64,000 nucleotides of DNA. Source: an uncultured Sangeribacter sp. Its GTDB lineage: Bacteria; Bacteroidota; Bacteroidia; Bacteroidales; Muribaculaceae. Below are positions 1-64,000 of this stretch, piece by piece (positions within the stretch are counted from its first letter, which is position 1; each line of letters begins with the position of its first letter). The stretch spans positions 4,979 to 68,978 of the forward strand of contig CAZDWB010000006.1 in assembly GCA_964509225.1 (NCBI GenBank), written 5' to 3'. The notes below the pieces were generated by a model. It made no database searches and was not told the origin of the DNA. It was given only the letters and a program-made list of their open reading frames with translations. Position numbers and translations under genes: made by a program.

Positions 1-1
1 A

Positions 2-1573
2 AATAGATCTGACCTTTTATACCTTCTTTTCCGTCGAGGATGGATGATTAGTAATAGAAAACTAAACTCCGAAAAGTTGTCCAAGTTTCCCTTTTTTGGC
101 AAATGGAAAATTTTTGAGGAATGTAATATTCAATTCATTTTACATCAAGACTCGAATATCTTTTTCTACACATCTAGTAAAAATAATTTAACATTTTTTC
201 TAATTGGGCATGCTTATAACCCTTTTACGATGGAGGAAAATGAAATAAATATTTTACAGTATATTTCAGATGTTTTTTTCGAACCGATAAAATTTCAAGA
301 GAGGATAAATGAACTTACTGGAATATTTATATTAGGTTGGATAAGAGAAAATAGATATATTTCATACATTCTAGACCCATCTGGGATACAAACAGCTTGT
401 TATGGAAATGTCAATTCAAATTTTATTTTAGTATCACATCCTCAAATTGCAGCTGATGTATATAATCTAAAGTTTGATATAGAAGTAAGTGAGATTGTAA
501 AATACAAATGGTATCCAAGAGTATTAGGATCCTATTTACCGGGTGATTTAACACAGTATAAAGAACTCAAACGAATCATTCCAAATTTCCTTTATCATAC
601 TGATTTACAATATTATCATACCACCTATAGAAGAATTTACCCACTCAATCCACTTCCCGAAGTAAAAAGTGAAGAAGATTATAAAAAAATTATCTACAAA
701 GGAGCGAATATTTTAAAATGTAGTATGGATTTAGTTGTAAAAAAATGGAAAAATCCTGCTATTTCCTTAACCGGAGGTATAGATTCACAAACTACATTTG
801 CGGCGGCAGTAGGTAATTATAATAGAATTAATGCCTTTAGTTACTTGTCAAACCATGAGGAATCAATAGATATCATAGCAGCAAGAAAAACAGCGAATGC
901 CTTTAATGTACCATATCGGCTCTATGAAATTCCAATAGATTCAAATAAAATCAATGATTATAATTTAAAAGCTGCAATTTTTGAACATAACAGCGGATAT
1001 ATTTCCTTCCTTAGACCTAATGAAATGCGCAAACGAATTGTCTTGGAACAGGATTTTGAATTTGATGTCGAAGTAAAATCTTGGGTTAGTGAAACAATTC
1101 GTGCATGTCAGTATAAGAGGTATCGAAAGAAAAAACTTCCTAGACTCTCACCTCAACTCTTTAGAAATCTATATAAAATATTTATTACTAATAGAAGTCT
1201 GGCTCATAAGCTAGATAAAATTTTTGCCGATTATATCGAAGATTACGAATATAATAAGTTACCCAAAGGTTATGATATTACTGATATGTACTTTTGGGAA
1301 GTTGGCTGGGGAAGTTGGGGCTCCCTCAATATCTCGGAAATGATGGTATATTCTGATATTACTATCATCTATAATAATCGTAAATTTCTTGATCTGTTGT
1401 TGCGAACTCCTCTTGAAAAACGTATTTCCGATGACAACCACAGAGATATGAAAAAATATCTTAATGAAAAATTATATGATATGAATATAGAAGTGGTGAA
1501 TATGAGTGAAGATTGGAGACGAGCTGCTTTTTTAAGAGCTATTTTTGATATTAACATGTTATTTAAAAAATAA
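2..1573 (+). CDS. Polysaccharide-locus protein with asparagine-synthetase-like (PP-loop) domain; probably 5'-truncated by the window edge
   Basis: The ORF track starts at 44, but the frame is open back to position 2 (NRSDLLYLLFRRGW-MISN...). SLTGGIDS is a PP-loop-like motif, and the DPSGIQTACY segment resembles AsnB N-terminal domains. It lies just upstream of a sugar transferase. Confidence 0.6.
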   Translation, partial: NRSDLLYLLFRRGWMISNRKLNSEKLSKFPFFGKWKIFEECNIQFILHQDSNIFFYTSSKNNLTFFLIGHAYNPFTMEENEINILQYISDVFFEPIKFQERINELTGIFILGWIRENRYISYILDPSGIQTACYGNVNSNFILVSHPQIAADVYNLKFDIEVSEIVKYKWYPRVLGSYLPGDLTQYKELKRIIPNFLYHTDLQYYHTTYRRIYPLNPLPEVKSEEDYKKIIYKGANILKCSMDLVVKKWKNPAISLTGGIDSQTTFAAAVGNYNRINAFSYLSNHEESIDIIAARKTANAFNVPYRLYEIPIDSNKINDYNLKAAIFEHNSGYISFLRPNEMRKRIVLEQDFEFDVEVKSWVSETIRACQYKRYRKKKLPRLSPQLFRNLYKIFITNRSLAHKLDKIFADYIEDYEYNKLPKGYDITDMYFWEVGWGSWGSLNISEMMVYSDITIIYNNRKFLDLLLRTPLEKRISDDNHRDMKKYLNEKLYDMNIEVVNMSEDWRRAAFLRAIFDINMLFKK

Positions 1574-1622
1574 CAATTTTATTGTAAAAGGCTATTTTTT
1601 AATACATTATATTAAAAAAACC

Positions 1623-2225
1623 ATGTATTCAAAGTTTAAGCGGTGCTTTGATTGCTTAGTGGCAATCATGGCACTAATTCTTTTATCTCCAATTTTACTT
1701 CTTACAGCTTTAGCAATAAAAATTGAGAGTCGAGGTCCGGTTATTTTTAAACAAGAAAGATTGGGAAAAAATGGAAAGGTCTTTAAAATATTAAAATTTC
1801 GTTCAATGGTGGTTGGTGCGGAAAAGACAGGGACCGGAGTTTACTCCTTTAAAGGTGACAATAGAATAACAAAAGTGGGAAAATTAATTCGTTCAACGAG
1901 TATTGACGAATTACCGCAACTTATAAATATTATAAAGGGAGAAATGGCTTTAATTGGACCTCGTCCTGCTCTTACATATCATCCTTGGACATTTGATAAG
2001 TATTCCCATCACCAAAAAAAGATGTTTGACGTCTTACCCGGAGTTACCGGTTGGGCTCAGATAAATGGAAGAAAAGAAGTCCCCTGGCCAGAACGAATTG
2101 AGCTAAACGCATGGTATGCTGAAAATTTTTCTTTCTCTTTAGATCTGAAAATTTTCTTTCTTACAATTTTTAAGGTTGTAACCAATGTCAATAACGAAAA
2201 CACCTCTAAAACCGGCAACAAATAA
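1623..2225 (+). CDS. Bacterial sugar transferase (priming undecaprenyl-phosphate glycosyl-1-phosphate transferase, WcaJ/PglC-like)
   Basis: KRCFD..., FKQERLGKNGKVFKILKFRSM, SIDELPQLINIIKGEMALIGPRP and PGVTGWAQINGR motifs. ATG at 1623 preferred over 1545. Confidence 0.92.
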   Translation: MYSKFKRCFDCLVAIMALILLSPILLLTALAIKIESRGPVIFKQERLGKNGKVFKILKFRSMVVGAEKTGTGVYSFKGDNRITKVGKLIRSTSIDELPQLINIIKGEMALIGPRPALTYHPWTFDKYSHHQKKMFDVLPGVTGWAQINGRKEVPWPERIELNAWYAENFSFSLDLKIFFLTIFKVVTNVNNENTSKTGNK

Positions 2226-2249
2226 CATCCTGTTTAATAATTTCTTTTT

Positions 2250-3095
2250 ATGCTTAACTTAATATATATCACCAATCAACCCAAAATTGCAAAAATAGCT
2301 GAAAGGGCAGGTGTTGATTGGATATTTGTTGATATGGAATGGATTGGCAAAAACAAACGCCAAGGAGGACTTGATACGGTTCAAAACCATCATACTTTTG
2401 AAGATATTAAGAAGATTAAGTCAGCAATATCAAGCGCTAAAGTTTTAGTTCGTGTAAACCCAATTCATGAGGAATTAAACGATTATCCCTCATCTGAAAA
2501 AGAGATTAAAAAAACTATTAAAGCCGGTGCCGATATAATAATGTTGCCTTTCTTCAAAACGCCTGAAGAAGTAAGCAGATTTATAAAATACGTTGACGGT
2601 AAGGCACGCACATTATTACTTGTAGAAACAAAGGAGGCAGTCGAAAATATTGATGAAATTTTATCATTTACCGGCATAGACGAAATTTATATCGGTTTAA
2701 ATGACTTACATCTATCCTATAACCTTGATTTCATGTTCCAGTTACTCGAAAATGGAACAGTTGATATGTTGGCAAAAAAATTTAAAGCCAAGGGGATACC
2801 TTTTGGTTTTGGTGGTATTGCCAAAATCGGAGGAGGTTTACTGCCGGCAGAACATATAATTGCAGAGCATTTTCGTTTAGGATCAACGCGGGGAATTTTA
2901 TCTCGTTCCTTTTGTGATTGTAATAAATTGAATGACCTTAATAATATTGCAACAATATTTGAAAATGGAGTTTCTGATATAAGAGTTCTGGAAGAAAATC
3001 TCTCCACGCAAAATGATAATTTTTTTGAGAAGAACCGCTGGTTTGTAAAAAAATCCGTCCAAAATATAGTAAATACTATTCGTTCAAAAAAATGA
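2250..3095 (+). CDS. HpcH/HpaI aldolase / citrate lyase-like protein
   Basis: WIFVDME, VLVRVNP, IMLPFFK, LLLVETKEA and YIGLNDLHLS motifs of the HpcH/HpaI TIM-barrel family. Confidence 0.8.
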   Translation: MLNLIYITNQPKIAKIAERAGVDWIFVDMEWIGKNKRQGGLDTVQNHHTFEDIKKIKSAISSAKVLVRVNPIHEELNDYPSSEKEIKKTIKAGADIIMLPFFKTPEEVSRFIKYVDGKARTLLLVETKEAVENIDEILSFTGIDEIYIGLNDLHLSYNLDFMFQLLENGTVDMLAKKFKAKGIPFGFGGIAKIGGGLLPAEHIIAEHFRLGSTRGILSRSFCDCNKLNDLNNIATIFENGVSDIRVLEENLSTQNDNFFEKNRWFVKKSVQNIVNTIRSKK

Positions 3096-3994
3096 ATATT
3101 CTCATTACAGGTGCTTTCAAATATACTCCATGTCAATTAAATCAAATTAAGGATCTTGGGGTCAAGGTGATAAATATGCCTATAGAAAGTGAAAATTTAC
3201 CCGTTAACCCTTTAGACGTTGAAGGAATTATTTGCAATGGTCTCTTTCTATATCATGATATATCTCAATTTTCGAACTTGAAATTTATTCAACTTACAAG
3301 TGCTGGTCTTGATAGAATTCCTCTTCAATATATATTAGACAATGAAATTAAACTCTATAACGCGAGGGGAGTTTATAGTAAACCTATGGCAGAATGGGTA
3401 TTAATGAGAATTCTTGAAAGGAATAAACATTCCGAACACTTTAATTCTGCACAAAAAGCTAATAGGTGGGAAAAGGATAGAGAACTAATCGAGCTCTCCG
3501 GCAAAAAGGCTGCCATCATAGGAGCTGGAAATGTTGGGCAAGAAATAGCCAAAAGATTATCTTCTTTTGATGTGAATATTACCGGTTATGATATTCACAA
3601 AAATAACATTCAGTTTTTTGATACTATTAAGCTAATCAAGGATTTCTTAAAAGAGGTAGAAATTTTTGATTATATCATTATCACAGCACCTTTAACTCCA
3701 GATACAAAAAACCTCATGAATATTTCTGTTTTAGAACGCATGAAAAAAGGCAGTATGCTTATAAATGTATCAAGAGGAGGAATACTAAATGAAGAGGATC
3801 TAATTAATCTCTTTTCTAAACGAAATGATCTTTATGCAGCTTTAGATGTCTTTGAAAAAGAACCTCTTCCGGAAGATTCCATATTGTGGCAAATGAATAA
3901 TATAAAGGTATCTCCTCATAATTCTTTTGTTGGGGAAGGTAATCAGCAGAGATTGTTTGAAGTTGTTCTATCAAACTTAAAGAAATCTATTTAA
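3092..3994 (+). CDS. D-isomer-specific 2-hydroxyacid dehydrogenase (NAD-binding)
   Basis: IIGAGNVG Rossmann motif, LINVSRGG, ALDVFEKEPL and SPH catalytic His. ATGA overlap with the aldolase. Confidence 0.88.
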   Translation: MNILITGAFKYTPCQLNQIKDLGVKVINMPIESENLPVNPLDVEGIICNGLFLYHDISQFSNLKFIQLTSAGLDRIPLQYILDNEIKLYNARGVYSKPMAEWVLMRILERNKHSEHFNSAQKANRWEKDRELIELSGKKAAIIGAGNVGQEIAKRLSSFDVNITGYDIHKNNIQFFDTIKLIKDFLKEVEIFDYIIITAPLTPDTKNLMNISVLERMKKGSMLINVSRGGILNEEDLINLFSKRNDLYAALDVFEKEPLPEDSILWQMNNIKVSPHNSFVGEGNQQRLFEVVLSNLKKSI

Positions 3995-4251
3995 ATAATA
4001 AAAACAAGCTGTATTGAAAACGACTCTTTGGTCTTCAATAAATAAAAAATGACGAACAATTTTATAAAAAATATAATTCCAAATTATAATTAATACTATA
4101 ACATACAAAATAATATAGAATCTTAAAAGAAGTAATGGTCAGAATTTCAAAAACATTCCAGATTAATGATTATTTGTCGAATTATAGAAGAATTTTTATA
4201 ACAATTAAAAAAATTCAAAATATTAAATTCAAATATTCTAAGCATTCTTCG

Positions 4252-5091
4252 ATGAAACAAATGTTTGGGAAAGATTTTATAAAGTATTCGTGGATTACAG
4301 TAGTAATTCTTATTTTTTTATGCTTTCTCCCTTTCCTTCTTACTCACCACGGACCAAAATTATTGGATTTTTCTCACACAGGAGAAATTGGTGATACTAT
4401 TGGGGGGACGATGAGTCCCTTTGTAGCAATTTTTGCAGCAATACTTACTTTCCTTGCTTTTTGGGTTCAATACAACGCTAACGAACAACAGCGACATGAC
4501 ATTGCCTTAGAAAGATTTGAAAGCAATCTTTTTCAATTAATATCGGTTCAAGAGGAAATCACCAATAATCTTACCTATTATTTATCTCAAAACAGCACCA
4601 CTAATGATATTCTGAAGGGAAGAAGGATTTTCGAATTTCTTTATCTGGAAAGAAGACTTGATTGGCAAAAAGGAATTCGAGGAAGTATCGAACATGAGGG
4701 AATCAAAGTAATAGAAAATGATAAATCATTAGGTTGTCTGGATCATTATTTCCGACATCTTTACAGGATATTTAAATATATTGATGATGAAAAAAAATTG
4801 GAACTTACAAAGAAAGAAAAATATGAGGATACATCTATAGTACGTTCGATGCTGTCTGAATATGAACTGCTCATCCTATTTTATAACTGTCTGGCTATTA
4901 ATAGTAACCATTCTTTCAAAGAATTAATTGAGGATTATGCAATTCTTAATAACATCCGGTGTGATCATTTAGCTCTTATAGAAGAACAAAACTATTATAA
5001 AGAGCTTTTGAAATCAGACTCATATATAGTTAAAAATTTACCTCCACAGAATCTTTACACAAAATCAGCATTTGTTTTTTCAGATAAATAA
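4252..5091 (+). CDS. Putative phage abortive infection protein (putAbiC-like) with N-terminal membrane segments
   Basis: GEIGDTIGG plus hydrophobic helices, ERFESNLFQLI, LDHYFRHLYRIFKYID and IVRSMLSEYELLILFYNCL, typical of the putAbiC family. Start 4252 preferred; the ORF is open from 4135. Confidence 0.75.
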   Translation: MKQMFGKDFIKYSWITVVILIFLCFLPFLLTHHGPKLLDFSHTGEIGDTIGGTMSPFVAIFAAILTFLAFWVQYNANEQQRHDIALERFESNLFQLISVQEEITNNLTYYLSQNSTTNDILKGRRIFEFLYLERRLDWQKGIRGSIEHEGIKVIENDKSLGCLDHYFRHLYRIFKYIDDEKKLELTKKEKYEDTSIVRSMLSEYELLILFYNCLAINSNHSFKELIEDYAILNNIRCDHLALIEEQNYYKELLKSDSYIVKNLPPQNLYTKSAFVFSDK

Positions 5092-5102
5092 TTCTTTTAA
5101 TT

Positions 5103-7067
5103 ATGGACTCAAAAATATTAAAAATTGAACCTAAAGAAGCAACAGAAAATATTCCTTCAAAAGATAGAGAATCATATCAGACAATAGACTCTGATGAAAA
5201 AGTTGATGCTTATAGTGTAGTGGAGAATATTTATGCTCTTCGTTCAAATTTCTTGATTATTGGGCTTACTGGTAGAACCGGTAGTGGTTGCTCTACTGTG
5301 GCAGAAATTCTTTCTGAAAAAGAATTTTCAAAATACAAGTCTAACTATAAATCCTTTAATTCCGGGCAGATTACAAATCAAGTCCGTAAAGACAGAATTG
5401 TTCATAATTTTTTAGAAAAAAATTGGGTCCCATTTACAGTAATCAAGGTACGTGATCTTATTTACTATTTTGCATTTCAACTCTCTTTTGATGATTTCGT
5501 AGACGCAGTAATTAAAGGTTATCAAAAAGATAAAGACCTCGGCAATGGAGAAGGAGATAATGAAGAAAATACTGATTACTCTGACAGAATTAAAGAATGC
5601 CTTACCCAGTTTAACTATGACGATATTCACAAAAAAATAACTGAACTAAAAGAATTTTTTGATAAAAGAGGATATCGTGATACAGAAGAACCTGATGAAC
5701 TTATTAAATATACAGATATGATTTTTATGGACTTATCTGATTCCAAAAAAGATATTGAAGAAAAACTAAATAAAATTTCTAAATCAATACTTCCAAGAAT
5801 TCTACAAACCTGGGGAGATAATATTAGAACATATAAAAGTGTTGTAGTAGGTGAACGAGTCAAAGATGCACCCGAAGCGCTTGCCAGAGTTGTTAATCAA
5901 ACCATTAAACTTATTAGAACTATAAATGACCTTAAAAGAAAAAAATCGTCAGGAGATGAACAATTTCAAACCTGTATCGTAATTGATAGTCTTAGAAATC
6001 CTTTTGAAATTCTCTTTTTTAGAGAAAGATGGTCTTCTTTCTATTGTATGTCAATAAATACTACACGTGAAATAAGATATAGTAAACTTATGACATTCAA
6101 GAAATTATCATTAGACGATATTTATAATATCGATGAAAGAGAGAAAGAAAAAAAGAATGTAGGCAACTCTTTCAGTCAAATAGACATTGATAGATGTATT
6201 CAGCTGTCGGACATATTTGTTAATCACGATGGAACACCACATACCCGAAATTTCAATCTTATAAATCAATTACATACCTACATAGCACTAATGTTGCATC
6301 CTGGGTTAATCCCCCCATCTTCTCAGGAACGTCTAATGCAAGTTGCGTATACTGCTAAACTTAATTCCGGCTGTCTGTCTCGACAAGTTGGGGCAGCCAT
6401 TACTGATGAGGAATATTCTTTGAAAGGGATAGGGTGGAATTCTTCACCGTCCGGCACTGTTCCCTGTTCTTTAAGAAATATGGATGATCTTTATAATCAA
6501 GAGGATTTGAATGCTTTTAGTGAACATGAGATAAAAAATAAAGAATTCCAGGAAAGAATTTCATTAATCAGTAATAAAGCCTCGGAAGGATGGAAGAACT
6601 TTAAAAATCTGAATGGAATTGGATTATCATATTGTTTTAAAGATATTCATGGTGGTATTAATCCAAAGCAAAAGTATAATCAAGTCCATACTCGTAGTCT
6701 GCATGCTGAAGAGAATGCGTTTCTCCAAATTGCTAAATATGGTGGAATGGGAATAAAAGGTGGGAAGCTATTTACAACTGCAAGTTGTTGTGAGTTATGC
6801 GCAAAAAAAGCTTATCATTTAGGAATAAAGGAAATCTATTATATAGATTCATATCCTGGAATTTCCATGCCACACGTCTTAAGTGTTGGCTCTTTAAGTC
6901 AACGACCCAAAATGATACTATTCAGTGGTGCTGTAGGTAGAGCATACGTTAATCTCTTTAATCCATTTATGCCATTGAAGGATGAATTTGAAGCGAGAAC
7001 AGGAATAAATATGAAAGACGTGGAAGATAGTAAACATAAAGATTCAAAGACCTATTTAACAAAATAG
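5103..7067 (+). CDS. Anti-phage dCTP deaminase (Dcd/AvcD type: P-loop kinase + deoxycytidylate deaminase)
   Basis: N-terminal IIGLTGRTGSGCST P-loop and VIDSLRNPFE. C-terminal AKLNSGCLSRQVGA, HAEENA and CCELCAKK zinc-deaminase motifs. Confidence 0.88.
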   Translation: MDSKILKIEPKEATENIPSKDRESYQTIDSDEKVDAYSVVENIYALRSNFLIIGLTGRTGSGCSTVAEILSEKEFSKYKSNYKSFNSGQITNQVRKDRIVHNFLEKNWVPFTVIKVRDLIYYFAFQLSFDDFVDAVIKGYQKDKDLGNGEGDNEENTDYSDRIKECLTQFNYDDIHKKITELKEFFDKRGYRDTEEPDELIKYTDMIFMDLSDSKKDIEEKLNKISKSILPRILQTWGDNIRTYKSVVVGERVKDAPEALARVVNQTIKLIRTINDLKRKKSSGDEQFQTCIVIDSLRNPFEILFFRERWSSFYCMSINTTREIRYSKLMTFKKLSLDDIYNIDEREKEKKNVGNSFSQIDIDRCIQLSDIFVNHDGTPHTRNFNLINQLHTYIALMLHPGLIPPSSQERLMQVAYTAKLNSGCLSRQVGAAITDEEYSLKGIGWNSSPSGTVPCSLRNMDDLYNQEDLNAFSEHEIKNKEFQERISLISNKASEGWKNFKNLNGIGLSYCFKDIHGGINPKQKYNQVHTRSLHAEENAFLQIAKYGGMGIKGGKLFTTASCCELCAKKAYHLGIKEIYYIDSYPGISMPHVLSVGSLSQRPKMILFSGAVGRAYVNLFNPFMPLKDEFEARTGINMKDVEDSKHKDSKTYLTK

Positions 7068-7081
7068 TAAACAAAGAAAAG

Positions 7082-7459
7082 ATGGCTATTATAATAGAAA
7101 CTGATTACATTGATAGTATATATAATGGACTTATCGAAAAAATACATTCCGGTCAAATCAAGACATGGATTATTGATAATGATAAAGACATTACGATAGC
7201 TAATATGAGATGGAGAAATAAAGCTTGGTTTAAAATTAAAAAAAAACCGGAAAACAACCAGCTCTTATTCGGAATCATTCCTTCAAGAAGGAATGAAATG
7301 TCTAAAGCTCTGTATGGAATATTTCATGGAAGATTAATTTCTACACTTCTCGCCCATTTTGATGAAGAAATAGAAGATATCAGAGTCACACCGGGATTTT
7401 ATGTTGATATCGATTATATCCCCTCTGAACTATTAGAGGAAATTAATTCAAGTACTTAA
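7082..7459 (+). CDS. Small hypothetical protein (125 aa) co-oriented with the dCTP deaminase
   Basis: Starts 14 nt after the deaminase stop. Aromatic-rich motifs TWIIDND, WRNKAW and YGIFHGRLI...LLAHFD look family-like. Confidence 0.7.
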   Translation: MAIIIETDYIDSIYNGLIEKIHSGQIKTWIIDNDKDITIANMRWRNKAWFKIKKKPENNQLLFGIIPSRRNEMSKALYGIFHGRLISTLLAHFDEEIEDIRVTPGFYVDIDYIPSELLEEINSST

Positions 7460-7490
7460 ATTTATAAAATAGTATAGATGAGGGGGATGG

Positions 7491-7522
7491 TTTGGTAGTT
7501 TGAGACAGATTTGGTAATTTTG
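7491..7522 (+). promoter_or_regulatory. Bacteroidetes primary-sigma promoter for the TIR-STAND module
   Basis: TTTG at 7491-7494, 20-nt spacer, TAATTTTG at 7515-7522; ATG follows at 7563. Confidence 0.7.
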
Positions 7523-7562
7523 ATGATGTAAATGTTTTACTGATGAGTTTTATCCCCGTATC

Positions 7563-10088
7563 ATGAATTTGGGTTTGCAACATAGTTTTAAGGTGTTTCT
7601 TTCGTGGGAGTCCGATGTGCCGGGCATGAAGGATTTCCTCGATAGGATTCTTACTGAGAGTGCCGCTAAAGTTGCTGACAACAAAAATATACAGATTTCT
7701 GTAGATGAGGCTACCCGCAATCTTCCGGGTTCCCCTAATATCATTAACTCCTTGATTTCTAAAATTGAGAAGTGTGATATATTTGTGGCTGATATTACTC
7801 CGATTGAATGGCGCTCCAAAGGTGAGGGTGATAAAGAATCAATCAAGCTTAACCCTAATCCAAACGTGATGTTTGAATTAGGTTACGCTGTTGCCCTTAA
7901 AGGTTGGGATAGGGTGATTTTAGTGCGCAAGGAGGATGGTTCTGATTACAAGGATATTCCTTCTGATATTTTATTTAATCTTTCGGAAATTATCTCAGCT
8001 GATAAAGATGTAGATTTATCATTTAAAATTGAAAAAATTATCGATACCATTCTTTCTGCTCAAAAGGAACAGTATCCTTATTTCTTTAATGAAGAGAGGT
8101 TAAAACTCAATCTGAAATCGGAGAAATATATCCCCGAAGTTTATCTGGACGATTATCTTACCAGACAGAAAATCCGATTTTTTATAGACCCTTATTCTTT
8201 ATATCGCAAGGAGCTGGATGAATTAAAAATTCTGAATTTCGATCTCCTTAATTCCAAATACAGAGTTCAGGGAATAAAGGAGTTTAATCTTGATCTCTCT
8301 TTATTTCCGGAGAATATTACTCACAATTCCTTTTCCGAATCATTAGATATTTTAAAGGTTTGCCGGGACCAACTCAATAGTACTTATGAATTTCTATATC
8401 ACTCGGGCAATGATGGATGGAAAAGTTCATATAAGTTAAGAGACCGCCAGGAGCGTTTTGATTTTGCTGCAAAGCGCGTTTTACTAATTAAGGAGGTTGC
8501 CGGTCAAGGGAAAACCAACCTGATATGCAATATTGTGGATAAGTTCCTCTTAAGACGGGGAATCCCTTTTCTTTGGCTTAATGGTTATGAAATAGATGGT
8601 AATGATTTTGAAGGGAGTTTTCTTAAAAATGCCCTTCATAATCATTTTAAGTCATTGGAAGAAGGGATACGTGTAGCGGAAGGTTTATGTCAATACACTC
8701 ACAAACCGCTGATTATTATTATTGATGGATTGAATGAAATAAAATATGAGGGTCGGCTGGTAAGTCGCCTAAATGCTTTCATTAATCTTTTGCTGAGTTA
8801 TGAGCATATCAGGGTCATCCTTACTTGCCGGAAAGAATATTTCGAAGAGAAGTTCAAGGATAATTATGGTCTGTCCTCCGAAACGGTGATAATTCAGCGT
8901 CTGAATCATATCACTCATAATCCCGCTAAGAGACGTCTGTTGCTTGAAGGATACTGTAAACATTTTAATATAACATTAGATGTCAGCGACCTTGAGGAAG
9001 AATATCTTACAAATAATATGCTGTTTCTTAGGATATTCTGCGATGTAAACCGGGGAAAGAAAATAAACAGGATTGACCGGAGGAAATACCATCTGTTTGC
9101 TGAGTATTATGAGAACTCAATTTATTCTCTTTCTCAACAAATCAATGTTGTGACCGGAGAGAATTTTACGAAGAGTGATATCCGGTCGTTCTATCTTAAT
9201 ATAATCTCGTTGATGATCGGAAGAGACTCCTTATACAATATCCCTTTAGAGGAAGTCAGAGGGAATCTCGACTCTCGATTCCGTGGATTTCTGGAAAATA
9301 TATTGGACGAGAATATTCTGATTAAGAGGGAGCTCGACAAGGAGGGGGAAGTGATATCTTTCACTTACGATGAATTTCGCGACTTTATGATTGCCAAATA
9401 TCTTGTTGATATTATCTTGATTCAGAAAGGGGATGAACAGATGTTCAGGAAATTCCTGGATAATCTTCAGGAGGCGAATCCTAAAGAGGGTATTTTACCT
9501 TTCCTGTTTGTACATATTTGGGAAAATCATAAAAAACAAGCTAAGGATATCATAAAGAGCTATAATTGGTGTGATGCTTTATTCGCTCTGAATATCTGGA
9601 AAGTTGAGGATAAAATAATCTCGCATGAGGATATGGAAAAGGTCAAAAGATTGTTTAAAAAATTCCCTTACCGTATCACCTTTGACCTTTTATACAGATG
9701 GGATCTTAAAACTTATAAGAATCTGAACATCAATACCCTCATTGACATAGTCGGGAGTTTTGACGATGGTGATTTGATGAAATATATCGAATTTGTTTTC
9801 AGTCCTAAGAAGCAACGGAATAATTACTATATGCGAAAAGAAGATGATAGTTTAGGTGCCCAATTCATCAACCAAATAAAGATTCTTATTAACGATAAAC
9901 TATATGTTGACCGTAAGGCTCTGAAACATCTTATAAAATTTTCATTATTCCTGACCCCTAAATATCCTAAATTGCGACTTTTGATTGAACAATACCTCAA
10001 CGATTCAAACGATAGGGAAATCATTGACGGTATTCTTACTGTTACCAAGAGCCAGGAGGTATCTGAAATTTTACAGCAATGGAGATGA
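7563..10088 (+). CDS. TIR-like/nucleoside-deoxyribosyltransferase-like N-terminal domain fused to a STAND (NACHT-like) NTPase; NLR/Avs-like defence candidate
   Basis: N-terminus FLSWESD...DEATRNLPGSPNI...CDIFVADIT...NPNVMFELGYA with a putative catalytic Glu. Walker A EVAGQGKTN, Walker B IIIIDGLNE, then VILTCR and FTYDEFRDF, then a helical C-terminal region. Confidence 0.75.
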   Translation: MNLGLQHSFKVFLSWESDVPGMKDFLDRILTESAAKVADNKNIQISVDEATRNLPGSPNIINSLISKIEKCDIFVADITPIEWRSKGEGDKESIKLNPNPNVMFELGYAVALKGWDRVILVRKEDGSDYKDIPSDILFNLSEIISADKDVDLSFKIEKIIDTILSAQKEQYPYFFNEERLKLNLKSEKYIPEVYLDDYLTRQKIRFFIDPYSLYRKELDELKILNFDLLNSKYRVQGIKEFNLDLSLFPENITHNSFSESLDILKVCRDQLNSTYEFLYHSGNDGWKSSYKLRDRQERFDFAAKRVLLIKEVAGQGKTNLICNIVDKFLLRRGIPFLWLNGYEIDGNDFEGSFLKNALHNHFKSLEEGIRVAEGLCQYTHKPLIIIIDGLNEIKYEGRLVSRLNAFINLLLSYEHIRVILTCRKEYFEEKFKDNYGLSSETVIIQRLNHITHNPAKRRLLLEGYCKHFNITLDVSDLEEEYLTNNMLFLRIFCDVNRGKKINRIDRRKYHLFAEYYENSIYSLSQQINVVTGENFTKSDIRSFYLNIISLMIGRDSLYNIPLEEVRGNLDSRFRGFLENILDENILIKRELDKEGEVISFTYDEFRDFMIAKYLVDIILIQKGDEQMFRKFLDNLQEANPKEGILPFLFVHIWENHKKQAKDIIKSYNWCDALFALNIWKVEDKIISHEDMEKVKRLFKKFPYRITFDLLYRWDLKTYKNLNINTLIDIVGSFDDGDLMKYIEFVFSPKKQRNNYYMRKEDDSLGAQFINQIKILINDKLYVDRKALKHLIKFSLFLTPKYPKLRLLIEQYLNDSNDREIIDGILTVTKSQEVSEILQQWR

Positions 10089-10483
10089 GATACGACTTTG
10101 ACTCTTATAACTCCTTATTGTTGGTAGATAGGAATCTGAATAAGGATTTATTCCTGAAGCGTGTAGGAGCGGTCTCCGGTTACGCTGTAAAGCTTTTCTC
10201 GGATATTTATGATGCCATGTTTTCAGAGAGTATTGATTTGGAAAGGGTATACTATGAATACTATAAGGATGAATTCAGTTCCTTTGGGGATTATTTGAAA
10301 GAGGAATTTTCTCTACCTGATTCTATCCACAACAACATTATGAAAGACCTTAAAGAAAATGAACATCTGAAAGTTATCCTTTGGGAACAACTTTCCTATG
10401 GATTTAATGATATTGAATCTTTCATATTCGGTGAAAAAATGAGGGAGACATTTGAAAAAGTTTTAACAGGCAGGGAATCATGA
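10085..10483 (+). CDS. Hypothetical acidic/aromatic protein (~132 aa)
   Basis: ATGA overlap with the upstream STAND stop (10085-10088) and with the downstream start (10480-10483). No recognisable motif. Confidence 0.7.
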   Translation: MRYDFDSYNSLLLVDRNLNKDLFLKRVGAVSGYAVKLFSDIYDAMFSESIDLERVYYEYYKDEFSSFGDYLKEEFSLPDSIHNNIMKDLKENEHLKVILWEQLSYGFNDIESFIFGEKMRETFEKVLTGRES

Positions 10484-10899
10484 AGATTAAAACGGATTTT
10501 GTTACTAATAGTTCCTCTACATGTTATGTCGTCATGACCAAGGGGGAGTTTACACTTGAATCTTTCCTTAAGGCTTCAGGAATAGAGGAAACATCTCCGT
10601 TCCGTACTATGTTCGAAACGCTCTTCAATTCTCTCTCATCTTTTATTTCACCTTTGGAAACAGGTGTTAAAAAACATCGTTGGTATAAGGATAGATGTAC
10701 TTCAACTGAAGAATTTATAAAAGTTTATTTCTCAAATGAAACATGGGAAAGAATTCAAAAAGCCAGAAAAGAGGGGTTTGAAGTGTATATTGGAGAACTC
10801 TCCAGTGAAGAGAACGAAATAGAAACTTTTTTCTGCACTTCATCCTTTGTGATTGAATCGGATTCATTGATTATAGATGCTTCTTGTGATGGATGGTAG
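10480..10899 (+). CDS. Hypothetical protein with N-terminal MKIKTDFVTNSSS motif
   Basis: ORF track; distinctive N-terminal motif; overlaps the radical SAM gene start. Confidence 0.75.
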   Translation: MKIKTDFVTNSSSTCYVVMTKGEFTLESFLKASGIEETSPFRTMFETLFNSLSSFISPLETGVKKHRWYKDRCTSTEEFIKVYFSNETWERIQKARKEGFEVYIGELSSEENEIETFFCTSSFVIESDSLIIDASCDGW

Positions 10900-11932
10900 G
10901 ACTATTTTATTCAATCATACTTCTGAACACTACAGCACTATCTTCAATCAACGTAACGGTTTCTTTGCAAGAGTTGAAGATTATAACCATCCCGAACCAT
11001 CTTGGGCTGCAGACGGTCCTGAACTTTTAGATATTTCCATAACCAATTATTGCACACAAGGTTGCTCTTTCTGCTACCGCAATTCGAATCCGGATGGAGG
11101 GAATATGCCCCTCCATGATATGGAATTTATTTTGGAGCAGTGCATGGGTGACAGCAAAGTATATCAAATAGCATTGGGGGGAGGTAATCCCAATCAGCAT
11201 CCTGAATTCATAAAAATCCTGAAACTGATCCGTGAAGCGGATATAATTCCCACCTTCACATCAAACGGGTTCGGTCTCACTCAAGATATAATAAATGCCA
11301 CAGCAGAATATTGTGGGGCGATTGGAATAAGTGCATATCCTCCCTACGAGATTCTGAGTAAAAGAATCAATTTATTATTTGCGGCAGGAATCAGGGTCAA
11401 TCTCCACATAATTCTTTCAAGGGAAAATTTCAATCAGATAATTTCATGGCTTGAAAATCCACCAGGGTGGTTTAACTCTTTAAATGCAATTATTTTTCTC
11501 AATTATAAACCTATTCGTAAAGAAGAGGGGTATAACAATTTGACTGAAGATGAACTTAAAAAGTTTTTCTCTTTAATTGCAGAATCCGATGTAAAAATCG
11601 GTTTTGACAGTTGCTCAATATCGGGAGTACTAAAATGGCTCGCTACACCTTCATATTTCATTGAATCTTGTGAAGCCGCCAAATTTTCAGCATTTATCTC
11701 GGAGGACTTAAAGATGTATCCCTGTTCGTTCATGATAAACTCGGATTGGTATGGAAATCTACGGGAGATGAGTTTAATGGATATCTGGCATAATTCTCCC
11801 TATTTCCGGGAATTTAGAGATAACAGCCTTCCGGACAATTGCAAAGGGTGTGAAGTAAGGAATGAATGTAAGGGTGGATGTCATTTCATGCCGGAGATTA
11901 ATCTTTGTAAAAAGGGGGAGTCCCGAATTTGA
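10889..11932 (+). CDS. Radical SAM protein with C-terminal SPASM domain
   Basis: CTQGCSFC (CxxxCxxC), IALGGGNP, then CEAAKF...MYPCSF...GNL and CKGCEVRNECKGGC SPASM cysteines. Start 10889 (MDGR) or 10877. Confidence 0.88.
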   Translation: MDGRTILFNHTSEHYSTIFNQRNGFFARVEDYNHPEPSWAADGPELLDISITNYCTQGCSFCYRNSNPDGGNMPLHDMEFILEQCMGDSKVYQIALGGGNPNQHPEFIKILKLIREADIIPTFTSNGFGLTQDIINATAEYCGAIGISAYPPYEILSKRINLLFAAGIRVNLHIILSRENFNQIISWLENPPGWFNSLNAIIFLNYKPIRKEEGYNNLTEDELKKFFSLIAESDVKIGFDSCSISGVLKWLATPSYFIESCEAAKFSAFISEDLKMYPCSFMINSDWYGNLREMSLMDIWHNSPYFREFRDNSLPDNCKGCEVRNECKGGCHFMPEINLCKKGESRI

Positions 11933-11950
11933 ATTAATTCATAAATACCT

Positions 11951-12340
11951 ATGATTATTGATAATAGTTTACTTGATAAGGTTGAGGAGGAAGCGCGACG
12001 TTCTCCGCGGCTTCGAATGAACCGGAATATACATGAGTCGTTCGATGATAGGGTACAACAGATGATCAATGTCCTTATACCGGGAACTCTGATGCCGGTG
12101 CATCGTCATCTCCATTCATCCGAAACATTTATTCTTCTACGGGGAAAGATGTTTGTAATGTATTATGATGAACTTGGAAGGGAAGTGGAGAGGATTCTAC
12201 TTGATCCTCTGGCAGGGAACTATGGAGTAAATATTCCCAAGGGTCAGTGGCATGGAGTGGAAGTGATTGAAACGTCGGCTATTTTAGAGGTTAAAGAGGG
12301 TCCCTATACACCTCTTACTCCGGAAAATATACTTTATTGA
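11951..12340 (+). CDS. WbuC-family cupin-fold metalloprotein (polysaccharide locus)
   Basis: SPRLRMNRNIH, PVHRHLHSSET, IPKGQWHGV and EVKEGPY motifs. Confidence 0.85.
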   Translation: MIIDNSLLDKVEEEARRSPRLRMNRNIHESFDDRVQQMINVLIPGTLMPVHRHLHSSETFILLRGKMFVMYYDELGREVERILLDPLAGNYGVNIPKGQWHGVEVIETSAILEVKEGPYTPLTPENILY

Positions 12341-12341
12341 T

Positions 12342-13580
12342 ATGGAAAGAATTCTTCTTTGCAAACCCAAAATGAGTGGAAAGGAGCTTGATTTTATTAT
12401 TCCTGCTCTTGCTGAAGATTGGGCTGTCCCCTTGGGTCCGGATGTTACTGCGTTTGAAAGGGAACTGGGAAAAGTGGTTGGGTCTGATCACGTGGTTGCT
12501 CTCGAATCGGGAACTTCTGCAATTCATCTTGCGCTGATTTTATGTGGTGTTAAACCGGGCGATGAGGTGATAGTTCAGTCCATGACTTTTTGCGCTTCCA
12601 CAAATCCTGTGGCTTATCTTGGAGCGACACCGGTATTTGTAGATTCTGAAGGGGAGTCCTGGAATATGGATCCTCAACTTCTTGAAACTGCCATTAAGGA
12701 TCGTATCAGGAAAACGGGTAAAAAGCCGAAGGCTATCATCCCTGTGGCTCTATACGGGATGCCATATCAGATTGAACGCATACTGGAAATTGCCAATCGC
12801 TATGATATCCCTGTGATTGAGGATGCTGCTGAGGGATTCTGTTCAAAATATAACGGTAAGATTTTGGGGACATTCGGTCGATTCGGTGTGCTGTCTTTTA
12901 ATGGTAACAAGATGATCACTACTTCGGGAGGTGGCGCACTGATATGTCCGGATAAAGAGACTGCCGAAAAGGCAAAGTGGTATGCTACGCAAGCTCGTGA
13001 AGGGTATCCTTATTATCAACATGAGGAAGTGGGATATAATTATCGCCTGTCTAATATTTCCGCGTGTATAGGGAGGGCACAACTTTTAGTGCTTGAGGAT
13101 TATCTTGCACATCATAAACGGGTTCAGACCCTTTATTGTGAACTGCTTAAGGATGTAGACGGGCTAAAAATGCACAAAAATCCCTCGACTCTCTTTGATT
13201 CCAATTTCTGGCTTTGCACTGCCACACTTGACCCAAACCTTAAAATACGTGGTGAGGAAGATGTTTACAAAAGCGTTATTAAAGGTGCGGTTGGAGGTGC
13301 TACAGGAGTAGTCCATGCCGCGACTTCTGCCAGGACCACATGCCAGCCAAATGATAATGTAGAGGCATTAAGAGTATTTCTCGATAAGGCTAACATTGAG
13401 GCAAGACCTTTATGGAAACCTATGCATCGTCAGCCGGTGTTTGCCGATTGTCCGGCATACGTGAACGGAGTGAGCGAGCAGCTGTTTGAACAGGGGATAT
13501 GCTTGCCTGCCGGTCCGTATGTGACAGACGACCATGTTCACTATATCGTAGCGAACATAAAGAAGGCATTAGCTGAATAA
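12342..13580 (+). CDS. DegT/DnrJ/EryC1/StrS family sugar aminotransferase
   Basis: SGTSAIHLAL, IEDAAEG, SFNGNKMITTSGGGAL (PLP lysine), GYNYRLSN and RPLWKPMH motifs. Confidence 0.92.
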   Translation: MERILLCKPKMSGKELDFIIPALAEDWAVPLGPDVTAFERELGKVVGSDHVVALESGTSAIHLALILCGVKPGDEVIVQSMTFCASTNPVAYLGATPVFVDSEGESWNMDPQLLETAIKDRIRKTGKKPKAIIPVALYGMPYQIERILEIANRYDIPVIEDAAEGFCSKYNGKILGTFGRFGVLSFNGNKMITTSGGGALICPDKETAEKAKWYATQAREGYPYYQHEEVGYNYRLSNISACIGRAQLLVLEDYLAHHKRVQTLYCELLKDVDGLKMHKNPSTLFDSNFWLCTATLDPNLKIRGEEDVYKSVIKGAVGGATGVVHAATSARTTCQPNDNVEALRVFLDKANIEARPLWKPMHRQPVFADCPAYVNGVSEQLFEQGICLPAGPYVTDDHVHYIVANIKKALAE

Positions 13581-13613
13581 GCCTAACCTCCAAAAACTTG
13601 AAAATTTTTAAAA

Positions 13614-15617
13614 TTAACTTTTTATAAGGTCCAGAAATTCCTCCTCGGTCAGAATGGGAATTCCAAGAGACTCGCATTTTTCGCGCTTCGCGGGTCCCAT
13701 ATTCTCACCCGCCAGAACGAAGTCGGTCTTTTTGGAAATACTACCCGAATTCTTACCCCCTTCTCTCTCAATAATCTCTTTATATTCATCTCGCGAGTGA
13801 TGACTGAAAGTGCCGGAAATGACTATGGTTTTTCCGGCTAATTTATTTCCTTTAGGCATCATCTTATCTGCCGACAGCTGCATCTGGACACCGGCAGCTG
13901 TAAGGCGCTCGATATTTTCTACGTTTATAGGCTCACGAAGGAAGTCGAAGATGCATCTGGCGATTATAGGACCTAAATCGGGAATGGCTGTAAGCTCCTC
14001 AACACTCATTTCGCGCATTCGATCCATACTTTGCACTGCATTTGCCAATCTTTTGGCTGTAGTTTCACCTACATTGGGTATGGAAAGCGCATAAACCACC
14101 CTTTCAAAGGGTATTTTTTTTGATTCCTCTATCCCTTTTAAAATTCTTTTGGCTGTTTTTTCTCCTATTCTATCAAGTCCTGAAAGTTTTTCCTCTGTTA
14201 AATCGTAAAGGTCTCCGATACGGCTCACCATTCCACAGGCGAATAGCAATTCTGCGGTTTCCTCTCCGATACCATCTATATTCATCATCCTGCGGGCGCA
14301 AAAATGCTCAATCTTGCCGGTGATTTGTGGACGACAACCGTAATGGTTCGGGCAACACCAGGCTGCTTCTCCAAAGATTCTTTCAAGGGGTGTTCCACAT
14401 TCCGGACATGCAGTGACAAACTGAATCGCACTTGCTTCCGGTTGGCGACGCGAGGTGTCAACTCCGGTAATCTTGGGAATAATTTCCCCTCCTTTTTCCA
14501 CATACAGCCAGTCACCCTCATGAATATCAAGTTCTTTGATGATATCATCATTATGTAGTGATGCCCTTTTAACTATTGTCCCTGAAAGCTGGACCGGTTC
14601 GAGATTTGCTACCGGAGTTACAATCCCCATACGACCGGTTTCAAAAGACACGAAACGCAGACGGGTACATGCATTTTCGGGATTAAATTTAAAAGCGACA
14701 GCCCAACGGGGAGATTTTGCAGTGTATCCCAAATTTAATTGTTGTCGCAGGGAATTTACCTTAAACACCAACCCATCAGTTGCAACAGGCAGATTCTTCC
14801 TTTCTGACTCCCAATACTTTATAAATTCATTAATCTCGGCAAGAGTACTTATCAGCCTCATCTCTTTCGACACCTTGAAACCCCACTGACGCGCTTTCTG
14901 CATATTCTCATAGTGAGAATCTGAGGGTAGTTCATCAGCGAGAAGATAATAAAAACGTGCATCAAGGCGTCGACGGGCCACTTCCCGAGGGTCCTGGGTT
15001 TTCAATGTTCCCGAAGCAGCGTTACGCGGATTGGCGAAGAGGGGTTCTTCATTAAAGGCTCGCTCTGCGTTAAGTTTTTCGAACACTTCCCAGGGCATCA
15101 GGATTTCTCCCCTTATTTCAAACTTATCAGGCCAATCTCCGGGTTGAAGCACCAGTGGGATGCTGCGGATAGTCTTGACATTGGCTGTCACATCATCTCC
15201 CTGTGTTCCATCGCCTCGTGTCACTGCTCTGATTAATCTTCCTTGCTCGTAAGTCAGAGAGATGGAGGTGCCGTCAAATTTCATCTCTCCGCAAACTTCA
15301 AATTTCTCCCCGCTCAATGCCTTATTTACTCTTTCAAACCACTCATCAACTTCTTCGATAGAGTAGGTATTGGAAAGAGACATCATGGGACGGGCATGAA
15401 CAACATGCTCAAAACCCTTACTTAGATCGGAGCCTACCCGTTGAGTCGGTGACAAGGGATCAAACATTTCCGGATGCTCCTTCTCAAGCTCCTCAAGGCG
15501 TTTGAGCATCATATCGAATTCCTTATCCGGTATTTCCGGTGAATTCAACACATAATAATTATGATTATGACGATTCAATTCATCGCGTAAATGTCTGATC
15601 TCTTCTATGTGATTCAT
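13614..15617 (-). CDS. ligA: NAD-dependent DNA ligase
   Basis: EMKFDG adenylation motif, [13 protein letters not shown] zinc finger, HhH repeats and a C-terminal BRCT domain. Confidence 0.97.
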
Positions 15618-15629
15618 GATACCTCTTTC

Positions 15630-16397
15630 TTAATATTTTACACTCCAAAGATATAACGCCTGTGGGGGTACGGATTGTCCGGCGGAACACCGATTTTTAT
15701 CATCTATGATTCTCCGGAACTCTTCAATTGTGAGTTTTCCACGTCCTACATCGATTAATGTTCCAACTACAGCTCTTACCATATTACGCAGAAAACGGTC
15801 GGCAGTAATGGTGAAGACCAGGAAACGACCTCCCTCTTCTCCCGGGACGGATAGGTTCATATCCTGATATTCCCATACGGCATCTGTTACATTGCAGATA
15901 TTGGTTTTAGTATCTGCATGTAATTTAGCAAAAGATGTGAAGTCTTCAACATTGAGAAGAATCCCGGCTGCCTTATTCATAGCCCCCACATCGAGTCTGG
16001 TATATAATTGCCAGGAGAGGGGATAAAGGAACGGATTCTTTGAAAAGGAAATGAAATATTTGTATGTACGGCTTTTTGCGGAGAAACGCGCATGCCATTC
16101 CGGGTCAACCTCCTCAATAGCATGAACAGCGATATCCTTTCCTACTAAACGGTTAAGGGAAACCAAAATTGATTCAGGGAGAGGTATAGGAGAATCGAAA
16201 TGAGCGTACATCTCCCGTGCGTTCACACCGGTATCTGTGCGTCCGGCACCGGTAATCGGGATGTGTCTGCGTAATATTGTTTGCAACGCATCCTCTATAT
16301 TGCCTTGCACGCTTACTGCATTCGGCTGAATCTGCCATCCATGAAACGGCGCACCATTATATGAAAGATGCATCCTATATCTCCGCAATTCATCCAT
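15630..16397 (-). CDS. truA: tRNA pseudouridine(38-40) synthase
   Basis: YNGAPFHGWQIQP, GAGRTDTGVNA, HARFSAKSRTY and FLRNMVRAVVG motifs. Confidence 0.96.
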   Translation of the reverse strand: MDELRRYRMHLSYNGAPFHGWQIQPNAVSVQGNIEDALQTILRRHIPITGAGRTDTGVNAREMYAHFDSPIPLPESILVSLNRLVGKDIAVHAIEEVDPEWHARFSAKSRTYKYFISFSKNPFLYPLSWQLYTRLDVGAMNKAAGILLNVEDFTSFAKLHADTKTNICNVTDAVWEYQDMNLSVPGEEGGRFLVFTITADRFLRNMVRAVVGTLIDVGRGKLTIEEFRRIIDDKNRCSAGQSVPPQALYLWSVKY

Positions 16398-16400
16398 AAT

Positions 16401-18305
16401 TCAATCCCGCTCAAGATAAGTAATTCCGTACAAGCCTGAACGATAGTTATTTAGGAATTGACGTCCCTCTTCTGCAGTGATTACTCCGCTTTTAAGTGAG
16501 CGTGAAACCCATGCTTCAAGATTACGCACCAGCTTTTTAGGATTATATTCCACATAATCGAGAACATCAGCTACAGGCTCACCATCAATAATCTGCTCTA
16601 TCTCATAACTTTTCTTATCCTTGGAAAGGACAATATGCACAGCATTGGTATCACCAAAGAGATTATGAAGGTCTCCAAGAATCTCCTGATAGGCACCTAC
16701 CAGAAATACTGCGAGGTAATAATGTTCGCCATTCTTCAGTGCATGCACCGGGAGGGAGTTGCTCGTTCCTAAAGGGGATACAAACCTATTGATTTTTCCG
16801 TCAGAGTCGCAAGTCACATCCTGGATGGTGCAATGTCTGGTTGGCTTCTCATCAAGTCGGGAGATTGGTGTAATGGGAAACATCTGGTCAATGGCCCAGG
16901 AATCCGGCAGAGACTGAAACAAGGAGAAGTTACAGAAATATTTCTCCGGCAACATTTTTGAAACCTTGCGAAGTTCTTCCGGTGGATGCTTCATGCTCTG
17001 TGTCAGGGAATGGACATCACGTGCCACAGACCAGAAAAGTTTTTCTATCTGAGCACGGGTTGTAAGGTCGAGCATACCAAGGCTGAAAAGTTCAAGGGCC
17101 TCTTCCCGAATTTGAAGTGCATCGTGCCAATCCTCGAAAACAGTAGCCGGATTTATACGATCCCAAATCTTATATAGCTCTCTTGCGAGTTCATGAGCAT
17201 CATCCCCCAATTCTTCGTTATCACGCCAGATTGGAAGACCGGTTGTCTCCAACACTTCTATCACCAATACTGAATGATGCGCTGTTAGTGAGCGACCGCT
17301 TTCAGTAATAATGTTCGGTTGTGTCAGATTCTTTTTCTGGCATACATCCACCAATGCATATACGGCATCATTTACATATTCCTGTATTGAATAGTTCATG
17401 GAATTTTCACCGTATGCGGAACGTGTACCGTCATAGTCGACACCTAATCCTCCACCTACATCTACAAAATCTATTGCAAAGCCCATTTGCGAGAGTTGAG
17501 CGTAAAATTGCATGGCCTCTCTCAATGCATTCTTGATTCTGCGGATTTTTGTCACCTGGCTCCCTATGTGGAAATGTATAAGACGTAGAGATTCAGTCAT
17601 GTTATGATCCCTCAAGAAATCAAGCGCTGTCAGCAATTCACTTGAATTTAATCCGAATTTGCTGACATCTCCTCCCGATTCCTCCCATTTACCGCTACCT
17701 GAAGATGACAACTTTATCCGAATTCCGATGTTGGGAACGATTTTAAGTCGACGTGACACTTCGGCAATGAGTTTCAACTCATTCAATTTTTCAACAACGA
17801 GGAATATCCTTCGTCCCATCTTATGAGCCAACAGAGCTAACTCTATATAATCTTCATCCTTGTATCCGTTGCAAATGATGAGTGAATTCTCGTATGTATT
17901 GACCGCCAACACTGCGTGCAGCTCAGGTTTTGAGCCGGCTTCCAATCCGATGTTATATTTATTCCCATGACTTACAATTTCCTCAACGACCTGACGCATC
18001 TGGTTTACCTTAATAGGGTAGACCACAAAACTTTGACCAGAATAGTTATACTCTTCCGCTGCCCGTTTGAAACAATTTGACATTTCGCGGATACGGTCGT
18101 CAAGAATATCGGGGAAGCGTAACAAAAGCGGTGCACAGACATCGCGAACCTTAAGTTCATCCATCAACTCTTTAAGGTCGACAGCACAAGCATCCTCACC
18201 CGGGGTCACCTGCATGTGACCCTTATCATTAATTGAAAAATATTTCAGACCCCATCCGGGAACATTATAAAGTTCGGAGGAATCCTCAATACGCCATTTT
18301 CTCAT
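16401..18305 (-). CDS. speA: Biosynthetic arginine decarboxylase
   Basis: MRKWRIEDSSELY, YPIKVNQ (PLP lysine), GLEAGSKPEL, HFHIGSQ and DVTCDSDG motifs. Confidence 0.96.
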   Translation of the reverse strand: MRKWRIEDSSELYNVPGWGLKYFSINDKGHMQVTPGEDACAVDLKELMDELKVRDVCAPLLLRFPDILDDRIREMSNCFKRAAEEYNYSGQSFVVYPIKVNQMRQVVEEIVSHGNKYNIGLEAGSKPELHAVLAVNTYENSLIICNGYKDEDYIELALLAHKMGRRIFLVVEKLNELKLIAEVSRRLKIVPNIGIRIKLSSSGSGKWEESGGDVSKFGLNSSELLTALDFLRDHNMTESLRLIHFHIGSQVTKIRRIKNALREAMQFYAQLSQMGFAIDFVDVGGGLGVDYDGTRSAYGENSMNYSIQEYVNDAVYALVDVCQKKNLTQPNIITESGRSLTAHHSVLVIEVLETTGLPIWRDNEELGDDAHELARELYKIWDRINPATVFEDWHDALQIREEALELFSLGMLDLTTRAQIEKLFWSVARDVHSLTQSMKHPPEELRKVSKMLPEKYFCNFSLFQSLPDSWAIDQMFPITPISRLDEKPTRHCTIQDVTCDSDGKINRFVSPLGTSNSLPVHALKNGEHYYLAVFLVGAYQEILGDLHNLFGDTNAVHIVLSKDKKSYEIEQIIDGEPVADVLDYVEYNPKKLVRNLEAWVSRSLKSGVITAEEGRQFLNNYRSGLYGITYLERD

Positions 18306-18323
18306 TTCCTTATAATTTCTGTT

Positions 18324-18647
18324 CTATTCCTTTCTTCCAAGAATCTCAAATCGCTCTACAAATATTTCTGCAATACGCCGGTTTATATGAAACTTGTCTT
18401 CATATTCCCGGTATTTCAGTTTCCCCTCTGCATACAGTCGGGTTCCCTTTCTAATGTAACGCTCTGCCATAGATGCATTCCTATCGAAACAGATTAGTCG
18501 ATGCCACTCTGTAGTCTCAACTCCGGCTGAGCCTTGACGTTCGCTTGTAGCAAGTGAAAATCTTGCTATAGCTCTATCCTTTTCCGGATATGACAGTTCA
18601 GGATCTTGTCCGACATATCCCAATAATATGACTTTATTAACTGACAT
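18324..18647 (-). CDS. ssb: Single-stranded DNA-binding protein (short, no acidic tail)
   Basis: SVNKVILLGYVGQDPE, FSLATSE, TEWH and KGTRLYAEGKL OB-fold motifs; ends ILGRKE. Confidence 0.88.
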   Translation of the reverse strand: MSVNKVILLGYVGQDPELSYPEKDRAIARFSLATSERQGSAGVETTEWHRLICFDRNASMAERYIRKGTRLYAEGKLKYREYEDKFHINRRIAEIFVERFEILGRKE

Positions 18648-18660
18648 TTTTTCTTTTTAA

Positions 18661-19572
18661 TTAAATGGCAGGCAGATATAGACCGGTTTTCTCATGAAGA
18701 CCGTTGAGCAGATTCATTACGTGTATGGCATCTCCAACTCCTCCACGCATTGTTGCATCTGCCACAATTTCCACACTTATCTTCCCTTCGGAAGGGGAAC
18801 TGACATAAAGGATACAGCGGTTAGTACCCTCAACTTCTCGTGTATCGACCGGATTATCCGTCAGGAATGTGAAATTATGATCGTCATAAATCCCCTCAAA
18901 GATATCCTTGATATCACCAACGGTCATTGATGTAGGAAAGGTCATTGTAATCCTCATTCCACGTGCAGATTCACCCTTTATAGCTGCATTCACACGAATC
19001 TCACCTTCAAAGCTTGTCTGGATGTTGCCCAGTACACGCTTTATCTGGCGCACTGAATCGTCAAGCTCCTGTGTTTCCACTGCGAATCCCGGAGAAGTTA
19101 CCGACATATCTATATAATCTGAAAGCAACAGGTGCAGTGCAAGCGGACCCAAAGCTACAAGAGCTGCAGAGGCTACCGGCAGGGGGATATATGCTCTTGT
19201 TGCCCCTCGCACTAAGGATTTACGATTAACTTCAGACAATCCAAATTCGTACAGACTTTTACCCTCAACATCCACCTCGCCTTGTTCTGCCGGATGACGC
19301 ATTGTCAAATCGATGACTTTAATATCCTCAGGCAACTCCGGAAGGGGGAGAGGGCTTAAAACAAACAGAACATTTATCTTCTCGAAGTCAATGTGATCGG
19401 TGAACATCAGATCAGTTTCACCTATCATTCCATAATGAACGGCTGAGATACGTTTTCCCCGCTCGTCCGGTGCCATAAGGCTGACAATATCAACTTCCGG
19501 ATGTGTCAGAAGCAAGCGGATGAGATGTCCACCTTGTGGCTCGTCTGCACCTATTATTCCAACTCTTAACAT
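18661..19572 (-). CDS. ArgC (N-acetyl-gamma-glutamyl-phosphate reductase) homolog with eroded catalytic motifs
   Basis: Overall ArgC layout (LIRLLLTHPEV, VIDL, FGLSEVNR, VEGTNRC, AIHVMNLL...GL) and position after argR. The PGC catalytic motif and GYTA are absent. Confidence 0.75.
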   Translation of the reverse strand: MLRVGIIGADEPQGGHLIRLLLTHPEVDIVSLMAPDERGKRISAVHYGMIGETDLMFTDHIDFEKINVLFVLSPLPLPELPEDIKVIDLTMRHPAEQGEVDVEGKSLYEFGLSEVNRKSLVRGATRAYIPLPVASAALVALGPLALHLLLSDYIDMSVTSPGFAVETQELDDSVRQIKRVLGNIQTSFEGEIRVNAAIKGESARGMRITMTFPTSMTVGDIKDIFEGIYDDHNFTFLTDNPVDTREVEGTNRCILYVSSPSEGKISVEIVADATMRGGVGDAIHVMNLLNGLHEKTGLYLPAI

Positions 19573-20090
19573 TACTTAAAATATATTTCGTTCACTCCAA
19601 GGAGATGCTTGAATAATTCACAAGCCTCTTTGCGTGTTACATCTTCACGCAAAACGGCAAACACAGTATTGGCACCGGGAATGGTACCCAAAATTTCAGA
19701 ACATTTACTAAAATCTATATCGTGAGCAAGTCCGGGAGCATACCCGTTTCGAGTCTTTATGACAACCATGTTTCGTGAAAAGGATATGGAGATGATACCG
19801 TTTCTCTGTGCCGGTGTCATTTTCTTTTCTACAGTCTGAAGACTACTTTCTTGAAGTTCATCACTATCCGGGAGGACAAACATGTAGGTGCCTCTCTCTG
19901 TCGGCGTCTTGGTAACACGCAACATTTTAAGATCGCGTGAAAGAGTTGCCTGGGTCACAAAATAACCTCTTTCGGCAAGTAACCGAAGCAATTCCTCCTG
20001 ACTTCCTATCGGTTGATTCTGAATAAGGTCGATAACCTCACTTATACGCCTTTTGCGGTTTTTCATTTCTAATTTTATATTGATTTCCAT
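19572..20090 (-). CDS. argR: Arginine repressor
   Basis: IGSQEELL and VTQATLSRDLK winged-helix motifs; C-terminal LGTIPGANTVF oligomerisation domain (D replaced in the GTIAGDDT motif). Confidence 0.9.
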   Translation of the reverse strand: MEINIKLEMKNRKRRISEVIDLIQNQPIGSQEELLRLLAERGYFVTQATLSRDLKMLRVTKTPTERGTYMFVLPDSDELQESSLQTVEKKMTPAQRNGIISISFSRNMVVIKTRNGYAPGLAHDIDFSKCSEILGTIPGANTVFAVLREDVTRKEACELFKHLLGVNEIYFK

Positions 20091-20126
20091 TCTCTTTAAA
20101 CTGATGCGATAAAGGTGAGAATGAAA

Positions 20127-20762
20127 TTAGAGATTATCAATAATTTTCTTAATTTCAGCAGCTTTTTCATAATCCTCCTGACTGACTGCTTCTTCCATTA
20201 GTGTAATCAGCTCTTCGCGCGACATGGAGGTGTAGTCGGGAACTAAAGGTGAATCCTCGCTATCTCCCGCAGAGTCCGGGACCAAAGATGAGGATTGGTC
20301 ATTAAGACGATTTCTACGGGTATTGAGAGATTCATTCGGATAAAAACCTGCTTCGTCGAGGACTCTTGCAGAAGTAAAAATTGGGGAACCGGTGCGAATT
20401 GCAACTGCAATGGCATCGGAAGAGCGTGAATCGAGTTTTAAACGGCTTCCGTCTTTACAAATTATGTGTAGATATGCCGCAAACACTCCTGAAGGGAGTC
20501 TTCTGATCACTACCTTTTCCAACATCCCCCCCATCTCTGAAATCAGAGAAACAATAAGGTCGTGGGTCAACGGGCGTGGAGAGACTACCTCCTGAAGTTT
20601 ACACTCGATTGCCTGAGCCTCGGGAAACCCTATGACTATGGGGATTCTGCGCTGACCTCCAACTTCTTCGAGAACCAATGCATAAACGCCTGATTCTATC
20701 TGATTATATGTTATGCCGATGAGACGCAAAAGACGTTCATCAGAATTAGAGTTGTAATTCAT
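20127..20762 (-). CDS. Bifunctional nuclease family (DUF151) protein with C-terminal UVR motif
   Basis: RRIPIVIGFPEAQAI, PRPLTHDL and DSRSSDAIAVAIR motifs; C-terminal EEAVSQEDYEKAAEIK. Confidence 0.88.
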   Translation of the reverse strand: MNYNSNSDERLLRLIGITYNQIESGVYALVLEEVGGQRRIPIVIGFPEAQAIECKLQEVVSPRPLTHDLIVSLISEMGGMLEKVVIRRLPSGVFAAYLHIICKDGSRLKLDSRSSDAIAVAIRTGSPIFTSARVLDEAGFYPNESLNTRRNRLNDQSSSLVPDSAGDSEDSPLVPDYTSMSREELITLMEEAVSQEDYEKAAEIKKIIDNL

Positions 20763-21910
20763 AATTCTTCAATCGTTTTTGATTGTGATTTATGTGAATA
20801 TGTTATCATACCGGAACCGAGACAGAAACGCCTGTCCTCCGAATATACTATAACAAATTGCCCGGGTGCAATTCCTTGAACATCTTTCGCTGCTTCCACA
20901 ATGAAACCTCCATCGGGGTTAGACCGCATTTTTGCTTCTATAAATTCCGGTGTATGTCGGTTCTTGAAAGAAATGGATATATATTCACCATGCTCATCCG
21001 TTTTTGCGGGAGCAAGAGATGCAAGTTCAATATTCAAATTTTCAAAATCAAATGGGTCGTAAGATATCCAGTTCATCTCTTCTACAGGGAGAAGACGACC
21101 ATATTGTTTTGATGTATTCGCGCCATTGGATACATATATCACATTGTCACGGACATTCTTTTTTACCACAAACCAGGGACCTCCGCTCAATCCAAGCCCT
21201 TTACGCTGACCTATGGTGTAAAACCATATTCCGTGATGTTCCCCGATTTTCTTACCGGTTTCAATTTCTATCACCGGTCCCTTCTTTTCACCAAGATGTC
21301 GCTTTATAAAATCATTATAATTTATCTTTCCGAGGAAACATATTCCTTGGGAGTCCTTACGGGTGGCGTTGGGTAACTCAGCCTCGATTGCCATACGGCG
21401 CACTTCTCCCTTTGGGTATTCCCCAAGAGGAAACATAAGATGATTAAGCTGAGTATAGGAAATCTGTGCCAGAAAATCGGTCTGATCCTTTACCGGATCT
21501 GCAGCAGTGGCAAGAAATAAACGTCCACCGAATTCCTTAACAGAGGCATAATGACCTGTTGCAGTTATGTCAAACTCCTTTCCTTTCCTTTCTTCAAAGA
21601 ATCCGAACTTGATAATCTTGTTACACATCATGTCCGGGTGGGGTGTCAATCCTTTCTTTACTGTGGCGAGGGTATAGGACATCACATAATCCCAATATTC
21701 CTGATGAAGGGAGATGATTTCGAGAGGTAGATTATACTTACGGGCTATCAATCTGCAAATATCTATATCCTCCTCTGCAGAACAATCCCCTTCACCATTA
21801 TCCATTCCGATACGGATGTAAAAAAGATGCACATCATGTCCCTCTTTTACGAGTTTATCAACAACGACCGCGCTGTCTACACCTCCGGATATCAATGCTG
21901 CAACTCTCAT
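20759..21910 (-). CDS. mnmA: tRNA 2-thiouridine(34) synthase
   Basis: SGGVDS PP-loop, PHPDMMCNKIIKFG, ATGHYA, KDQTDFL, DSQGICFLG, YTIGQRKGLGL and GIAPGQF motifs. Confidence 0.94.
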   Translation of the reverse strand: MRVAALISGGVDSAVVVDKLVKEGHDVHLFYIRIGMDNGEGDCSAEEDIDICRLIARKYNLPLEIISLHQEYWDYVMSYTLATVKKGLTPHPDMMCNKIIKFGFFEERKGKEFDITATGHYASVKEFGGRLFLATAADPVKDQTDFLAQISYTQLNHLMFPLGEYPKGEVRRMAIEAELPNATRKDSQGICFLGKINYNDFIKRHLGEKKGPVIEIETGKKIGEHHGIWFYTIGQRKGLGLSGGPWFVVKKNVRDNVIYVSNGANTSKQYGRLLPVEEMNWISYDPFDFENLNIELASLAPAKTDEHGEYISISFKNRHTPEFIEAKMRSNPDGGFIVEAAKDVQGIAPGQFVIVYSEDRRFCLGSGMITYSHKSQSKTIEEL

Positions 21911-22401
21911 ACCTCTTCAAGTTCATCTTCGTTCTTATCCGCTGAATGAAGCAGATAGAGTGAAAGAAAATAATCTACTGAAATTTTTCCCGGTCCGACA
22001 AGCAGAATAAAGAAATATATTCCCAAAAAAAGAATGGGTATATAAACCGGTGAACTCCATGCGAATGTTTCCGGGATAATTGTGTTTGACAATAGATTGT
22101 ATTCAGCCATCATCATCGATATGAAAAGCGGGAGCACCATCAGTCGCGTCAGAAAACCACACATCACAAAAAGGGAACACCCGAGTTCTATACATATCAT
22201 CAATGTTAAGGAGCCTGTAGAGGACAATCCCAAAACTGAAGGATAAAGGGGGGCAACCATATCGAAATTAATAATCTGTCGAACCCCGAACTGCATCATC
22301 ATCACTCCTACAAACAACCGGATAAACAATCTACCGAGATTTGTGTATGAATACCCCGTTATTTTGAAATATAATTGTTTGAAAATTTCTATCAGACTCA
22401 T
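21907..22401 (-). CDS. DoxX family membrane protein
   Basis: RLFIRLFVG, IELGCSLFVMCGFLTRL and GPGKISVD motifs; four hydrophobic segments. Confidence 0.82.
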   Translation of the reverse strand: MSLIEIFKQLYFKITGYSYTNLGRLFIRLFVGVMMMQFGVRQIINFDMVAPLYPSVLGLSSTGSLTLMICIELGCSLFVMCGFLTRLMVLPLFISMMMAEYNLLSNTIIPETFAWSSPVYIPILFLGIYFFILLVGPGKISVDYFLSLYLLHSADKNEDELEEV

Positions 22402-22408
22402 GTTGATG

Positions 22409-23389
22409 TTATTTCCTTTCTTGGTTTAAAAAATTAAGCATTGAGTTAACATCCAGATTCTTGGCAAGAATCTTTCCTTCCGCGTCAAGAATATAGAATG
22501 ATGGTGTTGACCGTAGGTCAAAAATTTCGACCGCTGTATCGTTACCTCCTACTTTCCATCCGGCAGGATAATTCTTGGTCATCCCCATTAACATTCCGTC
22601 AGGATCTTCTTCTATAATTACAAAGGTCATTGAAACACTCCCGTCTTCAAGTTTGTCAAGAAATGGAAGATTTACATCCATCAGAATTCTTGCCCGTCGG
22701 CAATCATCGCAATCAGGTGAGCCGAACTCTATAACATTTAGAGGAGCCGTAGGTTTCCATTCCTCAATTTTCCCCTCTGAGTCATTGAGTTGCAGAGGTG
22801 CCATTGTCTCTCCCGAACGGGTGTTGGTCAGGCGAAGAAGCTGGTCGGCAAATCTCGCCTTCCTTCCTTGGGATATCTTTTTATTTTTAACTGTTTCTTC
22901 AAGAAACTTCATGTAGACCTCATCTATCCACACGCCTGCGCGTGGACCATACAGATTATCTTCGGCTGCTTTGGTGAATTGATAAAGCAGGGTCGGATTC
23001 TTTGACAGTGACTTCAGTAATTTATTTACTGATATGACCACTTTGCTTCGGTCTGCATAAGGGATTGCGGAAGCATATACTCCGAAGGCATCATTCAGTG
23101 CATTCTGGTCAACTGCCTGCTTTGTCTTAAAATTCATTTTATCCCAAAAATGTTCCATCAGGTAATTTGTTCGCTCTGTGAGATCTTCAAGTTCTTCCGG
23201 AGCTACTGGATACTCAAAGAGGGGTGCGATTATTATCTGTGCCGAATCTGATTTTTTTTCTGACAGAGAATCGTTATTTGAAACTTTTCCTCCATATATT
23301 TTTACTGTCATTACCAGACAACAGAACAAAAATATTGTAATTCTCAATCCTTGAGACAGATATCTTTTTATCTTTCTTCTTTCATCCAT
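22409..23389 (-). CDS. DUF5106-like exported protein with C-terminal thioredoxin-like domain
   Basis: N-terminal hydrophobic segment, YLMEHFWD and LYGPRAGVWIDEVY, then FGSPDCDDC (CxxC) and DLRSTPSFYILD. Start at MDERRK (23389) preferred. Confidence 0.7.
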   Translation of the reverse strand: MDERRKIKRYLSQGLRITIFLFCCLVMTVKIYGGKVSNNDSLSEKKSDSAQIIIAPLFEYPVAPEELEDLTERTNYLMEHFWDKMNFKTKQAVDQNALNDAFGVYASAIPYADRSKVVISVNKLLKSLSKNPTLLYQFTKAAEDNLYGPRAGVWIDEVYMKFLEETVKNKKISQGRKARFADQLLRLTNTRSGETMAPLQLNDSEGKIEEWKPTAPLNVIEFGSPDCDDCRRARILMDVNLPFLDKLEDGSVSMTFVIIEEDPDGMLMGMTKNYPAGWKVGGNDTAVEIFDLRSTPSFYILDAEGKILAKNLDVNSMLNFLNQERK

Positions 23390-23421
23390 AGGAATAAAAT
23401 TCTTCTTTAAGTGAAGGATTA

Positions 23422-24108
23422 TCAATCTAAGTAAGGTTCAATAATCTTCATCCATACTTTATATCCGTTTCCATTCAGGTGCAATCCATCACCCGTAAGT
23501 TTCCGGTCAAGATTCCCTTTATAATCCTTCATGGCATCAGTCAAATCTATATAAACCGCCCCATTCTCCTCAGCAATCTTTTTTAACTGCTGGTTGAGCT
23601 GGGGAATCATACCCTCTCTTCCTTTAAGAGCCTTGTAGCGGTTAAAAGAGTTATTAACAGGCATTACTGACTGAATATAAAGTTTGGTATCAGGTGATTG
23701 GCGCCGGATATCAGCTACCAAAGCAGCATAACGTTCGGTGAGAGTCTTTAAGGAATGTCCGTGAGAAATATCGTTGATACCTATGAGAAGAAATATCTTC
23801 CGGGGGTGCCAGCGTGTCACCTGGTCGAGACGTTCCCTCACTCCGTCAATGACATCACTGCTGATTCCTCTGTTTTTAACATCACTACGATTAAGGAGTT
23901 CATGAAATTCACCACCATCTGTGATAGAATTCCCAAGGAAGACGATATCATCATTGTCTATAGGGAGAACCTCAAAAAGAGATGTACGCTGATTCCAATA
24001 ATCATAACGGGCCTGACAAATGTCAGTAGATAGGGACAGAGCGCAAACAGCAGAAATTAAACCTATTGCCATTGAGCCCCTGAAATTCAACTTTTTATAC
24101 AGTTTCAT
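23422..24108 (-). CDS. SGNH/GDSL-family hydrolase (exported)
   Basis: FLGNSIT, NRGISSD, LIGINDI and DGLHLN blocks; signal-peptide-like N-terminus. Confidence 0.88.
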   Translation of the reverse strand: MKLYKKLNFRGSMAIGLISAVCALSLSTDICQARYDYWNQRTSLFEVLPIDNDDIVFLGNSITDGGEFHELLNRSDVKNRGISSDVIDGVRERLDQVTRWHPRKIFLLIGINDISHGHSLKTLTERYAALVADIRRQSPDTKLYIQSVMPVNNSFNRYKALKGREGMIPQLNQQLKKIAEENGAVYIDLTDAMKDYKGNLDRKLTGDGLHLNGNGYKVWMKIIEPYLD

Positions 24109-24955
24109 AATTATGATAGGCTACCAATCCTTCCATGGGAGTTTTAACAACTTTATCGACACTATAACCCAGGTCGTTAGCGGCTTCCCTTAATATGTCT
24201 TCAAAGATAACTGCTATAGACCCGATAAAGCCCATTGGCAATGAGTGTGCGCCGGGATACATCGCGACATTTCTCTTGATGAAGGAAGTGAGTTCCTGAC
24301 GGACAAGAGAATAAATATAAGGATTCCAGATATTCTTTTTAATGAAGGGCACCAGTGAAGCCAAAAATTTGTTAGGGGCACTGGTGCGATATACCTTGTC
24401 GAGGATATCAGCAAGAGTCATGTTATATTCTTCCATAAACGCTTCGCGCACTATGCGTGGCAGATGTCCCTTAAAGGCGTCACTTACCAGTCTTTTCCCA
24501 AGAGCTGCGCCACTCCCTTCATCTCCCAGAATATACCCTAAAGATGGAACATTGACTTCAATATTCTCACCATCGTAGAGACAGGAATTACTACCGGTGC
24601 CAAGAATACAGGCGATTCCCCGTTTATTCCCAAATAAAGCGTGAGCCGCTCCGAGAAGGTCGGAATAAACTTTTACATTGTTGGAATCCCAGGCCTTGGA
24701 TATTATTTCAGTCATGCGCGTGTTTACACGGTCGGTTGCGCAGCCGGCACCATAATAATGAATTTCAGAATATTCGATTTCGGAGTCAAAGTTTTTACGA
24801 ACTTCTGCCATAAGATCAGCTATGTCCTCTGCCTCTGACAAGAGTGCATTAATCCCTTCCGAAGTATATTTACCTATAATTTTTCCATTTTCAGCGAGCA
24901 ATATCCAATCCACTTTCGTAGAACCGGCATCTGCTATTAATTTTGCTTTAATCAT
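24095..24955 (-). CDS. BadF/BadG/BcrA/BcrD-type ATPase (N-acetylglucosamine kinase-like)
   Basis: IADAGSTKVDW, FYYGAGC-like IHYYGAGC, ACILGTGSNS and GYILGDEGSGA motifs. Confidence 0.82.
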   Translation of the reverse strand: MIKAKLIADAGSTKVDWILLAENGKIIGKYTSEGINALLSEAEDIADLMAEVRKNFDSEIEYSEIHYYGAGCATDRVNTRMTEIISKAWDSNNVKVYSDLLGAAHALFGNKRGIACILGTGSNSCLYDGENIEVNVPSLGYILGDEGSGAALGKRLVSDAFKGHLPRIVREAFMEEYNMTLADILDKVYRTSAPNKFLASLVPFIKKNIWNPYIYSLVRQELTSFIKRNVAMYPGAHSLPMGFIGSIAVIFEDILREAANDLGYSVDKVVKTPMEGLVAYHNYETV

Positions 24956-25010
24956 TTTAGGATATTCTTTGTGAATTCATCCAACCATCCCTAACATGGT
25001 TATTATCTTA

Positions 25011-25018
25011 CAAAATTA
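25011..25018 (-). promoter_or_regulatory. Bacteroidetes -7 promoter element for the minus-strand housekeeping run
   Basis: The reverse complement reads TAATTTTG, ~55 nt upstream of the 24955 start. No well-spaced -33 element was seen. Confidence 0.45.
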
Positions 25019-25163
25019 GTAATAATTATCCAATTATTATTTAATTCACCTTAAAAAATACGTAAGAAAATCTAACTGTACCTGAAGCTCTCTGAACAGA
25101 TTAATAAAAAGCGGGAGGACAGAAAGATTTTCCCAAACTAAAAAGTACTTAAAGAGAGTGCAT

Positions 25164-25195
25164 GTTGTGTAGTTCGTAATTTTTATATACTTTTG
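25164..25195 (+). promoter_or_regulatory. Bacteroidetes promoter for the pyr operon
   Basis: GTTG at 25164-25167, 20-nt spacer, TACTTTTG at 25188-25195. Confidence 0.6.
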
Positions 25196-25213
25196 CACAA
25201 ATTGAATCCTACA

Positions 25214-25393
25214 ATGAATCTTCGACCGACACTTTTTTCAAAAATAAACGTGTCTTTTTCTCATGATTTGAGGAAAAACGGAGATTTTTCCCCTTTCTCC
25301 ACCGTATATTTTCATAGTTTATTTACAAAACAGGCAGCTCCGGCGAGTTGCCTGTTTTCATATTACTTAAATAATCATGAATTATTTGATTAA
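25214..25393 (+). CDS. Putative pyr leader peptide (59 aa)
   Basis: ATG shortly after the predicted TSS. The ORF runs through U/C tracts and the terminator hairpin and overlaps the pyrC start. Confidence 0.45.
   Translation: MNLRPTLFSKINVSFSHDLRKNGDFSPFSTVYFHSLFTKQAAPASCLFSYYLNNHELFD
25327..25362 (+). terminator. Terminator/attenuator hairpin upstream of pyrC
   Basis: AAAACAGGCAGCTC-cggc-GAGTTGCCTGTTTT: 14-bp stem with one G-U pair, ending in TTTTCATATT. Confidence 0.7.
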
Positions 25394-26729
25394 AAACGTT
25401 GTTATACGTAATTTGCCATTGAATGGAATTCCGAGATATGATGTCTTTATCTCTGATGGCAAAATTGTATCTATCACCAACGTAATCAATAATAAAGTTA
25501 ATCATGACACTCTAAATAATACCGTCATTATTGATGGAACTGGACTCTCACTTTTACCGGGGTTAGTAGATATGCATGTTCATTTCCGTCAACCCGGTTT
25601 TGAAGCAAAAGAAACAATTGCCACCGGAAGCAAAGCAGCGGCACACGGTGGATTTACAACCGTCTGCACAATGCCGAATCTCAACCCGGCTCCGGATTCA
25701 CCTGAAAATCTGGAAATTCAATCTGAAATAATCCGGAAAGAGAGTGTGATTAAAATCCTTCCTTACGCAACCATTACCCTCCAGCGGAAAGGTAAGAAAT
25801 GTGTGGAATTTTCAACCTTTTCAAAAGGGAGCATTGCAGGTTTTTCCGATGATGGGAGCGGCATTCAAAGCGAAGACGTGATGAAGGAAGCTCTCAGCAG
25901 GTGTGCGGAAAATAATTTTCTCCTTGCAGCCCATTGTGAAGTCAACGACCTTCTTAAAGGAGGATATATCCATGATGGTATCTATGCTGAAAAGCACCAA
26001 CATCGCGGTATATGCTCAGAAAGTGAATGGAGAGAAATAGAGCGCAATATCCGTCTGGCTGAAGAAACCGGAGCTCGATTACATATATGCCATATTTCTA
26101 CTGCTGAAAGTGTGGAACTCATTAGAGATGCAAAAAAGCGTGGAGTTAAGATAACATGTGAGACTGCGCCCCACTATCTGGTGTTTTGTGATGAAGATTT
26201 AAAAGAGGAAGGAAAATTTAAGATGAATCCCCCGATAAGATCCTTCAAAGATAAAGAAGCTTTGATAAAAGGGATTCAGGATGGTACAATTGATGTAATT
26301 GCCACAGATCACGCCCCCCACACAAAGGATGAGAAATCACGCGGACTTGAAAAAAGCGCAATGGGTGTTGCGGGGATTGAAGCTTCCCTCCCGGTGATTT
26401 ATACACATCTTGTAAAACCGGGAATCATTTCTTTCGGCAGGATGCTGGAATTGATGGCTGATAAAGGTCGGGAAATTCTGGGTATTGAAAACGATCTCAT
26501 CGGTGAACTTCACGAAGGCATCGATGCTTCTTTAACTCTCGTTGATTTCAATAAGGATTTTTCCATCCAACCGGAGGAATGGCTGAGCTTGGGGAAAAGC
26601 ACTCCCTTTGAGGGGATGAGGATGCAGGGTAAAGTATTGGCTACCTTCTATAAAGGCACTCCGGTATTTTATGAAATTCCGGAAACTATATTATCTTCAA
26701 AACAGGGGAATCATAAATCATGGAAATGA
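25377..26729 (+). CDS. pyrC: Dihydroorotase (type I, Firmicutes-like)
   Basis: PGLVDMHVHFRQPG, TMPNLNP, HICHIST, KMNPPIR and IATDHAPH motifs. Confidence 0.94.
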   Translation: MNYLIKNVVIRNLPLNGIPRYDVFISDGKIVSITNVINNKVNHDTLNNTVIIDGTGLSLLPGLVDMHVHFRQPGFEAKETIATGSKAAAHGGFTTVCTMPNLNPAPDSPENLEIQSEIIRKESVIKILPYATITLQRKGKKCVEFSTFSKGSIAGFSDDGSGIQSEDVMKEALSRCAENNFLLAAHCEVNDLLKGGYIHDGIYAEKHQHRGICSESEWREIERNIRLAEETGARLHICHISTAESVELIRDAKKRGVKITCETAPHYLVFCDEDLKEEGKFKMNPPIRSFKDKEALIKGIQDGTIDVIATDHAPHTKDEKSRGLEKSAMGVAGIEASLPVIYTHLVKPGIISFGRMLELMADKGREILGIENDLIGELHEGIDASLTLVDFNKDFSIQPEEWLSLGKSTPFEGMRMQGKVLATFYKGTPVFYEIPETILSSKQGNHKSWK

Positions 26730-27490
26730 ATCGAGATATATTATTGAAAATAAAGGAAAATACAAGGATAGCTCCCAAAACGATGAAAATGGTTTTGGAG
26801 GGAGATACTTGTCTTATCACCAATCCCGGACAATTTGTAAATTTACAACTGAAAGGAAAATATCTGCGACGCCCGATTTCGGTGGGAGAATTTGAAAGTG
26901 CCGAAAAAGGGATGCTCACACTCTTCTATGACATAGTAGGGGAGGGAACAGCTCAAATGGCAGAAATGAAAGAGGGGGAACAAATTCAAACCCTTATGGG
27001 GTTGGGAAATGGTTTTGATCTTGATGTTGAGAGCCGGTTCCCGGCTCTTATGGGTGGCGGAATTGGAGTAGCCCCACTTCTTGGATTGGGAAAAGAGTTG
27101 ATAGCACATGGGAAGAAACCTATAGCCTTTATTGGATTTAATACAAAGGAAGATGTGGTATTGGAAAGGGAACTGATTGAGGCCGGAATAGAAACAGTTG
27201 TGTGTACCGTGGACGGAAGTTATGGGTTCAAGGGGTTCGTTACGGACGGATTTAAAAATTTTGAGATTTCCAACCCGGACAAAATTGATTATTTTTATGC
27301 ATGTGGTCCAATGCCTATGCTCAAGGCTCTCTCTTTGGGTATGAAAATACCGGGAGAATTGAGCCTGGACGAAAGAATGGCATGTGGATTCGGGGTCTGC
27401 ATGTGTTGCAGCGTGATGACAAACGATGGTGCCAAAAGAATATGTAAAGATGGTCCTGTATTTAAAAAAGAGGAACTGACATGGAAATAA
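26720..27490 (+). CDS. pyrK: Dihydroorotate dehydrogenase electron transfer subunit
   Basis: LRRPIS, GGGIGVAP and ERMACGFGVCMCC 2Fe-2S motifs. Start 26720 or 26726 (ATGA overlap). Confidence 0.93.
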   Translation: MEMNRDILLKIKENTRIAPKTMKMVLEGDTCLITNPGQFVNLQLKGKYLRRPISVGEFESAEKGMLTLFYDIVGEGTAQMAEMKEGEQIQTLMGLGNGFDLDVESRFPALMGGGIGVAPLLGLGKELIAHGKKPIAFIGFNTKEDVVLERELIEAGIETVVCTVDGSYGFKGFVTDGFKNFEISNPDKIDYFYACGPMPMLKALSLGMKIPGELSLDERMACGFGVCMCCSVMTNDGAKRICKDGPVFKKEELTWK

Positions 27491-28404
27491 AAGAAAGCGG
27501 AAGAGTAGACCTTTCTGTAAAATTAGGAGATTTATTACTCACCAATCCTGTTATACCGGCAAGTGGTTGTTTCGGTTTCGGATATGGGATGAGTGATTAT
27601 TATGATGTAAATATTTTAGGCTCCATTTCACTTAAAGGTACAACACTACAGCCGAGATTCGGTAATCCCTTGCCACGTGTCGCAGAATGTGAGGGGGGAC
27701 TTATTAATTCCGTTGGGCTCCAAAACCCGGGAATCCACAAAGTAATCGAAGAAGAACTCCCGAAGGCAGCTATGGCTTTTAAGAAACCATTGATTGCCAA
27801 TATAAGTGGTTTCTCAATTGACGAATATCGTGAATGTTGCAGATTAATTGACACGCAGGAGTGTATCGGATTGATAGAATTGAATGTAAGCTGTCCGAAT
27901 GTTCATGGCGGAGGAATGAGTTTCGGAACTTCCATCGAAGATGTCACAAAAGTGGTAAAAGCTGTCAAAGGAGTTACTTCCAAACCATTATATGTTAAAT
28001 TAACACCGAATGTTACAGATATAGTAAGTATAGGGAAAGCTGCTGAAGATGCCGGAGCAGATGGATTGGTTGCTATCAATACCATGCTTGGAATGAGAAT
28101 TGATTTAAAATCCAGACGTCCCGTAATTGCCAATATAATGGGAGGTTTCTCAGGTCCTGCAATTTTCCCGGTGGCATTGAGAATCGTATATCAACTTGCC
28201 CATGCATGTAATATTCCGGTGATAGGATGCGGAGGAATCTCCACCGCCAAAGATGTACTTGAAATGATGATGGCTGGAGCATGTGCGATAGAAGTAGGAG
28301 CAGCCAATCTTCGGGATCCCTACGCTTGTAAGAAGATTATCGAGTCTCTTCCCGAAGAAATGGAGAAATTGGGTATCAACTCTCTTAGAAATCTTAAAAT
28401 ATAA
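27481..28404 (+). CDS. pyrD: Dihydroorotate dehydrogenase class 1B catalytic subunit
   Basis: NPVIPASG, INSVGLQNPG, ELNVSCPN, KLTPNV and GGFSGPAI motifs. Confidence 0.95.
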   Translation: MEIKESGRVDLSVKLGDLLLTNPVIPASGCFGFGYGMSDYYDVNILGSISLKGTTLQPRFGNPLPRVAECEGGLINSVGLQNPGIHKVIEEELPKAAMAFKKPLIANISGFSIDEYRECCRLIDTQECIGLIELNVSCPNVHGGGMSFGTSIEDVTKVVKAVKGVTSKPLYVKLTPNVTDIVSIGKAAEDAGADGLVAINTMLGMRIDLKSRRPVIANIMGGFSGPAIFPVALRIVYQLAHACNIPVIGCGGISTAKDVLEMMMAGACAIEVGAANLRDPYACKKIIESLPEEMEKLGINSLRNLKI

Positions 28405-28418
28405 CAATCTGTTAAATT

Positions 28419-29132
28419 ATGGAAGCAAATGCCAAAGATGTGATAATAGCTTGTGACTTCCCCACAGCTGAAGAAACATTGAAATTCTTAGATAAATTCA
28501 CCGTCAGGAAACCGTTCGTCAAAATTGGAATGGAACTCTATTATGGTGCAGGGAATGAAATAGTAAAGGAGATTAAGAGAAGAGGACATAAGATATTTCT
28601 GGACTTAAAACTCCATGATATTCCCAACACAGTGAAAAAGGCGATGAGGGTTCTTTCGGCATTGGATGTGGATATGGTCAATGTTCATGCTGCCGGCACA
28701 ATTGAGATGATGCGCGCTGCTCTGGATGGTCTCACAAGGGCAGATGGCTCCAGACCATTATTAATTGCTGTCACTCAACTTACTTCTACCTCCCAAGAAG
28801 CGATGCAAAATCAACTCATGATTTCCACAGATATAAATTCTACCATAATAAAATATGCGCAAAATGCAAAGGCAGCCGGTCTTGATGGTGTTGTCTGTTC
28901 TCCATTGGAGGCTGGATTGGTGAAAGAGTCATGTGGAAATGAATTTATGACTGTCACTCCCGGAATCAGATTTGCTGACTCGGGTAAGGATGACCAGGTA
29001 AGAATCACAACTCCCCTTAAAGCCAGGGAGATTGGATCAGATTACATTGTAGTTGGTCGACCTATTACTCAAGCTGAGGATCCGGTTGCGGCATACGAAA
29101 AGTGTTGTCGTCAATTTTTAAATGAGGAATAA
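28419..29132 (+). CDS. pyrF: Orotidine-5'-phosphate decarboxylase
   Basis: [33 protein letters not shown] and VVGRPIT motifs. Confidence 0.96.
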
Positions 29133-29157
29133 GTTTTAAATTAAAATCCTAACAATA

Positions 29158-29805
29158 ATGAACTCAAATATATATACCCCTGAGAAAATAGCTGAGGAAT
29201 TACTTAAGATAAAGGCCGTGTTTCTAAGTCCGGACAAACCCTTCACATGGGCAAGTGGGATTAAAAGTCCCATTTATTGCGACAATCGTCTTATTCTCAC
29301 GTCTCCTGAGACGAGAGAAATAGTCGAGAAGGGTATATGCGAAACTATTAGAAAATTTTATCCGGAAGCAGAAGTTCTGATGGGGACCTCTACCGCCGGG
29401 ATTGCCCATGCAGCCATAGCAGGTTATCTGTTGAACCTTCCTATGGGTTATGTAAGAGGATCTGCGAAAGATCATGGTCGCAACAATCGTATTGAGGGAC
29501 GACTTGAGAAAGGTCAAAAGGTAGTTGTAGTAGAAGATCTTATCTCAACCGGTGGAAGCTGTATCGATGTTGTTGAAGCTCTAAGGGAAGCTGGAGCGGA
29601 AGTGCTCGGTGTAGTAAGCATTTTTACTTATGGCATGAAGAAAGGGCTTGAAAAACTGGAAAATGCAAACGTCGAAAATCATTCCCTTTCCAATTTCGAC
29701 ACCCTTGTAGAGGTTGCTGCCAAAGAGGGATATATCTTACCGGATGACGTAGAAAAACTCAGAAGATTTATGAGCAATCCTTCTGACGAATCTTGGATGA
29801 AATAA
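29158..29805 (+). CDS. pyrE: Orotate phosphoribosyltransferase
   Basis: [16 protein letters not shown] and [13 protein letters not shown] (PRPP motif). Confidence 0.96.
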
Positions 29806-29807
29806 AA

Positions 29808-30902
29808 ATGAGAAAAATGAGACATCTTATTGAGCCATACGATTTGACAAAAGAGGAAATAGAATCTATCGTAGACCTGGCATTAGACATCATAGATAAT
29901 CGAGAGAAATATTCGGAAGTATGCAAGGGAAAAAAACTTGCAACTCTGTTCTATGAACCGAGCACCCGGACTCGTCTCAGCTTTACCGCAGCAATGATGG
30001 AATTGGGTGGTAATGTTCTTGGCTTTTATGATGCTAAGAATTCATCAGTAAGTAAAGGAGAGACTGTTGCAGACACATCAAAAGTGATAAGTTGCTTCTC
30101 TGATATCATTGCAATGCGACATTATGAGGAAGGTGCAGCCCTCGTGGCAGCTATGAATGCAACAGTACCGGTTATAAATGCTGGTGATGGCAGTCATGCA
30201 CATCCCACACAGACACTTACAGATCTGCTCACAATCAAAAGAGAAATCGGCAGATTCAATAACATCACCATAGGTTTTTGCGGAGACCTAAAATTTGGTC
30301 GCACAGTCCACTCTCTTATTAAAGCCTTATCTCGCTATGAAGGTGTAAATGTCGTGTTGATTGCTCCGGAACAGCTCCGGCTCCCTGACTATATGAAGGA
30401 GGAAGTATGTGACGCAAATGGTGTTAAATATAAAGAAGTTACCTCCCTCGAAGAGGTGATTGGAGATCTGGATATCCTTTACATGACGCGGGTACAGAAA
30501 GAGCGTTTCCTTGACGAAGATGAATTTGACAGGTTAAAAGACAGTTTTATTTTGGACTCCGAGAAAATGAAACGTGCCCGAAAGGATATGCGTATTCTTC
30601 ATCCATTACCCAGAGTGAACGAGATAACGGTTGAAGTGGATGATGATCCCAGGGCTGCATATTTCCGTCAGGTAGAAAACGGTAAATTTGTAAGAATGTC
30701 ACTTATTCTCACCCTTTTAAATTGGGCAAAAGAAGATAAATACAACACCAAGCTATTAGGGGAAGGAATTGTGTATAATAAATATCATTGTCACAATAAG
30801 CGGTGCATATCCAATATGGAAAATGTTCCTACAATGTTCCGGAAATCCACAGATGGCTCAGACAAAATGCGTTGTGTTTATTGCGAATCTCGCCCTGAGT
30901 AA
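29808..30902 (+). CDS. pyrB: Aspartate carbamoyltransferase catalytic chain with fused C-terminal PyrI-like zinc domain
   Basis: [20 protein letters not shown] and LHPLPR motifs; C-terminal extension CHNKRC...RCVYCE. Confidence 0.94.
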
Positions 30903-30997
30903 AGATTCCGTTTCAAGGTCGGGAGTGACCCAGGATTAGAATCACAAAAGGGAACTCATAAAAATTATGTTAAAAAACATATTTTGGGGCAGAATTA

Positions 30998-31029
30998 TTT
31001 GTGAGTGACAATAAAAATCGGTAAATTTG
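30998..31029 (+). promoter_or_regulatory. Bacteroidetes promoter for the pur operon
   Basis: TTTG at 30998-31001, 20-nt spacer, TAAATTTG at 31022-31029. Confidence 0.72.
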
Positions 31030-31063
31030 CAGTGGATATTGATAGCCGAAAGGAAGCATAATT

Positions 31064-31201
31064 ATGAGGCAACCCCGAAACATATCCCGCAATAACAGTT
31101 TTGCCGGTCCGAAGCCGGGAGAAAAAAAGTTGTGTGTGCGTGTGCGCAGCAAAAAATTAAGACATCAAATAAAAATAAATCAAATCGACAACCGCCTGTA
31201 A
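31064..31201 (+). CDS. Putative pur leader peptide (45 aa: MRQPRNISRNNSFAGPKPGEKKLCVRVRSKKLRHQIKINQIDNRL)
   Basis: Hand translation. AAGGAAG lies just upstream of the ATG, and the stop codon falls inside the terminator hairpin. Below the ORF-track size cut-off. Confidence 0.5.
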   Translation: MRQPRNISRNNSFAGPKPGEKKLCVRVRSKKLRHQIKINQIDNRL

Positions 31202-31233
31202 GAGGGAATCCTCGGGCGGTTGTCGGTTTTTTT
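31184..31233 (+). terminator. Intrinsic terminator/attenuator upstream of purE
   Basis: CGACAACCGCCTG...CGGGCGGTTGTCG long GC-rich stem, inner GAGG-gaat-CCTC, followed by T7 (31227-31233). Confidence 0.85.
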
Positions 31234-31252
31234 AACCATAAGTTTTTTAGAT

Positions 31253-31726
31253 ATGAAAATAGGTGTTGTGATGGGTTCTACAAGCGACTGGCATGTAATG
31301 GCTGGCGCAATTGAGATTCTCGAAAAGTTTGGTATAGAATACGAAAAACGAGTGTTTAGCGCACATCGTACTCCTCAGGCCTTGGTAGAATGGGCTTCAA
31401 ACGCGCGCGAAAACGGTTTTGCCGCTATTATTGCCGGTGCCGGTGGCGCTGCGCATCTGCCAGGTGTAGTAGCTGCTTTCACCTCTCTTCCGGTAATCGG
31501 CGTACCTGTTCTTTCCAAACAACTTATGGGTCTTGATTCTCTGCTTTCAATCGTGCAAATGCCAAGCGGAATTCCTGTTGCCACAGTCGGTATTGACGGA
31601 GCCAAAAACGCTGCCCTACTCGCAGCTGAAATCCTTGCCGTTACTGATATTGATGTTAAAGCAAAAGTTGATCAATTCCGTAAAGAGCAGAGCGAACGAG
31701 TTCTCGCTTCACATCTTCCTGAATAA
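31253..31726 (+). CDS. purE: N5-carboxyaminoimidazole ribonucleotide mutase (class I PurE)
   Basis: [29 protein letters not shown] and [12 protein letters not shown] motifs. ATG at 31253. Confidence 0.96.
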
Positions 31727-31746
31727 TATTTGAACCATCCCTAAAG

Positions 31747-34700
31747 ATGAATAAAAACTATCGTCTGTTTGTAGAGAAAAGAGAGCCTTACCGCGTTGAA
31801 GCAGAAAGCCTTCGCAATGAATTAAACTCTAATCTCAATCTCGATATAAAGTCTCTCAGGCTTATTTGCGTTTATGACCTGTTCGGTTTTACAGAAGAAT
31901 TGAAAAACGATTCTCGATTTAGAGTTTTCGGCGAATATGCTACAGATAATGTAACTGAAAATTCGGATTACTCATCTTTTCCATATTTAGCAATGGAGTT
32001 CCTGCCTGGACAATTTGACCAACGCGCAGCATCCGCAGAAGAATGTGTAAAATTAATTTGTCCCGATGCAGATGTAAGAATTCGTAGTGGAAAACTGATG
32101 ATTTTTGATAAGGGTGTTACATCCGAAGACATCAGGAAAATCGAAAAATATTGTATCAACTCTGTTGAGTCTCGAAAAAAAGATCTTGACACACTCGCCT
32201 TACCGGAAGCTGCAGATGCATCCCCCGTAAGAGTTCTGGAAGGATTGCGTGAACTTACGCCTGAAAAAGCTGTGGGATATTGCAAAGAAATGGGGTTAGC
32301 GATGAATGCCGATGACCTCATGACTGTTGTTGCATATTTTAATAAGGAAGGTCGCGACCCCAACGAAACAGAGCTGAGAATTCTTGATACTTATTGGAGC
32401 GACCATTGCCGGCACACCACCTTCACCACAAACCTCACAACAATTGAAATTGATGACTCATCTATTTCGGAAGATCTCCGTCAATCTCTTGAGGATTGGA
32501 AAAATATCCGAAAAGAACTCGGACGGGCGGAGAAGAGTCTGTGCCTTATGGATTTAGCCACCATCGGCGCCAGATACCTTAAGAAAAAAGGTCTTCTTGA
32601 TGATCTTGAAGTGAGTGACGAGAACAATGCATGCAGTATATATGTCGAAGTAGATGTGGATGGAACACCTGAAACATGGCTTTTGCAATTCAAAAACGAA
32701 ACACATAACCATCCAACTGAAATTGAACCGTTTGGAGGAGCTTCTACCTGTCTCGGAGGAGCAATCCGCGATCCGTTGAGTGGAAGAAGTTATGTATACC
32801 AGGCAATGCGTGTCACCGGAGCCGGCGACATATATAAAAGTGTTGCCGAAACTATGGAAGGGAAACTACCACAACGTGTCATTTCACTTCGTGCAGCCTC
32901 GGGTTATTCATCTTATGGAAATCAAATTGGACTTGCAACTACTCATGTACGCGAAATCTATCATCCGGATTATGTAGCCAAACGTCTTGAAGTGGGTGCT
33001 GTGGTCGGAGCGGTAAAAGCATCCGATGTCAGAAGAGAACGTCCTGCTGAAGGTGATGTGGTTCTAATGTTCGGTGGTCGCACCGGTCGTGATGGTATCG
33101 GAGGAGCTACAGGTTCTTCCAAAGAGCATACCACATCCTCTTTGGAAGAATGTGGAAGCGAAGTGCAGAAGGGGAATGCTCCGGAAGAGCGTAAGATCCA
33201 ACGTCTCTTCCGACGTCCGGAAGTGGCTCGGTTAATAAAGAAATCCAATGATTTCGGTGCCGGAGGTGTAAGTGTGGCAATTGGTGAACTGACCGACGGT
33301 CTCGACATATATCTTGACCGAGTGCCGGTTAAATATTCCGGTCTTAATCCAACGGAACTCGCTATCAGTGAATCTCAAGAGAGAATGTCGGTAGTGGTGG
33401 AAGCTAAAGATATGGAACAGTTTATGAATTACTGTCATGAAGAAAATCTTGAAGTTACTCATGTAGCCGATGTCACTTCCACCAACCGAATGAGGATGTT
33501 CTATAAAGGTGAAAAAATTGCTGACCTCAGCCGGGAGTTTATTGATTCAGCCGGTGCTCCGCATTATGCAGACGTAAAAATCGGGGGTATTGCGAATGAA
33601 AACCCGTTTAGACGTACTCCCAATGGTGTTAATCTTAAAGAGAGAGTGAAGTCCGTACTTTCCGAGCCTAATGTTACTTCTCAAAAAGGGTTGATAGAGA
33701 TGTTCGATTCGAGTATCGGAGCCTCTACCGTAATGATGCCTTTCGGAGGTAAATATCAATTGACAGAAAGTCAAGTATCCGTACAGACACTCCCTGTAGG
33801 GAATCATACAACAGACACTGCCTCTATTATGACTTTCGGATTTAATCCGGTCATCAGCAGTTGGAGTCCTTATCACGGGTCTGCATACGCAGTAATCGAG
33901 TCAGTTGCCAAAGCTGTAGCAGCCGGTGCGGACTTTACTAAGATGAGGTTCTCATATCAAGAATATTTTGAGAAGATGAACTCTCCTTATTCTTGGGGTA
34001 AACCTTTAGCCGCTCTACTTGGAACCCTCCGAATGCAGACTGAATTGGGTTTGCCTTCAATCGGTGGAAAAGATTCTATGAGTGGTACATTCGCAAATAT
34101 ATCTGTTCCTCCAACTCTAATAGCATTCGGAATCACGACAATTTTAAAACAGGATGTTATTACACCCGAATTCAAGAAAGGTGGAGAGAATATTTATTAC
34201 TTGCGTCATACACCCCTCCCTTCCTTGATGCCGGATACAACCGCTCTGGTAAAGAGCTATAATGCTTATCATGAAGCTGTGAAAAAAGAGTTGATAACGG
34301 CTGCCTTTGCTCCTACGAACGGGGGTATTGCGGAAGCTGTTGCCAAGATGTCGTTCGGCAATAAGGTAGGAGCTGATATCCAAGTGGATGAGAAGGAACT
34401 GTTTGATTTGAATTATGGTTCAATCCTCTTTACATCCGATGCAAATATCGAATTACTGAATATACCGGGGATTGAGAAAATAGGAGTTACTACTGAATCA
34501 GATTCAGTTACAATAAATGGCGTGGAAATTTCCATAGATGAGTTAATCGAATCTAATAGGCTACCTTTTATCTCCATCTATCCCGATAAGAGTGGAGTGA
34601 CAGGTGAGGTTAAAATCCCTGCAATGAAAGAGGGATTCACACCTTACCCGGGAGAAAAAGTTGAACATCCTATAGTCTATCTTCCCTCTTTCCCGGGCAC

Positions 34701-35463
34701 CAATTGTGACTATGATATGGAAAAAGCTTTCCGCAGAGAGGGAGCAGAAATCATTGCGAGTGTATTCCGCAATCTTTCAGCAGAAGATGTAAATGAATCC
34801 ACAAAAGAAATGGCCGAAAAGATAGACAAATGTCATATTTTAGCAATAAGCGGTGGGTTCTCAGCCGGTGATGAACCGGATGGAAGTGGTAAGTTCATAG
34901 CGAGTGTTCTCCAAAACATGGATGTTAAAGAATCTATCGAAAGACTCTTGAAACGTGGTGGACTTATCATCGGTATTTGCAACGGATTCCAGGCATTGGT
35001 AAAATCCGGCTTGCTCCCTTATGGTAAAATTGGAGAACTCTCTTCTGAATCTCCTACTTTATTCCGTAACGACATTAACCGGCATATCTCACAGATTGTT
35101 TCAACTCGGGTGGCAACCCTTGCTTCTCCATGGCTCAGCGGGTTTACTCCTGGTGAAATTCATCAAATAGCAGCTTCACACGGTGAAGGTAAGTTTACCT
35201 GTAGCACCTCCCTGGCAAATAAGCTTGCTAATAATGGACAAATCGCATTCCAATATACAAATCCTGAAGGTGAGCCAACAATGGAATCACCCTTTAATCC
35301 AAATGGTTCAACTATGGCCATCGAGGGAATCATCTCTCCGGACGGTCAAATTTTAGGTAAAATGGGTCATTCTGAACGTTACTCGGAAGGGTTAATGAAA
35401 AATATCCCTGGAAACAAAAATCAGAATATCTTTGCTAATGCAATTAAATATTTTAGAAAATAA
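31747..35463 (+). CDS. purL: Phosphoribosylformylglycinamidine synthase, large single-chain form
   Basis: YWSDHCRH, KNETHNHPTEIEPFGG, SIGGKDSMSG, GGFSAGDEPDGSGK, GICNGFQ and GKMGHSER motifs (synthetase + glutaminase). Confidence 0.96.
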   Translation: MNKNYRLFVEKREPYRVEAESLRNELNSNLNLDIKSLRLICVYDLFGFTEELKNDSRFRVFGEYATDNVTENSDYSSFPYLAMEFLPGQFDQRAASAEECVKLICPDADVRIRSGKLMIFDKGVTSEDIRKIEKYCINSVESRKKDLDTLALPEAADASPVRVLEGLRELTPEKAVGYCKEMGLAMNADDLMTVVAYFNKEGRDPNETELRILDTYWSDHCRHTTFTTNLTTIEIDDSSISEDLRQSLEDWKNIRKELGRAEKSLCLMDLATIGARYLKKKGLLDDLEVSDENNACSIYVEVDVDGTPETWLLQFKNETHNHPTEIEPFGGASTCLGGAIRDPLSGRSYVYQAMRVTGAGDIYKSVAETMEGKLPQRVISLRAASGYSSYGNQIGLATTHVREIYHPDYVAKRLEVGAVVGAVKASDVRRERPAEGDVVLMFGGRTGRDGIGGATGSSKEHTTSSLEECGSEVQKGNAPEERKIQRLFRRPEVARLIKKSNDFGAGGVSVAIGELTDGLDIYLDRVPVKYSGLNPTELAISESQERMSVVVEAKDMEQFMNYCHEENLEVTHVADVTSTNRMRMFYKGEKIADLSREFIDSAGAPHYADVKIGGIANENPFRRTPNGVNLKERVKSVLSEPNVTSQKGLIEMFDSSIGASTVMMPFGGKYQLTESQVSVQTLPVGNHTTDTASIMTFGFNPVISSWSPYHGSAYAVIESVAKAVAAGADFTKMRFSYQEYFEKMNSPYSWGKPLAALLGTLRMQTELGLPSIGGKDSMSGTFANISVPPTLIAFGITTILKQDVITPEFKKGGENIYYLRHTPLPSLMPDTTALVKSYNAYHEAVKKELITAAFAPTNGGIAEAVAKMSFGNKVGADIQVDEKELFDLNYGSILFTSDANIELLNIPGIEKIGVTTESDSVTINGVEISIDELIESNRLPFISIYPDKSGVTGEVKIPAMKEGFTPYPGEKVEHPIVYLPSFPGTNCDYDMEKAFRREGAEIIASVFRNLSAEDVNESTKEMAEKIDKCHILAISGGFSAGDEPDGSGKFIASVLQNMDVKESIERLLKRGGLIIGICNGFQALVKSGLLPYGKIGELSSESPTLFRNDINRHISQIVSTRVATLASPWLSGFTPGEIHQIAASHGEGKFTCSTSLANKLANNGQIAFQYTNPEGEPTMESPFNPNGSTMAIEGIISPDGQILGKMGHSERYSEGLMKNIPGNKNQNIFANAIKYFRK

Positions 35464-35483
35464 ATTAAATATATACCAACATT

Positions 35484-36197
35484 ATGGAACAGAAAGAAAT
35501 GCTCTATGAGGGCAAGGCAAAACAAGTATTCGCAACTGACGAACCGGATAAAGTTATCATACATTATAAAGATGCTGCTACAGCCTTCAATAATATAAAG
35601 AAAGCCACCATCGATAATAAGGGAGTATTAAACAACGAGATCTCCACAATTATCTTTAAACGTCTTAAAGAAGCAGGAATCCCGACTCACCATATCGAAA
35701 CCCTTAACGATCGCGACCAACTGTGTCTCAAGGTAGATATCGTACCTTTGGAAGTTATCGTTCGTAATGTGATAGCAGGTTCCATGGCAAAACGTCTCGG
35801 AATTGAAGAGGGTACAGAAGCTCCCAATACTATTTTTGAGATCTGCTACAAAGATGATGCACTTGGCGATCCGCTAATCAATGACCACCATGCAGTTGCA
35901 CTTGGAGCAGCCACCTATGACGAACTCAAGGAGATTTATGACATGACTGCAAAAATCAATGAAACTCTCAAGAAACTTTTTGCTGAAATCAACATTCGTC
36001 TCATTGATTTCAAGATTGAGTTCGGAAAAACATCAGATGGAAAAATTGTTCTTGCCGATGAAATTTCACCGGATACTTGTCGCCTTTGGGATGCTTCAAC
36101 CAATGAAAAGCTTGACAAAGACCGGTTCCGTCGCGACATGGGAAAAGTGATTGAAGCTTACGAAGAAATTGACAGCCGTCTGCACTCATTAAAGTAA
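35484..36197 (+). CDS. purC: SAICAR synthase
   Basis: [22 protein letters not shown] and [13 protein letters not shown] motifs. Confidence 0.97.
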
Positions 36198-36241
36198 TGA
36201 GAAGAGAAAGATAATTAAAAGCATACTGGCAATTTACGATT

Positions 36242-37270
36242 ATGGCAAAGAGTTATGAAGCGTCGGGAGTAAATCTCGAAGCCGGATATGAAGTAGTAAG
36301 CCGCATAAAAAAACATGTTTCTTCTACAACACGTAACGGGAGCATGGGTAATATCGGCGCCTTCGGAGGAATGTTTGATCTCGGTTCTTTAGGTTATGAA
36401 CACCCCATACTTGTTAGTGGAACTGATGGCGTAGGCACTAAATTAAAAATCGCTTTTGCCACAGGACGCCACAATACTATTGGTATCGATGCCGTGGCAA
36501 TGTGCGTTAATGACGTTTTGGCACAAGGTGCCGAACCTCTGATATTTCTGGATTACGTTGCTGTAGGTAAAAATGAACCGGAGATAGTAGAACAAATTGT
36601 AGCCGGAGTGGCTGAAGGTTGCCGTCAAGCAGGGTGTGCTTTGGTTGGTGGGGAAACAGCTGAAATGCCGGGAATGTATGCTCCGGAAGACTACGATATT
36701 GCCGGTTTTACTGTTGGGGCTGTTGAGAAGAGTAAACTTATTGACTGCTCTAAAGTGAAGGTAGGTGATAAACTTATCGGCATCCCCTCTACCGGAATTC
36801 ATTCCAATGGTTTCAGTCTTGTTCGCAAGATAGTCTCTGATAATAATCTGGATTATAACAAAGAATATCCTTTCACAGAAGGTAAAACCTTGGGTGAATT
36901 GCTTCTTACCCCTACCAGAATATATGTAAAACCGGTGTTAAAACTCATTAAAGAAGTTGAAGTACATGGTATTGCACATATCACCGGAGGCGGCTTTGAT
37001 GAAAATATCCCTCGAATTCTTAAGGAAGGTCAAGGGGTTGAAATCAAAGAAGGGAGCTGGGAAATCCTCCCTGTTTTCCAAATGTTAGAACAATTTGGTA
37101 ATATTCCTCATCGTGAGATGTATAATATCTTCAACATGGGTATTGGTATGGTAATAGCAATTGATGAAGAAGATGTAGCTACAACCTTGTCTGTTCTCGA
37201 AGGAGAAGGACTCAAACCCTCCTTGATAGGTGAAATAATTGAAGGTTCAGGAGTAACCGTCAAAAAATAA
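36242..37270 (+). CDS. purM: AIR synthase (phosphoribosylformylglycinamidine cyclo-ligase)
   Basis: [25 protein letters not shown] and AHITGGG motifs. Confidence 0.97.
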
Positions 37271-37272
37271 AG

Positions 37273-37875
37273 ATGAAAAAAATAGCAGTCTTTGCCAGTG
37301 GCAACGGTGGGAATTTTGAAGCAATTACTGTTGCTTCACAAAAGAGTGAGTTGGGAAATTGCAAAGTAGTACTCTGTGTATGTGACAATCCAGGTGCTAA
37401 AGTGTGCGAGAGAGCAGCCCGTCTGGGAGTCGAAACCTTCTCATTCAAACCGAGCAAATATAATTCCAAGACGGAATATGAGACACAGATAGCAGATCTC
37501 CTTGACAAAAAGGGTGTGGACCTCGTTTGTCTCGCGGGATATATGAGAATCGTCGGTAAAACACTCCTGGAAAGATATGATGGAAGAATTATTAATATTC
37601 ATCCGGCATTGCTACCCTCCTTTCCTGGAGCCCATGGCATAAAAGATGCTTTTGATTACGGAGTAAAAGTGTATGGTGTCACAATCCATTATGTTGATGC
37701 AGGCGTTGACACCGGTAAAATCATTGCACAGGAAGCCTTTAATTATGAAGGGAATGATATTGAAGAGTTGGAAGATAAAATCCATGAGATTGAACATCCA
37801 TTATATGTCAGAACCATAAGAAGTCTTCTTAAAAACAGCCAAGAAAAGGATAACAGAAATGAGAGCATTAATTAG
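37273..37875 (+). CDS. purN: Phosphoribosylglycinamide formyltransferase
   Basis: AVFASGNGGN, LAGYMRI, INIHPALLPSFPG and GVTIHYVDAGVDTG motifs. Confidence 0.96.
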   Translation: MKKIAVFASGNGGNFEAITVASQKSELGNCKVVLCVCDNPGAKVCERAARLGVETFSFKPSKYNSKTEYETQIADLLDKKGVDLVCLAGYMRIVGKTLLERYDGRIINIHPALLPSFPGAHGIKDAFDYGVKVYGVTIHYVDAGVDTGKIIAQEAFNYEGNDIEELEDKIHEIEHPLYVRTIRSLLKNSQEKDNRNESIN

Positions 37876-39391
37876 TGTAAGCGATAAACGGGGAGTTATA
37901 GAGTTTGCCTCCTCATTGATAGCCAAAGGGTGGGAAGTTATAGCTACCGGGGGCACCATGACAGCCCTTCGCAACGCTGGTCTTAAAATAACTAATATCA
38001 GCGATGTCACCGGTTTTCCGGAGATTTGCGATGGCAGAGTTAAGACTCTTCATCCTAAAGTTCACGGTGCCTTGCTTGGGCGTAGGGACTTAGAAGATCA
38101 TCTTAAACAAATGAAGGATAACGGTATAGAACCAATAGACCTCGTCTGTGTCAATCTTTACCCCTTTGAAGCTACAATAGCCAAAGAAGGAGTTACAATT
38201 GAGGATGCCATTGAAAATATTGACATAGGTGGTCCCTCAATGCTCAGGAGCGCAGCCAAGAACTATAAATCTGTAACAGTTGTCTGTGACCCGGATGATT
38301 ACGCCGGAATCCTCTCGGAAATTGACAGAGATGGTGACACTACAGAGGAGACTCGTCTCCGACTAAGCGCTAAAGCCTATACACACACTGCTTTGTACGA
38401 CTGCCATATAGCAACATTTATGAGAAAAATCGCCAATCTTCCGGAAAAGCTTTTTCTGGATTTTGACGAAGTTCAGAATCTCAGATATGGTGAGAATCCT
38501 CATCAGGCAGCAAAATTTTATCGGAATAAAGAAGAGGAATCCTACTCCGTAGCTTTCGCTCGTCAACTTGGAGGTAAAGAATTATCATACAATAATATCC
38601 AGGATGCAAATGCTGCTCTTTCCATAGTAAGGGAGTTCGAGGAGCCCTTTGCAGTAGGACTCAAACACATGAACCCATGTGGAGCCGGAATTGCTGATAC
38701 CATTGAAGATGCATGGGATAAAGCATTCGAAGCTGATAAAGTGAGCATTTACGGTGGCATCGTAGCTTTCAATCGCGAAGTGAACAAGGAGGTTGCACTG
38801 AAACTCAAACCTATCTTTCTCGAAATTGTAATGGCTCCCTCATTTTCACAAGAGGCTCTGGAAATCTTATCTAAAAAGAAAAACCTCCGTCTTCTGGAGG
38901 TGAAGATGGATAAGACACTTACTTCTTCTCAGAAACAATATGTCGGTGTACGCGGTGGGATGTTGGTTCAAGATTTTGACAATACCTGCATCACGCTCAG
39001 CGAAGATATGACAAAGACAGAGAGACAACCTTCAAAGCAAGAGCTCATTGACATGGACTTCGGTTGGAAGATTGTAAAACATGTAAAGTCAAACGCAATT
39101 GTAGTAGTTAAAAACGGTATGACCTTGGGTATAGGAGCCGGACAAATGAACCGGGTGGGTTCGGCAAAAATAGCACTTGAACAGGCAAAAGAATCTGGTG
39201 TTACCGAAGGATTAGTATTGGCATCCGATGGCTTTTTACCATTTGATGATACCGTTGAGCTTGTTGCAAATTATGGGGTAACTGCTATTGTTCAACCCGG
39301 CGGAAGTATTCGGGATGAAGATTCTATCAAGAAAGCGAATGAGAAGGGTATTGCCATGCTATTTACAGGAATGCGTCATTTTAAGCATTAA
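37859..39391 (+). CDS. purH: Bifunctional AICAR transformylase/IMP cyclohydrolase
   Basis: [43 protein letters not shown] and FTGMRHFKH motifs. Confidence 0.97.
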
Positions 39392-39393
39392 AA

Positions 39394-41517
39394 ATGAAAT
39401 TAACAGATAATAAAGTTTTGGTTATAGGATCAGGTGGTCGTTGTCACGCCATAGTGGATTCTCTTAACCGCTCGTCAAGAGTAGGAAAAATATATTGTGC
39501 TCCCGGAAATGCAGGAATAGCCATGCAGGCTGAATGTGTGCCTATAGGAGTTGAGAATATATCCGAACTGGCTGATTTTGCGAAAAAAAATGAAATAGAC
39601 CTGACGATAGTTGGACCTGAAGCGGCATTAGCAGCAGGTATAGCTGATGAGTTTGAACGAAGGGGTCTAATGATCTTTGGTCCGTCAAAATCCGCAACCC
39701 GCATAGAAAGCAGTAAGGAATTTGCTAAACGTCTGATGATGAAATATGATATACCGACAGGTAAATATCAATCATTTTCAGATTATGACGAAGCCTGGGA
39801 ATATGTTCAGAGTCGTCCTTTACCGGCAGTAATCAAATATGATGGTTTGGCGGCAGGAAAGGGTGTTACCGTTGCAAGTACATATAAAGAGGCGGAAAAA
39901 GCCCTGCGTTCTATGCTGAAAGATGAAACTTTCGGTCATGATAAAGTGATTGTTGAAGAGTATCTGGAAGGTCCGGAGTTCTCTTTGATGTGTTTGGTTA
40001 ACGGGGACAAGATTTATCCCCTCGCAACTGCTCAAGACCATAAACGTGCCTTCGATGGTGACCGTGGTCCCAATACAGGAGGAATGGGAGCCTATTCCCC
40101 TGTGGCGTTTGTCACCGAGGAAGTTCATAAAGATGCTATCGAACGGATAATGCAAAAGGCTGCTTCCGCCATGGTCCGTGAGGGTGTCCCTTTCAAGGGT
40201 ATTTTGTATGGAGGTTTAATTCTCACAGAACAAGGTCCTAAAGTCATTGAATTTAATGCGCGTTTCGGTGACCCGGAAACAGAAGTTGTGCTTCCTCGGA
40301 TGGAATCTGATATTTTAGACCTTTTGGAATCGGTAATAGAGAGCAAGGACTATGAGATAAAATGGTCTGACAAGGCTTGTCTCGGGATTGTTTTGGCTTC
40401 AGAGGGTTATCCTGGCAGCTATGAAAAAGGTATTGAAATAAGACTCCCTAATAATCACGACTCCCTAATCTATCACATGGGTACAGCCATAAAGGACGGA
40501 GAATTAGTGACTGCCGGAGGACGTGTGATGATGACTGTGGGACTTGCGCCAAATTTGGAAATGGCTCGTGATATAGCTTTGTCTGATGCCAAGGAAGTTA
40601 AATGCAGTTCTCTATTTTTCAGAACGGATATAGGAAAAGCGGTTCTGGGGAGCAGTCTGAATAAGGTAATTATCAGTGGAACCGAGATTGCCAGGAAAAT
40701 TAAAGATAGTTTAAAGGAGGAGACAGCTTCATTGAAAGAAGCAACCGGGAAGGTCCCTCATCTGGCAGTTGTACTGGTCGGGAATGATCCTGCGAGTGCG
40801 AATTATGTCTCCACAAAAGGTAAAACAAGCCTTCAGTTGGGATATAAACACACTGCAGTGCATTTCCCGGAAAACGTCAGTGAAGAGGAATTGATCACAA
40901 AAATCACTGAGATGAATGCCGATGAAGATATTAATGGCATTTTGGTGCAACTGCCTTTACCGAGACATATCAATAAAAACAGAGTTCTAAGGACCATAAG
41001 TCCTGAAAAGGATGTTGATGCGTTTCATCCAACGAATATTTCCTCTCTTTGGCTAAAGACCGAAGGGATTCTACCTTGCACTCCCAAAGGGATAATTCGG
41101 ATGCTCGATGAGGGGGGAATACCGATAGACGGAAGTCATGCAGTTGTGATAGGTAGGAGCAATATCGTGGGGTTCCCTGTGGCAAAAATGCTTCTGGATA
41201 GAAATGCAACGGTAACTGTAGCTCATAGTCACACACGAAATCTTGCATCTATTACCCGCGAAGCTGACATTTTAGTTGTAGCCATTGGTAAAGCCAAAAT
41301 GATTACTGCTGATATGGTAAAACCTGGTGCTGCAGTTATTGATGTCGGTATTAATCAAGACACAGAAACCGGTAGAATGTGTGGGGATGTAGATTTCGAA
41401 GCTATGAAAGAGAAGGTTTCTATTATAACCCCGGTGCCCGGAGGTGTGGGACCGATGACAATAGCATGTCTTATGGAAAACACGATGGAATGTTTCCGTA
41501 AACAGAATGGATTATAA
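39394..41517 (+). CDS. purD: Fusion of phosphoribosylamine-glycine ligase (PurD) and methylene-THF dehydrogenase/cyclohydrolase (FolD)
   Basis: About aa 1-420 carry PurD motifs (GSGGR, GLAAGKGV, PNTGGMGAY, EFNARFGDPE, FRTDIG). The remainder carries FolD motifs (KDVDAFHP, PCTPKG, GRSNIVG, TPVPGGVGPMTIACL). One unbroken frame. Confidence 0.93.
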   Translation: MKLTDNKVLVIGSGGRCHAIVDSLNRSSRVGKIYCAPGNAGIAMQAECVPIGVENISELADFAKKNEIDLTIVGPEAALAAGIADEFERRGLMIFGPSKSATRIESSKEFAKRLMMKYDIPTGKYQSFSDYDEAWEYVQSRPLPAVIKYDGLAAGKGVTVASTYKEAEKALRSMLKDETFGHDKVIVEEYLEGPEFSLMCLVNGDKIYPLATAQDHKRAFDGDRGPNTGGMGAYSPVAFVTEEVHKDAIERIMQKAASAMVREGVPFKGILYGGLILTEQGPKVIEFNARFGDPETEVVLPRMESDILDLLESVIESKDYEIKWSDKACLGIVLASEGYPGSYEKGIEIRLPNNHDSLIYHMGTAIKDGELVTAGGRVMMTVGLAPNLEMARDIALSDAKEVKCSSLFFRTDIGKAVLGSSLNKVIISGTEIARKIKDSLKEETASLKEATGKVPHLAVVLVGNDPASANYVSTKGKTSLQLGYKHTAVHFPENVSEEELITKITEMNADEDINGILVQLPLPRHINKNRVLRTISPEKDVDAFHPTNISSLWLKTEGILPCTPKGIIRMLDEGGIPIDGSHAVVIGRSNIVGFPVAKMLLDRNATVTVAHSHTRNLASITREADILVVAIGKAKMITADMVKPGAAVIDVGINQDTETGRMCGDVDFEAMKEKVSIITPVPGGVGPMTIACLMENTMECFRKQNGL

Positions 41518-41547
41518 ACAAAAAACTTACGAATTAAGAATATACCA

Positions 41548-42846
41548 ATGATAGAACGATACGGCAGAGATATTATGAGAAAGGTTTGGACTGAAGAGAA
41601 TAAGTTCAATGCCTATCTTAAAGTTGAATTATTGGCAGCTGAGGCCTGGAGTGAACTCGGAATAGTACCCAAAGAAGATATTGGAAAGCTCAATGAAAAG
41701 GCTACTTTCAATATCGATAGGATTAAAGAGATAGAACTTCAGACCCGTCATGATATTGTGGCTTTCACACGAGCGGTGAGTGAGAGTCTGGGAGAGGAAC
41801 GAAAATGGGTTCACTACGGGCTAACCAGCACTGACGTAGTTGATACAGCCAATGGATATCTCTTCAGTCAGGCGAATGCAATCATTCGGGAAGACTTGAA
41901 AAAGTTCAGTGAAATGTTAAAGCGCCAGGCAATCCGCTTCAAATATCTGCCATGTATAGGAAGAACCCATGGAATCCATGCCGACATCACCAGTTTCGGA
42001 CTGAAATGGGTGTTATGGTTCCAGGAGATGCAACGTAACATAAAGCGGTTTGATGAAGCTGCAAAAGGAGTTGAAGTTGGGAAAATCAGCGGTGCAGTAG
42101 GTAACTTTGCCAATATCCCACCGTTTGTCCAGGATTTCGTATGCAACAAGCTGGGAATCGATAGTGCTGACATTTCCACTCAAATTATTCAACGCGACCG
42201 CCATGCCTATTACATGGCAACAATTGCCCTTATCGGAGCCACTTTGGAACAAATGGCAATGGAAGTTAGAAATTTACAGCGTACAGAAGTTCACGAGGTA
42301 GAAGAGGCATTCGGTAAAGGTCAGAAAGGTTCCAGTGCTATGCCACACAAACGTAATCCCATCAGTAGTGAAAATATCTGTGGATGCGCGCGTGTACTTA
42401 GAGGGTATATGATGACAACCTATGATAATGTGGCGCTATGGCATGAACGTGATATTTCACATTCTGCGACTGAACGAATCCTTATGCCGGATGCAACTAT
42501 CCTTTTGGATTATATGCTCAACCGAATGATGGGAATCCTTGAAAACCTTGTGGTTTTCGAAGACCGCATGAAAAGTAATATTTACATCACAAATGGAGTA
42601 ATATTCGCTCAACGCGTTATGAATGCCCTTATTTCCAAAGGGTTCACACGGGAAAAAGCCTACGATACGGTTCAACCTATTGCCATGAAGGCCATGAGTT
42701 CGGGAGAATCATATCAGACACTTCTCAAAAATGACCCATTTGTAATGGAACATCTTACAGAAGAAGAGCTTGACGATTGCTTCACATTGGATTATTATTT
42801 AAAGAATGTTGACTACATCTATAAACGGAACAAAATAGAACAATAA
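41548..42846 (+). CDS. purB: Adenylosuccinate lyase (Bacillus-like length)
   Basis: HYGLTSTD, GRTHGIHA, GSSAMPHKRNP and WHERDISH motifs. Confidence 0.96.
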   Translation: MIERYGRDIMRKVWTEENKFNAYLKVELLAAEAWSELGIVPKEDIGKLNEKATFNIDRIKEIELQTRHDIVAFTRAVSESLGEERKWVHYGLTSTDVVDTANGYLFSQANAIIREDLKKFSEMLKRQAIRFKYLPCIGRTHGIHADITSFGLKWVLWFQEMQRNIKRFDEAAKGVEVGKISGAVGNFANIPPFVQDFVCNKLGIDSADISTQIIQRDRHAYYMATIALIGATLEQMAMEVRNLQRTEVHEVEEAFGKGQKGSSAMPHKRNPISSENICGCARVLRGYMMTTYDNVALWHERDISHSATERILMPDATILLDYMLNRMMGILENLVVFEDRMKSNIYITNGVIFAQRVMNALISKGFTREKAYDTVQPIAMKAMSSGESYQTLLKNDPFVMEHLTEEELDDCFTLDYYLKNVDYIYKRNKIEQ

Positions 42847-44138
42847 TGTCGGAAAGATTAGTAGTTATCGGCTCCCAATGGGGGGATGAAGGGAAAGGGA
42901 AAATAACCGATTTCTTTGCCTGTAAAGCTGATATGGTAGTAAGATACCAGGGCGGTAACAATGCCGGTCATACAGTGGCGTTTAACGGTAAAAAATACTC
43001 TTTGCGGAGTATTCCATCGGGAATTTTCAATCCCTCTACAGTTAATGTAATGGCTAACGGAATGGTGGTGAATCCAGAATCTGTTGTGGCGGAATTAGAA
43101 AAGCTTCATGAAAGTGGGATTACTGATTATCAGCTATATATATCTGATCGTGCTGCCATGGTTATGCCTTACCATTCTGTATTGGACGGTGCCTATGAAG
43201 CAGGTTTGGGTGGTAATAAGATCGGTACTACAAAGAATGGTATCGGACCAGCATACGCAGACAAATATAGTCGGGTAGGCTTAAGAATCGGTGACCTTCT
43301 CCAGCCGGAATATTTCAGAACCCGTCTTGAAGCTGCCTTAAAAATCAAGAACCGGGAGCTTGATATGTTAGGACTTCCCACATTTGACATCGACAAGATT
43401 TTTACCCGTTATATGGAGCTTGCCGAAATCCTTGGTCCTCGTATTTGTGACACCTCCGCTCTTATTAATGACGCACTTCGCTCCGACAAGAAAATACTAT
43501 TTGAAGGTGCACAGGGAATGATGCTTGATGTAGATCATGGCACTTATCCATTCGTAACATCTTCTTGTCCTTCAGCCGCCAGTGTTCCGGTAGGTGCGGG
43601 GATTGCTCCTAAATGGATTGAAAATGTGGTCGGAGTAGCTAAATCATACTGCACACGTGTTGGTGAAGGTCCTTTCCCCTCCGAACTTCATGATAATCGA
43701 GCGGATGAGATTCGGGAAAGAGGTCATGAATATGGCACAGTTACCGGACGTCCGCGTCGTATCGGATGGTTCGATGCTGTAGTGGCCCGTTACACAGCTC
43801 AACTTGCCGGCATTGACTTTTGGGCATTGATGCTTTTTGATGTTCTTTCCGGTCTTGATAAAGTAAAAATATGTACCGGATATAAACTCGGTGAAAGAAT
43901 CCTTCAGACTCCACCTTCTACAATTGCCGAGTTAGCCCTTTGTGAACCTGTTTATATTGAACTCGATGGTTGGGAAGAAGACCTCACCGGGATGAAGGAT
44001 TACAATCAACTTCCCAAGGCAGCCAAGGCTTACATTTCCAAAATTGAGGAATTGACAGGAGTACCTGTCGGGATAGTATCGGTTGGCCCGGATCGTACAC
44101 AAACAATTATGATTTCGGAAAAATTGCGTAAATTTTAA
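42846..44138 (+). CDS. purA: Adenylosuccinate synthetase
   Basis: QWGDEGKGK, GGNNAGHT, FEGAQG and EYGTVTGRPRR motifs. Confidence 0.97.
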   Translation: MSERLVVIGSQWGDEGKGKITDFFACKADMVVRYQGGNNAGHTVAFNGKKYSLRSIPSGIFNPSTVNVMANGMVVNPESVVAELEKLHESGITDYQLYISDRAAMVMPYHSVLDGAYEAGLGGNKIGTTKNGIGPAYADKYSRVGLRIGDLLQPEYFRTRLEAALKIKNRELDMLGLPTFDIDKIFTRYMELAEILGPRICDTSALINDALRSDKKILFEGAQGMMLDVDHGTYPFVTSSCPSAASVPVGAGIAPKWIENVVGVAKSYCTRVGEGPFPSELHDNRADEIRERGHEYGTVTGRPRRIGWFDAVVARYTAQLAGIDFWALMLFDVLSGLDKVKICTGYKLGERILQTPPSTIAELALCEPVYIELDGWEEDLTGMKDYNQLPKAAKAYISKIEELTGVPVGIVSVGPDRTQTIMISEKLRKF

Positions 44139-44156
44139 ATTCAAGCTAATTCGAAT

Positions 44157-45629
44157 ATGTCATTTAAAGATAAAAAAATAGCGTTTGAAGGATTTACCTT
44201 CGATGATGTGCTTTTGATACCAGCTTATTCAGAGGTTACTCCAAATATGGTAGACACCAAAAGTCGTTTTTCACGAAATATCACCTTAAACGTTCCTTTT
44301 GTGTCAGCGGCAATGGATACTGTCACTGAGGGTGCCATGGCTATAGCTATCGCTCGCGAAGGAGGTATTGGTGTTATTCATAAGAATATGAGTATTGAAG
44401 CTCAGGCTCGCCAGGTTCGCAGGGTAAAACGTGCAGAGAGCGGGATGATTTATGATCCTGTTACTATTAAAAGGGACCAGACAATAAGGGATGCCCTGCG
44501 TCTTATGAAAGAACACCACATCGGAGGTATTCCGGTTGTGGAAGAGGATGGAAAACTTGTTGGTATTGTCACTAATCGCGATCTCCGTTTCCAGACAGAG
44601 CTGGATATGAAAATCAGTGATGTGATGACCTGGAAGAACTTAGTGACGACAACAAACCCGGAATTATCAGCAGCCTCTGAAATCCTGTTACGTCATAAGA
44701 TTGAGAAATTGCCGGTAGTAGATAATTGTGGAAAACTCGTTGGGTTGATAACTTATCGCGACATTACAAAAATTCAAGATTATCCTAAAGCTTGTAAAGA
44801 CAGCAAAGGACGTCTGAGAGTAGCCGCCGGTGTGGGAGTTACATCTGATACTTTGGAAAGGGTAAGCGCTCTTGTTGATGCCGGCGTAGATGCAGTGGTA
44901 ATAGATACTGCTCACGGACATTCTGCAAATGTGGTTAAGACTCTTAAGTTAATAAAAGAGACTTTCAAGAATATTGATGTTCTTGTTGGTAACATTGCTA
45001 CTGCCGAAGCAGCTCAATTCCTTATCAATGCCGGTGCAGATGGCATTAAGGTAGGAATAGGACCGGGCTCAATATGTACTACACGTATAGTAGCCGGTGT
45101 TGGTGTACCACAACTTAGTGCAATTTATGATGTAGCGGAGGTGGCCCATGCTGCCGGGGTTCCCGTTATCGCGGATGGTGGACTTCGTTACTCTGGAGAC
45201 ATAGTAAAAGCTCTCGCTGCCGGCGGGGACTCAGTAATGATGGGTTCTATGCTTGCCGGAGTTGAGGAATCACCCGGTGAAACCATCATATACAACGGTC
45301 GTAAATTCAAAGCATACCGTGGCATGGGTTCAATCGAAGCAATGCAAGCGGGTTCCAAGGATCGATATTTCCAATCTGACACGTCAGATGCTACAAAATT
45401 CGTACCGGAAGGAATCGTGGCAAGAGTACCTTATAAGGGTACCCTCAGTGAGACTATATATCAATTGTTAGGCGGTTTACGTTCCGGTATGGGTTATTGT
45501 GGCGCAGAAGACATTAACGCTTTACATGAAGCTCGTTTCGTAAGAATCACTTCTGCCGGTGTAATTGAAAATCACCCTCATGATGTGACAATTACCAAAG
45601 AAGCCCCTAACTATACACGCGGAGAATAA
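44157..45629 (+). CDS. guaB: IMP dehydrogenase (with CBS pair)
   Basis: [27 protein letters not shown] and YRGMGS motifs. Confidence 0.97.
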
Positions 45630-45631
45630 AA

Positions 45632-47158
45632 ATGGAAAAAATATTAATAATAGATTTCGGTTCTCAATATACCCAACTTATAGCACGAAGAGTGCGTGAG
45701 TTGAATGTTTATTGTGAAATTTATCCCTTTAACCATTTTCCTGAACCAGATGAAGATGTCAAGGGTGTGATTCTCTCCGGCAGTCCATACTCAGTAAATG
45801 ACCCGGAAGCTCCTCGACCGGATTTATCAGGAATTAAGGGTAAACTTCCTTTGCTCGGAGTATGCTATGGCGCTCAATTTCTGGCTAAGGAATTTGGGGG
45901 GAAAGTTGAGAGTGCTCCCAGCCGTGAATACGGGAGGGCCATGTTAGTGGTCAAGGATCCGGAAGATGCGCTTATGCTCAATCTTCCTTCTCCCACCCAG
46001 GTCTGGATGTCACATGGGGATACCATCACTTATCTGCCGGAGAATTATAAGGTGATTGCCAGCACTGAGAATGTGAAGAATGCTGCTTTCAGGATTCTTA
46101 ACGAGGAGAGCTGGGGAATCCAATTCCATCCCGAAGTTTATCATTCTACAGATGGAAAGCAATTACTCTCAAATTTCGTAATCGGTATCTGCGGATGCAA
46201 AGGGGACTGGAGCCCTGCTTCCTTCATCGAGTCAACTGTTCTTGCACTTAAAGAAAAAATTGGAGAAGATAAGGTTATTTTAGGTCTTTCCGGAGGTGTG
46301 GATTCTTCTGTAGCCGCAATGCTACTAAATAAGGCTATCGGTGCCAATCTTCACTGTATCTTTGTAAATAACGGTTTGTTGAGAGCAAATGAATTTGAAG
46401 AGGTTCTGGATTCCTATAAGAATATGGGGCTCAACGTGAGAGGTGTAGATGCCTCCGAGAGATTTTACGAAGATCTGAAAGGTGTCAAAGATCCTGAACA
46501 GAAGAGGAAGATTATTGGAAGGGACTTTGTAGAAGTTTTTAACTCTGAAGCGGAAAAAGTTGAGGGAGCCCGTTGGTTGGCGCAAGGCACCATATATCCT
46601 GATGTAATTGAAAGTGTTTCGGTAAATGGACCTTCTGCAACAATTAAATCTCACCATAATGTGGGGGGATTACCAGAGAAAATGAATCTCAAGGTTGTAG
46701 AGCCGTTGCGACTTCTGTTCAAAGATGAGGTTAGACGGGTAGGTATTGCAATGGGTATGGATAAAACTCTCATAGGACGTCATCCCTTCCCGGGACCAGG
46801 TCTGGGTATAAGAATTTTAGGTGATGTGACTCCTGAGAAGGTCAGAATCTTACAACAAGCCGATAAAATATTCATTGATAACCTGAGGAAAGAGGGTCTA
46901 TACGACAAGGTGTGGCAGGCTGGAACTATTCTACTCCCGGTGCAAAGTGTGGGGGTAATGGGAGATGAACGCACTTACGAAAATTGTGTGGCATTAAGAG
47001 CTGTAATTTCTACTGATGGAATGACGGCTGACTGGGTACATCTCCCGTATGAGTTTTTGGCAAAGGTAAGTAACGAAATTATCAATAAAGTTCGCGGTGT
47101 GAACCGGGTAGTCTACGACATATCTTCAAAACCACCTTCGACAATCGAGTGGGAGTGA
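45632..47158 (+). CDS. guaA: GMP synthase (glutamine-hydrolysing)
   Basis: [39 protein letters not shown] and [10 protein letters not shown] motifs. Confidence 0.97.
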
Positions 47159-47204
47159 TAAAATGATTCGTAAACAACCAATAAAAGAAAGAAGGTAATA
47201 AATT

Positions 47205-49091
47205 ATGGAGCCACTTAAACACGAATGCGGTGTGGCAATGATAAGACTCCGCAAACCATTGGAATATTTTCAGAATAAATATGGAAGCTGGAGTTTCGGT
47301 CTTAGTAAAATGTATCTCCTCTTGGAGAAACAACATAACAGGGGGCAGGAAGGTGCCGGACTGGCATGCGTGAAACTGGAAGCAAACCCGGGTGAAGAGT
47401 ATATGTTTCGCGAAAGAGCACTCGGCTCTAACGCCATAACTGAAATTTTTGACAATATTAATAAAGTATTGACAGAGACCCCGGCACATCTCCTCTCGGA
47501 TGCTGAATATGCAAAAAAATGTATCCCTTTTGCCGGTGAACTTTACATGGGTCACCTTCGCTATTCCACTACCGGTAAAACCGGTATAAGCTTTGTTCAC
47601 CCTTTTTTACGTCGTAATAATTGGCGTGCAAAGAATTTGGCGATGTGTGGAAATTTTAATATGACAAATGTAGATGAGGTTTTCTCACACATAACCTCTT
47701 TAGGTCAACACCCCCGTAAATATGCAGATACTTATATCATGCTTGAACAGATGGGGCATCGATTGGATAGAGAAGTTGAACGTCTGTTTGTTAAAGCTCA
47801 GAATAAAGGTCTGAAGGGGATGGATATCACCAATTATATAGAGGATAATATAGAATTGGTAAATGTCCTGACTTCTGCGGCTCCTTTCTGGGATGGTGGA
47901 TATGTGTTGTGTGGAATCACCGGTAGTGGAGAATCATTTACACTGCGTGATCCGTGGGGCATTCGTACTGCCTTCTATTATGTGGATGATGAACTGATGT
48001 TAATCGCTTCCGAACGCCCGGTAATTCAAACTGCTCTCGGAGTTGATACGGACAATATTAAGGAACTTAAACCCGGTGAAGCTATTCTTTCCAATAAAAA
48101 GGGGGAGATAAGGGTTGTGCAGGTGCTTGAGCCTAAAGGTTGCAATGCTTGCTCTTTTGAGAGAATATATTTCAGCCGCGGTTCAGACATAGATATCTAT
48201 CAGGAACGCAAGAAACTTGGCAGGACTTTGGTATCACCAATTCTAAAAGCTATTGATTATGACTTGGATAATACAGTAATTTCATTTATCCCCAACACTG
48301 CGGAAGTAGCATTTTATGGAATGCTGGAAGGGTTGGATAATTATCTCAATCGCCAAAAGATCAATAAGATTGAGAAATTAGGAAGTAATCCTTCTCATGA
48401 TGAAATACTTAATATCTTGTCAAAAAGAATCAGAAGTGAAAAAGTTGCCATCAAGGATATCAAGCTCCGCACTTTCATTGCTGAGGGAAATACCCGTAAT
48501 GACATGGCAGCCCATGTCTACGATATTACTTACGGGAGTCTTGTACCATATAAGGATAAACTTGTAGTTATAGACGACAGTATTGTTCGTGGCACAACAT
48601 TAAGACAAAGTATCATCAAGATTCTCGACCGTCTTCACCCCACTGACATCGTTATAGTCTCATCCTCGCCACAAGTGCGATTCCCCGACTATTACGGGAT
48701 AGATATGTCAAGCTTGGACCAGTTCATAGCCTTTAAGGCTGCCATAGAACTTCTTAAAGAGCGGAGAATGAATAAAATATTCCACGAAGTATATGAAAAA
48801 TCAAAAGCTCAAATTGACCTTCCTAAAGAAAAGATGGTGAATTATGTCAAGGAGATTTATGCCCCGTTCACTGAGGAAGAAGTGGCACAAAAGATTACTG
48901 AACTCCTGACACCGGAAGGAATAAATGCTAAAATCAAAATCGTATATCAATCCCTCGAAGGCCTACATCAATGCTGTCCTGATAATAAGGGAGACTGGTA
49001 TTTTAGCGGTGATTATCCCACTCCGGGAGGTGTTAAACTCGTAAATAAAGCTTTTATTGATTATTACGAAAAGCATCTCAAAGATAACTGA
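47205..49091 (+). CDS. purF: Amidophosphoribosyltransferase (long Bacteroidetes type)
   Basis: LKHECG Ntn cysteine, QHNRGQEG, GHLRY, CSFERIYFSRG and VIDDSIVRGTT motifs. Confidence 0.94.
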   Translation: MEPLKHECGVAMIRLRKPLEYFQNKYGSWSFGLSKMYLLLEKQHNRGQEGAGLACVKLEANPGEEYMFRERALGSNAITEIFDNINKVLTETPAHLLSDAEYAKKCIPFAGELYMGHLRYSTTGKTGISFVHPFLRRNNWRAKNLAMCGNFNMTNVDEVFSHITSLGQHPRKYADTYIMLEQMGHRLDREVERLFVKAQNKGLKGMDITNYIEDNIELVNVLTSAAPFWDGGYVLCGITGSGESFTLRDPWGIRTAFYYVDDELMLIASERPVIQTALGVDTDNIKELKPGEAILSNKKGEIRVVQVLEPKGCNACSFERIYFSRGSDIDIYQERKKLGRTLVSPILKAIDYDLDNTVISFIPNTAEVAFYGMLEGLDNYLNRQKINKIEKLGSNPSHDEILNILSKRIRSEKVAIKDIKLRTFIAEGNTRNDMAAHVYDITYGSLVPYKDKLVVIDDSIVRGTTLRQSIIKILDRLHPTDIVIVSSSPQVRFPDYYGIDMSSLDQFIAFKAAIELLKERRMNKIFHEVYEKSKAQIDLPKEKMVNYVKEIYAPFTEEEVAQKITELLTPEGINAKIKIVYQSLEGLHQCCPDNKGDWYFSGDYPTPGGVKLVNKAFIDYYEKHLKDN

Positions 49092-49169
49092 GGTTTATAT
49101 CATAATTAGAAAGGTATCGTTAATTTATAAAGGGGATGTCTCTTCCCCGGAATCGAAAATATAGGAAAC

Positions 49170-50252
49170 GTGAAAAAAGCGACACTAATACTCGATAATG
49201 GAGAGCAATTCGAAGGTTTCTCTTTCGGATACGAGGGTTCTGTGGCAGGTGAAGTGGTGTTCAACACTGCCATGACGGGTTATCCGGAAAGTCTTACAGA
49301 CCCTTCCTATGCAGGCCAAATCATGATTCTTACATATCCTCTAATCGGGAACTATGGAGTACCTTCGCAAGATATAGAGGACACCGGAATCTCTCATAAC
49401 CTGGAAAGCAATAAGATTCACCCAAAAGCCATGATTGTATCTGATTATAGTTATCACCATTCTCACTGGAATGCTTTGGATACTTTGTCTCAATGGCTTA
49501 AGAGAGAGAAAGTTCCTGCTATTACCGGAATAGATACCCGAGCATTGACAAAATTGCTTAGAGAACATGGTGTAATGCTTGGAAAAATTATAATCGAAGG
49601 AGTTCCTGAGAATCCGGATTCCGGTCAGTATGAGGGTATAAACTGGGTTGATAAGGTGAGTTGCAAAGAAGTTACCCGCTATAATGAAGGGAAAGGTTTA
49701 AAAAAGGTAGTTTTACTTGATTGTGGCGTTAAAGCAAATATCATCCGTTGTCTCACCCGGCGTGGGGTAGAGGTTATCAGAGTTCCCTGGGACTATGATT
49801 TCAATAATCTTGAATTTGATGGTCTTTTCTTGTCAAATGGTCCGGGTGACCCTGACATGTGCGAAGTCGCAGTCAAGAATATAAAGAAGGCTATGGAGAA
49901 TCCAAACCTTCCGATTTTCGGAATCTGCATGGGAAATCAATTATTAGGAAAAGCTGCCGGTGGCTCCATCTTTAAATTGAAGTATGGTCATCGCTCTCAC
50001 AACCAGCCGGTAAGGCTCGTCGGCACAAACCGTTGTTTCGTCACAAGTCAGAATCATGGGTATGCTGTAGACAATGAATCTCTGCCAGAAGATTGGGAAC
50101 CTCTCTTCATTAACCTTAACGATGGGTCCAACGAGGGGATACGACATAAGGAAAATCCTTGGTTCTCGGCTCAATTCCATCCGGAAGCCGCTTCCGGTCC
50201 TACTGATACTGAGTTCTTATTCGATGACTTCATCAAACTTTTAAAACAATGA
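49170..50252 (+). CDS. carA: Carbamoyl-phosphate synthase small subunit
   Basis: GEVVFNTAMTGYPESLTDPSY, SNGPGDP, GICMGNQ and QFHPEA motifs; GTG start. Confidence 0.97.
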   Translation: MKKATLILDNGEQFEGFSFGYEGSVAGEVVFNTAMTGYPESLTDPSYAGQIMILTYPLIGNYGVPSQDIEDTGISHNLESNKIHPKAMIVSDYSYHHSHWNALDTLSQWLKREKVPAITGIDTRALTKLLREHGVMLGKIIIEGVPENPDSGQYEGINWVDKVSCKEVTRYNEGKGLKKVVLLDCGVKANIIRCLTRRGVEVIRVPWDYDFNNLEFDGLFLSNGPGDPDMCEVAVKNIKKAMENPNLPIFGICMGNQLLGKAAGGSIFKLKYGHRSHNQPVRLVGTNRCFVTSQNHGYAVDNESLPEDWEPLFINLNDGSNEGIRHKENPWFSAQFHPEAASGPTDTEFLFDDFIKLLKQ

Positions 50253-53200
50253 ACAACGATATAAAAAAGGTATTGCTACTCGGTTCGGGTGCACTTAAAA
50301 TAGGTGAGGCCGGTGAGTTTGATTACTCAGGTTCGCAAGCGCTGAAAGCTATGAAAGAAGAGGGTATATCCACTGTGTTGATAAACCCTAATATTGCTAC
50401 GGTCCAGACCTCGGAGGGCGTTGCCGATCAAATTTATTTTCTCCCTGTAACTCCCTATTTTGTTGAGAAGGTTATTGAAAAGGAAAGACCGGATGGTATT
50501 CTGCTCGCTTTTGGTGGTCAAACAGCTCTAAACTGTGGAGTGGAGCTCTATAAATCAGGAGTCTTTGAAAAATATGGGGTCAGAGTGCTCGGAACACCCG
50601 TTCAATCAATCATAGATACTGAAGACAGGGAATTATTCGTCAGGAAACTTGATGAGATTGGTGTTAAAACCATTAAGAGTGAAGCTGTTGAAAGCATAGA
50701 AGACGCATGCAGAGCGGCTAAGAAGTTAGGATATCCCGTAATTCTCAGAGCTGCATACGCGTTAGGGGGGCTTGGCTCCGGCTTCTGCGACAATGAGGAG
50801 GAATTGGTTACCCTTGCAGAAAAGGCTTTTTCATTCTCCCCACAAGTTTTGGTTGAAAAGAGTCTCAAAGGATGGAAAGAAGTAGAATATGAAGTGGTGC
50901 GTGATAAATATGATAACTGCATCACGGTCTGCAATATGGAGAATTTTGACCCTCTCGGTATTCATACGGGTGAATCTATCGTTATCGCACCTTCCCAGAC
51001 ACTTTCCAATCGAGAATATCATAAATTAAGGGAACTTGCAATCAAAATTATAAGACATATCGGAATTGTCGGGGAATGTAACGTGCAGTATGCCCTTGAT
51101 CCGGAATCTGAAGATTATAGGGTAATTGAAGTTAATGCCCGTCTTAGTCGCTCTTCAGCTCTCGCGTCTAAAGCTACCGGGTATCCTTTAGCTTTTGTGG
51201 CAGCCAAACTTGGTTTGGGTTATGGACTTTTTGAACTCAAAAACTCTGTTACCAAAACCACAAGCGCCTTCTTTGAACCGGCATTGGACTATGTTGTATG
51301 CAAAATTCCCCGTTGGGACCTGGGAAAATTCCATGGTGTCTCCCGTGAATTAGGTTCTTCCATGAAGTCGGTTGGTGAAGTCATGGCAATCGGAAGAACC
51401 TTTGAAGAGGCTATACAGAAAGGTCTTAGAATGATTGGACAAGGGATGCATGGGTTTGTTGAAAACAAAGAGCTGGTGATTGAAGATGTAGATAAGGCTC
51501 TGCATCAACCCACTGACAATCGAATATTCGTTATCAGCAAAGCCATGCGTGCGGGTTATACTGTAGATCAGATTCATGATCTGACAATGATTGACAAGTG
51601 GTTCCTTTATAAACTTGACAATATCATGAAGACTTCTTTCAAGCTTCATGACTTACAGGAGGAAGCTCAGAAACATTCAGATTCTGACCTTACATTTATG
51701 CCCCCTTATCTATTGCGCCTTGCCAAAAATCAAGGTTTTTCCGATTTTCAGATAGCTCGCGCTATTGGAAGAGATGAGAACCCTGAAATTTCTGCCCTTA
51801 ATGTCCGTCGTTATCGAAAAGAGCTTGGTATTGTTCCCGTGGTAAAACAGATTGATACTTTAGCAGCGGAATATCCGGCAATGACTAATTATCTGTATCT
51901 TACATACGGTGGAACAAGAGATGATATAACATACGAGCATGACGGTAGATCCATCGTTGTACTTGGCTCGGGAGCTTATCGCATCGGCTCATCAGTGGAA
52001 TTCGACTGGTGTGGTGTACAAGCGCTACAGACAATAAGAAAAGAGGGTTGGAGAAGTATCATGATTAATTATAATCCGGAAACTGTTTCTACGGATTATG
52101 ACATGTGCGACCGTCTTTATTTTGATGAACTCACTTTCGAAAGGGTAATGGATATTCTTGACCTTGAACAACCCTTCGGTGTAATTGTGAGCACAGGAGG
52201 GCAGATACCGAATAATCTTGCCTTGAGATTGGATGACGAGGGTGTTAAAATACTTGGAACTTCTGCCAAAAGTATTGATAACGCTGAGGATCGTGATAAA
52301 TTCTCAGCTATGCTTGACAGAATAGGTGTTGATCAACCTCAATGGAGTGCACTGACTTCAATGCAGGATATCAAGGCTTTTATTGACAAGGTAGGTTTCC
52401 CGGTCTTGGTCAGACCATCCTATGTTCTCAGTGGGGCAGCCATGAATGTATGTTCAAATGAAGAAGAGCTGGAACGCTTTCTGAAATTGGCAGCTAATGT
52501 TTCTAAAAAACATCCCGTTGTAGTAAGCCAATTTATTGAAAATGCCAAAGAGGTTGAAATGGATGCTGTGGCTAAGAATGGAGAGATTTTAGCTTACGCC
52601 ATCAGTGAGCATATTGAATATGCCGGTGTCCACTCCGGCGATGCAACTATCCAATTCCCACCTCAGAAACTTTATGTGGAAACCGTCAGGAGAATCAAAA
52701 GAATCTCAAGACAGATAGCAAAAGAGCTTAATATTTCGGGTCCGTTTAATATTCAATACCTTGCACGTGAAAACGACATTAAAGTGATTGAATGTAATCT
52801 GCGTGCTTCAAGAAGCTTCCCCTTTGTGAGTAAGGTCCTGAAACTTAACTTTATTGAACTTGCCACGAAGGTTATGCTCGGTCTTCCCGTTGAGAAACCT
52901 AATAAATCGCTCTTTGATCTGGATTATGTTGGTATTAAAGCAAGTCAGTTCTCATTCAACCGTCTTCAGAAAGCCGACCCTGTATTGGGGGTTGACATGG
53001 CATCAACAGGTGAAGTGGGCTGTATAGGAGATGATACATCATGTGCTATCCTTCAGGCAATGCTCTCTGTAGGGCACCGCATTCCGGAAAAAGGGATATT
53101 ACTATCCTTAGGTAGTGTAAAGAAAAAAGTAGCTCTTTTACCAGCTGCAAAGTTACTTTCAGATAAAGGATATAAGATATTTGCAACTGAAGGATCTTCC

Positions 53201-53491
53201 GAATTCCTTGAAGAGAATGGTATCCCGAATATTCGTGTCTATTGGCCAAGCGAAGAGGGAACCCCACAAGCTCTTGATTTGATGCATGCCAAGAAGATAG
53301 ATCTGGTGGTCAATATCCCTAAGAACCTTTCTTCCGGCGAGTTGTCAAACGGATATAAGATTCGACGGGCAGCCATCGACCTGAATATCCCTCTTATCAC
53401 CAATGTCCGACTCGCGTCAGCTTTCATTAATGCCTTCTGCAACATGACTTCTGAACAGATAGAAATCAAAAGTTGGAGCGAATTCAAATAA
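50249..53491 (+). CDS. carB: Carbamoyl-phosphate synthase large subunit
   Basis: IGEAGEFDYSG, two ATP-grasp halves and a C-terminal MGS domain. Confidence 0.97.
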   Translation: MNNDIKKVLLLGSGALKIGEAGEFDYSGSQALKAMKEEGISTVLINPNIATVQTSEGVADQIYFLPVTPYFVEKVIEKERPDGILLAFGGQTALNCGVELYKSGVFEKYGVRVLGTPVQSIIDTEDRELFVRKLDEIGVKTIKSEAVESIEDACRAAKKLGYPVILRAAYALGGLGSGFCDNEEELVTLAEKAFSFSPQVLVEKSLKGWKEVEYEVVRDKYDNCITVCNMENFDPLGIHTGESIVIAPSQTLSNREYHKLRELAIKIIRHIGIVGECNVQYALDPESEDYRVIEVNARLSRSSALASKATGYPLAFVAAKLGLGYGLFELKNSVTKTTSAFFEPALDYVVCKIPRWDLGKFHGVSRELGSSMKSVGEVMAIGRTFEEAIQKGLRMIGQGMHGFVENKELVIEDVDKALHQPTDNRIFVISKAMRAGYTVDQIHDLTMIDKWFLYKLDNIMKTSFKLHDLQEEAQKHSDSDLTFMPPYLLRLAKNQGFSDFQIARAIGRDENPEISALNVRRYRKELGIVPVVKQIDTLAAEYPAMTNYLYLTYGGTRDDITYEHDGRSIVVLGSGAYRIGSSVEFDWCGVQALQTIRKEGWRSIMINYNPETVSTDYDMCDRLYFDELTFERVMDILDLEQPFGVIVSTGGQIPNNLALRLDDEGVKILGTSAKSIDNAEDRDKFSAMLDRIGVDQPQWSALTSMQDIKAFIDKVGFPVLVRPSYVLSGAAMNVCSNEEELERFLKLAANVSKKHPVVVSQFIENAKEVEMDAVAKNGEILAYAISEHIEYAGVHSGDATIQFPPQKLYVETVRRIKRISRQIAKELNISGPFNIQYLARENDIKVIECNLRASRSFPFVSKVLKLNFIELATKVMLGLPVEKPNKSLFDLDYVGIKASQFSFNRLQKADPVLGVDMASTGEVGCIGDDTSCAILQAMLSVGHRIPEKGILLSLGSVKKKVALLPAAKLLSDKGYKIFATEGSSEFLEENGIPNIRVYWPSEEGTPQALDLMHAKKIDLVVNIPKNLSSGELSNGYKIRRAAIDLNIPLITNVRLASAFINAFCNMTSEQIEIKSWSEFK

Positions 53492-53514
53492 GACAAATAT
53501 ATCAATCATATTTG

Positions 53515-53552
53515 AAGAAGGGGAGGCAGTGACAGACTCTCCTTCTTTATTT
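53515..53552 (+). terminator. Intrinsic terminator after carB
   Basis: AAGAAGGGGAG...CTCTCCTTCTT 11-bp stem followed by TATTT. Confidence 0.7.
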
Positions 53553-53563
53553 AATTATTTTTT

Positions 53564-54472
53564 ATGAAAAAACGGGAAAAAGAGATATTTAAAGTCACCT
53601 TGATAGGTTCAGTAGTAAATGCCTGTCTGATCTTACTGAAATTCATAGCCGGCTTCGTAGGTAGAAGCTCTGCAATGGTGGCTGATGCCGTGCACTCTTT
53701 AAGTGATTTTGTTTCGGATGTCATTGTCTTGGTATTTGTTAAGATTGCAGGAAAACCCAAAGATAAAAGTCATGATTACGGACATGGAAAGTTCGAAACT
53801 CTCGCAACTCTGATTATCGGAGTTCTGCTTATGGGTGCCGGAATCGGACTGATGATTCACGGTATTGAATCTATTGTCAGAACTCTTCATGGAGAAATAC
53901 TTCCACGCCCTACATTGCTTGCTCTTATCATTGCCATAGTTTCAATAGTGTCTAAAGAATGGCTTTTCCGCTACACTATAAAGAGAGGGAGACGACTTAA
54001 CTCACAAGCAGTTGAAGCAAATGCCTGGCACCATCGCAGTGACGGAATATCTTCAGTTGGAACTCTTTTCGGTATTGCAGGTGCAATGTTCTTAGGGAAA
54101 CAATGGCGAATTCTTGATCCTTTGGCTGCAGTTTTGGTGAGTATTTTTATCGTAAAAAGTGGATATGATATTGTAAAACCCTGTATCAGTGAGTTGCTTG
54201 AGGCATCTCTTCCGGAGGATGAAGAAAAAAAGATTCTTGAGCTGGTTCTTGGGGTTCCCGGCATTGAATCCGCTCATAATCTTCGCACACGACGCATTGG
54301 TAATGGTATTGCTGTTGATTTACATGCTAAAATGAATGGAAATATGACCCTGACAGAAGCACACGACAAAGCCTCTGCAGCGGAAAAAGCTATACGAGAT
54401 GAATTTGGGAACAATTCCATTATCAATATCCACATGGAACCTACAAAGAATAGCATCAAATTACAAAATTGA
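53564..54472 (+). CDS. Cation diffusion facilitator (FieF-like) transporter
   Basis: SAMVADAVHSLSD, HDYGHGKFE, AWHHRSD and HNLRTRRIG motifs; C-terminal IHMEP. Confidence 0.92.
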   Translation: MKKREKEIFKVTLIGSVVNACLILLKFIAGFVGRSSAMVADAVHSLSDFVSDVIVLVFVKIAGKPKDKSHDYGHGKFETLATLIIGVLLMGAGIGLMIHGIESIVRTLHGEILPRPTLLALIIAIVSIVSKEWLFRYTIKRGRRLNSQAVEANAWHHRSDGISSVGTLFGIAGAMFLGKQWRILDPLAAVLVSIFIVKSGYDIVKPCISELLEASLPEDEEKKILELVLGVPGIESAHNLRTRRIGNGIAVDLHAKMNGNMTLTEAHDKASAAEKAIRDEFGNNSIINIHMEPTKNSIKLQN

Positions 54473-54558
54473 GCAAAATTTAACTATCAGATATCGACAT
54501 TTAACTTAATTGAAATATTCAAATTTTTTTTAAATGTAGAAATTACCGATTTTTTCCT

Positions 54559-54566
54559 TATCTTTG
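54559..54566 (+). promoter_or_regulatory. Bacteroidetes -7 element upstream of the LRR gene
   Basis: TATCTTTG in the intergenic region; no clear -33 element. Confidence 0.45.
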
Positions 54567-54680
54567 CAAAATAGCCGGGAATAAGCTTAGATTTATGAAC
54601 GGTTTGCCAAATAAAAAACTTACCAGTGAATCTATACATACTCTCATCAAGGTTTCTATAAGAATTTTTTACTTTTATTT

Positions 54681-56195
54681 ATGAATAAAATATATCGAAT
54701 AGTTCCATTATCTATATTCTTAATGCTCAACTCTTTGAGCATTAACGCCGAAGATTTCAAAGTGGAAAATTTATATTTTTCCATTATTTCTGAAGAGGAA
54801 CAGACCGTTGGGGTTGTACCTGTAAACGAAGAAGATGTTGCAGTAGAAGAAGCACCGGAAGTGATTAACTACTCCGGTGAAATTTCAATCCCTTCTTCGG
54901 TTGTGATTAACAATACTGATTATACGGTAATTTCAATCCTCAACGGTGCTTTTGAAAACACCACAATTACATCCGTTTCAATTCCTGAAACCATCACGCA
55001 GATTGGGAATTATGCATTTTATGGCTGCGGACTTCTCGAAACTATCAATATCCCGGAGTCTGTTATATCTGTTGGAAACTCAGCCTTCAGAGAGTGTACC
55101 AGATTAGAGAGTATCTCCCTTTCAAATGCAATCAAAACTCTCGAATCTTATACTTTTTATAATTGTTCCTCACTCAATAATGTCTCTCTCCCTTCAAGCC
55201 TGAATTCCATCGGAGACTATTCCTTCGGGAATTGTGCCAGTCTTGAGAATATAACTCTTCCTGAATCTCTCAGGAGTCTGGGAAGTGGAATATTTGCAGG
55301 TTGTACTGCCTTGAGAAGTCTATATATGCCTCAGGGAATTGAAGATATTGGATTTGATATGTTTGAACAATGTTCATCTCTCACTTCTGTAACTTTACCG
55401 GGTTCCATAGTCCGTATACCGGCTTTTACATTCAGAGATTGTACGGCTCTTGAGAATATCGAGATTCCACAAGGTATCTCCTCAATCGGTCGAGGCGCCT
55501 TCTCTATGTGTTCCTCCCTCAATACAATAACCTTTCCGGATGCCTTGAACACTATTGAGATGGATGCTTTTTCCAACTGTTCATCTCTTAAATTTATAGT
55601 ACTCAATTCTCCCGGTGTGACGATAGGAATTCGTTCTTTTACAAATTGCAGCGGACTGGAGGAAATATTGCTCAATACAGTCACTTCTATAGGTGAGGAA
55701 GCTTTCTCTCATTGTACAGCTTTAAAGCTGATAAGTACCAATGAAAACCTTCAGTCTATCGATCGAAGAGCTTTCATTGATTGCCCTCACATCCAAAATA
55801 TTTTTGTTTGGAATGATTTTCCTCCACGTTTAGATCCTACTGCCTTTGATGAAAATACAAAGTTAATGGCTAATCTAAACGTAAAAAAAGGTCTTGAATC
55901 TCTCTATTTACAAAGTCCCGGATGGGAAAATTTCCTTAATGTTGTTGGGGTCAATGGAGCTCCCACCGTACCTGAAGTTGATACTAACTCTCTCATTGAA
56001 GCTTCTGATGATTTTCAATGGGAAATCAATGCAGATGAACTACATATCGATACCTCTACTGATATCTTCCTTATTCGGTTAGATGGAACAATAGTTGCTA
56101 ATATCCCTGCCGGTACAATCTCAACCATTTCTCTTCCCGGAAAAGGTATATATATCATACGCTCCAATAATCAGTTTATCAAGATTATTAATTGA
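54681..56195 (+). CDS. BspA-like leucine-rich-repeat (LRR_5) surface protein, probable T9SS cargo
   Basis: Signal peptide; about 12 repeats of the IxIPxSVxxIGxxAFxxCxxL type; C-terminal ...DGTIV...LPGKGIYII... resembling a T9SS CTD. Confidence 0.85.
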   Translation: MNKIYRIVPLSIFLMLNSLSINAEDFKVENLYFSIISEEEQTVGVVPVNEEDVAVEEAPEVINYSGEISIPSSVVINNTDYTVISILNGAFENTTITSVSIPETITQIGNYAFYGCGLLETINIPESVISVGNSAFRECTRLESISLSNAIKTLESYTFYNCSSLNNVSLPSSLNSIGDYSFGNCASLENITLPESLRSLGSGIFAGCTALRSLYMPQGIEDIGFDMFEQCSSLTSVTLPGSIVRIPAFTFRDCTALENIEIPQGISSIGRGAFSMCSSLNTITFPDALNTIEMDAFSNCSSLKFIVLNSPGVTIGIRSFTNCSGLEEILLNTVTSIGEEAFSHCTALKLISTNENLQSIDRRAFIDCPHIQNIFVWNDFPPRLDPTAFDENTKLMANLNVKKGLESLYLQSPGWENFLNVVGVNGAPTVPEVDTNSLIEASDDFQWEINADELHIDTSTDIFLIRLDGTIVANIPAGTISTISLPGKGIYIIRSNNQFIKIIN

Positions 56196-56214
56196 ACCTT
56201 CCACAATTACTGAT

Positions 56215-56937
56215 ATGTGGACTTTAGACGAAAGTTTTAAATTATTTTTCAATATTTACTCTTCCGGGACAAATCACCCGGAAGAGTCTTCCATTATAGA
56301 CGAGGCTCCACTCTATAACATTGAAGATGAGATAAGTGAAGGAAGGGATAATGATGATTCTGATGTTGACAATCATTACCCTCAGAAACCATCCCCATTC
56401 TCCGCTCTCATACGTCTTATGATTAACCCTACTGACGGATGGAAAAAACTTAGAAGATATCACTTTACACCGGAACAGATGGGTGCCCGATGCTTCTATC
56501 CTTTGTCTGCATTAGCAGCTCTCTCTGCATTTGCAGATTTGTTTTATAATTCTGATTCAACTGTGTCCGGTGTTATAGTAAATGCATTGGTTACATTCAT
56601 CAGTTTCTTTTTCGGTTTCTTCCTACTGTCTCCATTAGGAAAGATTTTCCTCCCGAAGGAAGTTAAAGAATATTCTGAGACTGTTCAGGGGAAAGTATTC
56701 AACATGGCTATGCTTTCAACTCTTGCCATGTTCTGGATTCTCTTTAAGTGTCTACCTATGTTAGACACTATTTGGGTTTTCCTCCCTCTTTGGACAGTTT
56801 TCCTAATCTCCAAGGGTTCAAGATTTATCAAAGCATCTCAACAAAAACCCACAACAGTTACTTTTATTTTATGTGTTCTTATTGTTGGCACACCGTTAGC
56901 TGTAGGACGGATTTTTGCTATGATTCTACCATATTAA
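56215..56937 (+). CDS. Yip1-like membrane protein
   Basis: Acidic N-terminus, [12 protein letters not shown], then about five hydrophobic helices. Start 56215 avoids overlap with the upstream gene. Confidence 0.65.
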
Positions 56938-56947
56938 AATTTATGAA

Positions 56948-57400
56948 ATGGCTGATAATAAAATAAATATAAAAAATAAACGTGCCCTGTTTGACTACGA
57001 AATTTCTGACACTTATTCTGCAGGAATCGTACTTACCGGTACTGAAATAAAATCGATTCGAGATGGTAAAGCTTCTCTTACCGATACTTACTGCATGGTA
57101 GAAAATGGAGAAGTATGGGTTAAGAACATGCATATCTCGGAATATTCTTTCGGAAGCTATAATAATCATTCAGTGCGGAGAGATCGAAAACTTCTACTCA
57201 ATAAAAAAGAGATTGCAAAGCTTGCTAAAGCCTCTGAGAACCCGGGGTTTACAATCGTTCCAATTAAAATATTCATTAATGAAAGAGGATTTGCCAAACT
57301 TCTCATTGGTATTGGACGAGGTAAAAAGGAGTATGACAAACGTAATTCAATAAAAGAGAGGGAACAGAAAAGGGACCTTCACCGATTGATGCAGAAATAA
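56948..57400 (+). CDS. smpB: SsrA-binding protein
   Basis: [26 protein letters not shown] and [10 protein letters not shown] motifs. Confidence 0.97.
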
Positions 57401-57427
57401 GTCGTTCAATTTTCTTTCCACTAAGAT

Positions 57428-59221
57428 ATGTCACAACCGAGAAAAATAGAACTTCTTGCACCGGCTTCAAATTTTGAAACCGCCAAAGAGGCTATCCTAC
57501 ATGGAGCTGATGCTGTATATATTGGAGGGCCGAGTCACGGCGCCAGAAAAAATGTCGCTAATTCTTTATCAGATATCCAACGTCTCACGGAGTTTGCTCA
57601 TATTTTCAGATCTCGGGTTTATGTCACAGTTAACACAATTATTTATGATAATGAGTTAAGAACGGTTGAAAAGATGATTGGTGAGCTTTACCGAATCGGG
57701 GTAGATGCATTAATCATTCAAGACATGGGAATTCTTAGAATGGATATCCCTCCAATTGCTTTGCACGCTTCTACACAATGTGATAACCGAACTCCTCAAA
57801 AGGCAAAATTTTTGGAAGAGGTTGGGTTTTCACAAATCGTCCTCGCACGCGAACTAACTCTTGATGAAATAAGAGATGTCTGCCGGTCTGTTTCCATTCC
57901 GGTCGAAACATTCATCCATGGAGCTTTGTGTGTAAGCTACTCCGGAAGATGTCATGCAAGCTACACTTGTTTGAAAAGAAGTGCAAACAGAGGAGAATGT
58001 GCTCAAATTTGCAGACTCCCTTTTGATCTCGTGGACAGAACCGGAAAGATTATATCCCGTAATAAACACCTTTTATCTTTAAAGGATTTTAATGCCTCCG
58101 GACAAGTTGAAGCTATTTTAAATGCAGGCGTTTCTTCTTTAAAAATTGAGGGGAGACTTAAAGAACCTGATTATGTAAAAAATGTTACAGCGGCATATCG
58201 GAAAATTATAGACGATATTATTTCTAATAATCCTGACAAATATCTTCGCTCTTCTGCTGGTCTTAGTAATCTGAAATTTACTCCTCAGTTAGAAAAAAGC
58301 TTTAACCGCGGCTTTACAACTTATTTCCTTGAGTCCCGGAAACCTAACCAAATATCCCAACCCTCAACACCTAAATCAATGGGGGAAATTATCAATGATG
58401 TATCTTTATTGAACAATGGGGATGGAATTAGTTTTTTTAATGAGAAAGGGGAGTATACCGGCGTAATGGTAAATGGTCTGAAGAATAATTCCATTATTGG
58501 AAACAGACCTTTCTTCCTTCCAAAAGGTTCAAAGATTCACCGAACTTTTGATAAAGAGTGGCAAAAAAAATTAGCTCAACCTACAGCAGAGCGTAAACTT
58601 AAAGTTGATTTCTTAATCGATGAAAAGGGGGTATATGCTAAAGATGAACGTGGTGCAGAGTGTAGAATAGCAGGTAATTTCATCATGGAAGAGGCTAAAA
58701 AACCTATGGATTACTTCCGAATTTTTTCTAAATTGGGAAATACTCATTTTGACCTGAATTCCCTTGAAGTCAGGATACCCGGGAATTTTTTTATTCCAGC
58801 TTCTCAAATCACTGATATTCGTCGCAAAACCCTTGAAAAACTTGATGTCGTTAATAAAATTTCATATCCTTTCGAATATAGAAGAAGGGAAAATGAAAAT
58901 GCCCTGTATCCGATACATACTTTAACTTTTTCAGATAATGTAGCAAACTCGCTCGCAGAGAAATTTTATTCTGAACATGGCGCCACTGTAAAAGAAAAAG
59001 CTCTTGAGGTCCAAGAGCTTACCAATAATTCTGAAAATAATCGAAAAAGCCGGATTGTAATGACAACACGACATTGCATACTTCGTGAAATGGGGAAATG
59101 TAAGAAAGAGGGAAAGCATAATACACTTAATTTCCCTCTAAAATTAAAAGGGGATAAACTGGAGTTCCTCCTCGATTTTGACTGTTCTGATTGTGAAATG
59201 CATGTGATTAAACCTTTCTGA
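57428..59221 (+). CDS. U32 family peptidase-like protein with long C-terminal (DUF3656-like) region; probable RNA hydroxylation factor
   Basis: ELLAPA, GADAVYIG, HGALCVSYSGRC, NRGECAQICR and LKIEGRLK motifs. Confidence 0.88.
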   Translation: MSQPRKIELLAPASNFETAKEAILHGADAVYIGGPSHGARKNVANSLSDIQRLTEFAHIFRSRVYVTVNTIIYDNELRTVEKMIGELYRIGVDALIIQDMGILRMDIPPIALHASTQCDNRTPQKAKFLEEVGFSQIVLARELTLDEIRDVCRSVSIPVETFIHGALCVSYSGRCHASYTCLKRSANRGECAQICRLPFDLVDRTGKIISRNKHLLSLKDFNASGQVEAILNAGVSSLKIEGRLKEPDYVKNVTAAYRKIIDDIISNNPDKYLRSSAGLSNLKFTPQLEKSFNRGFTTYFLESRKPNQISQPSTPKSMGEIINDVSLLNNGDGISFFNEKGEYTGVMVNGLKNNSIIGNRPFFLPKGSKIHRTFDKEWQKKLAQPTAERKLKVDFLIDEKGVYAKDERGAECRIAGNFIMEEAKKPMDYFRIFSKLGNTHFDLNSLEVRIPGNFFIPASQITDIRRKTLEKLDVVNKISYPFEYRRRENENALYPIHTLTFSDNVANSLAEKFYSEHGATVKEKALEVQELTNNSENNRKSRIVMTTRHCILREMGKCKKEGKHNTLNFPLKLKGDKLEFLLDFDCSDCEMHVIKPF

Positions 59222-59252
59222 GATAGATAACAATACCCCTCCGGAAAGTATC

Positions 59253-59612
59253 TTACAGTTCTTCGGTTTTTCCCAATCTTTTCAACTTTTTATTTCGTAC
59301 AGCTATAAGATTTGCTGACACCTTTATCAGTTCCTCATTTTGCCATTCCGATAACTTTTCATCAAGATCCGGTGGAAAAGAAAAATAAATTTTCTCTATT
59401 CTCTTCTCATAATCTCCCATTAACGATATTACTTGCAGGGAATCCTTGGCATTGCGGATACTATCGGTATAACTTTTCCCTAAAGCCAACGTCTGCCTAA
59501 AAAGCTCATCAGCTTCATCATGCTGGTTGTCTTTTTTCCCGTTTCCACATGCTCCCAACATTCCTAAACACAAAAACGGAAGACACGACAATATTATTTT
59601 ATATTTATTCAT
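59253..59612 (-). CDS. Hypothetical lipoprotein
   Basis: Signal peptide with lipobox LGAC followed by GNGKKD. Confidence 0.7.
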   Translation of the reverse strand: MNKYKIILSCLPFLCLGMLGACGNGKKDNQHDEADELFRQTLALGKSYTDSIRNAKDSLQVISLMGDYEKRIEKIYFSFPPDLDEKLSEWQNEELIKVSANLIAVRNKKLKRLGKTEEL

Positions 59613-59655
59613 AAATATTATAAATAATAAAGTAATATTAATTTAAATATTTTCA

Positions 59656-62457
59656 CTATTTAAGTTTGTCCTTCAAGAATTTACCCGTATACGACTGATT
59701 GCATTCCGCGACCTTCTCCGGAACTCCGCTAACAACTATCTCTCCTCCATCATCTCCACCTTCGGGACCTATATCGATTATCCAGTCTGCCGACTTTATT
59801 ATATCCAGGTTGTGCTCGATTATCAAAACCGTATGACCCGCATCTATCAGTCTGTTGAGTGATTTTAATAGTATCGAGATATCATGAAAATGTAATCCTG
59901 TTGTGGGTTCATCAAAGATAAACAAGGTATGGGGCATATTACCCTGGGCAAGATAATATGCTAATTTGACTCGTTGATTCTCACCGCCGGAAAGGGTAGA
60001 GGAAGACTGTCCTAATTTTACATATCCCAAACCCACCTCTTGAAGAGGTAAGAGACGCGATATTATCTTGCTTTCCTGGGGTCCTTCCTGTTCTCTTAGA
60101 AATGATATGGCTTCATCTATCGACATATTTAGAAAGTCATCTATATTCTTTCCTCTATATTCTACGTCCAGAATCTCCTTCTTGAATCTTTTGCCATGAC
60201 ACTCTTCACATTCTACCTTGATATCAGCTATGAACTGCATCGGTATCGTTATGGTACCCTCTCCCTTACATTCCTCACATCTACCACCATCGGTATTAAA
60301 TGAGAAATATGAAGGAGTATAACCCATCTGGACTGATAACTGAGTGGAGGCAAAAAGTTTTCTGATCTCATCGTATGCCTTTAGATAGGTGGCCGGATTA
60401 CTCCTTGAAGATGTTCCTATGGGATTCTGATCTATAAACTGTACATCCTTTACTTCTGAAATATCCCCTGCCAGACCTCGGAATGTTCCCGGGGCATCTC
60501 CAGGATTTCCCAATTTCCTGTTCAAGGCCTTGTAGAATATATCTCTGACCAAAGTAGATTTTCCGGAACCGCTAACTCCACTTACTACTGTCATTACTCC
60601 AAGTGGAATAGTTACATCGATATCTTTAAGGTTATTCTCTGATGCTCCCTTTATTAATATGGAGTTCTTCCATGGGCGTCGAAGTGAGGGAACTTTTATA
60701 TTTCTCACTCCTTTAAGATAACTAAGTGTATATCCTTGGGTTTGGGAATTTGTTTTAAGGGCTTCCTTAAGATTACCTTCGTATACAATTTCTCCACCAA
60801 AAACTCCTGCATCCGGTCCTATATCTATGATATTTGAAGCCTCAAGCATTATCTCCTCATCATGTTCCACTACTATTACGGTATTTCCTACATCCCTTAG
60901 GCGCTTTAAAACTCCTATTAACTTCTGTGTGTCTCGTGAATGAAGTCCTATGGAGGGCTCATCAAGAATATAAAGAGACCCAACGAGGGCAGACCCAAGT
61001 GAGGTGGCAAGATTTATTCTCTGACTTTCACCTCCGGAGAGGGTATTGGACAGACGGTCCAAAGTAAGATATCCAAGTCCTACTTCCTGAAGGAATTGCA
61101 AACGATTCTTTATTTCAATTAAAAGTCTCTCTGCAGTGACTCTTTCTACTTCATTGAGTTCAAGATTATTAAAAAAAGGTATAAGTGAGTCTACAGAACA
61201 TCTTACAAGCTCCGTGATACTTCTACCTGCTATTTTTACATACTCAACATCTTTATGTAAACGGGAACCTCCACAGGTAGGACAAGTGGTTTTACCTCTG
61301 TAACGTGCCTTCATTACTCGGTATTGTATCTTATATTGGTTCTCATCAACCCAACGGAAGAAACCGTCAATTCCCTCCCAGGCTCCTTTTCCTCTCCATA
61401 AAATTGAGCGCTCCTCCTCTGTTAATTTGCAATAAGGGGTGTGAATCGGAAACCCAATCTTAGGTCCAAGGTGAATAAGTTCCTTTTTCCATTCACTCAT
61501 TTTTTCACCCCGCCAACATTGAACTGCATCCTGATAAACGGAGAGTGTCTTGTCAGGAACGACAAGATCCTCACTTATACCCATTATTTTACCGAATCCT
61601 TCACATTCAGGACAGGCTCCATAAGGATTATTGAAATTAAACATCAAATCGCTTGGAACCCTAAATTCCATCCCGTCTGCTGTAAATTTACGGGAATATC
61701 GATTTTCAACTATTCCAGTTTCTTTCCATACCTTAATAATACACTCATCATGACCTTCATAATAAGCTGTTTCTATTGAATCGGTAAGCCTGGAAATTTC
61801 ATCCTTTTCTCCGGAAACAGATAGACGGTCGATAAGGAGACGGTACTCTTTAAATTCTCCGTTCTCTTTCCCGAGAAGCTCCTCAATGTCAAAAAATTCT
61901 CCATCCTTTTCTACTCTGGAATATCCCTCCTTTAGATAGATTGCAAGCTGTTCTCTGATATCTCTTCCTTCAGTGGGAATTATATCAACGAGAATTGCAA
62001 ATCGGGTCCCCTCGGGATTGGTTGTCAACGACTGAACGATATCCTCAATTCCATGTCTTTTTACCTCTTCACCCGAAATAGGGGAGATGGTTCTTCCAAT
62101 GCGTGCAAAAAGCATGCGGAGATAATCATAAATTTCTGTCGATGTGCCGACCGTACTTCGTGGATTGCGTGTATTTACTTTCTGTTCAATAGCTATAGCC
62201 GGTGGAAGACCCTTGATAAAGTCACACTCCGGCTTACTCATCCTCCCCAGAAACTGACGTGCGTATGACGAAAGACTTTCTACATATCTCCGCTGTCCTT
62301 CAGCATATAAAGTATCAAAAGCAAGAGATGATTTACCGGACCCACTGACTCCCGTAATTACTGTAAACTCGTTTAAAGGAATATTTACATCTATATTCTT
62401 CAGATTATTTACTCTGGCTCCCTTAACTTCTATATATCTTTTCTTTTTATCTGTCAT
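59656..62457 (-). CDS. uvrA: Excinuclease ABC subunit A
   Basis: Two GVSGSGKS Walker A motifs, LSGGESQR/LSGGENQR signatures and zinc-finger CxxC pairs. Confidence 0.96.
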   Translation of the reverse strand: MTDKKKRYIEVKGARVNNLKNIDVNIPLNEFTVITGVSGSGKSSLAFDTLYAEGQRRYVESLSSYARQFLGRMSKPECDFIKGLPPAIAIEQKVNTRNPRSTVGTSTEIYDYLRMLFARIGRTISPISGEEVKRHGIEDIVQSLTTNPEGTRFAILVDIIPTEGRDIREQLAIYLKEGYSRVEKDGEFFDIEELLGKENGEFKEYRLLIDRLSVSGEKDEISRLTDSIETAYYEGHDECIIKVWKETGIVENRYSRKFTADGMEFRVPSDLMFNFNNPYGACPECEGFGKIMGISEDLVVPDKTLSVYQDAVQCWRGEKMSEWKKELIHLGPKIGFPIHTPYCKLTEEERSILWRGKGAWEGIDGFFRWVDENQYKIQYRVMKARYRGKTTCPTCGGSRLHKDVEYVKIAGRSITELVRCSVDSLIPFFNNLELNEVERVTAERLLIEIKNRLQFLQEVGLGYLTLDRLSNTLSGGESQRINLATSLGSALVGSLYILDEPSIGLHSRDTQKLIGVLKRLRDVGNTVIVVEHDEEIMLEASNIIDIGPDAGVFGGEIVYEGNLKEALKTNSQTQGYTLSYLKGVRNIKVPSLRRPWKNSILIKGASENNLKDIDVTIPLGVMTVVSGVSGSGKSTLVRDIFYKALNRKLGNPGDAPGTFRGLAGDISEVKDVQFIDQNPIGTSSRSNPATYLKAYDEIRKLFASTQLSVQMGYTPSYFSFNTDGGRCEECKGEGTITIPMQFIADIKVECEECHGKRFKKEILDVEYRGKNIDDFLNMSIDEAISFLREQEGPQESKIISRLLPLQEVGLGYVKLGQSSSTLSGGENQRVKLAYYLAQGNMPHTLFIFDEPTTGLHFHDISILLKSLNRLIDAGHTVLIIEHNLDIIKSADWIIDIGPEGGDDGGEIVVSGVPEKVAECNQSYTGKFLKDKLK

Positions 62458-62468
62458 ATCCTATCCTT

Positions 62469-63398
62469 TCATTGTATCATTGCTACCGCTGAGTGATACT
62501 TAGCCATGTTCATTGATTTTTTTATCCCTTTCCATGCCTTTCTCCCTATTTCTTCCTCGGCATATTCCCAGAAAGGCTTTATTTTTGATAACACCTGATG
62601 TTCCCCTCCAATCAGGGTGCGTGAATAATAATCCAACAACAATCTGTGGAATTCAAGCATCTTATTTATTCGATGATTCCTGTTCCATTCTTTACCCTCT
62701 GTTATTTCACTTATAAGTGAAGGTCGGCCAAGTACTCCTCGACCTATCATTATATTCTTCAAATCAGGAAACGCGGAAATAATCCTGTCAAAATCAACGA
62801 TATTTCTTATATCTCCATTATAAACGACCGGATTTTCTGATTCGCTTGCAAAATAACGGAATTGTTCCAGATCCACATCTCCATTATATTGCTGACGTGC
62901 AATTCGTGGGTGAAGTGTGATGTGTGTCAGGGGAAGACGGTTTAATGTGGGAAGAATATGTCTCCATTCTTCTTTATCATTCATCCCCAATCTCATCTTT
63001 ATCGAGAAAGAAATCTCTGGATTATCCTCTATATTCTTTTTGACTATCTCATTTATTTCTTTTCCGAGAATGGTGGCTGCTCCTCGTCCTTTCGCTGTTT
63101 GAAGAGGGAAAGGGCATCCCATGTTTAAATCTATGTGTGCAGCTCCTTTCTCCTTTAAAGCACCGATGAGTGATGAAAGCTCCTGATCATTCTTAAAAAT
63201 AATCTGGGGAACAACCCCCTGGGGATTATTCAATTCGCCAAACGCATCATTGATATCCCTCTTCCTTAAACCTTCTTTCTCCCAACGTATGAAAGGGGTG
63301 TAGTATGTTACCTGATTTCCATATACTTGATTATGAAAAAATCTGTAAGGAAGGTCTGTATGACCCTGTATGGGGGCAAAATGAAAATTCATATTCAT
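62469..63398 (-). CDS. tRNA-dihydrouridine synthase family protein
   Basis: FAPIQG, DLNMGCP, KMRLG, LHPRIARQQY, YNGDI and MIGRG motifs. Confidence 0.92.
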   Translation of the reverse strand: MNMNFHFAPIQGHTDLPYRFFHNQVYGNQVTYYTPFIRWEKEGLRKRDINDAFGELNNPQGVVPQIIFKNDQELSSLIGALKEKGAAHIDLNMGCPFPLQTAKGRGAATILGKEINEIVKKNIEDNPEISFSIKMRLGMNDKEEWRHILPTLNRLPLTHITLHPRIARQQYNGDVDLEQFRYFASESENPVVYNGDIRNIVDFDRIISAFPDLKNIMIGRGVLGRPSLISEITEGKEWNRNHRINKMLEFHRLLLDYYSRTLIGGEHQVLSKIKPFWEYAEEEIGRKAWKGIKKSMNMAKYHSAVAMIQ

Positions 63399-63461
63399 CT
63401 TTTACTATAACTTTTGAGAATTGTCAACAAGAGAGAGATCATTTACCATCCCTCAAACTTT

Positions 63462-63469
63462 CAAAGTTA
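63462..63469 (-). promoter_or_regulatory. Bacteroidetes -7 element for dus-uvrA
   Basis: The reverse complement reads TAACTTTG, ~65 nt upstream of the dus start. Confidence 0.45.
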
Positions 63470-63670
63470 CAAAATTCATTCCACAATTTTATAACAAAAC
63501 CTAAAAATTGATTTTTATCTACTTCTGAAATTAATGAAAAGATATTATTTACCATTTATATCTTTTCTCGTTTTTGAATTGTTATATAGTATAGACAAGA
63601 CATAAAAGAGAGATTATGTTTCTCTTTAAATTTCCTATATAAACTTAACAAGACTAATCTTTAATAAATT

Positions 63671-64000
63671 ATGAATACTCACCGTATTGTTTCGGAAATC
63701 TATTATGTTGGTGTTAACGACCGTACTACACATCTATTTGAATCTTTATGGAAACTCCCATTCGGGGTTAGCTATAACTCCTATATCATCAATGATACAA
63801 AAACTGTATTGATAGATGGAGTAGAGGCAAGTCTTGCCGGGAATTTTATCGAAAACATTAAAAATGTCATTGGCGATAAACCTTTGGATTATATCGTCAT
63901 AAACCACATGGAACCTGACCATTCAGGAGCAATTCCGGTATTAATTTCTTATTTCCCTAAAATTAAAATTATCGGCAACAAGCAAACCATCTCTATGATA
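63671..64000 (+). CDS. fprA: FprA-family flavodiiron protein (A-type flavoprotein), N-terminal part only
   Basis: Hand translation: MNTHRIVSEIYYVGVNDRTTHLFESLWKLPFGVSYNSYII...LIDG...DYIVINHMEPDHSGA (metallo-beta-lactamase HxExDH). Runs off the window. Confidence 0.9.
   Translation, partial: MNTHRIVSEIYYVGVNDRTTHLFESLWKLPFGVSYNSYIINDTKTVLIDGVEASLAGNFIENIKNVIGDKPLDYIVINHMEPDHSGAIPVLISYFPKIKIIGNKQTISMI

What the first reader, a model, noticed from the sequence alone, without database searches (positions are those of the whole stretch)
7491..11932. Candidate undescribed defence system: TIR-like/STAND NTPase coupled to two small genes and a radical SAM/SPASM enzyme
Seen: four genes follow their own consensus Bacteroidetes promoter (7491-7522). 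They are chained by ATGA overlaps at 10085-10088 and 10480-10483 and by an 11-nt overlap at 10889-10899, so they form one translationally coupled unit. Gene 1 has a TIR/NDT-like domain with an intact-looking Glu (NPNVMFELGYA) fused to a STAND ATPase. Gene 4 is a radical SAM/SPASM enzyme. Established: N-terminal-effector STAND proteins are the architecture of Avs/bacterial NLR anti-phage sensors, and SPASM enzymes usually modify peptides or proteins. Inference: I know of no described defence system pairing an NLR-like protein with a SPASM maturase and two accessory proteins. The unit sits directly after two known defence-gene types. It may be a system in which a radical-modified protein is the ligand, signal, guard substrate or toxin of the STAND sensor.
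Basis: partly seen in the sequence, partly recalled or inferred. Interest (0 to 1): 0.88.

Follow-up and report, generated by a model that had tools for sequence, protein, structure and literature searches.

The report
Four-gene STAND plus radical-SAM defence cassette
The four genes are a real, strictly conserved module found in at least 14 phyla: an NLR-like ATPase with a swappable killing domain, two small sister proteins and a protein-modifying radical SAM enzyme. It is very probably an unnamed anti-phage system whose closest published relative is the poorly understood KpAvs2/Avap operon.

Summary
Four same-strand ORFs (7563-11932) are chained by two ATGA overlaps and an 11-nt overlap. They encode a TIR-STAND protein, two small proteins and a radical SAM/SPASM enzyme.

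The unit is not a local accident:
- Anchored on the rSAM, 77 of 77 genome loci with enough upstream DNA carry all four genes in the same order.
- Anchored on the STAND protein, 66 of 66 metagenome loci with room do too.
- The loci span at least 14 phyla, including one archaeon.

The STAND N-terminus swaps between TIR, SMEK nuclease, trypsin-like protease, PNP and hydrolase domains. Neighbours are often defence genes, and six proviral contigs carry the cassette.

New details:
- The two small proteins are paralogues.
- Gene 3 has a confident predicted fold with no PDB match, an invariant N-terminal DFVTNSSS motif, and ends in Trp in 128 of 132 homologues.
- Gene 2 is naturally fused to the STAND C-terminus in at least 7 lineages.
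- The rSAM's closest solved relative is SuiB, a Trp-crosslinking maturase.

The novelty claim is too strong. KpAvs2 + Avap1 (rSAM) + Avap2, and the predicted FxSxx-COOH/TIR-AP-ATPase systems, are precedents. This cassette matches neither, and I found no name for it. Function is untested.

The parts
7491..7522 (+). Bacteroidetes-type promoter-like motif (TTTG-N20-TAATTTTG), 40 nt upstream of gene 1
   Evidence: Exact match. Only 2 matches in the window against 2.25 expected by chance, so only its position supports it.
7563..10088 (+). Gene 1: TIR-STAND (NLR-like) protein, 841 aa
   Evidence: ORF. Pfam TIR and weak STAND hits. PADLOC and NCBIfam Avs2 models match the NTPase region only. AF2 model pLDDT 86. 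Foldseek top hits are NLRC4, Avs4, NOD2 and Avs5.
7584..7997 (+). N-terminal TIR/NDT-like effector domain (aa 8-145); the NPNVMFELGYA motif is at 7857-7889 and Glu105 at 7875-7877
   Evidence: PF10137 30.2 bits against a cutoff of 24.7. Alpha/beta fold in the AF2 model. Motif position. In homologues this position holds SMEK, trypsin, PNP or hydrolase domains instead.
8019..8468 (+). Conserved helical linker between effector and NTPase (aa 153-302), a candidate docking site for the small proteins
   Evidence: Helices in the AF2 model. K188, R205, F207 and P210 are invariant, and Y189 and N230 nearly invariant, whatever the effector type. The docking role is inferred by analogy with Avap2 binding in KpAvs2.
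8478..9491 (+). STAND NTPase module with helical and winged-helix parts (aa 306-643); Walker A GQGKT at 8502-8516, Walker B IIIIDGLNE at 8712-8738
   Evidence: Motifs. A313, G314, G316, K317, T318, D388, N391, E392 and R423 are invariant. PADLOC Avs2 E 1.3e-25 over aa 296-665.
9492..10085 (+). Short all-helical C-terminal domain (aa 644-841); no long repeat sensor
   Evidence: AF2 secondary structure. Gene 2 is fused directly after this domain in at least 7 divergent homologues.
10085..10483 (+). Gene 2: 132-aa protein, a divergent paralogue of gene 3 that lacks the NSSS motif and the C-terminal Trp
   Evidence: ATGA overlap with gene 1. hhalign against the gene 3 family gives probability 98%, E 2.9e-13. 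No Pfam, PADLOC, NCBIfam or PHROG family. Present between genes 1 and 3 in 72 of 77 genome loci as a separate ORF, and fused to gene 1 in others.
10480..10899 (+). Gene 3: 139-aa protein of apparently new fold; invariant N-terminal motif DFVTNSSST at 10495-10527, conserved Cys119 (FFCTSSF, 10828-10848), C-terminal Trp139 codon at 10894-10896
   Evidence: ATGA overlap with gene 2. Invariant M1, K2, D6, F7, V8, N10, S11-S13, T14, C119 and W139. The last residue is W in 128 of 132 unique homologues. AF2 pLDDT 89.8. No Foldseek match in PDB or BFVD. At least 1018 database homologues, all unnamed and with no Pfam domain among the 120 listed.
10889..11932 (+). Gene 4: radical SAM/SPASM enzyme, 347 aa; CxxxCxxC at 11051-11074, GGGNPNQHP at 11177-11203, SPASM cysteines within 11669-11908
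   Evidence: 11-nt overlap with gene 3. Pfam PF04055 and PF13186 both above cutoff. Invariant cysteines. Best solved relative is SuiB 5v1q, followed by PqqE and anSME. No NCBIfam model reaches its cutoff.
4135..7067 (+). Context, not part of the cassette: AbiP/putAbiC-like gene (4135-5091) and dCTP-deaminase defence gene (5103-7067) directly upstream
   Evidence: Pfam and PADLOC. These genes are not conserved next to the cassette in other loci.

Best explanation
This is a self-contained four-gene NLR-like (STAND) conflict module, most likely an abortive-infection anti-phage system.

Shown by sequence and comparison:
1. The four genes always travel together, in the same order, and are translationally coupled.
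2. Gene 1 is a STAND NTPase whose N-terminal domain is exchanged between lineages. It is a TIR here, and a SMEK nuclease, trypsin-like protease, PNP or alpha/beta-hydrolase elsewhere. It lacks the long C-terminal repeat sensor of the known Avs proteins.
3. Genes 2 and 3 are paralogues. Gene 2 is fused to the C-terminus of the STAND protein in several lineages.
4. Gene 3 keeps an invariant N-terminal DFVTNSSS motif and ends in Trp almost without exception.
5. Gene 4 is a complete radical SAM/SPASM enzyme whose nearest characterised relatives modify peptides or proteins: SuiB (Lys-Trp crosslink), MftC (acts on a C-terminal Tyr), PqqE and anSME.

Inferred:
1. The rSAM post-translationally modifies gene 3 protein, possibly at or near its C-terminal Trp.
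2. Gene 2 protein docks on the STAND C-terminus and pairs with its paralogue, gene 3 protein.
3. This small-protein module replaces the missing sensor domain, or gates it.
4. On infection the STAND oligomerises and its effector arrests or kills the cell. Here the effector would be a TIR NADase that depletes NAD+.
For: Obligate synteny in both directions:
- 77/77 for rSAM-anchored genome loci.
- 66/66 for STAND-anchored metagenome loci with room; the 14 others are cut by a contig end.
- Spread over at least 14 phyla including Methanoregula.

Defence signature:
- Effector swapping: SMEK_N 21, trypsin 5, TIR/NDT 3-4, PNP 1, NNH5 1, hydrolase 1-2 of 68.
- NLRC4, Avs4, NOD2 and Avs5 are the top structural matches.
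- Immediate neighbours include Avs1a, LmuA, DRT reverse transcriptase, SIR2, AriA and AbiLii. In the window they are AbiP-like and dCTP deaminase.
- The complete cassette is on 6 IMG/VR contigs and on the Agrobacterium pAt plasmid next to an integrase and a toxin-antitoxin gene.
- GC is low relative to the core genome.

Small proteins:
- Paralogy of genes 2 and 3.
- Gene 1-gene 2 fusions in at least 7 sequences that are 21-50% identical to each other.
- C-terminal W in 128/132, aromatic in 131/132, also where genes 3 and 4 do not overlap.
- Confident new fold.

rSAM as a protein maturase:
- Full SPASM cysteine set.
- SuiB is the best solved relative, E 1.3e-10 alone and 8.4e-15 with a profile.
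- WgkB and MftC are the best NCBIfam hits.
- Gene 3 always lies directly upstream of it, as precursors do in RiPP clusters.

Precedent: KpAvs2 needs the small protein Avap2, which binds it, and for some phages the rSAM Avap1.
Against: - No experiment bears on this cassette: no phage phenotype, no NADase assay, no mass shift on gene 3 protein.
- All matches of the rSAM to named maturase families are far below their cutoffs (for example MftC 60 bits against 265), so the chemistry cannot be read from homology.
- The rSAM has only about 45 residues before the core and no recognisable RRE.
- Gene 3 protein is a folded 139-aa protein, not a short peptide.
- The invariant NSSS motif and Cys119 could equally mark an active or binding site of gene 3 protein itself, with the terminal Trp serving only as a docking residue.
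- I could not run a multimer prediction, so every protein-protein contact except the gene 1-gene 2 fusions is inference.
- The defence-gene counts among neighbours come from crude ORF calls, and no background rate was computed.
Confidence: 0.6

Rival explanations
1. It is simply a member of the already described KpAvs2-Avap1-Avap2 family. Gene 1 would be an Avs2, gene 4 an Avap1, and gene 2 or 3 an Avap2 (duplicated here), so nothing new is present beyond a shorter Avs2.
For: The best defence-model hit of gene 1 is Avs2 (PADLOC E 1.3e-25; NCBIfam NF041813 E 1.7e-21). KpAvs2 also has a radical SAM accessory and a small accessory protein, which binds the helical region between effector and NTPase. 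Gene 1 has a strongly conserved helical linker at the same place. KpAvs2-operon homologues are reported from Nitrospirae and deltaproteobacteria, groups also found here.
Against: - The NCBIfam Avs2 score is 75.9 bits against a cutoff of 1000, and only the NTPase region matches.
- KpAvs2 has more than 1352 residues with a long C-terminal sensor. The homologues here are 711-1178 aa with a helical C-terminus of about 200 aa.
- The KpAvs2 operon has three genes, this one four.
- None of 135 gene 2 and gene 3 homologues, nor their consensus sequences, hits PF19902/DUF6375 even at E <= 1-10.
- The paper does not describe Avap1 as having a SPASM domain.
- Four plasmid-borne Avs2 genes inspected have no rSAM neighbour.
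- I could not obtain the Avap sequences, so remote homology is not excluded.
Confidence: 0.2
2. The radical SAM enzyme makes a small antiviral or signalling molecule, viperin-like or as a second messenger for the STAND. The two small proteins are scaffolds or immunity factors, not substrates.
For: Weak PADLOC pVip and NCBIfam viperin hits to the rSAM core (E 2.2e-11 and 1.2e-8). Other defence systems use rSAM enzymes on nucleotides, for example viperins, and Ophion is proposed to do so.
Against: - The viperin score is 34.5 bits against a cutoff of 180, and only the generic rSAM core (aa 55-152) matches.
- The enzyme has a full SPASM domain with two auxiliary-cluster cysteine sets, a signature of peptide and protein maturases. 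Its best solved relatives are SuiB, PqqE and anSME.
- There is no nucleotide kinase or other small-molecule pathway gene in the cassette.
- The strict adjacency of gene 3 and its invariant terminal Trp are left unexplained.
Confidence: 0.12
3. It is not a defence system. It would be a RiPP-like or protein-cofactor maturation operon with a STAND ATPase as regulator or chaperone, or a selfish addiction (toxin-antitoxin-like) module that merely travels with mobile DNA.
For: rSAM/SPASM enzymes with adjacent small proteins usually mean peptide or cofactor maturation. STAND ATPases also act as regulators in other contexts (my own knowledge). No phenotype data exist. In KpAvs2, removing Avap2 seemed toxic, which is antitoxin-like behaviour.
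Against: - There is no transporter, leader peptidase, DNA-binding domain or downstream enzyme that would use a cofactor.
- The STAND N-termini are cell-killing effector types that swap between lineages.
- Flanking genes differ in every locus and are often defence genes.
- An addiction-like behaviour would be compatible with abortive-infection defence rather than opposed to it.
Confidence: 0.08

Closest known systems
KpAvs2 operon: Avs2 + Avap1 (radical SAM) + Avap2 (DUF6375-like), Bechon et al. 2024, PMC11564622
   Same: An effector-STAND protein is encoded with a radical SAM enzyme and a small accessory protein of unknown function. The accessory protein binds the STAND. The operon lies in defence islands and acts by abortive infection. 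The role of the rSAM is unknown there too.
   Different: - Three genes there, four here (two paralogous small proteins).
- KpAvs2 is a canonical long Avs2 (more than 1352 aa) with a C-terminal sensor that binds phage proteins. Gene 1 is 841 aa with a short helical C-terminus.
- Genes 2 and 3 give no DUF6375 hit.
- The rSAM here has a full SPASM domain.
Avs / AVAST type 2 and other single-gene bacterial NLR-like sensors (Avs1-5, bNACHT)
   Same: An N-terminal swappable effector plus a central STAND NTPase. The fold resembles Avs4, Avs5 and NLRC4, and the Avs2 HMMs are the best defence hits.
   Different: Far below the Avs2 family cutoff (75.9 against 1000 bits). It has no long TPR-like sensor domain and is obligately linked to three further genes.
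FxSxx-COOH peptide-processing systems with rSAM-SPASM coupled to TIR-AP-ATPase in actinobacterial VMAP ternary systems (Kaur et al. 2020, PMC7159879; computational prediction)
   Same: An rSAM-SPASM enzyme, a small protein defined by a conserved C-terminal motif, and a TIR-STAND effector in one predicted conflict system.
   Different: Those systems have a zincin metallopeptidase, a rapidly diverging precursor cleaved to a short peptide, and vWA-MoxR components. Here there is no peptidase or vWA/MoxR, the small protein is a conserved folded domain ending in Trp, and it has a paralogue.
Radical SAM/SPASM peptide and protein maturases: SuiB (streptide Lys-Trp crosslink), WgkB, MftC (mycofactocin, acts on a C-terminal Tyr), PqqE, anSME
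   Same: CxxxCxxC plus a complete SPASM cysteine set. SuiB is the best solved relative, and WgkB and MftC are the best NCBIfam hits. The putative substrate gene lies directly upstream and has a conserved aromatic C-terminus.
   Different: Every family score is far below its cutoff. There is no RRE-sized N-terminal domain, and the presumed substrate is a folded 139-aa protein. No chemistry is known.
HXS anti-phage system (rSAM-matured effector with His-Xaa-Ser repeats; PMC13128918)
   Same: A precedent that an rSAM maturase and its protein substrate together form an anti-phage system.
   Different: Judging from the title and abstract only, it has a periplasmic effector with HxS repeats that blocks DNA entry, and nothing there points to a STAND NTPase or an effector domain. 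The gene families are unrelated as far as tested: the rSAM hit list shows no Hxs models among the best 25.

Membership tests
Avs2 (AVAST type 2) | Full-length match to the curated family model (NCBIfam NF041813, cutoff 1000 bits) | tested here: not met
   75.9 bits, covering aa 295-673 only. The PADLOC Avs2 models match only aa 296-666.
Avs2 (AVAST type 2) | Tripartite protein with a long C-terminal repeat sensor that binds a phage protein | tested here: not met
   The AF2 model shows only about 200 helical residues after the NTPase and winged-helix module. Family lengths are 711-1178 aa, against 1532 aa for R. marinus Avs2 and more than 1352 aa for KpAvs2.
STAND / NLR-like NTPase | Walker A and B P-loop NTPase followed by helical and winged-helix domains, with an NLR-like fold | tested here: met
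   GQGKT at 314-318 and hhhhDGLNE at 384-392 are invariant. Foldseek top hits are NLRC4, Avs4, NOD2 and Avs5 with probability 1.0.
KpAvs2-Avap operon | Small accessory protein related to Pfam PF19902 (DUF6375) | tested here: not met
   No PF19902 hit for 67 gene 3 and 68 gene 2 homologues at E <= 1, nor for the consensus sequences at E <= 10. This is an HMMER-level test only; the paper's link was an HHpred hit.
KpAvs2-Avap operon | Radical SAM accessory protein homologous to Avap1 | not testable with these tools
   The Avap1 sequence is not held, and no KpAvs2-type operon was found in the plasmid collection.
TIR domain NADase (CAP12/Pycsar-type) | Match to PF10137 above the gathering score, with the conserved catalytic Glu | tested here: met
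   30.2 bits against a cutoff of 24.7. Glu105 lies in NPNVMFELGYA, and the motif LPNPNVMxELG is conserved in the TIR-bearing homologues. NADase activity itself was not tested.
Radical SAM / SPASM maturase | CxxxCxxC cluster motif plus the SPASM cysteine motif for auxiliary clusters | tested here: met
   PF04055 49.3 bits (cutoff 29.5) and PF13186 39.6 bits (cutoff 21.5). C55, C59, C62, C261, C279, C318, C321, C327, C331 and C340 are invariant.
Radical SAM / SPASM maturase | Acts on a co-encoded peptide or protein substrate | not testable with these tools
   Inferred only, from gene 3 lying directly upstream in every locus with a C-terminal Trp in 128/132.
Prokaryotic viperin (pVip) | Match to NF038283 at or above 180 bits | tested here: not met
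   34.5 bits, generic rSAM core only.
Mycofactocin maturase MftC / streptide-type KxxxW maturases / WgkB | Match to the curated equivalog models (cutoffs 265, 500 and 650 bits) | tested here: not met
   60.4, 38.7 and 62.2 bits. There is resemblance, not membership.
FxSxx-COOH peptide-processing system | Small protein ending in FxSxx, plus a zincin metallopeptidase | tested here: not met
   Gene 3 protein ends in ...W. There is no peptidase gene in the cassette in any locus.

The most novel reading that the evidence does not exclude
The radical SAM enzyme installs a new kind of modification on the C-terminal Trp (or the NSSS/Cys119 site) of a new-fold protein. That modified protein, paired with its paralogue on the STAND C-terminus, would be the actual sensing element of an NLR-like receptor that has no sensor domain of its own. 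For example, the system could guard the cell's SAM, Fe-S or reducing status: if infection, phage SAM lyases or host shut-off stop the modification, the STAND fires. That would be a protein-borne, enzyme-written signal controlling a bacterial NLR, a mechanism with no described counterpart.
Probability: 0.15. Interest if true: 0.9.

Novelty: new variant of a known kind. Interest (0 to 1): 0.78.

Why it matters
Bacterial NLR-like (Avs/STAND) proteins are thought to sense phage proteins through their own long C-terminal domains. Here a large, cross-phylum family (about 1000 or more database homologues each of genes 3 and 4) lacks that domain. Instead it is inseparably linked to a protein-modifying radical SAM enzyme and two small proteins of apparently new fold.

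If it defends, it would show a different way of arming or gating an NLR. It would also give the unexplained rSAM accessory of KpAvs2 a tractable, strongly conserved counterpart with an obvious candidate substrate residue, and it would add a missing model to defence-annotation tools. None of the three accessory genes has a Pfam, PADLOC or NCBIfam family. The cassette is compact (4.4 kb) and carries clear point-mutant targets, so the hypothesis is directly testable.

Tried and rejected
1. Named-system search. PADLOC, NCBIfam, Pfam and PHROGs gave no family for genes 2 and 3. Gene 4 reached only generic rSAM/SPASM level, apart from phage family phrog_7293 of unknown function.
2. Literature. Eight full-text searches found no paper on this cassette. 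Ophion, HXS, the P. gingivalis ICE preprint and the 2026 Avs8-21 paper were checked and set aside as different.
3. Getting KpAvs2/Avap sequences. No supplement is held. Five plasmid Avs2 loci and three low-identity plasmid rSAM loci were inspected, and none is an Avs2 + rSAM operon.
4. DUF6375 link. Members and consensus sequences of genes 2 and 3 were scanned at lax thresholds, with no hit.
5. Gene 3-gene 4 fusions. The two long rSAM variants carry a C-terminal extension, not gene 3.
6. Phage counterparts. Slopekvirus rSAM homologues have no gene 2 or gene 3 neighbours. The gene 3 fold has no BFVD match.
7. Transcription evidence. No public run holding this DNA could be listed.
8. Insertion boundaries. 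No convincing flanking direct or inverted repeats, and no terminator-like site between gene 4 and the downstream WbuC gene.
It was redone with database hits.
10. Multimer prediction and inspection of model coordinates were not possible with these tools.

Full report

Yes. The + strand carries four consecutive ORFs:
- 7563-10088 (841 aa)
- 10085-10483 (132 aa, with an alternative start at 10079)
- 10480-10899 (139 aa)
- 10889-11932 (347 aa)

A gene caller on two independent assemblies of the same DNA gives the same four products.

The Bacteroidetes-type promoter motif is at 7491-7522. The pattern occurs twice in the window against 2.25 expected by chance, so only its position, 40 nt before the first ATG in a 103-nt gap, speaks for it.

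Domain calls hold:
- Gene 1 has a CAP12/Pycsar-type TIR domain above the Pfam cutoff, with Glu105 in NPNVMFELGYA. It also has a STAND NTPase whose best defence-model hit is Avs2, over the NTPase region only.
- Gene 4 has Radical_SAM and SPASM domains above cutoff, with all cluster cysteines.
- The two genes upstream are an AbiP/putAbiC-like gene and a dCTP-deaminase defence gene.

**2. Is it a unit?**

I anchored on the rSAM and fetched 80 loci from one genome per species. In all 77 loci with enough upstream DNA, homologues of genes 1, 2 (or an ORF of the right size in that slot), 3 and 4 lie in the same order. They mostly overlap or sit a few bases apart.

I then anchored on the STAND protein in metagenome contigs. 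Of 80 loci, 66 have the complete trio downstream and 14 are cut by the contig end. None with room lacks it.

The loci come from Bacteroidota, Bacillota, Alpha- and Gammaproteobacteria, Campylobacterota, Desulfobacterota, Myxococcota, Acidobacteriota, Verrucomicrobiota, Planctomycetota, Chloroflexota, Nitrospirota, Spirochaetota, Cyanobacteria and a Methanoregula archaeon. Flanking genes are not conserved.

**3. Is it a defence system?**

There is no experiment, but the signature is the usual one.
- The N-terminal domain of the STAND protein is exchanged between lineages. Among 68 homologues, 21 have a SMEK domain, which PMC10810196 lists as a nuclease domain. Five have a trypsin-like protease, three or four a TIR/NDT domain, and single cases have PNP, NNH5 or alpha/beta-hydrolase domains.
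- The AF2 model of gene 1 (pLDDT 86) consists of an alpha/beta TIR-like domain, a helical linker, the NTPase with helical and winged-helix parts, and about 200 helical residues. Its best structural matches are NLRC4, Avs4, NOD2 and the Avs5 filament.
- Of 121 crude ORFs immediately flanking the cassette in other genomes, several hit Avs1a, Lamassu LmuA, DRT reverse transcriptases, SIR2, AriA and AbiLii models.
- Six IMG/VR contigs carry the whole cassette.
- In Agrobacterium pAt it lies near an integrase and a VapB gene. RefSeq annotates it there only as [quoted passage not shown].
- In the window, the cassette and the two defence genes before it sit inside a row of polysaccharide-synthesis genes. 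GC is 0.30-0.39 there, against 0.445 beyond 12 kb.

**4. What the small genes are**

Neither has a Pfam, PADLOC, NCBIfam or PHROG family.

They are paralogues of each other: the profile-profile comparison gives probability 98%, E 2.9e-13.

Gene 3 is the conserved copy.
- M1, K2, D6, F7, V8, N10, S11-S13, T14, C119 and W139 are invariant or nearly so.
- Among 132 unique full-length homologues the last residue is Trp in 128, Tyr in 2, Phe in 1 and Ile in 1. NSSS[TS] is present in 126.
- The terminal Trp is also kept where genes 3 and 4 do not overlap, so it is not a by-product of the overlapping start of gene 4.
- Its AF2 model is confident (pLDDT 89.8, pTM 0.85) and has no significant Foldseek match in the PDB (best E 0.59) or in BFVD (best E 0.37).
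- The family has at least 1018 members at 90% clustering. In the 50%-identity library there are 1222 representatives at E <= 0.001 and 272 at E <= 1e-10. All are unnamed.

Gene 2 is much more divergent (mean column identity 24%) and has lost both the NSSS motif and the terminal Trp. It is fused to the C-terminus of the STAND protein in at least seven sequences that are only 21-50% identical to each other. That is good evidence that it works on the STAND C-terminus.

**5. The radical SAM enzyme**

It is the most conserved component, at 41-62% identity across phyla. It has CxxxCxxC and a full SPASM cysteine set.

No NCBIfam model comes near its cutoff. The best are WgkB (62 bits), MftC (60 bits) and the tungsten-cofactor maturase. 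By sequence the closest solved structure is SuiB, the streptide Lys-Trp crosslinking enzyme (E 1.3e-10, or 8.4e-15 with a profile), followed by PqqE and anSME. Viperin models match only the generic core and are far below cutoff.

Taken together with the position of gene 3 directly upstream and its invariant aromatic C-terminus, the most economical reading is that gene 3 protein is the substrate. This is inference. The site and the chemistry are unknown.

**6. Proposed mechanism**

Shown:
- obligate four-gene linkage
- effector swapping
- an NLR-like fold without a long sensor
- paralogy of genes 2 and 3
- gene 1-gene 2 fusions
- the conserved N- and C-terminal motifs of gene 3
- a complete SPASM maturase

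Inferred:
- The rSAM modifies gene 3 protein.
- Gene 2 protein docks on the STAND C-terminus and pairs with gene 3 protein.
- This module senses infection or gates the STAND.
- Activation oligomerises the STAND and switches on the effector, here a TIR NADase.

The linker between effector and NTPase carries residues invariant across all effector types: K188, R205, F207 and P210, with Y189 and N230 nearly so. It is the counterpart of the region where Avap2 binds KpAvs2, so it is a second candidate docking site.

**7. Comparison with what is known**

Two precedents exist.
- The KpAvs2 operon (PMC11564622) encodes a canonical long Avs2, the rSAM Avap1 and the small Avap2. Avap2 binds KpAvs2 and is needed for defence. 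Avap1 is needed only against some phages, and neither role is understood.
- Kaur et al. 2020 (PMC7159879) predicted rSAM-SPASM/FxSxx-COOH peptide-processing modules coupled to TIR-AP-ATPases in actinobacterial ternary systems.

The present cassette fails the tested defining features of both:
- It is far below the Avs2 cutoff.
- It has no long sensor.
- It has four genes rather than three.
- Genes 2 and 3 give no DUF6375 signal.
- It has no metallopeptidase and no FxSxx terminus.

Whether Avap1 and Avap2 are remote homologues of genes 4 and 2/3 could not be tested, because I could not obtain their sequences. That is the main uncertainty on novelty.

I therefore class it as a new variant of a known kind: a STAND/NLR-like defence with accessory rSAM and small proteins. 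As far as PADLOC v2, NCBIfam r20 and the searchable literature show, it is unnamed.

**8. Verdict**

The unit and its defence character are strongly supported by comparative evidence. The claim of no precedent is overstated, and the mechanism remains inference.

Interest is high. The family is large, cross-phylum and strictly conserved, it contains a protein of apparently new fold with a striking C-terminal Trp, and it offers direct experiments.

Noticed in passing
window 7082-7459 (+): A 125-aa ORF starts 15 nt after the dCTP-deaminase defence gene. It has no Pfam, PADLOC, NCBIfam or PHROG family. It accompanies that gene in two other assemblies, but is not found next to the cassette in other genomes. 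It may be an accessory of the deaminase system.
   Followed up: partly
window 1545-13580: The defence genes (4135-11932) are embedded in a same-strand row of polysaccharide or O-antigen-type genes. Upstream are a sugar transferase, an HpcH aldolase and a 2-hydroxyacid dehydrogenase. Downstream are a WbuC cupin and a DegT aminotransferase. GC is 0.30-0.39 over 1-11.9 kb against about 0.445 afterwards. No flanking repeats and no terminator-like site were found between gene 4 and the WbuC gene.
   Followed up: partly
L083 (Klebsiella phage KP15, NC_014036.1) 3869-5071; 179 phage records in all: T4-like Klebsiella, Enterobacter, Cronobacter and Citrobacter phages (Slopekvirus and relatives; phrog_7293) encode a lone full-length homologue of the rSAM/SPASM enzyme at 27% identity, with no gene 2 or gene 3 homologue nearby. 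Its function is unknown. A counter-defence or mimic role is conceivable but untested.
   Followed up: partly
L014, L125, L133, L134, L151, L171, L037: Natural fusions place gene 2 at the C-terminus of the STAND protein in at least seven divergent sequences (21-50% identical to each other). L148 may even contain gene 1, 2 and 3 parts in one ORF, but its gene 3 match is partial.
   Followed up: yes
P0037, P0055 (rSAM homologues, 528 and 524 aa): Some rSAM homologues carry an extra C-terminal domain of about 180 aa of unknown nature. It is not a gene 3 fusion.
   Followed up: partly
L019, L020, L023: The same 3.27-kb cassette contig is binned into three MAGs labelled Vampirovibrio, Bacilli and Eubacterium (mouse gut). 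This is probably mis-binning of a mobile or shared fragment.
   Followed up: no
L082 (E. coli plasmid CP099011.1) 6557-7993; L179 (Photobacterium plasmid) 6638-8065: Conjugative plasmids of E. coli, Salmonella and Photobacterium carry a lone rSAM protein of about 475 aa (24-26% identical to gene 4) right after a recombinase gene. It is unrelated to the cassette and its function is unknown.
   Followed up: no
window 30998-31029 (+): This is the only other exact match in the window to the TTTG-N18-22-TAnnTTTG promoter pattern.
   Followed up: no

Follow-up and report, generated by a model that had tools for sequence, protein, structure and literature searches.

The KpAvs2-Avap1-Avap2 operon of Klebsiella pneumoniae has been shown experimentally to act against phages by abortive infection (Nat Commun 2024, PMC11564622). 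In that system, Avap2 binds KpAvs2 constitutively at the helical linker between the effector and the NTPase, and the radical SAM (rSAM) enzyme Avap1 is required against some phages; the roles of Avap1 and Avap2 were left unexplained, and Avap2 was assigned to DUF6375 (PF19902) by HHpred (PMC11564622). The VMAP/AP-ATPase ternary conflict systems, likewise centered on an NTPase, are computationally predicted to modify a small genome-encoded peptide by means of an rSAM-SPASM enzyme (Kaur, Burroughs, Iyer, and Aravind, eLife 2020, PMC7159879). Outside defense, SPASM maturases process the precursors of RiPPs (SuiB/SuiA for streptide, CteB/CteA for a sactipeptide, PqqE/PqqA, and MftC/MftA), and the rSAM-SPASM enzymes anSME and QhpD (with QhpC) act on whole proteins, where modification of Ser or Cys within a full-length chain is possible.

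Here, we describe a four-gene cassette in a window of 64,000 nt (the whole stretch of DNA analyzed) from an uncultured Sangeribacter sp. (contig CAZDWB010000006.1). The cassette encodes a STAND NTPase, two small paralogous proteins, one of which carries an N-terminal tag, and a radical SAM/SPASM enzyme (Table 1). By analogy, the experimentally studied KpAvs2-Avap1-Avap2 operon is best read as its closest counterpart. Both encode a STAND with an N-terminal effector (of Avs2 type in KpAvs2, and with matches to Avs2 models over its NTPase here), an rSAM accessory gene, and a small accessory protein; each forms one operon, and both are found within defense islands. The two differ in that KpAvs2 has a long C-terminal sensor and belongs to a three-gene operon, whereas in the cassette the STAND has 841 aa and a short C-terminus, and the small genes are two paralogs, of which one is tagged. 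The KpAvs2 paper makes no reference to an NSSS tag at the N-terminus (PMC11564622). A link of the small proteins to DUF6375/Avap2 found no support with HMMER, which detected no match to PF19902/DUF6375 at E ≤ 1 in 50 tagged and tag-less members.

Table 1. Features of the four-gene cassette, in window coordinates.
Feature	Position	Strand	Basis or remark
STAND NTPase, 841 aa, N-terminal TIR-like domain; cassette gene 1, likely sensor/effector	7563..10088	+	
Tag-less paralog of the tagged protein, 134 aa	10079..10483	+	BLASTP, hhalign
Tagged protein, 139 aa	10480..10899	+	N-terminal tag, then compact alpha/beta domain ending in Trp
Tag, codons 1-16	10480..10527	+	MKIKTDFVTNSSSTCY
Radical SAM/SPASM enzyme, 347 aa (ATG 10889) or 351 aa (ATG 10877)	10889..11932	+	Pfam
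CX3CX2C motif, C59/C63/C66 in 351-aa numbering	11051..11074	+	Read from sequence; binds rSAM [4Fe-4S] cluster
SPASM domain, seven auxiliary-cluster Cys: C..GX4..PC, CX2CX5CX3C, then C	11669..11890	+	Pfam, TIGR04085

The STAND protein matches the Pfam family CAP12-PCTIR_TIR over residues 54 to 136 (5e-7) and the PADLOC Avs2 model over residues 296 to 665 (1.3e-25), and it scores 75.9 bits against the NCBIfam Avs2 model, far under the cutoff of 1000. Avs2 models are 1375 to 1576 positions long, of which the protein covers only positions ~336 to 710; the long C-terminal domain with which Avs2 recognizes terminase is absent from it. Partner STANDs in other loci span 730 to 1077 aa. Their N-terminal domain varies by locus, being lipase-like, trypsin-like, DUF4062, a SMEK nuclease, or none detected. 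The effector domain of these proteins is thus shuffled between loci, in the manner of Avs/NLR-like sensors.

The gene for the tag-less paralog shares 10 nt with the end of the STAND gene and 4 nt (ATGA) with the start of the tagged gene. ATG 10889 of the rSAM gene, at which the public gene call P0270 begins, lies inside ATGGATGGTAG and gives an overlap of 11 nt with the tagged gene; the alternative ATG 10877 upstream would lengthen this overlap to 23 nt. Given the upstream ATGA overlap and the 10-nt overlap with the STAND gene, the unit consists of four genes rather than two, with the tagged/rSAM pair translationally coupled to the tag-less paralog and the TIR-like STAND NTPase. The two small proteins are colinear in BLASTP (E 0.007), and their profiles align over 111 columns in hhalign (probability 93.9%, E 1.5e-7). 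In the STAND-containing loci examined, the slot of the tag-less gene holds an ORF of 125 to 142 aa; STAND-less bacterial and phage loci are without this paralog.

We compared this arrangement with 80 cellular loci from >10 phyla. STAND orthologs lie directly upstream in 71 of these, and all four overlapping genes (STAND NTPase, tag-less paralog, tagged protein, and rSAM enzyme) are together in 67. The original prediction had taken the tagged protein and its enzyme for a possible protein-modification pair co-opted into a defense locus. "Co-opted" understates the link, the pair being integral to the cassette in those 67 loci. In the window, the rSAM gene is the last gene both of the cassette and of a low-GC island that also carries a dCTP deaminase and an AbiP-like gene. 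Cassette flanks vary from locus to locus, and orthologous cassettes adjoin RM/BREX-like, AbiE, HipA, and RT genes or are found inside mobile elements. Together, the defense islands, the mobile elements, and the shuffling of effectors around the cassette are suggestive of an anti-phage role. The cassette contains neither a leader protease nor an exporter. A promoter and terminator scan returned fewer sites than shuffled sequence did, and among public runs searched for evidence of transcription none contains the stretch.

Translation of the tagged gene confirmed what had first drawn attention to it, namely, a 139-aa ORF that starts with MKIKTDFVTNSSSTCYVV, ends in ASCDGW, and overlaps the rSAM gene. 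Its product belongs to no Pfam, NCBIfam, PADLOC, or PHROG family; a Pfam match to UPF0738 (E 0.0045, 17 bits against a cutoff of 27) was set aside as spurious, since it recurs in no other member of the family. The AF2 model is confident overall (mean pLDDT 87.4, pTM 0.82), and Foldseek gave no fold match for it, with best E values of 0.39 in the PDB and 0.51 in BFVD. Residues 1 to 11 are modeled with pLDDT <50, as expected if an outside partner shapes this invariant segment. A word-indexed search retrieved 199 homologs, and an exhaustive profile search retrieved 570 clusters at 50% identity. The 139-aa protein is thus a member of a large undescribed family of bacteria, archaea, and phages with an almost invariant N-terminal tag. 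Pfam, NCBIfam, PADLOC, and PHROG assign this family no function, and our literature search turned up no paper that describes either the tag or the four-gene cassette.

In 88 cellular homologs, the tag reads M K [IVL] [KR] x D F V T N S S S T [S/C/N] F. M1, N10, S11, S12, S13, and T14 are each present in 88/88, and D6, F7, and V8 each in 87/88. Outside the tag, cellular homologs drop to about 30% identity, although F29, G34, G105, L107, S109, C119 (33/33), and W139 are conserved in a diverse set of 33. Divergence is greater still in phages: across 79 tagged phage proteins of 88 to 230 aa, the invariant columns are only M1, N10, S11, and S12, with a mean identity of 13% elsewhere. None of the 79 has a Pfam domain, which leaves the tag as their sole common element. 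The strict tag pattern occurs 54 times in 78 phage loci and not once in shuffled sequence, a conservation far beyond chance. Synonymous codons are free to vary, and all six Ser codons are used at Ser11 to Ser13 across 198 distinct tags, indicating that selection acts at the level of the peptide rather than the DNA. These data establish that the tag is under extreme constraint at the amino acid level in bacteria, archaea, and phages, while the remaining protein diverges or is replaced.

This conservation bears on the chemistry that the tag could undergo. The Cys of NSSSTC, which the original prediction had considered as a modification site, turned out not to be a feature of the family: position 15 is Ser in 69, Cys in 13, and Asn in 6 of the 88 cellular homologs. 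Moreover, Cys is missing entirely from 8 of the 79 phage members, and in 10 it does not occur outside the tag. Because position 15 varies and some phage members lack Cys, a thioether formed by a Cys of the tag is ruled out as the general chemistry. C119, unlike Cys15, is invariant in the cellular subfamily.

Tagged genes and one rSAM subfamily almost always co-occur. The subfamily was sought within the fetched flanks of the 80 cellular loci and is present in 73, most of the exceptions being cut contigs; the statement in the original prediction that proteins beginning MKI[KR]xxFVxNSSS recur with such an rSAM enzyme in bacteria and phages therefore holds. In two loci (L068 and L069), tagged genes have no rSAM gene within 6 kb, and in T4-like phages the two are about 20 kb apart, so adjacency is not obligatory. 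The ratio also varies. Four tandem tagged paralogs accompany one rSAM gene in locus L083, and phage contigs (T4-like and jumbo phages) have up to eight tagged ORFs per 12 kb with one related rSAM gene, often immediately upstream of them. By the strict pattern, 39 of 78 phage loci have a tagged gene that starts directly after the rSAM gene; counting GTG and TTG starts adds 7. Thus, a single rSAM enzyme serves one to eight tagged proteins. Among 50,697 records of cultured phages, the rSAM gene occurs in 173 and the tag in 173 from the same genera, although these form one related clade and are not phylogenetically independent; the cultured groups with the system are RB16/RB43 pseudo-T-even phages, Klebsiella KP15/KP27-like phages, and jumbo phages. 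By co-occurrence, the tagged protein and the rSAM enzyme are clearly a functional pair, neither member of which has a described function.

The enzyme of this pair matches Pfam Radical_SAM (8e-13), Pfam SPASM (6.7e-10, residues 265–326), and TIGR04085 (1.4e-9, residues 265–338). It has 1139 homolog clusters at E ≤ 1e-20. Its CX3CX2C and SPASM Cys columns are invariant in 62 homologs; metagenomic phage relatives retain the first SPASM half only, without CX2CX5CX3C, and are twitch-like in appearance. Its PHROG match is phrog_7293 (4.6e-30), which is annotated "unknown function." In the AF2 model (pLDDT 87.4, pTM 0.88), CX3CX2C lies within a partial TIM barrel fold, preceded by a small three-stranded N-terminal sheet (residues 5–30) with a conserved, family-specific Y..FN..TG motif; Pfam recognizes no PqqD/RRE domain. 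The best Foldseek matches are SuiB (8.7e-16, TM 0.73), CteB, PqqE, SkfB, anSME, and TigE. Ranks 1 to 19 are all peptide or protein maturases, with BtrN at rank 20. Sequence matches in the PDB are SuiB and PqqE, and the NCBIfam matches are to WgkB, MftC, NirJ, ScmE, and KxxxW maturases, all far below their cutoffs. The nearest relatives of the enzyme, by sequence and by fold, all modify peptides or proteins, which fits a substrate relationship for the tagged protein.

We examined whether the enzyme could instead be a prokaryotic viperin (pVip), another radical SAM enzyme of defense islands, and rejected this identity. PADLOC pVip models match only the rSAM core (2e-11, residues 53–152), the NCBIfam viperin model scores 34.5 against a cutoff of 180, viperins fall below all peptide maturases in the fold ranking, and the cassette enzyme has a SPASM domain. 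The VMAP systems are set apart by a C-terminal FxSxx motif, a peptide released by a peptidase, and vWA-MoxR components, none of which is present in the cassette.

RiPP maturases are the best relatives of the enzyme by sequence and fold. RiPP pairs and the tag pair alike have a conserved recognition segment, a variable remainder, and sometimes several precursor genes per enzyme. RiPP precursors, however, are short peptides with a leader and a core, whereas the proposed substrates of the tag family are folded proteins of 90 to 230 aa, and the cassette has neither a leader protease nor an exporter and shows no RRE/PqqD domain in Pfam. The tag also occupies the very N-terminus, and its invariance far exceeds that of a RiPP leader, to a degree that would also suit a catalytic or ligand-binding motif. 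Among enzymes that act on whole proteins, anSME is one of the top structural neighbors (E about 1e-10, TM 0.63–0.65), and oxidation of a Ser Cβ is chemically plausible for the N-S-S-S turn. The tag nevertheless lacks (C/S)-x-(P/A)-x-R, the motif that anSME targets, DFVTNSSST having neither Pro nor Arg. The tagged protein is no sulfatase and has no match to a sulfatase Pfam domain, and no anSME model is among the best 25 NCBIfam matches listed for the enzyme.

From these comparisons, we favor, with confidence somewhat better than even, a reading in which the rSAM enzyme recognizes and modifies the tag and the product is an accessory of the Avs2-like STAND. The tag would serve as both docking and modification site for the dedicated rSAM/SPASM enzyme encoded immediately downstream. 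Its extended N-terminal strand (KIKTDFV) may dock on the three-stranded sheet ahead of the rSAM core and so offer the N-S-S-S-T turn to the 5'-deoxyadenosyl radical, which would abstract a hydrogen from a Ser, Thr, or Asn carbon. The residue could then be oxidized to an aldehyde (as anSME does), epimerized, or joined in a C-C or C-O cross-link. Together with the tag-less paralog, the modified protein would serve the STAND as an accessory or regulatory subunit, a part comparable to that of Avap1 (rSAM) and Avap2, which are experimentally required for KpAvs2. Phage infection would lead to oligomerization of the STAND, whose TIR-like domain would kill or arrest the cell.

Alternatively, the tagged protein could be a partner of the rSAM enzyme but not its substrate (an adaptor, an activator, or a substrate-presenting subunit), with the tag as a docking handle only. 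The true substrate would then be the STAND, a phage protein, a nucleic acid, or a small molecule, and the variable C-terminal domains of the phage members would recruit the enzyme to different targets. The co-occurrence data apply equally to such a partner, variable C-termini on a constant handle suit target-recruiting adaptors, and the tagged protein, unlike RiPP precursors, is a folded 139-aa domain in its AF2 model. Constitutive binding of Avap2 to KpAvs2, with Avap1 needed only against some phages, likewise fits an accessory complex. Yet 14 invariant residues, among them a polar N-S-S-S-T turn, are more than a docking handle usually requires, the nearest structural relatives of the enzyme bind peptide substrates directly, and no alternative candidate substrate is conserved across the phage, STAND-less, and STAND-linked contexts. 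We therefore judge a non-substrate role unlikely.

Another explanation takes the tag as an intrinsic β-hairpin turn that binds phosphate, metal, or another ligand. The rSAM enzyme would make a cofactor or small molecule that the protein binds or carries, and the Ser hydroxyls would be its attachment or binding site and not a radical target. Near-absolute invariance is typical of active-site and ligand loops, D6 and N-S-S-S-T after a β-strand resemble, in our judgment, phosphate- or metal-binding loops, and some SPASM/twitch enzymes use small molecules, BtrN at Foldseek rank 20 being a case in point. We nonetheless regard this explanation as improbable: beyond the tag, the phage members share neither a fold nor a domain (13% identity), 16 residues are unlikely to form a binding site by themselves, residues 1 to 11 are not packed against the domain in the AF2 model, and the best relatives of the enzyme are peptide maturases rather than small-molecule enzymes.

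T4 internal proteins carry capsid-targeting sequences, the T4 prohead protease cuts at Glu, and inteins and related proteins can cleave themselves at Asn-Ser junctions. That the tag is likewise a site of rSAM-independent self-processing (Asn-Ser cleavage or an N-O acyl shift) or a signal for packaging, secretion, or degradation, only indirectly linked to the rSAM enzyme, is suggested by its constancy on variable cargo in T4-like phages and by its Asn-Ser junction but is more improbable still, since the tag is equally invariant in bacterial and archaeal cassettes, which have no capsid, and contains no Glu (the reasons for which the T4 capsid-targeting analogy was rejected), is not hydrophobic in the manner of a signal peptide, and would leave its tight cross-kingdom linkage to one rSAM subfamily unexplained.

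The preferred reading, modification of the tag by its rSAM enzyme, can be extended to a wider one that we hold to be doubtful. The enzyme would put a new post-translational mark on the tag of dozens of unrelated folded proteins; phages would use it to arm or target a hypervariable set of small early proteins. Bacteria and archaea would have built the enzyme and tag into an NLR-like STAND sensor, whose immune switch would obey the modification state of the host tagged protein, so that the Avap-type accessories of Avs2 systems and the phage tags would belong to one arms race. In that case, the modification state might report SAM supply, rSAM activity, or competition from phage tags.

The tag/rSAM system spans >10 bacterial phyla plus methanogenic archaea, and the cassette is present in tractable organisms, including Agrobacterium tumefaciens Ach5 (on the pAt plasmid; tagged/rSAM pair WP_051489734 and WP_038496256), Klebsiella aerogenes, and Proteus mirabilis. 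A search of 5,426 complete Escherichia coli genomes, in near or distant mode, gave no DNA match; E. coli should therefore offer a clean background for heterologous tests. If the tag is the substrate of the rSAM enzyme, the pair would be a protein-level analog of RiPP maturation, in which a portable 16-residue N-terminal tag is carried by many folded proteins, and it may provide a genetically encodable tag and enzyme for site-specific protein modification. Such a relationship would also give a first function to PHROG families 7293 and 7397, and with them to hundreds of "hypothetical" early proteins of phages, and it would supply a concrete hypothesis for why some Avs2-type sensors need an rSAM accessory, a question left open after the KpAvs2 study.

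The 139-aa ORF of the window has the motif start, the ASCDGW end and the overlap into the adjacent radical SAM/SPASM (rSAM) gene that the original prediction described, as confirmed from the sequence; ATGGATGGTAG contains both its stop codon and the rSAM start codon. Because ORFs overlap at every junction, four consecutive genes are joined: a STAND NTPase, a tag-less paralog, the tagged protein and rSAM. The predicted pair in a defense locus therefore holds for the pairing with rSAM and not for two genes alone, since the pair is part of a four-gene STAND cassette.

Coordinates of genes in the window and in homologous loci.
Feature	Sequence	Coordinates	Strand	Length	Remarks
ORFs	window	44-3994			assigned to no family
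AbiP-like protein	window	4135-5091		318 aa	7.3e-11; same island, upstream of cassette
Anti-phage dCTP deaminase	window	5103-7067		654 aa	PADLOC dCTPase 4.8e-124; NCBIfam 366 bits, just below the cutoff of 400
ORF	window	7082-7459		125 aa	same island; assigned to no family
STAND	window	7563-10088		841 aa	final 10 nt overlapped by ORF 10079-10483
Tag-less paralog	window	10079-10483		134 aa	stop overlapped by ATG of tagged ORF (ATGA)
Tagged protein	window	10480-10899	+	139 aa	MKIKTDFVTNSSSTCYVV...IDASCDGW
Cys119 of tagged protein	window	10834-10836
rSAM	window	start ATG 10889		347 aa	public gene call P0270; alternative upstream ATG 10877 gives 351 aa
rSAM ortholog	L008, Bacteroidales	6395-7981			extra C-terminal domain
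Tagged paralogs and rSAM	L083, termite-gut Desulfobacterota MAG	4099-7196			no STAND
Four-gene cassette	L195, A. tumefaciens Ach5, conjugative pAt plasmid	20854-25306
Four-gene cassette	L196, Klebsiella aerogenes, AlpA/AcaB-type integrative element
Four-gene cassette	L198, Proteus mirabilis

The tagged protein has no family in Pfam, NCBIfam, PADLOC or PHROG. Its homologs formed 199 clusters in a word-indexed search; searching exhaustively with a profile gave 570 at 50% identity. Scanning one genome per species yielded a cellular set of 80 loci with 88 tagged proteins, from bacteria (Bacteroidota, Bacillota, Desulfobacterota, Nitrospirota, Chloroflexota, Omnitrophota, Planctomycetota, Verrucomicrobiota, Campylobacterota, Ignavibacteria and Spirochaetia) and archaea (Methanosarcina and Methanoregula). 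The tag, comprising the first 16 residues, reads M (88/88), K (87/88), I, V or L, K or R, a variable fifth residue, D, F and V (87/88 each), T (84/88), N-S-S-S-T at positions 10 to 14 (88/88 each) and, after position 15, F (84/88). Identity beyond the tag is ~30% among cellular homologs, where F29, G34, G105, L107, S109, C119 (33/33 diverse homologs) and a C-terminal Trp are kept; in STAND-less loci the last residue is Tyr where it is not Trp. Every one of the six Ser codons, from both codon families, is found at the three serines across 198 distinct tags; what is selected is thus the peptide and not a nucleic-acid signal.

This tag is strictly linked to one rSAM subfamily in cells and phages. 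When the ORFs of all loci were searched with the window proteins for STAND and rSAM content within the flanks, 67 of the 80 cellular loci contained both and six contained rSAM only. Four had STAND only, every one cut by a contig end, and three had neither, one of them likewise cut. The other two (L068 and L069), both from termite-gut MAGs, are lone tagged genes that have no rSAM within 6 kb; the MAG holding L069 carries another tagged gene with rSAM on a separate contig (L071), which suggests that rSAM is able to act in trans. One rSAM accompanies one to many tagged proteins. STAND-less bacterial loci line up two to four tagged paralogs in tandem ahead of a single rSAM; L083, with four (MKIR[HQ]DFVTNSSSTSF...), resembles a multi-precursor RiPP cluster in layout.

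IMG/VR viral contigs encode 77 distinct small ORFs with the tag, which are 88-230 aa long and number up to eight in 12 kb. Aligned together with the two tagged proteins of phage GAP161 (79 sequences), they have unrelated C-terminal parts: only M1, N10, S11 and S12 are invariant columns, mean identity elsewhere is 13%, and Pfam domains were found in 0/79. Thus, the tag is an invariant N-terminal peptide on otherwise unrelated proteins. A phage rSAM used as query on the IMG/VR collection returned 78 new loci. In 39 of these, the rSAM stop is followed, at a distance of a few to a few hundred bases, by the start of a strictly tagged gene, and seven more have a tagged gene with a GTG or TTG start after rSAM; the strict pattern occurred zero times in shuffled phage sequence. 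The statement in the original prediction that proteins starting with MKIRxxFVxNSSS recur beside this kind of rSAM in bacteria and phages was verified and extended. On several viral contigs found by both searches, tag and rSAM lie 40 kb apart. Among 50,697 cultured-phage records, rSAM occurs in 173 and the exact tag MKIRSGFVSNSSSSSFIV in 173, in the same genera (Klebsiella, Enterobacter, Cronobacter, Citrobacter and Escherichia phages; RB16/RB43 and KP15/KP27 groups). This co-occurrence is clade-level and not phylogenetically independent; the metagenomic and cellular data, which are independent, point the same way. In GAP161, tagged genes GAP161_106 and _111 lie ~20 kb from rSAM GAP161_155. PHROGs labels both families (phrog_7397 and phrog_7293) "unknown function."

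The window rSAM has a CX3CX2C motif at C59/C63/C66 (351-aa numbering) and a complete seven-Cys SPASM domain (Pfam Radical_SAM, 8e-13; SPASM, 6.7e-10). Its NCBIfam matches are all peptide or cofactor maturases (WgkB, MftC, NirJ, ScmE, KxxxW, PqqE and others), all far below family cutoffs, and its only solved sequence relatives are SuiB (1.4e-10) and PqqE. Foldseek with the AlphaFold2 model (pLDDT 87.4, pTM 0.88) ranked SuiB best (8.7e-16, TM 0.73), then CteB, PqqE, SkfB, anSME and TigE; BtrN, the first small-molecule enzyme, ranked 20, and viperins lower. Pfam detected no RRE/PqqD domain. A family-specific N-terminal extension of ~50 residues, modeled as a three-stranded sheet, carries a conserved Y..FN..TG motif common to the phage enzymes. 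Some Bacteroidales orthologs (P0306, P0324; L008; 524-528 aa in total) have an extra C-terminal domain of ~175 aa. Metagenomic phage rSAMs (L090, L103, L106, L110 and L113 in the rSAM alignment, A5) end in ...CPxGL and lack the CX2CX5CX3C half of SPASM; they look twitch-like, probably with a single auxiliary cluster, and may catalyze simpler chemistry than the cellular enzymes.

We put slightly better than even chances on the whole of the following reading: the tag would be both recognition element and target of rSAM, and the modified product, with the tag-less paralog, would be an accessory of STAND. The KIKTDFV strand would dock onto the N-terminal sheet of rSAM, and the N-S-S-S-T turn would enter the active site for H-abstraction. 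Product and paralog would then form an accessory or regulatory subunit of STAND, whose TIR-like domain would execute the response. The originally proposed role of the tagged protein as rSAM substrate is plausible. The closest relatives of rSAM all work on peptide or protein substrates. AlphaFold2 gives residues 12-139 as a confident alpha/beta domain (mean pLDDT 87.4, pTM 0.82), with a fold unmatched in PDB and BFVD, and the invariant residues 1-11 a pLDDT <50; in the model, this low confidence is compatible with a stretch whose shape is set by an external partner. The tagged protein might instead be an adaptor that only docks, which we consider unlikely. We find it improbable that the tag is an intrinsic ligand- or cofactor-binding motif. 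Least probable of all is a processing or targeting signal independent of the rSAM to which the tag is linked.

Within the preferred reading of the tag as rSAM target, one type of chemistry drops out. Position 15 is Ser in 69, Cys in 13 and Asn in 6 of the 88 cellular proteins, and Cys is missing altogether from some phage members; a Cys thioether is therefore excluded as the general reaction, and the Cys-based part of the original prediction does not hold across the family. In the cellular subfamily, an intramolecular cross-link via C119 is possible. Either Cys119 or the terminal Trp/Tyr might be cross-linked to the tag or contact it.

The tag/rSAM pair is integrated with the tag-less paralog and an Avs2-like STAND. 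By sequence comparison, the 134-aa product is a paralog of the tagged protein that lost the tag (BLASTP colinear, E 0.007; profile-profile probability 93.9%, E 1.5e-7, 111 columns), and it occurs only where STAND does. STAND matches Avs2 models over the NTPase (PADLOC, 1.3e-25) at about half the length of Avs2. Its N-terminal domain is TIR-like in the window and, at other loci, a lipase-like alpha/beta hydrolase, a trypsin-like protease, DUF4062, SMEK or nothing detectable. Avs/NLR-like immune sensors typically shuffle effectors in this way while the core stays constant. SMEK is a nuclease domain present in short-Argonaute partners too (PMC10810196). Orthologous cassettes adjoin RM/BREX-like, AbiE, HipA and reverse-transcriptase genes. 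Cassettes with a SMEK nuclease-STAND occur in cultured, genetically tractable bacteria (L195, L196 and L198); at L199 two separate ORFs make up the STAND gene. Vibrio vulnificus, Aeromonas, Shewanella and Photobacterium have named homologs, and 5,426 complete E. coli genomes gave no DNA match.

G+C is 30-39% from position 1 to ~12,000 of the window versus 44-45% in the housekeeping genes beyond (12000-20000). The switch comes directly after rSAM, the final gene of the low-G+C stretch, which suggests a horizontally acquired island. The first housekeeping gene past it encodes a WbuC cupin, assigned by Pfam/NCBIfam-type matches, unlike the later ORFs, which we take from their translations alone to be a DegT-type aminotransferase, ligA, truA and speA.

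Among systems that have been studied, the KpAvs2-Avap1-Avap2 operon comes closest; it comprises an Avs2 sensor, the radical SAM protein Avap1 and the small DUF6375-like Avap2 (PMC11564622). Avap1 is needed against phage T2 and dispensable against SECphi18, and a search for viperin-type products was negative; the helical linker of KpAvs2 is where Avap2 binds, and a deletion of Avap2 was not obtainable; the functions of both were left open (PMC11564622). The operon and our cassette are alike in outline, Avap1 and Avap2 being compared by published description only, whereas the long C-terminal sensor of KpAvs2 is absent from our STAND. PF19902 (DUF6375) was found in 0/50 tagged and tag-less small proteins, a second departure from that operon. 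RiPP maturase-precursor pairs use the same enzyme type and likewise combine a constant tag with variable cargo, but their substrates are of a different size, and they come with leader proteases, exporters and RRE domains. The SPASM enzymes anSME and QhpD show that whole proteins can serve as substrates, but the tagged protein lacks the motifs that they target. The conflict systems of Kaur et al. (PMC7159879), in which an rSAM-SPASM goes with an FxSxx peptide, differ in architecture. Literature searches turned up no mention of the tag. We rate the finding as belonging to known types, those of rSAM/SPASM protein-modification pairs and of STAND sensors that have an rSAM accessory, with an unusually broad reach and an experimental test that is clear and cheap.

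Follow-up and report, generated by a model that had tools for sequence, protein, structure and literature searches.

The 5' leader of the pyrC-pyrK-pyrD-pyrF-pyrE-pyrB mRNA (25196-25376) in the genome of a Bacteroidales bacterium from gut or rumen probably acts as a translation-coupled, UTP-sensitive transcription attenuator that works without a repressor, analogous but not homologous to the attenuators of pyrBI and pyrE. Positions refer to the window, i.e., the whole stretch of 64,000 nucleotides that we analyzed (contig C6:4979-68978), which comes from a metagenome-assembled genome of 2.15 Mb that is 92.7% complete. By analogy with those systems, transcription would begin a few bases 3' of a -7 promoter box, and a ribosome would load at a nearly leaderless AUG (25214) and translate a short leader ORF whose amino-acid sequence would be irrelevant, while RNA polymerase copies several U-tracts ahead of an intrinsic terminator (25327-25358). 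With ample UTP, the polymerase would outrun the ribosome, letting the terminator hairpin form and ending transcription short of pyrC. With scarce UTP, the polymerase would stall in the U-tracts and the ribosome would catch up, covering or melting the emerging 5' arm of the hairpin, and the polymerase would read into the operon. The features of the leader and of the operon are as follows.

25165-25167, + strand: TTG, a weak -33-like element (from sequence)
25188-25195, + strand: -7 promoter box TACTTTTG of the Bacteroidetes type, consensus TAnnTTTG (from sequence)
25214-25393, + strand: leader ORF of 59 codons, with ATG at 25214 and stop codon TAA at 25391-25393; predicted peptide MNLRPTLFSKINVSFSHDLRKNGDFSPFSTVYFHSLFTKQAAPASCLFSYYLNNHELFD
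25233-25238 and 25255-25259, + strand: early U-tracts T6 and T5, within the ORF (from sequence)
25272-25278 with 25285-25291, + strand: hairpin 1, GGAAAAA/TTTTTCC, whose loop opens with the box AAAACGGA
25285-25300, + strand: pure pyrimidine run of 16 nt, with equal numbers of C and U (from sequence)
25285-25326, + strand: pyrimidine/U-rich stretch, the candidate UTP-sensitive pause region, made up of the pyrimidine run, a T4 and two TTT
25309-25312, 25318-25320 and 25322-25324, + strand: the T4 and the two TTT, respectively, between the pyrimidine run and the terminator
25327-25362, + strand: intrinsic terminator (attenuator), with hairpin AAAACAGGCAGCTC-CGGC-GAGTTGCCTGTTTT at 25327-25358, followed by CATATT, of which the CATA lies within the range given (predicted fold)
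25367-25389, + strand: weak A/U hairpin TTAAATAAT-CATGA-ATTATTTGA, with the pyrC AUG in its loop
25377-30902, + strand: pyr operon, putatively controlled by the leader (Pfam and NCBIfam)
25377-26729, + strand: pyrC (Pfam/NCBIfam)
26720-27490, + strand: pyrK (Pfam/NCBIfam)
27481-28404, + strand: pyrD (Pfam/NCBIfam)
28419-29132, + strand: pyrF (Pfam/NCBIfam)
29158-29805, + strand: pyrE (Pfam/NCBIfam)
29793-30902, + strand: pyrB fused to a PyrI C-terminal domain (Pfam/NCBIfam)

The gene 5' of the leader (24095-24955), which encodes a BadF/BcrAD-type ATPase, is divergent, and thus the 421-nt gap holds the control region of the pyr operon. An independent Logan assembly, SRR9130365, carries the same 301 nt with no differences, so the leader is no assembly artifact. 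Strain variants were sought by an exact 20-mer scan of metagenome contigs, which returned 19 chance matches and 0 related sequences, and an exact-protein look-up returned 1 identical contig only, leaving no strain variation to use. A long purine/guanine/carAB cluster lies 3' of the operon, and together they form a 28-kb nucleotide supercluster (25377-53491) lying entirely on one strand, in the order pyrC-K-D-F-E-B, purE-L-C-M-N-H, purD/folD, purB, purA, guaB, guaA, a purF-like gene, carA, and carB. The purF-like gene is long (628 aa) and scores under the purF cut-off; many relatives have the alternative order purF-like gene, carA, carB, pyrC, the purF-like gene in relatives being assigned from C-terminal sequence. 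Two gene fusions occur in the supercluster: a PurD-FolD fusion of 707 aa in the purine cluster (39394-41517; PurD at residues 7-417 and FolD at residues 425-705), and the 369-aa PyrB, which carries a C-terminal PyrI_C metal-binding domain at residues 327-366. The catalytic chain is thus joined to part of the regulatory chain, and a separate pyrI is absent from the operon.

A sequence check placed every leader feature named in the original prediction (the ORF, T6, T5, a small hairpin, the pyrimidine run, the terminator, and the overlap with pyrC) at the positions listed above. Based on the general geometry of Bacteroides promoters, transcription would start at ~25200-25203; this start region (CACAAATTGAATCC) has TT only and lacks an AATTTG-like run of at least three T. 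The leader ATG lies 26 nt from the first base of the -7 box, and the ORF spans the terminator and overlaps pyrC (ATG at 25377) by 17 nt. A frame running from a promoter-proximal ATG to the terminator arose in just 4% of dinucleotide shuffles of the window leader. The terminator hairpin (25327-25358) has 14 bp, a CGGC loop, and a G+C core of 10 bp, with 4 of the 14 pairs being A-U pairs that use the hairpin's own T4 tail. Its predicted energy is -21.1 kcal/mol (z = -5.8; 0 of 200 shuffles as stable), the entire leader has z = -4.7, and 18 nt separate the terminator from pyrC. Hairpin 1 is present as originally described, but at -5.0 kcal/mol (z = -0.2; equaled in 84 of 200 shuffles), it is by itself no better than chance. 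It may be a candidate pause hairpin, the counterpart of the ACGGAA/TTCCGT hairpin in the type A/A' leaders described below. The A/U hairpin around the pyrC AUG is likewise weak, with a predicted energy of -3.6 kcal/mol and a z of -1.6, and 14 of 200 shuffles equaled it. The stop of the leader ORF is 14 nt 3' of that AUG, an arrangement in which, speculatively, translational coupling or re-initiation could tie pyrC translation to the leader ribosomes. Moreover, the window version is atypical in having only a T4 within 30 nt of the terminator, a four-U terminator tail, and a nonsignificant hairpin 1. Taken alone, the window leader is therefore weak proof of attenuation, and it is the comparison with related leaders that makes for a strong sequence-based case.

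When the window leader was used as a BLAST query on 200 genus genomes, 0 homologues came up. As these leaders diverge too fast for BLAST, we retrieved the regions upstream of pyrC via a protein anchor from 116 genomes of the same genus and from 12 genomes of other Bacteroidales. Of the 116 loci from the genus, 49 carry the full set of -7 box, leader, and terminator immediately 5' of pyrC, 42 are operon-internal (mostly after carB), 22 are otherwise arranged, and 3 were too short for judging. We then compared 57 leaders, 49 of them same-genus, that had been picked by promoter box and terminator, ignoring ORFs. The TAnnTTTG box stands at the head of all 57, and in 56 of them an ATG-initiated ORF has its stop either past the terminator foot or at most 18 nt short of it. 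The pyrC leader of a cultured strain, Alistipes muris DSM 112343 (locus L117), shows this layout too. The discriminating form of the ORF test demands an ATG no more than 31 nt from the start of the box, i.e., a leaderless transcript or a very short 5' UTR; in this form, the frame reached the terminator in 47 of the 57 leaders, compared with 9.1 expected from dinucleotide shuffles. Common ancestry was discounted by single-linkage clustering at 66% identity, and 15 of the resulting 24 clusters retained the feature versus 2.6 expected (P < 5e-6 by simulation). As a control on real sequence, we took 21 other promoter-leader-terminator-gene sites of this genome, of which only 3 possess it. The comparison across relatives, which had been put forward as a check on the original prediction, thus bears out its ORF-to-terminator layout.

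In the type A family, the frame remains open to or through the terminator despite frame-shifting indels. Third codon positions were no more variable than first or second positions in both leader families, so that the open frame brings no independent sign of translation. On this comparison of sequences, the leader frame seems to be kept open while the peptide is not conserved as a protein. Likewise, the peptide sequence of the E. coli pyrBI leader is not known to be conserved. The stop codons fall at -19 to -3 relative to the terminator foot, within the hairpin, or past it, and in many relatives they lie 3-16 nt ahead of the foot. This range matches that over which ribosomes suppress termination in E. 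coli, where a ribosome stopping ~5 bp before a terminator lowers termination from ~90% to <10% and the effect is lost beyond ~27 nt (PMC4824070).

The same leaders bear on whether the element regulates pyrC at all. A constitutive partial terminator or insulator, or a small RNA gene consisting of a promoter, ~160 nt, and a terminator, with an ORF that arose by chance, could produce the anatomy seen in the window. The window leader does show a weak, sub-threshold likeness to the Bacteroides small RNA family BTnc231 (21.5 bits versus a gathering score of 80.4). We rejected this identity, since the score stems from the terminator and is equaled or exceeded, still below threshold, at unrelated sites of the genome, and BTnc231 is an intergenic small RNA unrelated to pyr genes (PMC7366714). 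In addition, the upstream gene is divergent, leaving nothing for the hairpin to terminate, and the architecture is kept before pyrC and carA despite highly divergent sequences. A -7 box is missing from all 57 terminator-pyrC spacers (median, 49 nt), so pyrC transcription must pass through the terminator. We thus regard a nonregulatory element as very unlikely. One side observation concerns locus L219 (genome G202, second pyrC copy), in which a tRNA-Cys(GCA) lies on the same strand (440-513) between the promoter box and the U-tract plus terminator; the attenuator-like terminator 5' of this pyrC also ends the tRNA transcript.

The candidate basis for a UTP signal is the sequence just ahead of the terminator. 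Of the 57 leaders, 25 have a run of T5 or longer no farther than 30 nt upstream of the terminator, against an expectation of 1.4; the corresponding count for clusters is 10 of 24, against 0.94. The run usually lies at -15 to -18, counted from the foot of the terminator, where the T frequency reaches 0.50 compared with 0.2-0.3 elsewhere in the leader. The early T6 and T5 of the window, listed originally among the leader features, do not keep their position among relatives; what is conserved is a U-tract just before the terminator, which is weak in the window itself. More specifically, the 35 nt ahead of the window terminator are 43% T, but the longest T-run within 30 nt is the T4 (at -22), a run that 26% of shuffles are expected to have, and the longer runs (T6, T5, T5) lie farther upstream.

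These data also bear on a ribosome-dependent attenuator without specific UTP sensing, which would respond to translation capacity or coupling (growth rate, stringent response) or to another nucleotide such as CTP, the U-tracts being incidental or generic pauses. The ORF-terminator geometry is indeed the most robust feature that we found, and it is common to the neighboring pur leader and to the type B leaders, a large same-genus family in which the upstream U-tract is absent, so that UTP-dependent pausing is not the whole story for all leaders. The weak terminator-adjacent U-tract of the window and the equal C and U content of its 16-nt pyrimidine run point the same way. In contrast, such a sensor leaves the enrichment of T5-6 runs at a fixed distance unaccounted for, the target genes are pyrimidine-specific (carAB included), and a generic sensor of coupling would not be expected specifically on nucleotide operons. 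For these reasons we judge it unlikely that UTP plays no specific part. Attenuation of the pyrBI/pyrE type, as originally proposed, is supported by the enrichment of ORF and U-tract in relatives and by the lack of a conserved antiterminator, but CTP sensing, the other half of the proposal, found no support.

The type B leaders (L010, L014, L015, L017, L019, L166, L174, L182-L184, L196, L198, L214, and L215) have an ORF of 15-18 codons, mostly 17 (e.g., MKPTMQYIERKHMAYVL), that is probably leaderless. They also contain a 4-bp mini-hairpin with a compensatory change (GGCA/TGCC versus AGCA/TGCT), and their ORF stops 7 nt short of a CACGCACCCC...GGGGATGCGTG terminator that is followed by T6-8.

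In the type A/A' leaders, the ATG lies ~25 nt past the start of the box, and a T5-6 run is present, as is a terminator of the form GGCAAYTC...GARTTGCC. A hairpin stands 44-47 nt ahead of this terminator, with an invariant AAAACGGA at its 5' arm. The window leader shares AAAACGGA in the same frame (Asn-Gly) and a terminator GGCAGCTC..GAGTTGCC of the pattern GGCAnCTC...GAGTTGCC. In an alignment of 19 sequences (type A/A' plus window), AACGGA, encoding Asn-Gly in frame, is invariant or nearly so, and the rest is divergent. A covariance model of type A/A', built without the window, returned the window leader as its top match in the 64 kb, end to end (25213-25360), at a nonsignificant 16.2 bits (E = 0.27). 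Homology of the window leader to the type A/A' family is thus no more than plausible. The same model matched 16 of 81 genus genomes, each with a single copy, which lies before pyrC in 14 and before carA-carB in 2, so the element is tied to pyrimidine/carbamoyl-phosphate genes and not to one gene. The two carA-carB cases (L236, 1490-1640, and L237; genomes G072 and G123, of two species) have the type A leader 3' of pyrC and 5' of carA-carB, with the L236 leader ORF stopping at TTTTTTTGA, ~10 nt before the terminator. Across 18 genomes in which pyrC follows carB, a terminator scan flagged 0 leaders upstream of carA; in most of them, another gene immediately precedes carA, the operon extending farther upstream.

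A simple pause hairpin would not need conservation as strong as that of the AAAACGGA box, which leaves room for a sequence-specific factor. In such a reading, an RNA-binding protein in place of PyrR, or a small ligand, would act on AAAACGGA and hairpin 1, with the ORF being secondary. Besides the near-invariance of AACGGA amid divergence elsewhere, the fixed distance of 44-47 nt between hairpin 1 and terminator in the family would suit such a factor, and in Clostridia the homologous operons have PyrR in this role. Several results speak against it. RNAalifold applied to the 19-sequence alignment recovered the terminator as the sole conserved structure (4 pairs with compensatory changes), with no conserved antiterminator or anti-antiterminator pairing. 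In 19 diverse leaders, the 70 nt 5' of the terminators were no more stable than shuffles, giving no indication of an aptamer-like structure. No Rfam family matched at the gathering score in the whole window, and none matched in 20 related Bacteroidales leaders. Moreover, the box is missing from many other leader types that have only the ORF, the terminator, and often the U-tract, and retention of the ORF would be left without explanation. A trans-acting factor as the principal regulator therefore appears quite unlikely to us, and we retain the ribosome as the proposed antiterminator.

PyrR itself is absent. The best pyrR score in this genome (NCBIfam NF003549) was 22 bits against a cut-off of 138, and the gene was found in none of the 61 genus genomes with a completeness of 90% or more, although the model matched Bacillus, Lactococcus, and other controls. 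The window leader contained no PyrR binding loop (RF00515), either at the gathering score or at E values up to 10. These results agree with the original statement that no such loop is evident and that the operon has no pyrR, and a PyrR or riboswitch mechanism, set out beforehand as the alternative to look for, was not encountered by gene model, Rfam, or RNAalifold. The leader peptides of the window and of two full relatives gave 0 Pfam matches at E values up to 10, and thus none to PF08052, which we take to be the enterobacterial PyrL leader peptide.

With respect to origin, the window PyrC shares 52-64% identity with same-genus PyrC, about 45-55% with PyrC from many Clostridia, and about 31-34% with PyrC of other Bacteroidales families; the same pyrC type occurs in MAGs labeled Rikenellaceae, Alistipes, Paludibacteraceae, and Aphodosoma. 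As it is closer to Clostridia than to other Bacteroidales families, the earlier description of a Firmicutes-like operon in a Bacteroidetes host is reasonable for pyrC. Many Clostridial pyrC loci (L055, L060, L065, L071, L073, L076, L080, L096, L108, L112, and L116) carry a motif AUCUUUAA..CGAUACAGAGAUAUCGGCAAGAU just 5' of pyrC, accompanied by a terminator; the 5' arm of this terminator can pair with the motif (CGGCAAG). At two Clostridial loci, the Rfam PyrR-site model scored 47.3 bits (E = 0.0015) versus a gathering score of 54, and the motif appears to be a PyrR-site variant just under that score.

The pur operon of the window has a leader of the same design (31017-31237). Its -7 box, TAAATTTG, is at 31017, its ORF of 45 codons (31064-31201) ends in the terminator loop, and its strong terminator (about 31188-31230) is followed by T7 and preceded by 35 nt that are 69% A. 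Among 29 same-genus purE loci examined, 14 leaders had box and terminator, and in all 14 the ORF extended to the terminator; their A-richness ranged from 0.14 to 0.54, and GTGTG-type runs were recurrent. The opposite base bias of the pur leader, cited originally in support of both interpretations, accordingly exists in the window and only variably in relatives. A broader and more tentative idea, in our estimate unlikely as a whole, is that the nucleotide supercluster (pyr, carAB, pur) of this lineage, and probably of others, is governed by one undescribed set of attenuators exerting "repression without repressors". Such a set would combine leaderless or near-leaderless mini-ORFs, NTP-dependent pausing, and the invariant AAAACGGA plus hairpin 1 module 44-47 nt from the terminator as a dedicated pause or factor signal, and it would have replaced PyrR control after the operon was gained from a Clostridia-like donor. 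If true, it would suit a phylum without Shine-Dalgarno initiation.

Our literature search found no description of pyr attenuation in Bacteroidota. Four known systems offer themselves for comparison. PyrR attenuation in Bacillus and Clostridia (RF00515) likewise places a terminator in the pyr leader of the same gene family, but it relies on PyrR, a binding loop, and antiterminator/anti-antiterminator pairing, none of which was found for the present leader or, in the case of pyrR, in this genome and the 61 genus genomes. As in the trp, his, and leu leader-peptide attenuators, among which we place the Bacteroid-trp motif (RF01692; we take it to be a predicted leader-peptide attenuator), a translated leader would govern a downstream terminator. 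Those attenuators sense charged tRNA via runs of regulatory codons and alternative hairpins, whereas the pyr leader has neither codon runs nor alternative hairpins, and the proposed signal is polymerase speed. The Bacteroid-trp motif has been listed in Bacteroidetes (PMC2864571).

The closest parallels are the pyrBI leader of E. coli and Salmonella (PyrL) and the rph-pyrE leader of E. coli. Like pyrBI, the present leader has a promoter-proximal ORF running through an intrinsic terminator just before the first structural gene, U-rich tracts 5' of that terminator, and a pyrimidine operon as its target, with no antiterminator RNA and no regulatory protein. It differs in having no sequence homology (no Pfam PyrL match), in belonging to another phylum, in preceding pyrC instead of pyrB, in its Bacteroidetes-style promoter and near-leaderless initiation without a Shine-Dalgarno sequence, and in lacking an AATTTG-type start for reiterative transcription; UTP dependence would here rest on the U-tracts by analogy. 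As in rph-pyrE, the ORF of many relatives ends a few nucleotides before the terminator, where a ribosome at the stop codon would occlude the hairpin. Unlike rph-pyrE, in which the upstream ORF is a real gene, rph, these leaders have a dedicated mini-ORF of 15-70 codons, and that of the window runs through the terminator instead of ending ahead of it.

The attenuators of pyrBI and rph-pyrE are textbook mechanisms; the kind of mechanism proposed here is therefore familiar, and the finding extends knowledge rather than overturning it. Our comparison suggests that the pyrBI/pyrE solution, in which the ribosome serves as the antiterminator and polymerase speed as the readout of UTP, arose independently in a phylum with other promoters and no Shine-Dalgarno initiation, and that the attenuator seems to have taken the place of PyrR on an operon most closely related to those of Clostridia. 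It thereby offers a handle on transcription-translation coupling in Bacteroidota and on pyrimidine homeostasis in abundant gut and rumen anaerobes, as well as a possible compact, pyrimidine-responsive control element for Bacteroides genetics.

Follow-up and report, generated by a model that had tools for sequence, protein, structure and literature searches.

A translated leader and an intrinsic terminator before the purine operon of Bacteroidales: a possible purine counterpart of pyrBI attenuation

Leader regions that decide whether RNA polymerase enters a biosynthetic operon come in several kinds. In Escherichia coli pyrBI, a 44-aa leader peptide, PyrL, is combined with UTP-sensitive pausing, and attenuation through NTP sensing has long been regarded as a pyrimidine speciality of enteric bacteria. 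The trp and his attenuators rely on regulatory codon runs combined with alternative 1:2, 2:3 and 3:4 hairpins, with efficient translation leading to termination. TnaC and SpeFL, both metabolite-sensing arrest peptides, act on Rho access or on translation, and each carries a defined arrest motif beside its stop codon. The guanine riboswitch of the Bacillus subtilis pur operon works without translation: the RNA binds the ligand and an antiterminator is used. To our knowledge, Bacteroidales are mostly devoid of the purine riboswitches and PurR systems of Firmicutes and enterobacteria. In E. coli rph-pyrE, the distance between the upstream stop codon and the attenuator loop sets pyrE expression (PMC2784333). 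A full-text literature search of partial coverage returned no purine leader peptide, no NTP-sensing purine attenuator and no account of purine regulation in Bacteroidales; as far as we found, translation-coupled control is known for pyrimidine genes, and the purine case is apparently new.

We analysed a stretch of 64,000 nucleotides from a member of the Bacteroidales (the window), in which purE (31253..31726, + strand) is the first gene of a tightly packed same-strand run, as judged from NCBIfam matches and ORF spacing. The run continues with purL, purC, purM, purN, purH, purD-folD, purB, purA, guaB, guaA, purF, carA and carB, and ends at 53491. Before purE lie a short leader ORF and a terminator, a layout shared by the window and about 45 relatives from Rikenellaceae/Tidjanibacter, Muribaculaceae and other groups (additional cases are L085-L087, L102, L104, L106 and L110). 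That this arrangement is an attenuator is well supported; on the sequence evidence, the sensing of purine NTPs by the leader is plausible but unproven.

Transcription of the leader is predicted to begin at a Bacteroidetes-type promoter (30998..31029, + strand), composed of a -33 TTTG at 30998-31001, a 20-nt spacer and a -7 box, TAAATTTG, at 31022-31029, which would place the transcript start at ~31034-31036. Both the -7 assignment and the start position follow the Bacteroides promoter consensus and start-site spacing, which we take to apply here. Since the host belongs to the Bacteroidales, TAAATTTG and not a sigma-70 consensus was retained as the promoter. The initial annotation had proposed a consensus promoter: a promoter is indeed present, of the Bacteroidetes type that all relatives conserve and just upstream of the stretch it had described, whereas a sigma-70 consensus did not stand. 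The best sigma-70 match in the scan, TGGATA-18-CATAAT, scored only 9/12, its -10 adjoins or overlaps the leader ATG, and it was rejected.

A purine-rich, Shine-Dalgarno-like AAGGAAG (31050..31056, + strand) lies 7 nt upstream of the ATG at 31064 and opens the way to a 45-codon ORF, MRQPRNISRNNSFAGPKPGEKKLCVRVRSKKLRHQIKINQIDNRL (31064..31201, + strand), whose TAA stop at 31199-31201 falls within the terminator hairpin. Translation led by a Shine-Dalgarno sequence is unusual in the host's phylum. Gene callers predict this ORF on two independent contigs. Taking the 43 related purE loci in which the promoter box was usable, we scored ORFs that start with ATG, span at least 30 codons and end between -15 and +20 nt relative to the terminator stem. 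Such an ORF was found in 41/43 loci compared to ~10% of dinucleotide shuffles, although these locus counts overstate independence because the loci are related by phylogeny. In relatives the ORF measures between 31 and 76 codons. Searches of sequencing data turned up no run that contains the window; two metatranscriptome contigs span only the leader of one relative, L009, at a depth of ~3.5, too low to be of use, and another relative, L003, drew zero reads in four mouse-gut metatranscriptomes.

The intrinsic terminator (31182..31233, + strand) consists of an 11-bp G+C-rich outer stem (core 31186-31196 / 31215-31225), an inner GAGG/CCTC stem (31202-05 / 31210-13) and a T7 tract at 31227-31233, with a local fold of -30.5 kcal/mol. 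A simple hairpin scan missed it because the 18 nt between the outer arms, inner stem included, were read as a loop, for which the limit was 8. Our analysis thus confirmed the ORF, the AAGGAAG with its ATG and the T7 terminator of the initial annotation. A terminator stands upstream of purE in every related locus, and the stop codon of the ORF keeps close to it: over the 42 loci with a called ORF the stop-to-stem distance has a median of -7 nt (i.e.: before the stem) and a range of -13 to +17, the stop of the window lying 13 nt into the core stem and 17 nt beyond the start of the A-U-extended stem. From the T-run to the purE ATG there are 19 nt in the window; in relatives, the median gap between terminator and purE is 35 nt, and a TAnnTTTG box occurs there in 3/42 loci.

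These data bear on another reading of the locus, namely that an ordinary small-protein gene with its own leaky terminator precedes purE and regulates nothing. Some selection on the peptide (see below) would agree with it, yet purE and at least 11 more biosynthetic genes follow with no promoter of their own, the distance from stop to stem is tightly held, and the peptide sequence turns over quickly between clades, all of which make such a gene very improbable.

A terminator at the end of a long 5' leader before a purine operon is also the usual place of purine, ZTP or PRPP riboswitches, and one could suspect a conventional riboswitch or structured RNA that toggles between terminator and antiterminator, with an incidental ORF. 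The initial annotation had failed to match riboswitch consensus sequences here, and Rfam scans bear it out. At gathering scores, the whole window gave no match, the families without one including purine, ZTP, PRPP/ykkC, 2'-dG and xanthine; region 30850-31320 at E up to 10 gave only noise (best match 22.8 bits compared to a gathering score of 100); and 14 related loci gave one tRNA and nothing else. Nor did we find an antiterminator: the leader is no more complementary to the terminator's 5' arm than shuffles are, with a mean z of +0.22 (window z = +0.9) and z < -2 in just 2/42 loci. RNAalifold on the Tidjanibacter leader alignment returned the terminator as the sole conserved structure. A GGGGC...GCCC hairpin in the Tidjanibacter leaders was considered and rejected, codon conservation being the better explanation because the changes fall at third positions. 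With an ORF conserved far above chance and bearing a coding signature, the riboswitch reading is barely tenable and can be regarded as already largely refuted. An attenuator of the trp or his type would need a regulatory codon run and an antiterminator, and neither is present; no run of repeated codons is shared by the leader ORFs across clades.

With neither an antiterminator nor an Rfam match, what remains is a ribosome that itself obstructs the terminator, the situation known from E. coli pyrBI and pyrE. Read-through would most likely occur only with a ribosome close behind RNA polymerase. Transcription would start at ~31035, and a ribosome would load at the ATG at 31064 and translate the 45 codons. 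If this ribosome were close behind when the terminator is made, it would cover the 5' arm of the hairpin, no hairpin would form, and purE and the downstream genes would be transcribed; if the polymerase were far ahead, the hairpin would form and transcription would end at T7. Just before the terminator, the polymerase would meet a series of UGYG pauses, where the next nucleotide is G, and then runs of A. Low GTP or ATP would lengthen the pauses, letting the ribosome catch up and increasing read-through. Occlusion of the hairpin by the ribosome, pausing at the UGYG and A motifs and the response to NTPs are the parts of this scheme that we infer. The pyrBI-like logic put forward in the initial annotation is upheld: the ORF ends at or within a strong terminator, purE follows so closely that a promoter would not fit in between, and there is no antiterminator. 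We judge the chances to be even that the purine operon is controlled by a transcription attenuator that combines a translated leader ORF with an intrinsic terminator, has no antiterminator, and in which the supply of purine NTPs sets the gap between polymerase and ribosome.

The composition of the distal leader is what would connect this attenuator to purines. It contains a 13-nt purine run, GGGAGAAAAAAAG (31117..31129, + strand), with A7 at 31122-31128 and an in-frame A_AAA_AAG heptamer at 31123-31129 that is not kept in L085-L087. Six overlapping UGYG motifs follow, TGTGTGTGCGTGTGCG (31131..31146, + strand), forming a candidate cluster of RNA polymerase pause sites at which G would be added next, along with a weak G-U-rich hairpin, here a 5-bp stem at 31135-31148. 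Next comes an A-rich tract with 24 A in 34 nt, including runs of A6 and A5 (31151..31184, + strand), which is the sole such 34-mer in 64 kb. Purine run, hairpin and A tract had all been described from a first reading of the sequence, and all three were verified.

UGYG is the core of the RNA polymerase pause consensus, with GTP as the next nucleotide. The consensus pause sequence is active on RNA polymerases from bacteria through mammals (PMC6336406). The 121-nt leader of the window has six TGYG where ~0.6 are expected (the window mean is 0.49 per 100 nt). Across 42 loci we counted 185, compared to 99 ± 8 in shuffles, spread over all three frames, and the density before terminators was about six-fold that of downstream coding sequence (5.1 versus 0.85 per 100 nt). 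Of the nucleotide signals in the distal leader, the UGYG cluster is shared most widely, being present in every clade. Cys makes up 5% of leader residues, and because Cys codons as well as conserved peptide blocks overlap with the UGYG enrichment, the latter need not signify pausing. We therefore treat these motifs as candidate pause sites, for a consensus that may not be that of the Bacteroidales polymerase.

Regarding A-richness, the A fraction of the last 35 nt is 0.63 in the window and averages 0.40 over the loci, versus 0.24 in coding sequence, and A runs of at least 4 occur in 55% of loci versus 14% of control windows. In many relatives A-richness is moderate (0.16-0.49 of the last 45 nt), and A tracts are common upstream of terminators in general. 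The closest relatives of the window, L085-L087, are A-rich at the same place while having an unrelated peptide sequence. The UGYG signal implicates GTP no less than ATP.

The window carries a second leader, U-rich, before pyrC (25186-25393), where a TAnnTTTG box precedes a 59-codon ORF that runs through a strong terminator into pyrC. The purine leader had been described as the mirror of a pyrimidine attenuator, and this twin bears out the comparison within one and the same window. The pyrC leader has a T fraction of 0.40, four T runs and zero TGYG, and the GGATA...GAAAGG element of the purine leader is absent; the pur leader, in contrast, has an A fraction of 0.40, three A runs of at least 5 and six TGYG. 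In relatives, sequence reached the pyrC start only in L106 and L107 and stopped short of it in L102, L108 and L109. The pyr leader of L106 likewise combines an ORF and a C/U-rich tract with a terminator, and the contrast in composition between pyr and pur leaders, strong in the window, is weak there.

The fact that both operons are laid out alike also suits a different view, in which the leaders report general translation capacity and not purines, read-through tracking ribosome loading or speed and nucleotide synthesis being tied to growth rate. An ORF that ends at a terminator without an antiterminator reacts to any change in coupling. This view leaves unexplained the opposite base compositions of the pur and pyr leaders, the pur-specific UGYG enrichment and the pur-specific 5' element, and we consider it quite improbable.

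From the conservation of the peptide, one can suspect that its sequence matters too. In four clades, in-frame pN/pS values were 0.24/0.49, 0.26/0.54, 0.18/0.26 and 0.41/0.63, while shifted frames gave ~1. In the 16 Tidjanibacter leader sequences the length is fixed, with zero indels, and the blocks W-G-L-E, L-A-A-E-K-C-A and A-K-x-A-T show mostly third-position substitutions. Sequence comparison thus indicates that the leader peptide is under amino-acid-level selection in several clades. As for what relatives would show, the initial annotation had forecast a conserved ORF position, A-richness and an unconserved peptide: the first two hold, but the third fails in these clades. An R-N-I-S start, a basic patch, W-G and an aligned Cys are loosely common to all clades. 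Six leader peptides matched no family in Pfam or NCBIfam, and a search of a 5.8-billion-protein set with the leader peptide recovered only itself.

Purifying selection on amino acids and the fixed length of the Tidjanibacter leaders, with similar signals in three other clades, would fit a peptide that is itself the sensor, i.e.: a purine-related metabolite in the ribosome tunnel altering how long the ribosome dwells near the stop and covers the base of the terminator. The loosely shared residues and a stop codon kept 1-13 nt upstream of the stem agree with this. However, C-termini vary between clades and no conserved residue adjoins the stop codon; one Muribaculaceae clade lacks a coding signature (pN/pS 0.22/0.22), and in the window's own clade just the first 8-9 residues are common. 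Moreover, R-N-I is kept as nucleotides too (CGA AAC ATA), beyond its amino acids, and no peptide family was matched. We regard a peptide sensor as improbable.

At the other end of the leader, a 20-nt element, GGATATTGATAGCCGAAAGG (31034..31053, + strand), sits at or near the predicted first bases of the transcript, its GAAAGG end overlapping the Shine-Dalgarno-like sequence. Neither this element (31034-31053) nor selection on the peptide had been foreseen by the first reading of the locus. The element hardly varies among 20 distinct loci, which belong to several families with PurE only ~75% identical, and it is confined to pur leaders within the 815 kb of DNA that we scanned. A metagenome scan for the two-part 5' motif gave three copies of one known locus, the remainder being chance matches. 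Of the 20 distinct loci that have the element, 19 show a TAnnTTTG box 2-7 nt upstream of the conserved GGATA; the exception is L104, where the element is ~85 nt away from the predicted promoter box. This adjacency is kept regardless of the distance to the ATG, despite 50-120 nt of variable, hairpin-like inserts between element and ATG. Downstream, the first codons of the ORF, ATGAGGCAACCCCGAAACATATCC (M R Q P R N I S; 31064..31087, + strand), are conserved as well and include a TATCC able to pair with GGATA at 31034-38.

Such an element could carry the actual regulatory signal. A purine-responsive factor would bind GGATATTGATAACCGAAAGG and might also recognise the related GCAACCCCGAAAC that directly follows the ATG; it might be an RNA-bound protein, a DNA repressor at the transcription start or a small ligand, and its binding would prevent either translation of the leader or transcription initiation. 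The role of ORF and terminator would in that case be limited to turning an untranslated leader into termination, an arrangement compatible with the kinetic model. Besides the invariance, pur specificity, promoter spacing and variable inserts described above, two features of the sequence lend themselves to this proposal: GGATAT-TG-ATAACC within the element reads as an imperfect palindrome (5/7 symmetric pairs), and a helix closed by GGATA/TATCC might enclose the ribosome-binding site and ATG, with 88% of cells paired. But the helix is invariant and shows no covariation (score 0), the 5' fold of the leader is no more stable than shuffles (z = +0.7) and has no Rfam match, and in L104 a synonymous ATA>ATT change breaks the pair while RNIS is retained, at the very locus in which the element lies far from the promoter box. 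Furthermore, roughly half of the loci lack the element and yet retain ORF and terminator. As the main input, a factor acting at the 5' element is unlikely, though by no means negligible. A pure kinetic-coupling model has no need of peptide conservation or of an invariant 5' element, which suggests that there is another input.

Bringing these lines together, we tentatively propose, with chances somewhat short of even, that several Bacteroidales families have a purine counterpart of pyrBI: the ribosome on a conserved leader peptide would block the terminator, GTP-dependent pausing at UGYG and ATP-dependent pausing at A runs would set its timing, a U-rich twin would serve the pyrimidine operon, and the 5' element and peptide would add a second input. 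Under this proposal, the presence of the U-rich twin in the same genomes means that both nucleotide pools would be read directly through the speed of RNA polymerase. If the leader works as proposed, 12 to 14 genes would be switched in one step and, given its occurrence in Muribaculaceae and Rikenellaceae, it would act in abundant gut bacteria. NTP-sensing attenuation would then cover purines as well and reach a distant phylum. With a pur and a pyr leader side by side, the genome offers a natural swap experiment, and the conserved leader peptide and the 5' element add two new regulatory parts that lend themselves to testing.

Compared to the known systems, the locus is most similar to pyrBI. 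In both, an ORF of similar length is combined with an intrinsic terminator immediately ahead of the first biosynthetic gene, no antiterminator is present, and a ribosome close to the polymerase is required; both also have, here at the sequence level, runs of the end-product nucleotide and a pause region directly before the terminator. They differ in that A runs and UGYG before a purine operon take the place of U runs, and in that the host is a member of the Bacteroidales with a different promoter type whereas pyrBI is enterobacterial. The ORF usually stops just before the hairpin and that of pyrBI passes through it; the peptide is partly conserved in amino acids, an invariant 5' element is added, and the response to NTPs is here a proposed one. 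With rph-pyrE it has in common a stop codon near the attenuator hairpin, in agreement with the median of 7 nt in relatives, but rph is a full-size gene and here a dedicated leader of 31-76 codons is used, in another pathway and another phylum. The pyrC leader of the same window has the same layout of box, ORF and terminator, except that its ORF runs into pyrC. The guanine riboswitch of B. subtilis occupies the same regulatory place and probably serves the same end, stopping transcription ahead of purE once purines are abundant, but here there is neither an Rfam match nor an antiterminator. A translated leader followed by a terminator is also found in the trp, his and Bacteroid-trp leaders; unlike trp and his, the leader described here has neither a codon run nor an antiterminator, and its translation should keep termination from occurring. 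Finally, TnaC and SpeFL resemble our proposal in having a conserved short peptide and a ribosome position near the stop that governs downstream termination, but differ from it in the conserved motif beside the stop, which is absent here.

The leader preceding purE is read on the forward strand of the window. Its ORF begins with an ATG at 31064 and runs for 45 codons to a stop codon (31199-31201) inside a long terminator hairpin, whose local fold (-30.5 kcal/mol) pairs 31186-31196 with 31215-31225 in an outer stem and 31202-31205 with 31210-31213 in an inner one. Seven T (31227-31233) follow directly, and purE starts at 31253, after a further 19 nt. Ahead of the hairpin lie a 13-nt purine run (31117-31129), a weak G-U-rich hairpin with a 5-bp stem, and a tract with 24 A in 34 nt (31151-31184), unequaled in A content by any other 34-mer of the 64 kb. 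The initial annotation had located all of these elements correctly, yet its consensus promoter was only partly right: a sigma-70 scan gave just a 9-of-12 site, with the -10 touching the ATG. Upstream, TTTG (30998-31001), a 20-nt spacer and TAAATTTG (31022-31029) fit the Bacteroidetes promoter pattern. Relatives have a TAnnTTTG box at the equivalent position, and transcription should therefore start at about 31034-31036. The purine run includes an in-frame A_AAA_AAG heptamer (31123-31129), the slippery sequence typical of -1 frameshifting; the weak hairpin lies 6 nt further on, and the -1 frame stays open across the terminator and past the start of purE (31123-31314). Since the heptamer is absent from the nearest relatives of the window (loci L085-L087), it is probably incidental.

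Two operon-like runs flank the leader on the same strand: upstream pyrC, pyrK, pyrD, pyrF, pyrE and a pyrB with a fused PyrI zinc domain, and downstream purE, purL, purC, purM, purN, purH, a purD-folD fusion, purB, purA, guaB, guaA, a purF-like gene, carA and carB, with all gaps <80 nt. Together, pyrC to carB (25377-53491) make a single same-strand cluster of ~20 nucleotide-synthesis genes, parts of whose order are common to two related loci (L102 and L106). The PurD-FolD fusion (707 aa, 39394-41517) also occurs in related locus L107, and PyrB (29793-30902, 361-369 aa) ends in a PyrI zinc-domain remnant (Pfam PyrI_C on the called product). The 628-aa PurF-like protein (47205-49091) scores 119 bits against an amidophosphoribosyltransferase model with a cutoff of 350. 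The match covers just residues 103-367, and this PurF is atypical or extended. The stretch from pyrB to the pur promoter contains an A/U-rich hairpin, ATGTTAAAAAACAT, with ATTTT behind it (30960-30985) and a counterpart of similar sequence in L087; it may be a weak pyr-operon terminator, and if it leaks, pyr transcripts would meet the pur attenuator too.

We compared the 44 closest Bacteroidales purE loci of the genome collection, together with loci found through PurE homologues. The PurE of the window has a best identity of 79-89% among the sequences found and is closest, among named organisms, to Bacteroidales, namely Tidjanibacter (Rikenellaceae) and Muribaculaceae. Every locus examined had a strong terminator shortly upstream of purE. 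A usable promoter box was available in 43 loci, and 41 of them had an ORF of at least 30 codons, starting with ATG and stopping between -15 and +20 nt relative to the terminator stem start, against ~10% of dinucleotide shuffles of the same leaders; the sampled loci are related to one another. On visual inspection the layout extends to L017 and L033 but not to L041, and it recurs in L110, a MAG labelled Bacteroides sp. whose PurE is 72% identical. The ORFs span 31-76 codons (median 52), and the stop precedes the stem by a median of 7 nt (range -13 to +17); the extreme is the window, whose stop is within the stem. From T-run to purE the median gap is 35 nt, with a promoter-like box inside it in just 3/42 loci. 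Leader peptides of different clades have almost nothing in common, so inheritance of sequence does not by itself account for the shared geometry. Six loci (L003, L005, L006, L009, L018 and L020) have, within the last 20 nt directly before the stem, GTG(C/T)GA(A/G)(A/C)ATA(T)A(A)GAAT, a motif that takes in the stop codon; this nucleotide-level conservation spans clades with differing peptides and is absent from the window's own clade.

A conventional riboswitch, in which the RNA itself would bind a ligand, could also place a terminator before purE. An Rfam scan, proposed in the initial annotation as a way to exclude one, found no family in the window, in the leader at permissive thresholds or in 14 related loci, and RNAalifold on the Tidjanibacter leaders found the terminator as the sole conserved structure; we regard this explanation as barely credible. 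An antiterminator, sought as leader complementarity to the terminator's 5' arm, showed no excess over chance (mean z +0.22, window +0.9, 2/42 loci below -2). This leaves the ORF one way to affect the terminator: a ribosome would physically cover the base of the stem, so that translation close behind the polymerase would give read-through and uncoupling would give termination. A translated leader with a terminator and no antiterminator is very probably the kind of attenuator present. The L009 leader, without purE, is covered by one short contig in each of two metatranscriptome assemblies (2694-2905 and 2783-2949); this would fit abundant terminated leader RNA, but the depth is ~3.5 and one contig starts upstream of the predicted promoter.

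The 16 Tidjanibacter leaders (51-53 codons) align without internal gaps and share the blocks W-G-L-E, L-A-A-E-K-C-A and A-K-x-A-T, in which changes are mostly third-position and synonymous (GGG/GGA/GGT/GGC, GCA/GCT/GCC/GCG, TGC/TGT, CTT/CTG/CTC/TTG). In frame, pN and pS were 0.24 and 0.49 for Tidjanibacter A (C-terminal two-thirds), 0.26 and 0.54 for Tidjanibacter B, 0.18 and 0.26 for Tidjanibacter C, 0.41 and 0.63 for Muribaculaceae B, and 0.22 and 0.22 for Muribaculaceae A, whereas in both shifted frames they were about equal (e.g. 0.27-0.29). These substitution patterns indicate that the frame is read by ribosomes and that the peptide's amino-acid sequence has some importance in several lineages, contrary to the unconserved peptide initially expected. 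Such constraint would also suit an ordinary gene for a small protein whose terminator leaks, an explanation we give very little credence alongside the stop-to-stem geometry; the peptides matched no Pfam or NCBIfam family and had no relatives in the protein collection. A peptide acting as the sensor is somewhat less improbable, though still doubtful. Features common to all clades are loose: the peptides start like R-N-I-S and have a basic patch, W-G and a Cys that aligns, and 5% of residues are Cys.

The distal leader has its own nucleotide signals. The last 35 nt before the terminator have an A fraction of 0.40 (window 0.63) versus 0.24 in downstream coding sequence, and A runs of at least 4 occur in 23/42 loci versus 14% of coding windows, in line with the A-richness anticipated for relatives; in L085-L087 the distal leader is A-rich with peptides differing there. 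Not noticed initially, TGYG occurs 185 times in 42 leaders versus 99 +/- 8 in shuffles; its density per 100 nt is 5.1 over the final 60 nt ahead of the terminators, versus 0.85 for coding sequence and 0.49 for the whole window. The motifs are spread over all three reading frames, and six overlapping copies lie at 31131-31146. Both enrichments are shared among clades. A consensus elemental pause, reportedly described by Larson et al. in 2014, has a T-G-Y-G downstream core and halts after a pyrimidine with G incoming. With GTP in short supply, a UGYG cluster just before the terminator would detain the polymerase for longer. That a consensus pause sequence exists, and how broadly it applies, is stated in PMC6336406.

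The pyrC leader of the same window (25186-25393), a U-rich twin of the pur leader, serves as an internal control. Behind a TACTTTTG box (TAnnTTTG, about 25186), a 59-codon ORF (MNLRPTLFSKINVSFSHDLRKNGDFSPFSTVYFHSLFTKQAAPASCLFSYYLNNHELFD) opens with an ATG at 25214, crosses a strong terminator (25327-25358) and stops at 25393, already within pyrC; the leader folds with z = -5.1. From 25214 to the stem it has A 0.27, T 0.40, four T runs and no TGYG, versus A 0.40, T 0.18, three A runs of at least 5 and six TGYG from 31064 to the pur stem. Such opposite compositions are not explained by a generic A tract before terminators. L106 likewise combines a short ORF with a C/U-rich tract and a terminator before pyrC, but its composition contrast is weak. 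Given the composition and the pyr twin, pausing that depends on purine NTPs (GTP for UGYG, ATP for the A runs) is a plausible signal, at somewhat less than even odds. That the device reports general translation capacity, for which a ribosome-read frame would suffice, seems improbable beside this purine-pyrimidine opposition.

The signal might instead enter at the 5' end. The predicted transcript starts with GGATA(T/A/G)TGATAACCGAAAGG and the ORF with ATGAGGCAACCCCGAAACATATCC in 20 distinct loci, the window and its closest relatives among them. The 5' element was restricted to pur leaders in 815 kb of fetched DNA and lies 2-7 nt after the -7 box, even with 50-120-nt hairpin-like inserts before the ATG; in L104 it is ~85 nt from the promoter box. 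GGATA/TATCC pairing would enclose the ribosome-binding site and ATG and is kept in 88% of cells, but the pair showed no covariation, the fold was no more stable than shuffles, and in L104 a synonymous ATA>ATT keeps R-N-I-S and breaks it. The element may be a protein-binding site on RNA, a translation element or, GGATAT-TG-ATAACC being an imperfect palindrome, an operator at the transcription start, and it may carry its own purine signal. About half of the loci lack it and keep ORF and terminator; we consider it an unlikely entry point, albeit the least unlikely of the alternatives. Some of these alternatives can be compatible with the kinetic model.

No description of a purine attenuator of this kind was found in Rfam, Pfam, NCBIfam or the part of the literature covered. 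For the attenuator together with its purine-NTP signal, we put the chances at even. E. coli pyrBI follows the same logic, its ribosome covering the terminator without an antiterminator, and the UGYG cluster of pur leaders would be the purine equivalent of its U tracts. Judged by where relatives place the stop before the stem, E. coli rph-pyrE is closer still: there, the distance from the upstream stop codon to the attenuator loop sets pyrE expression (PMC2784333).
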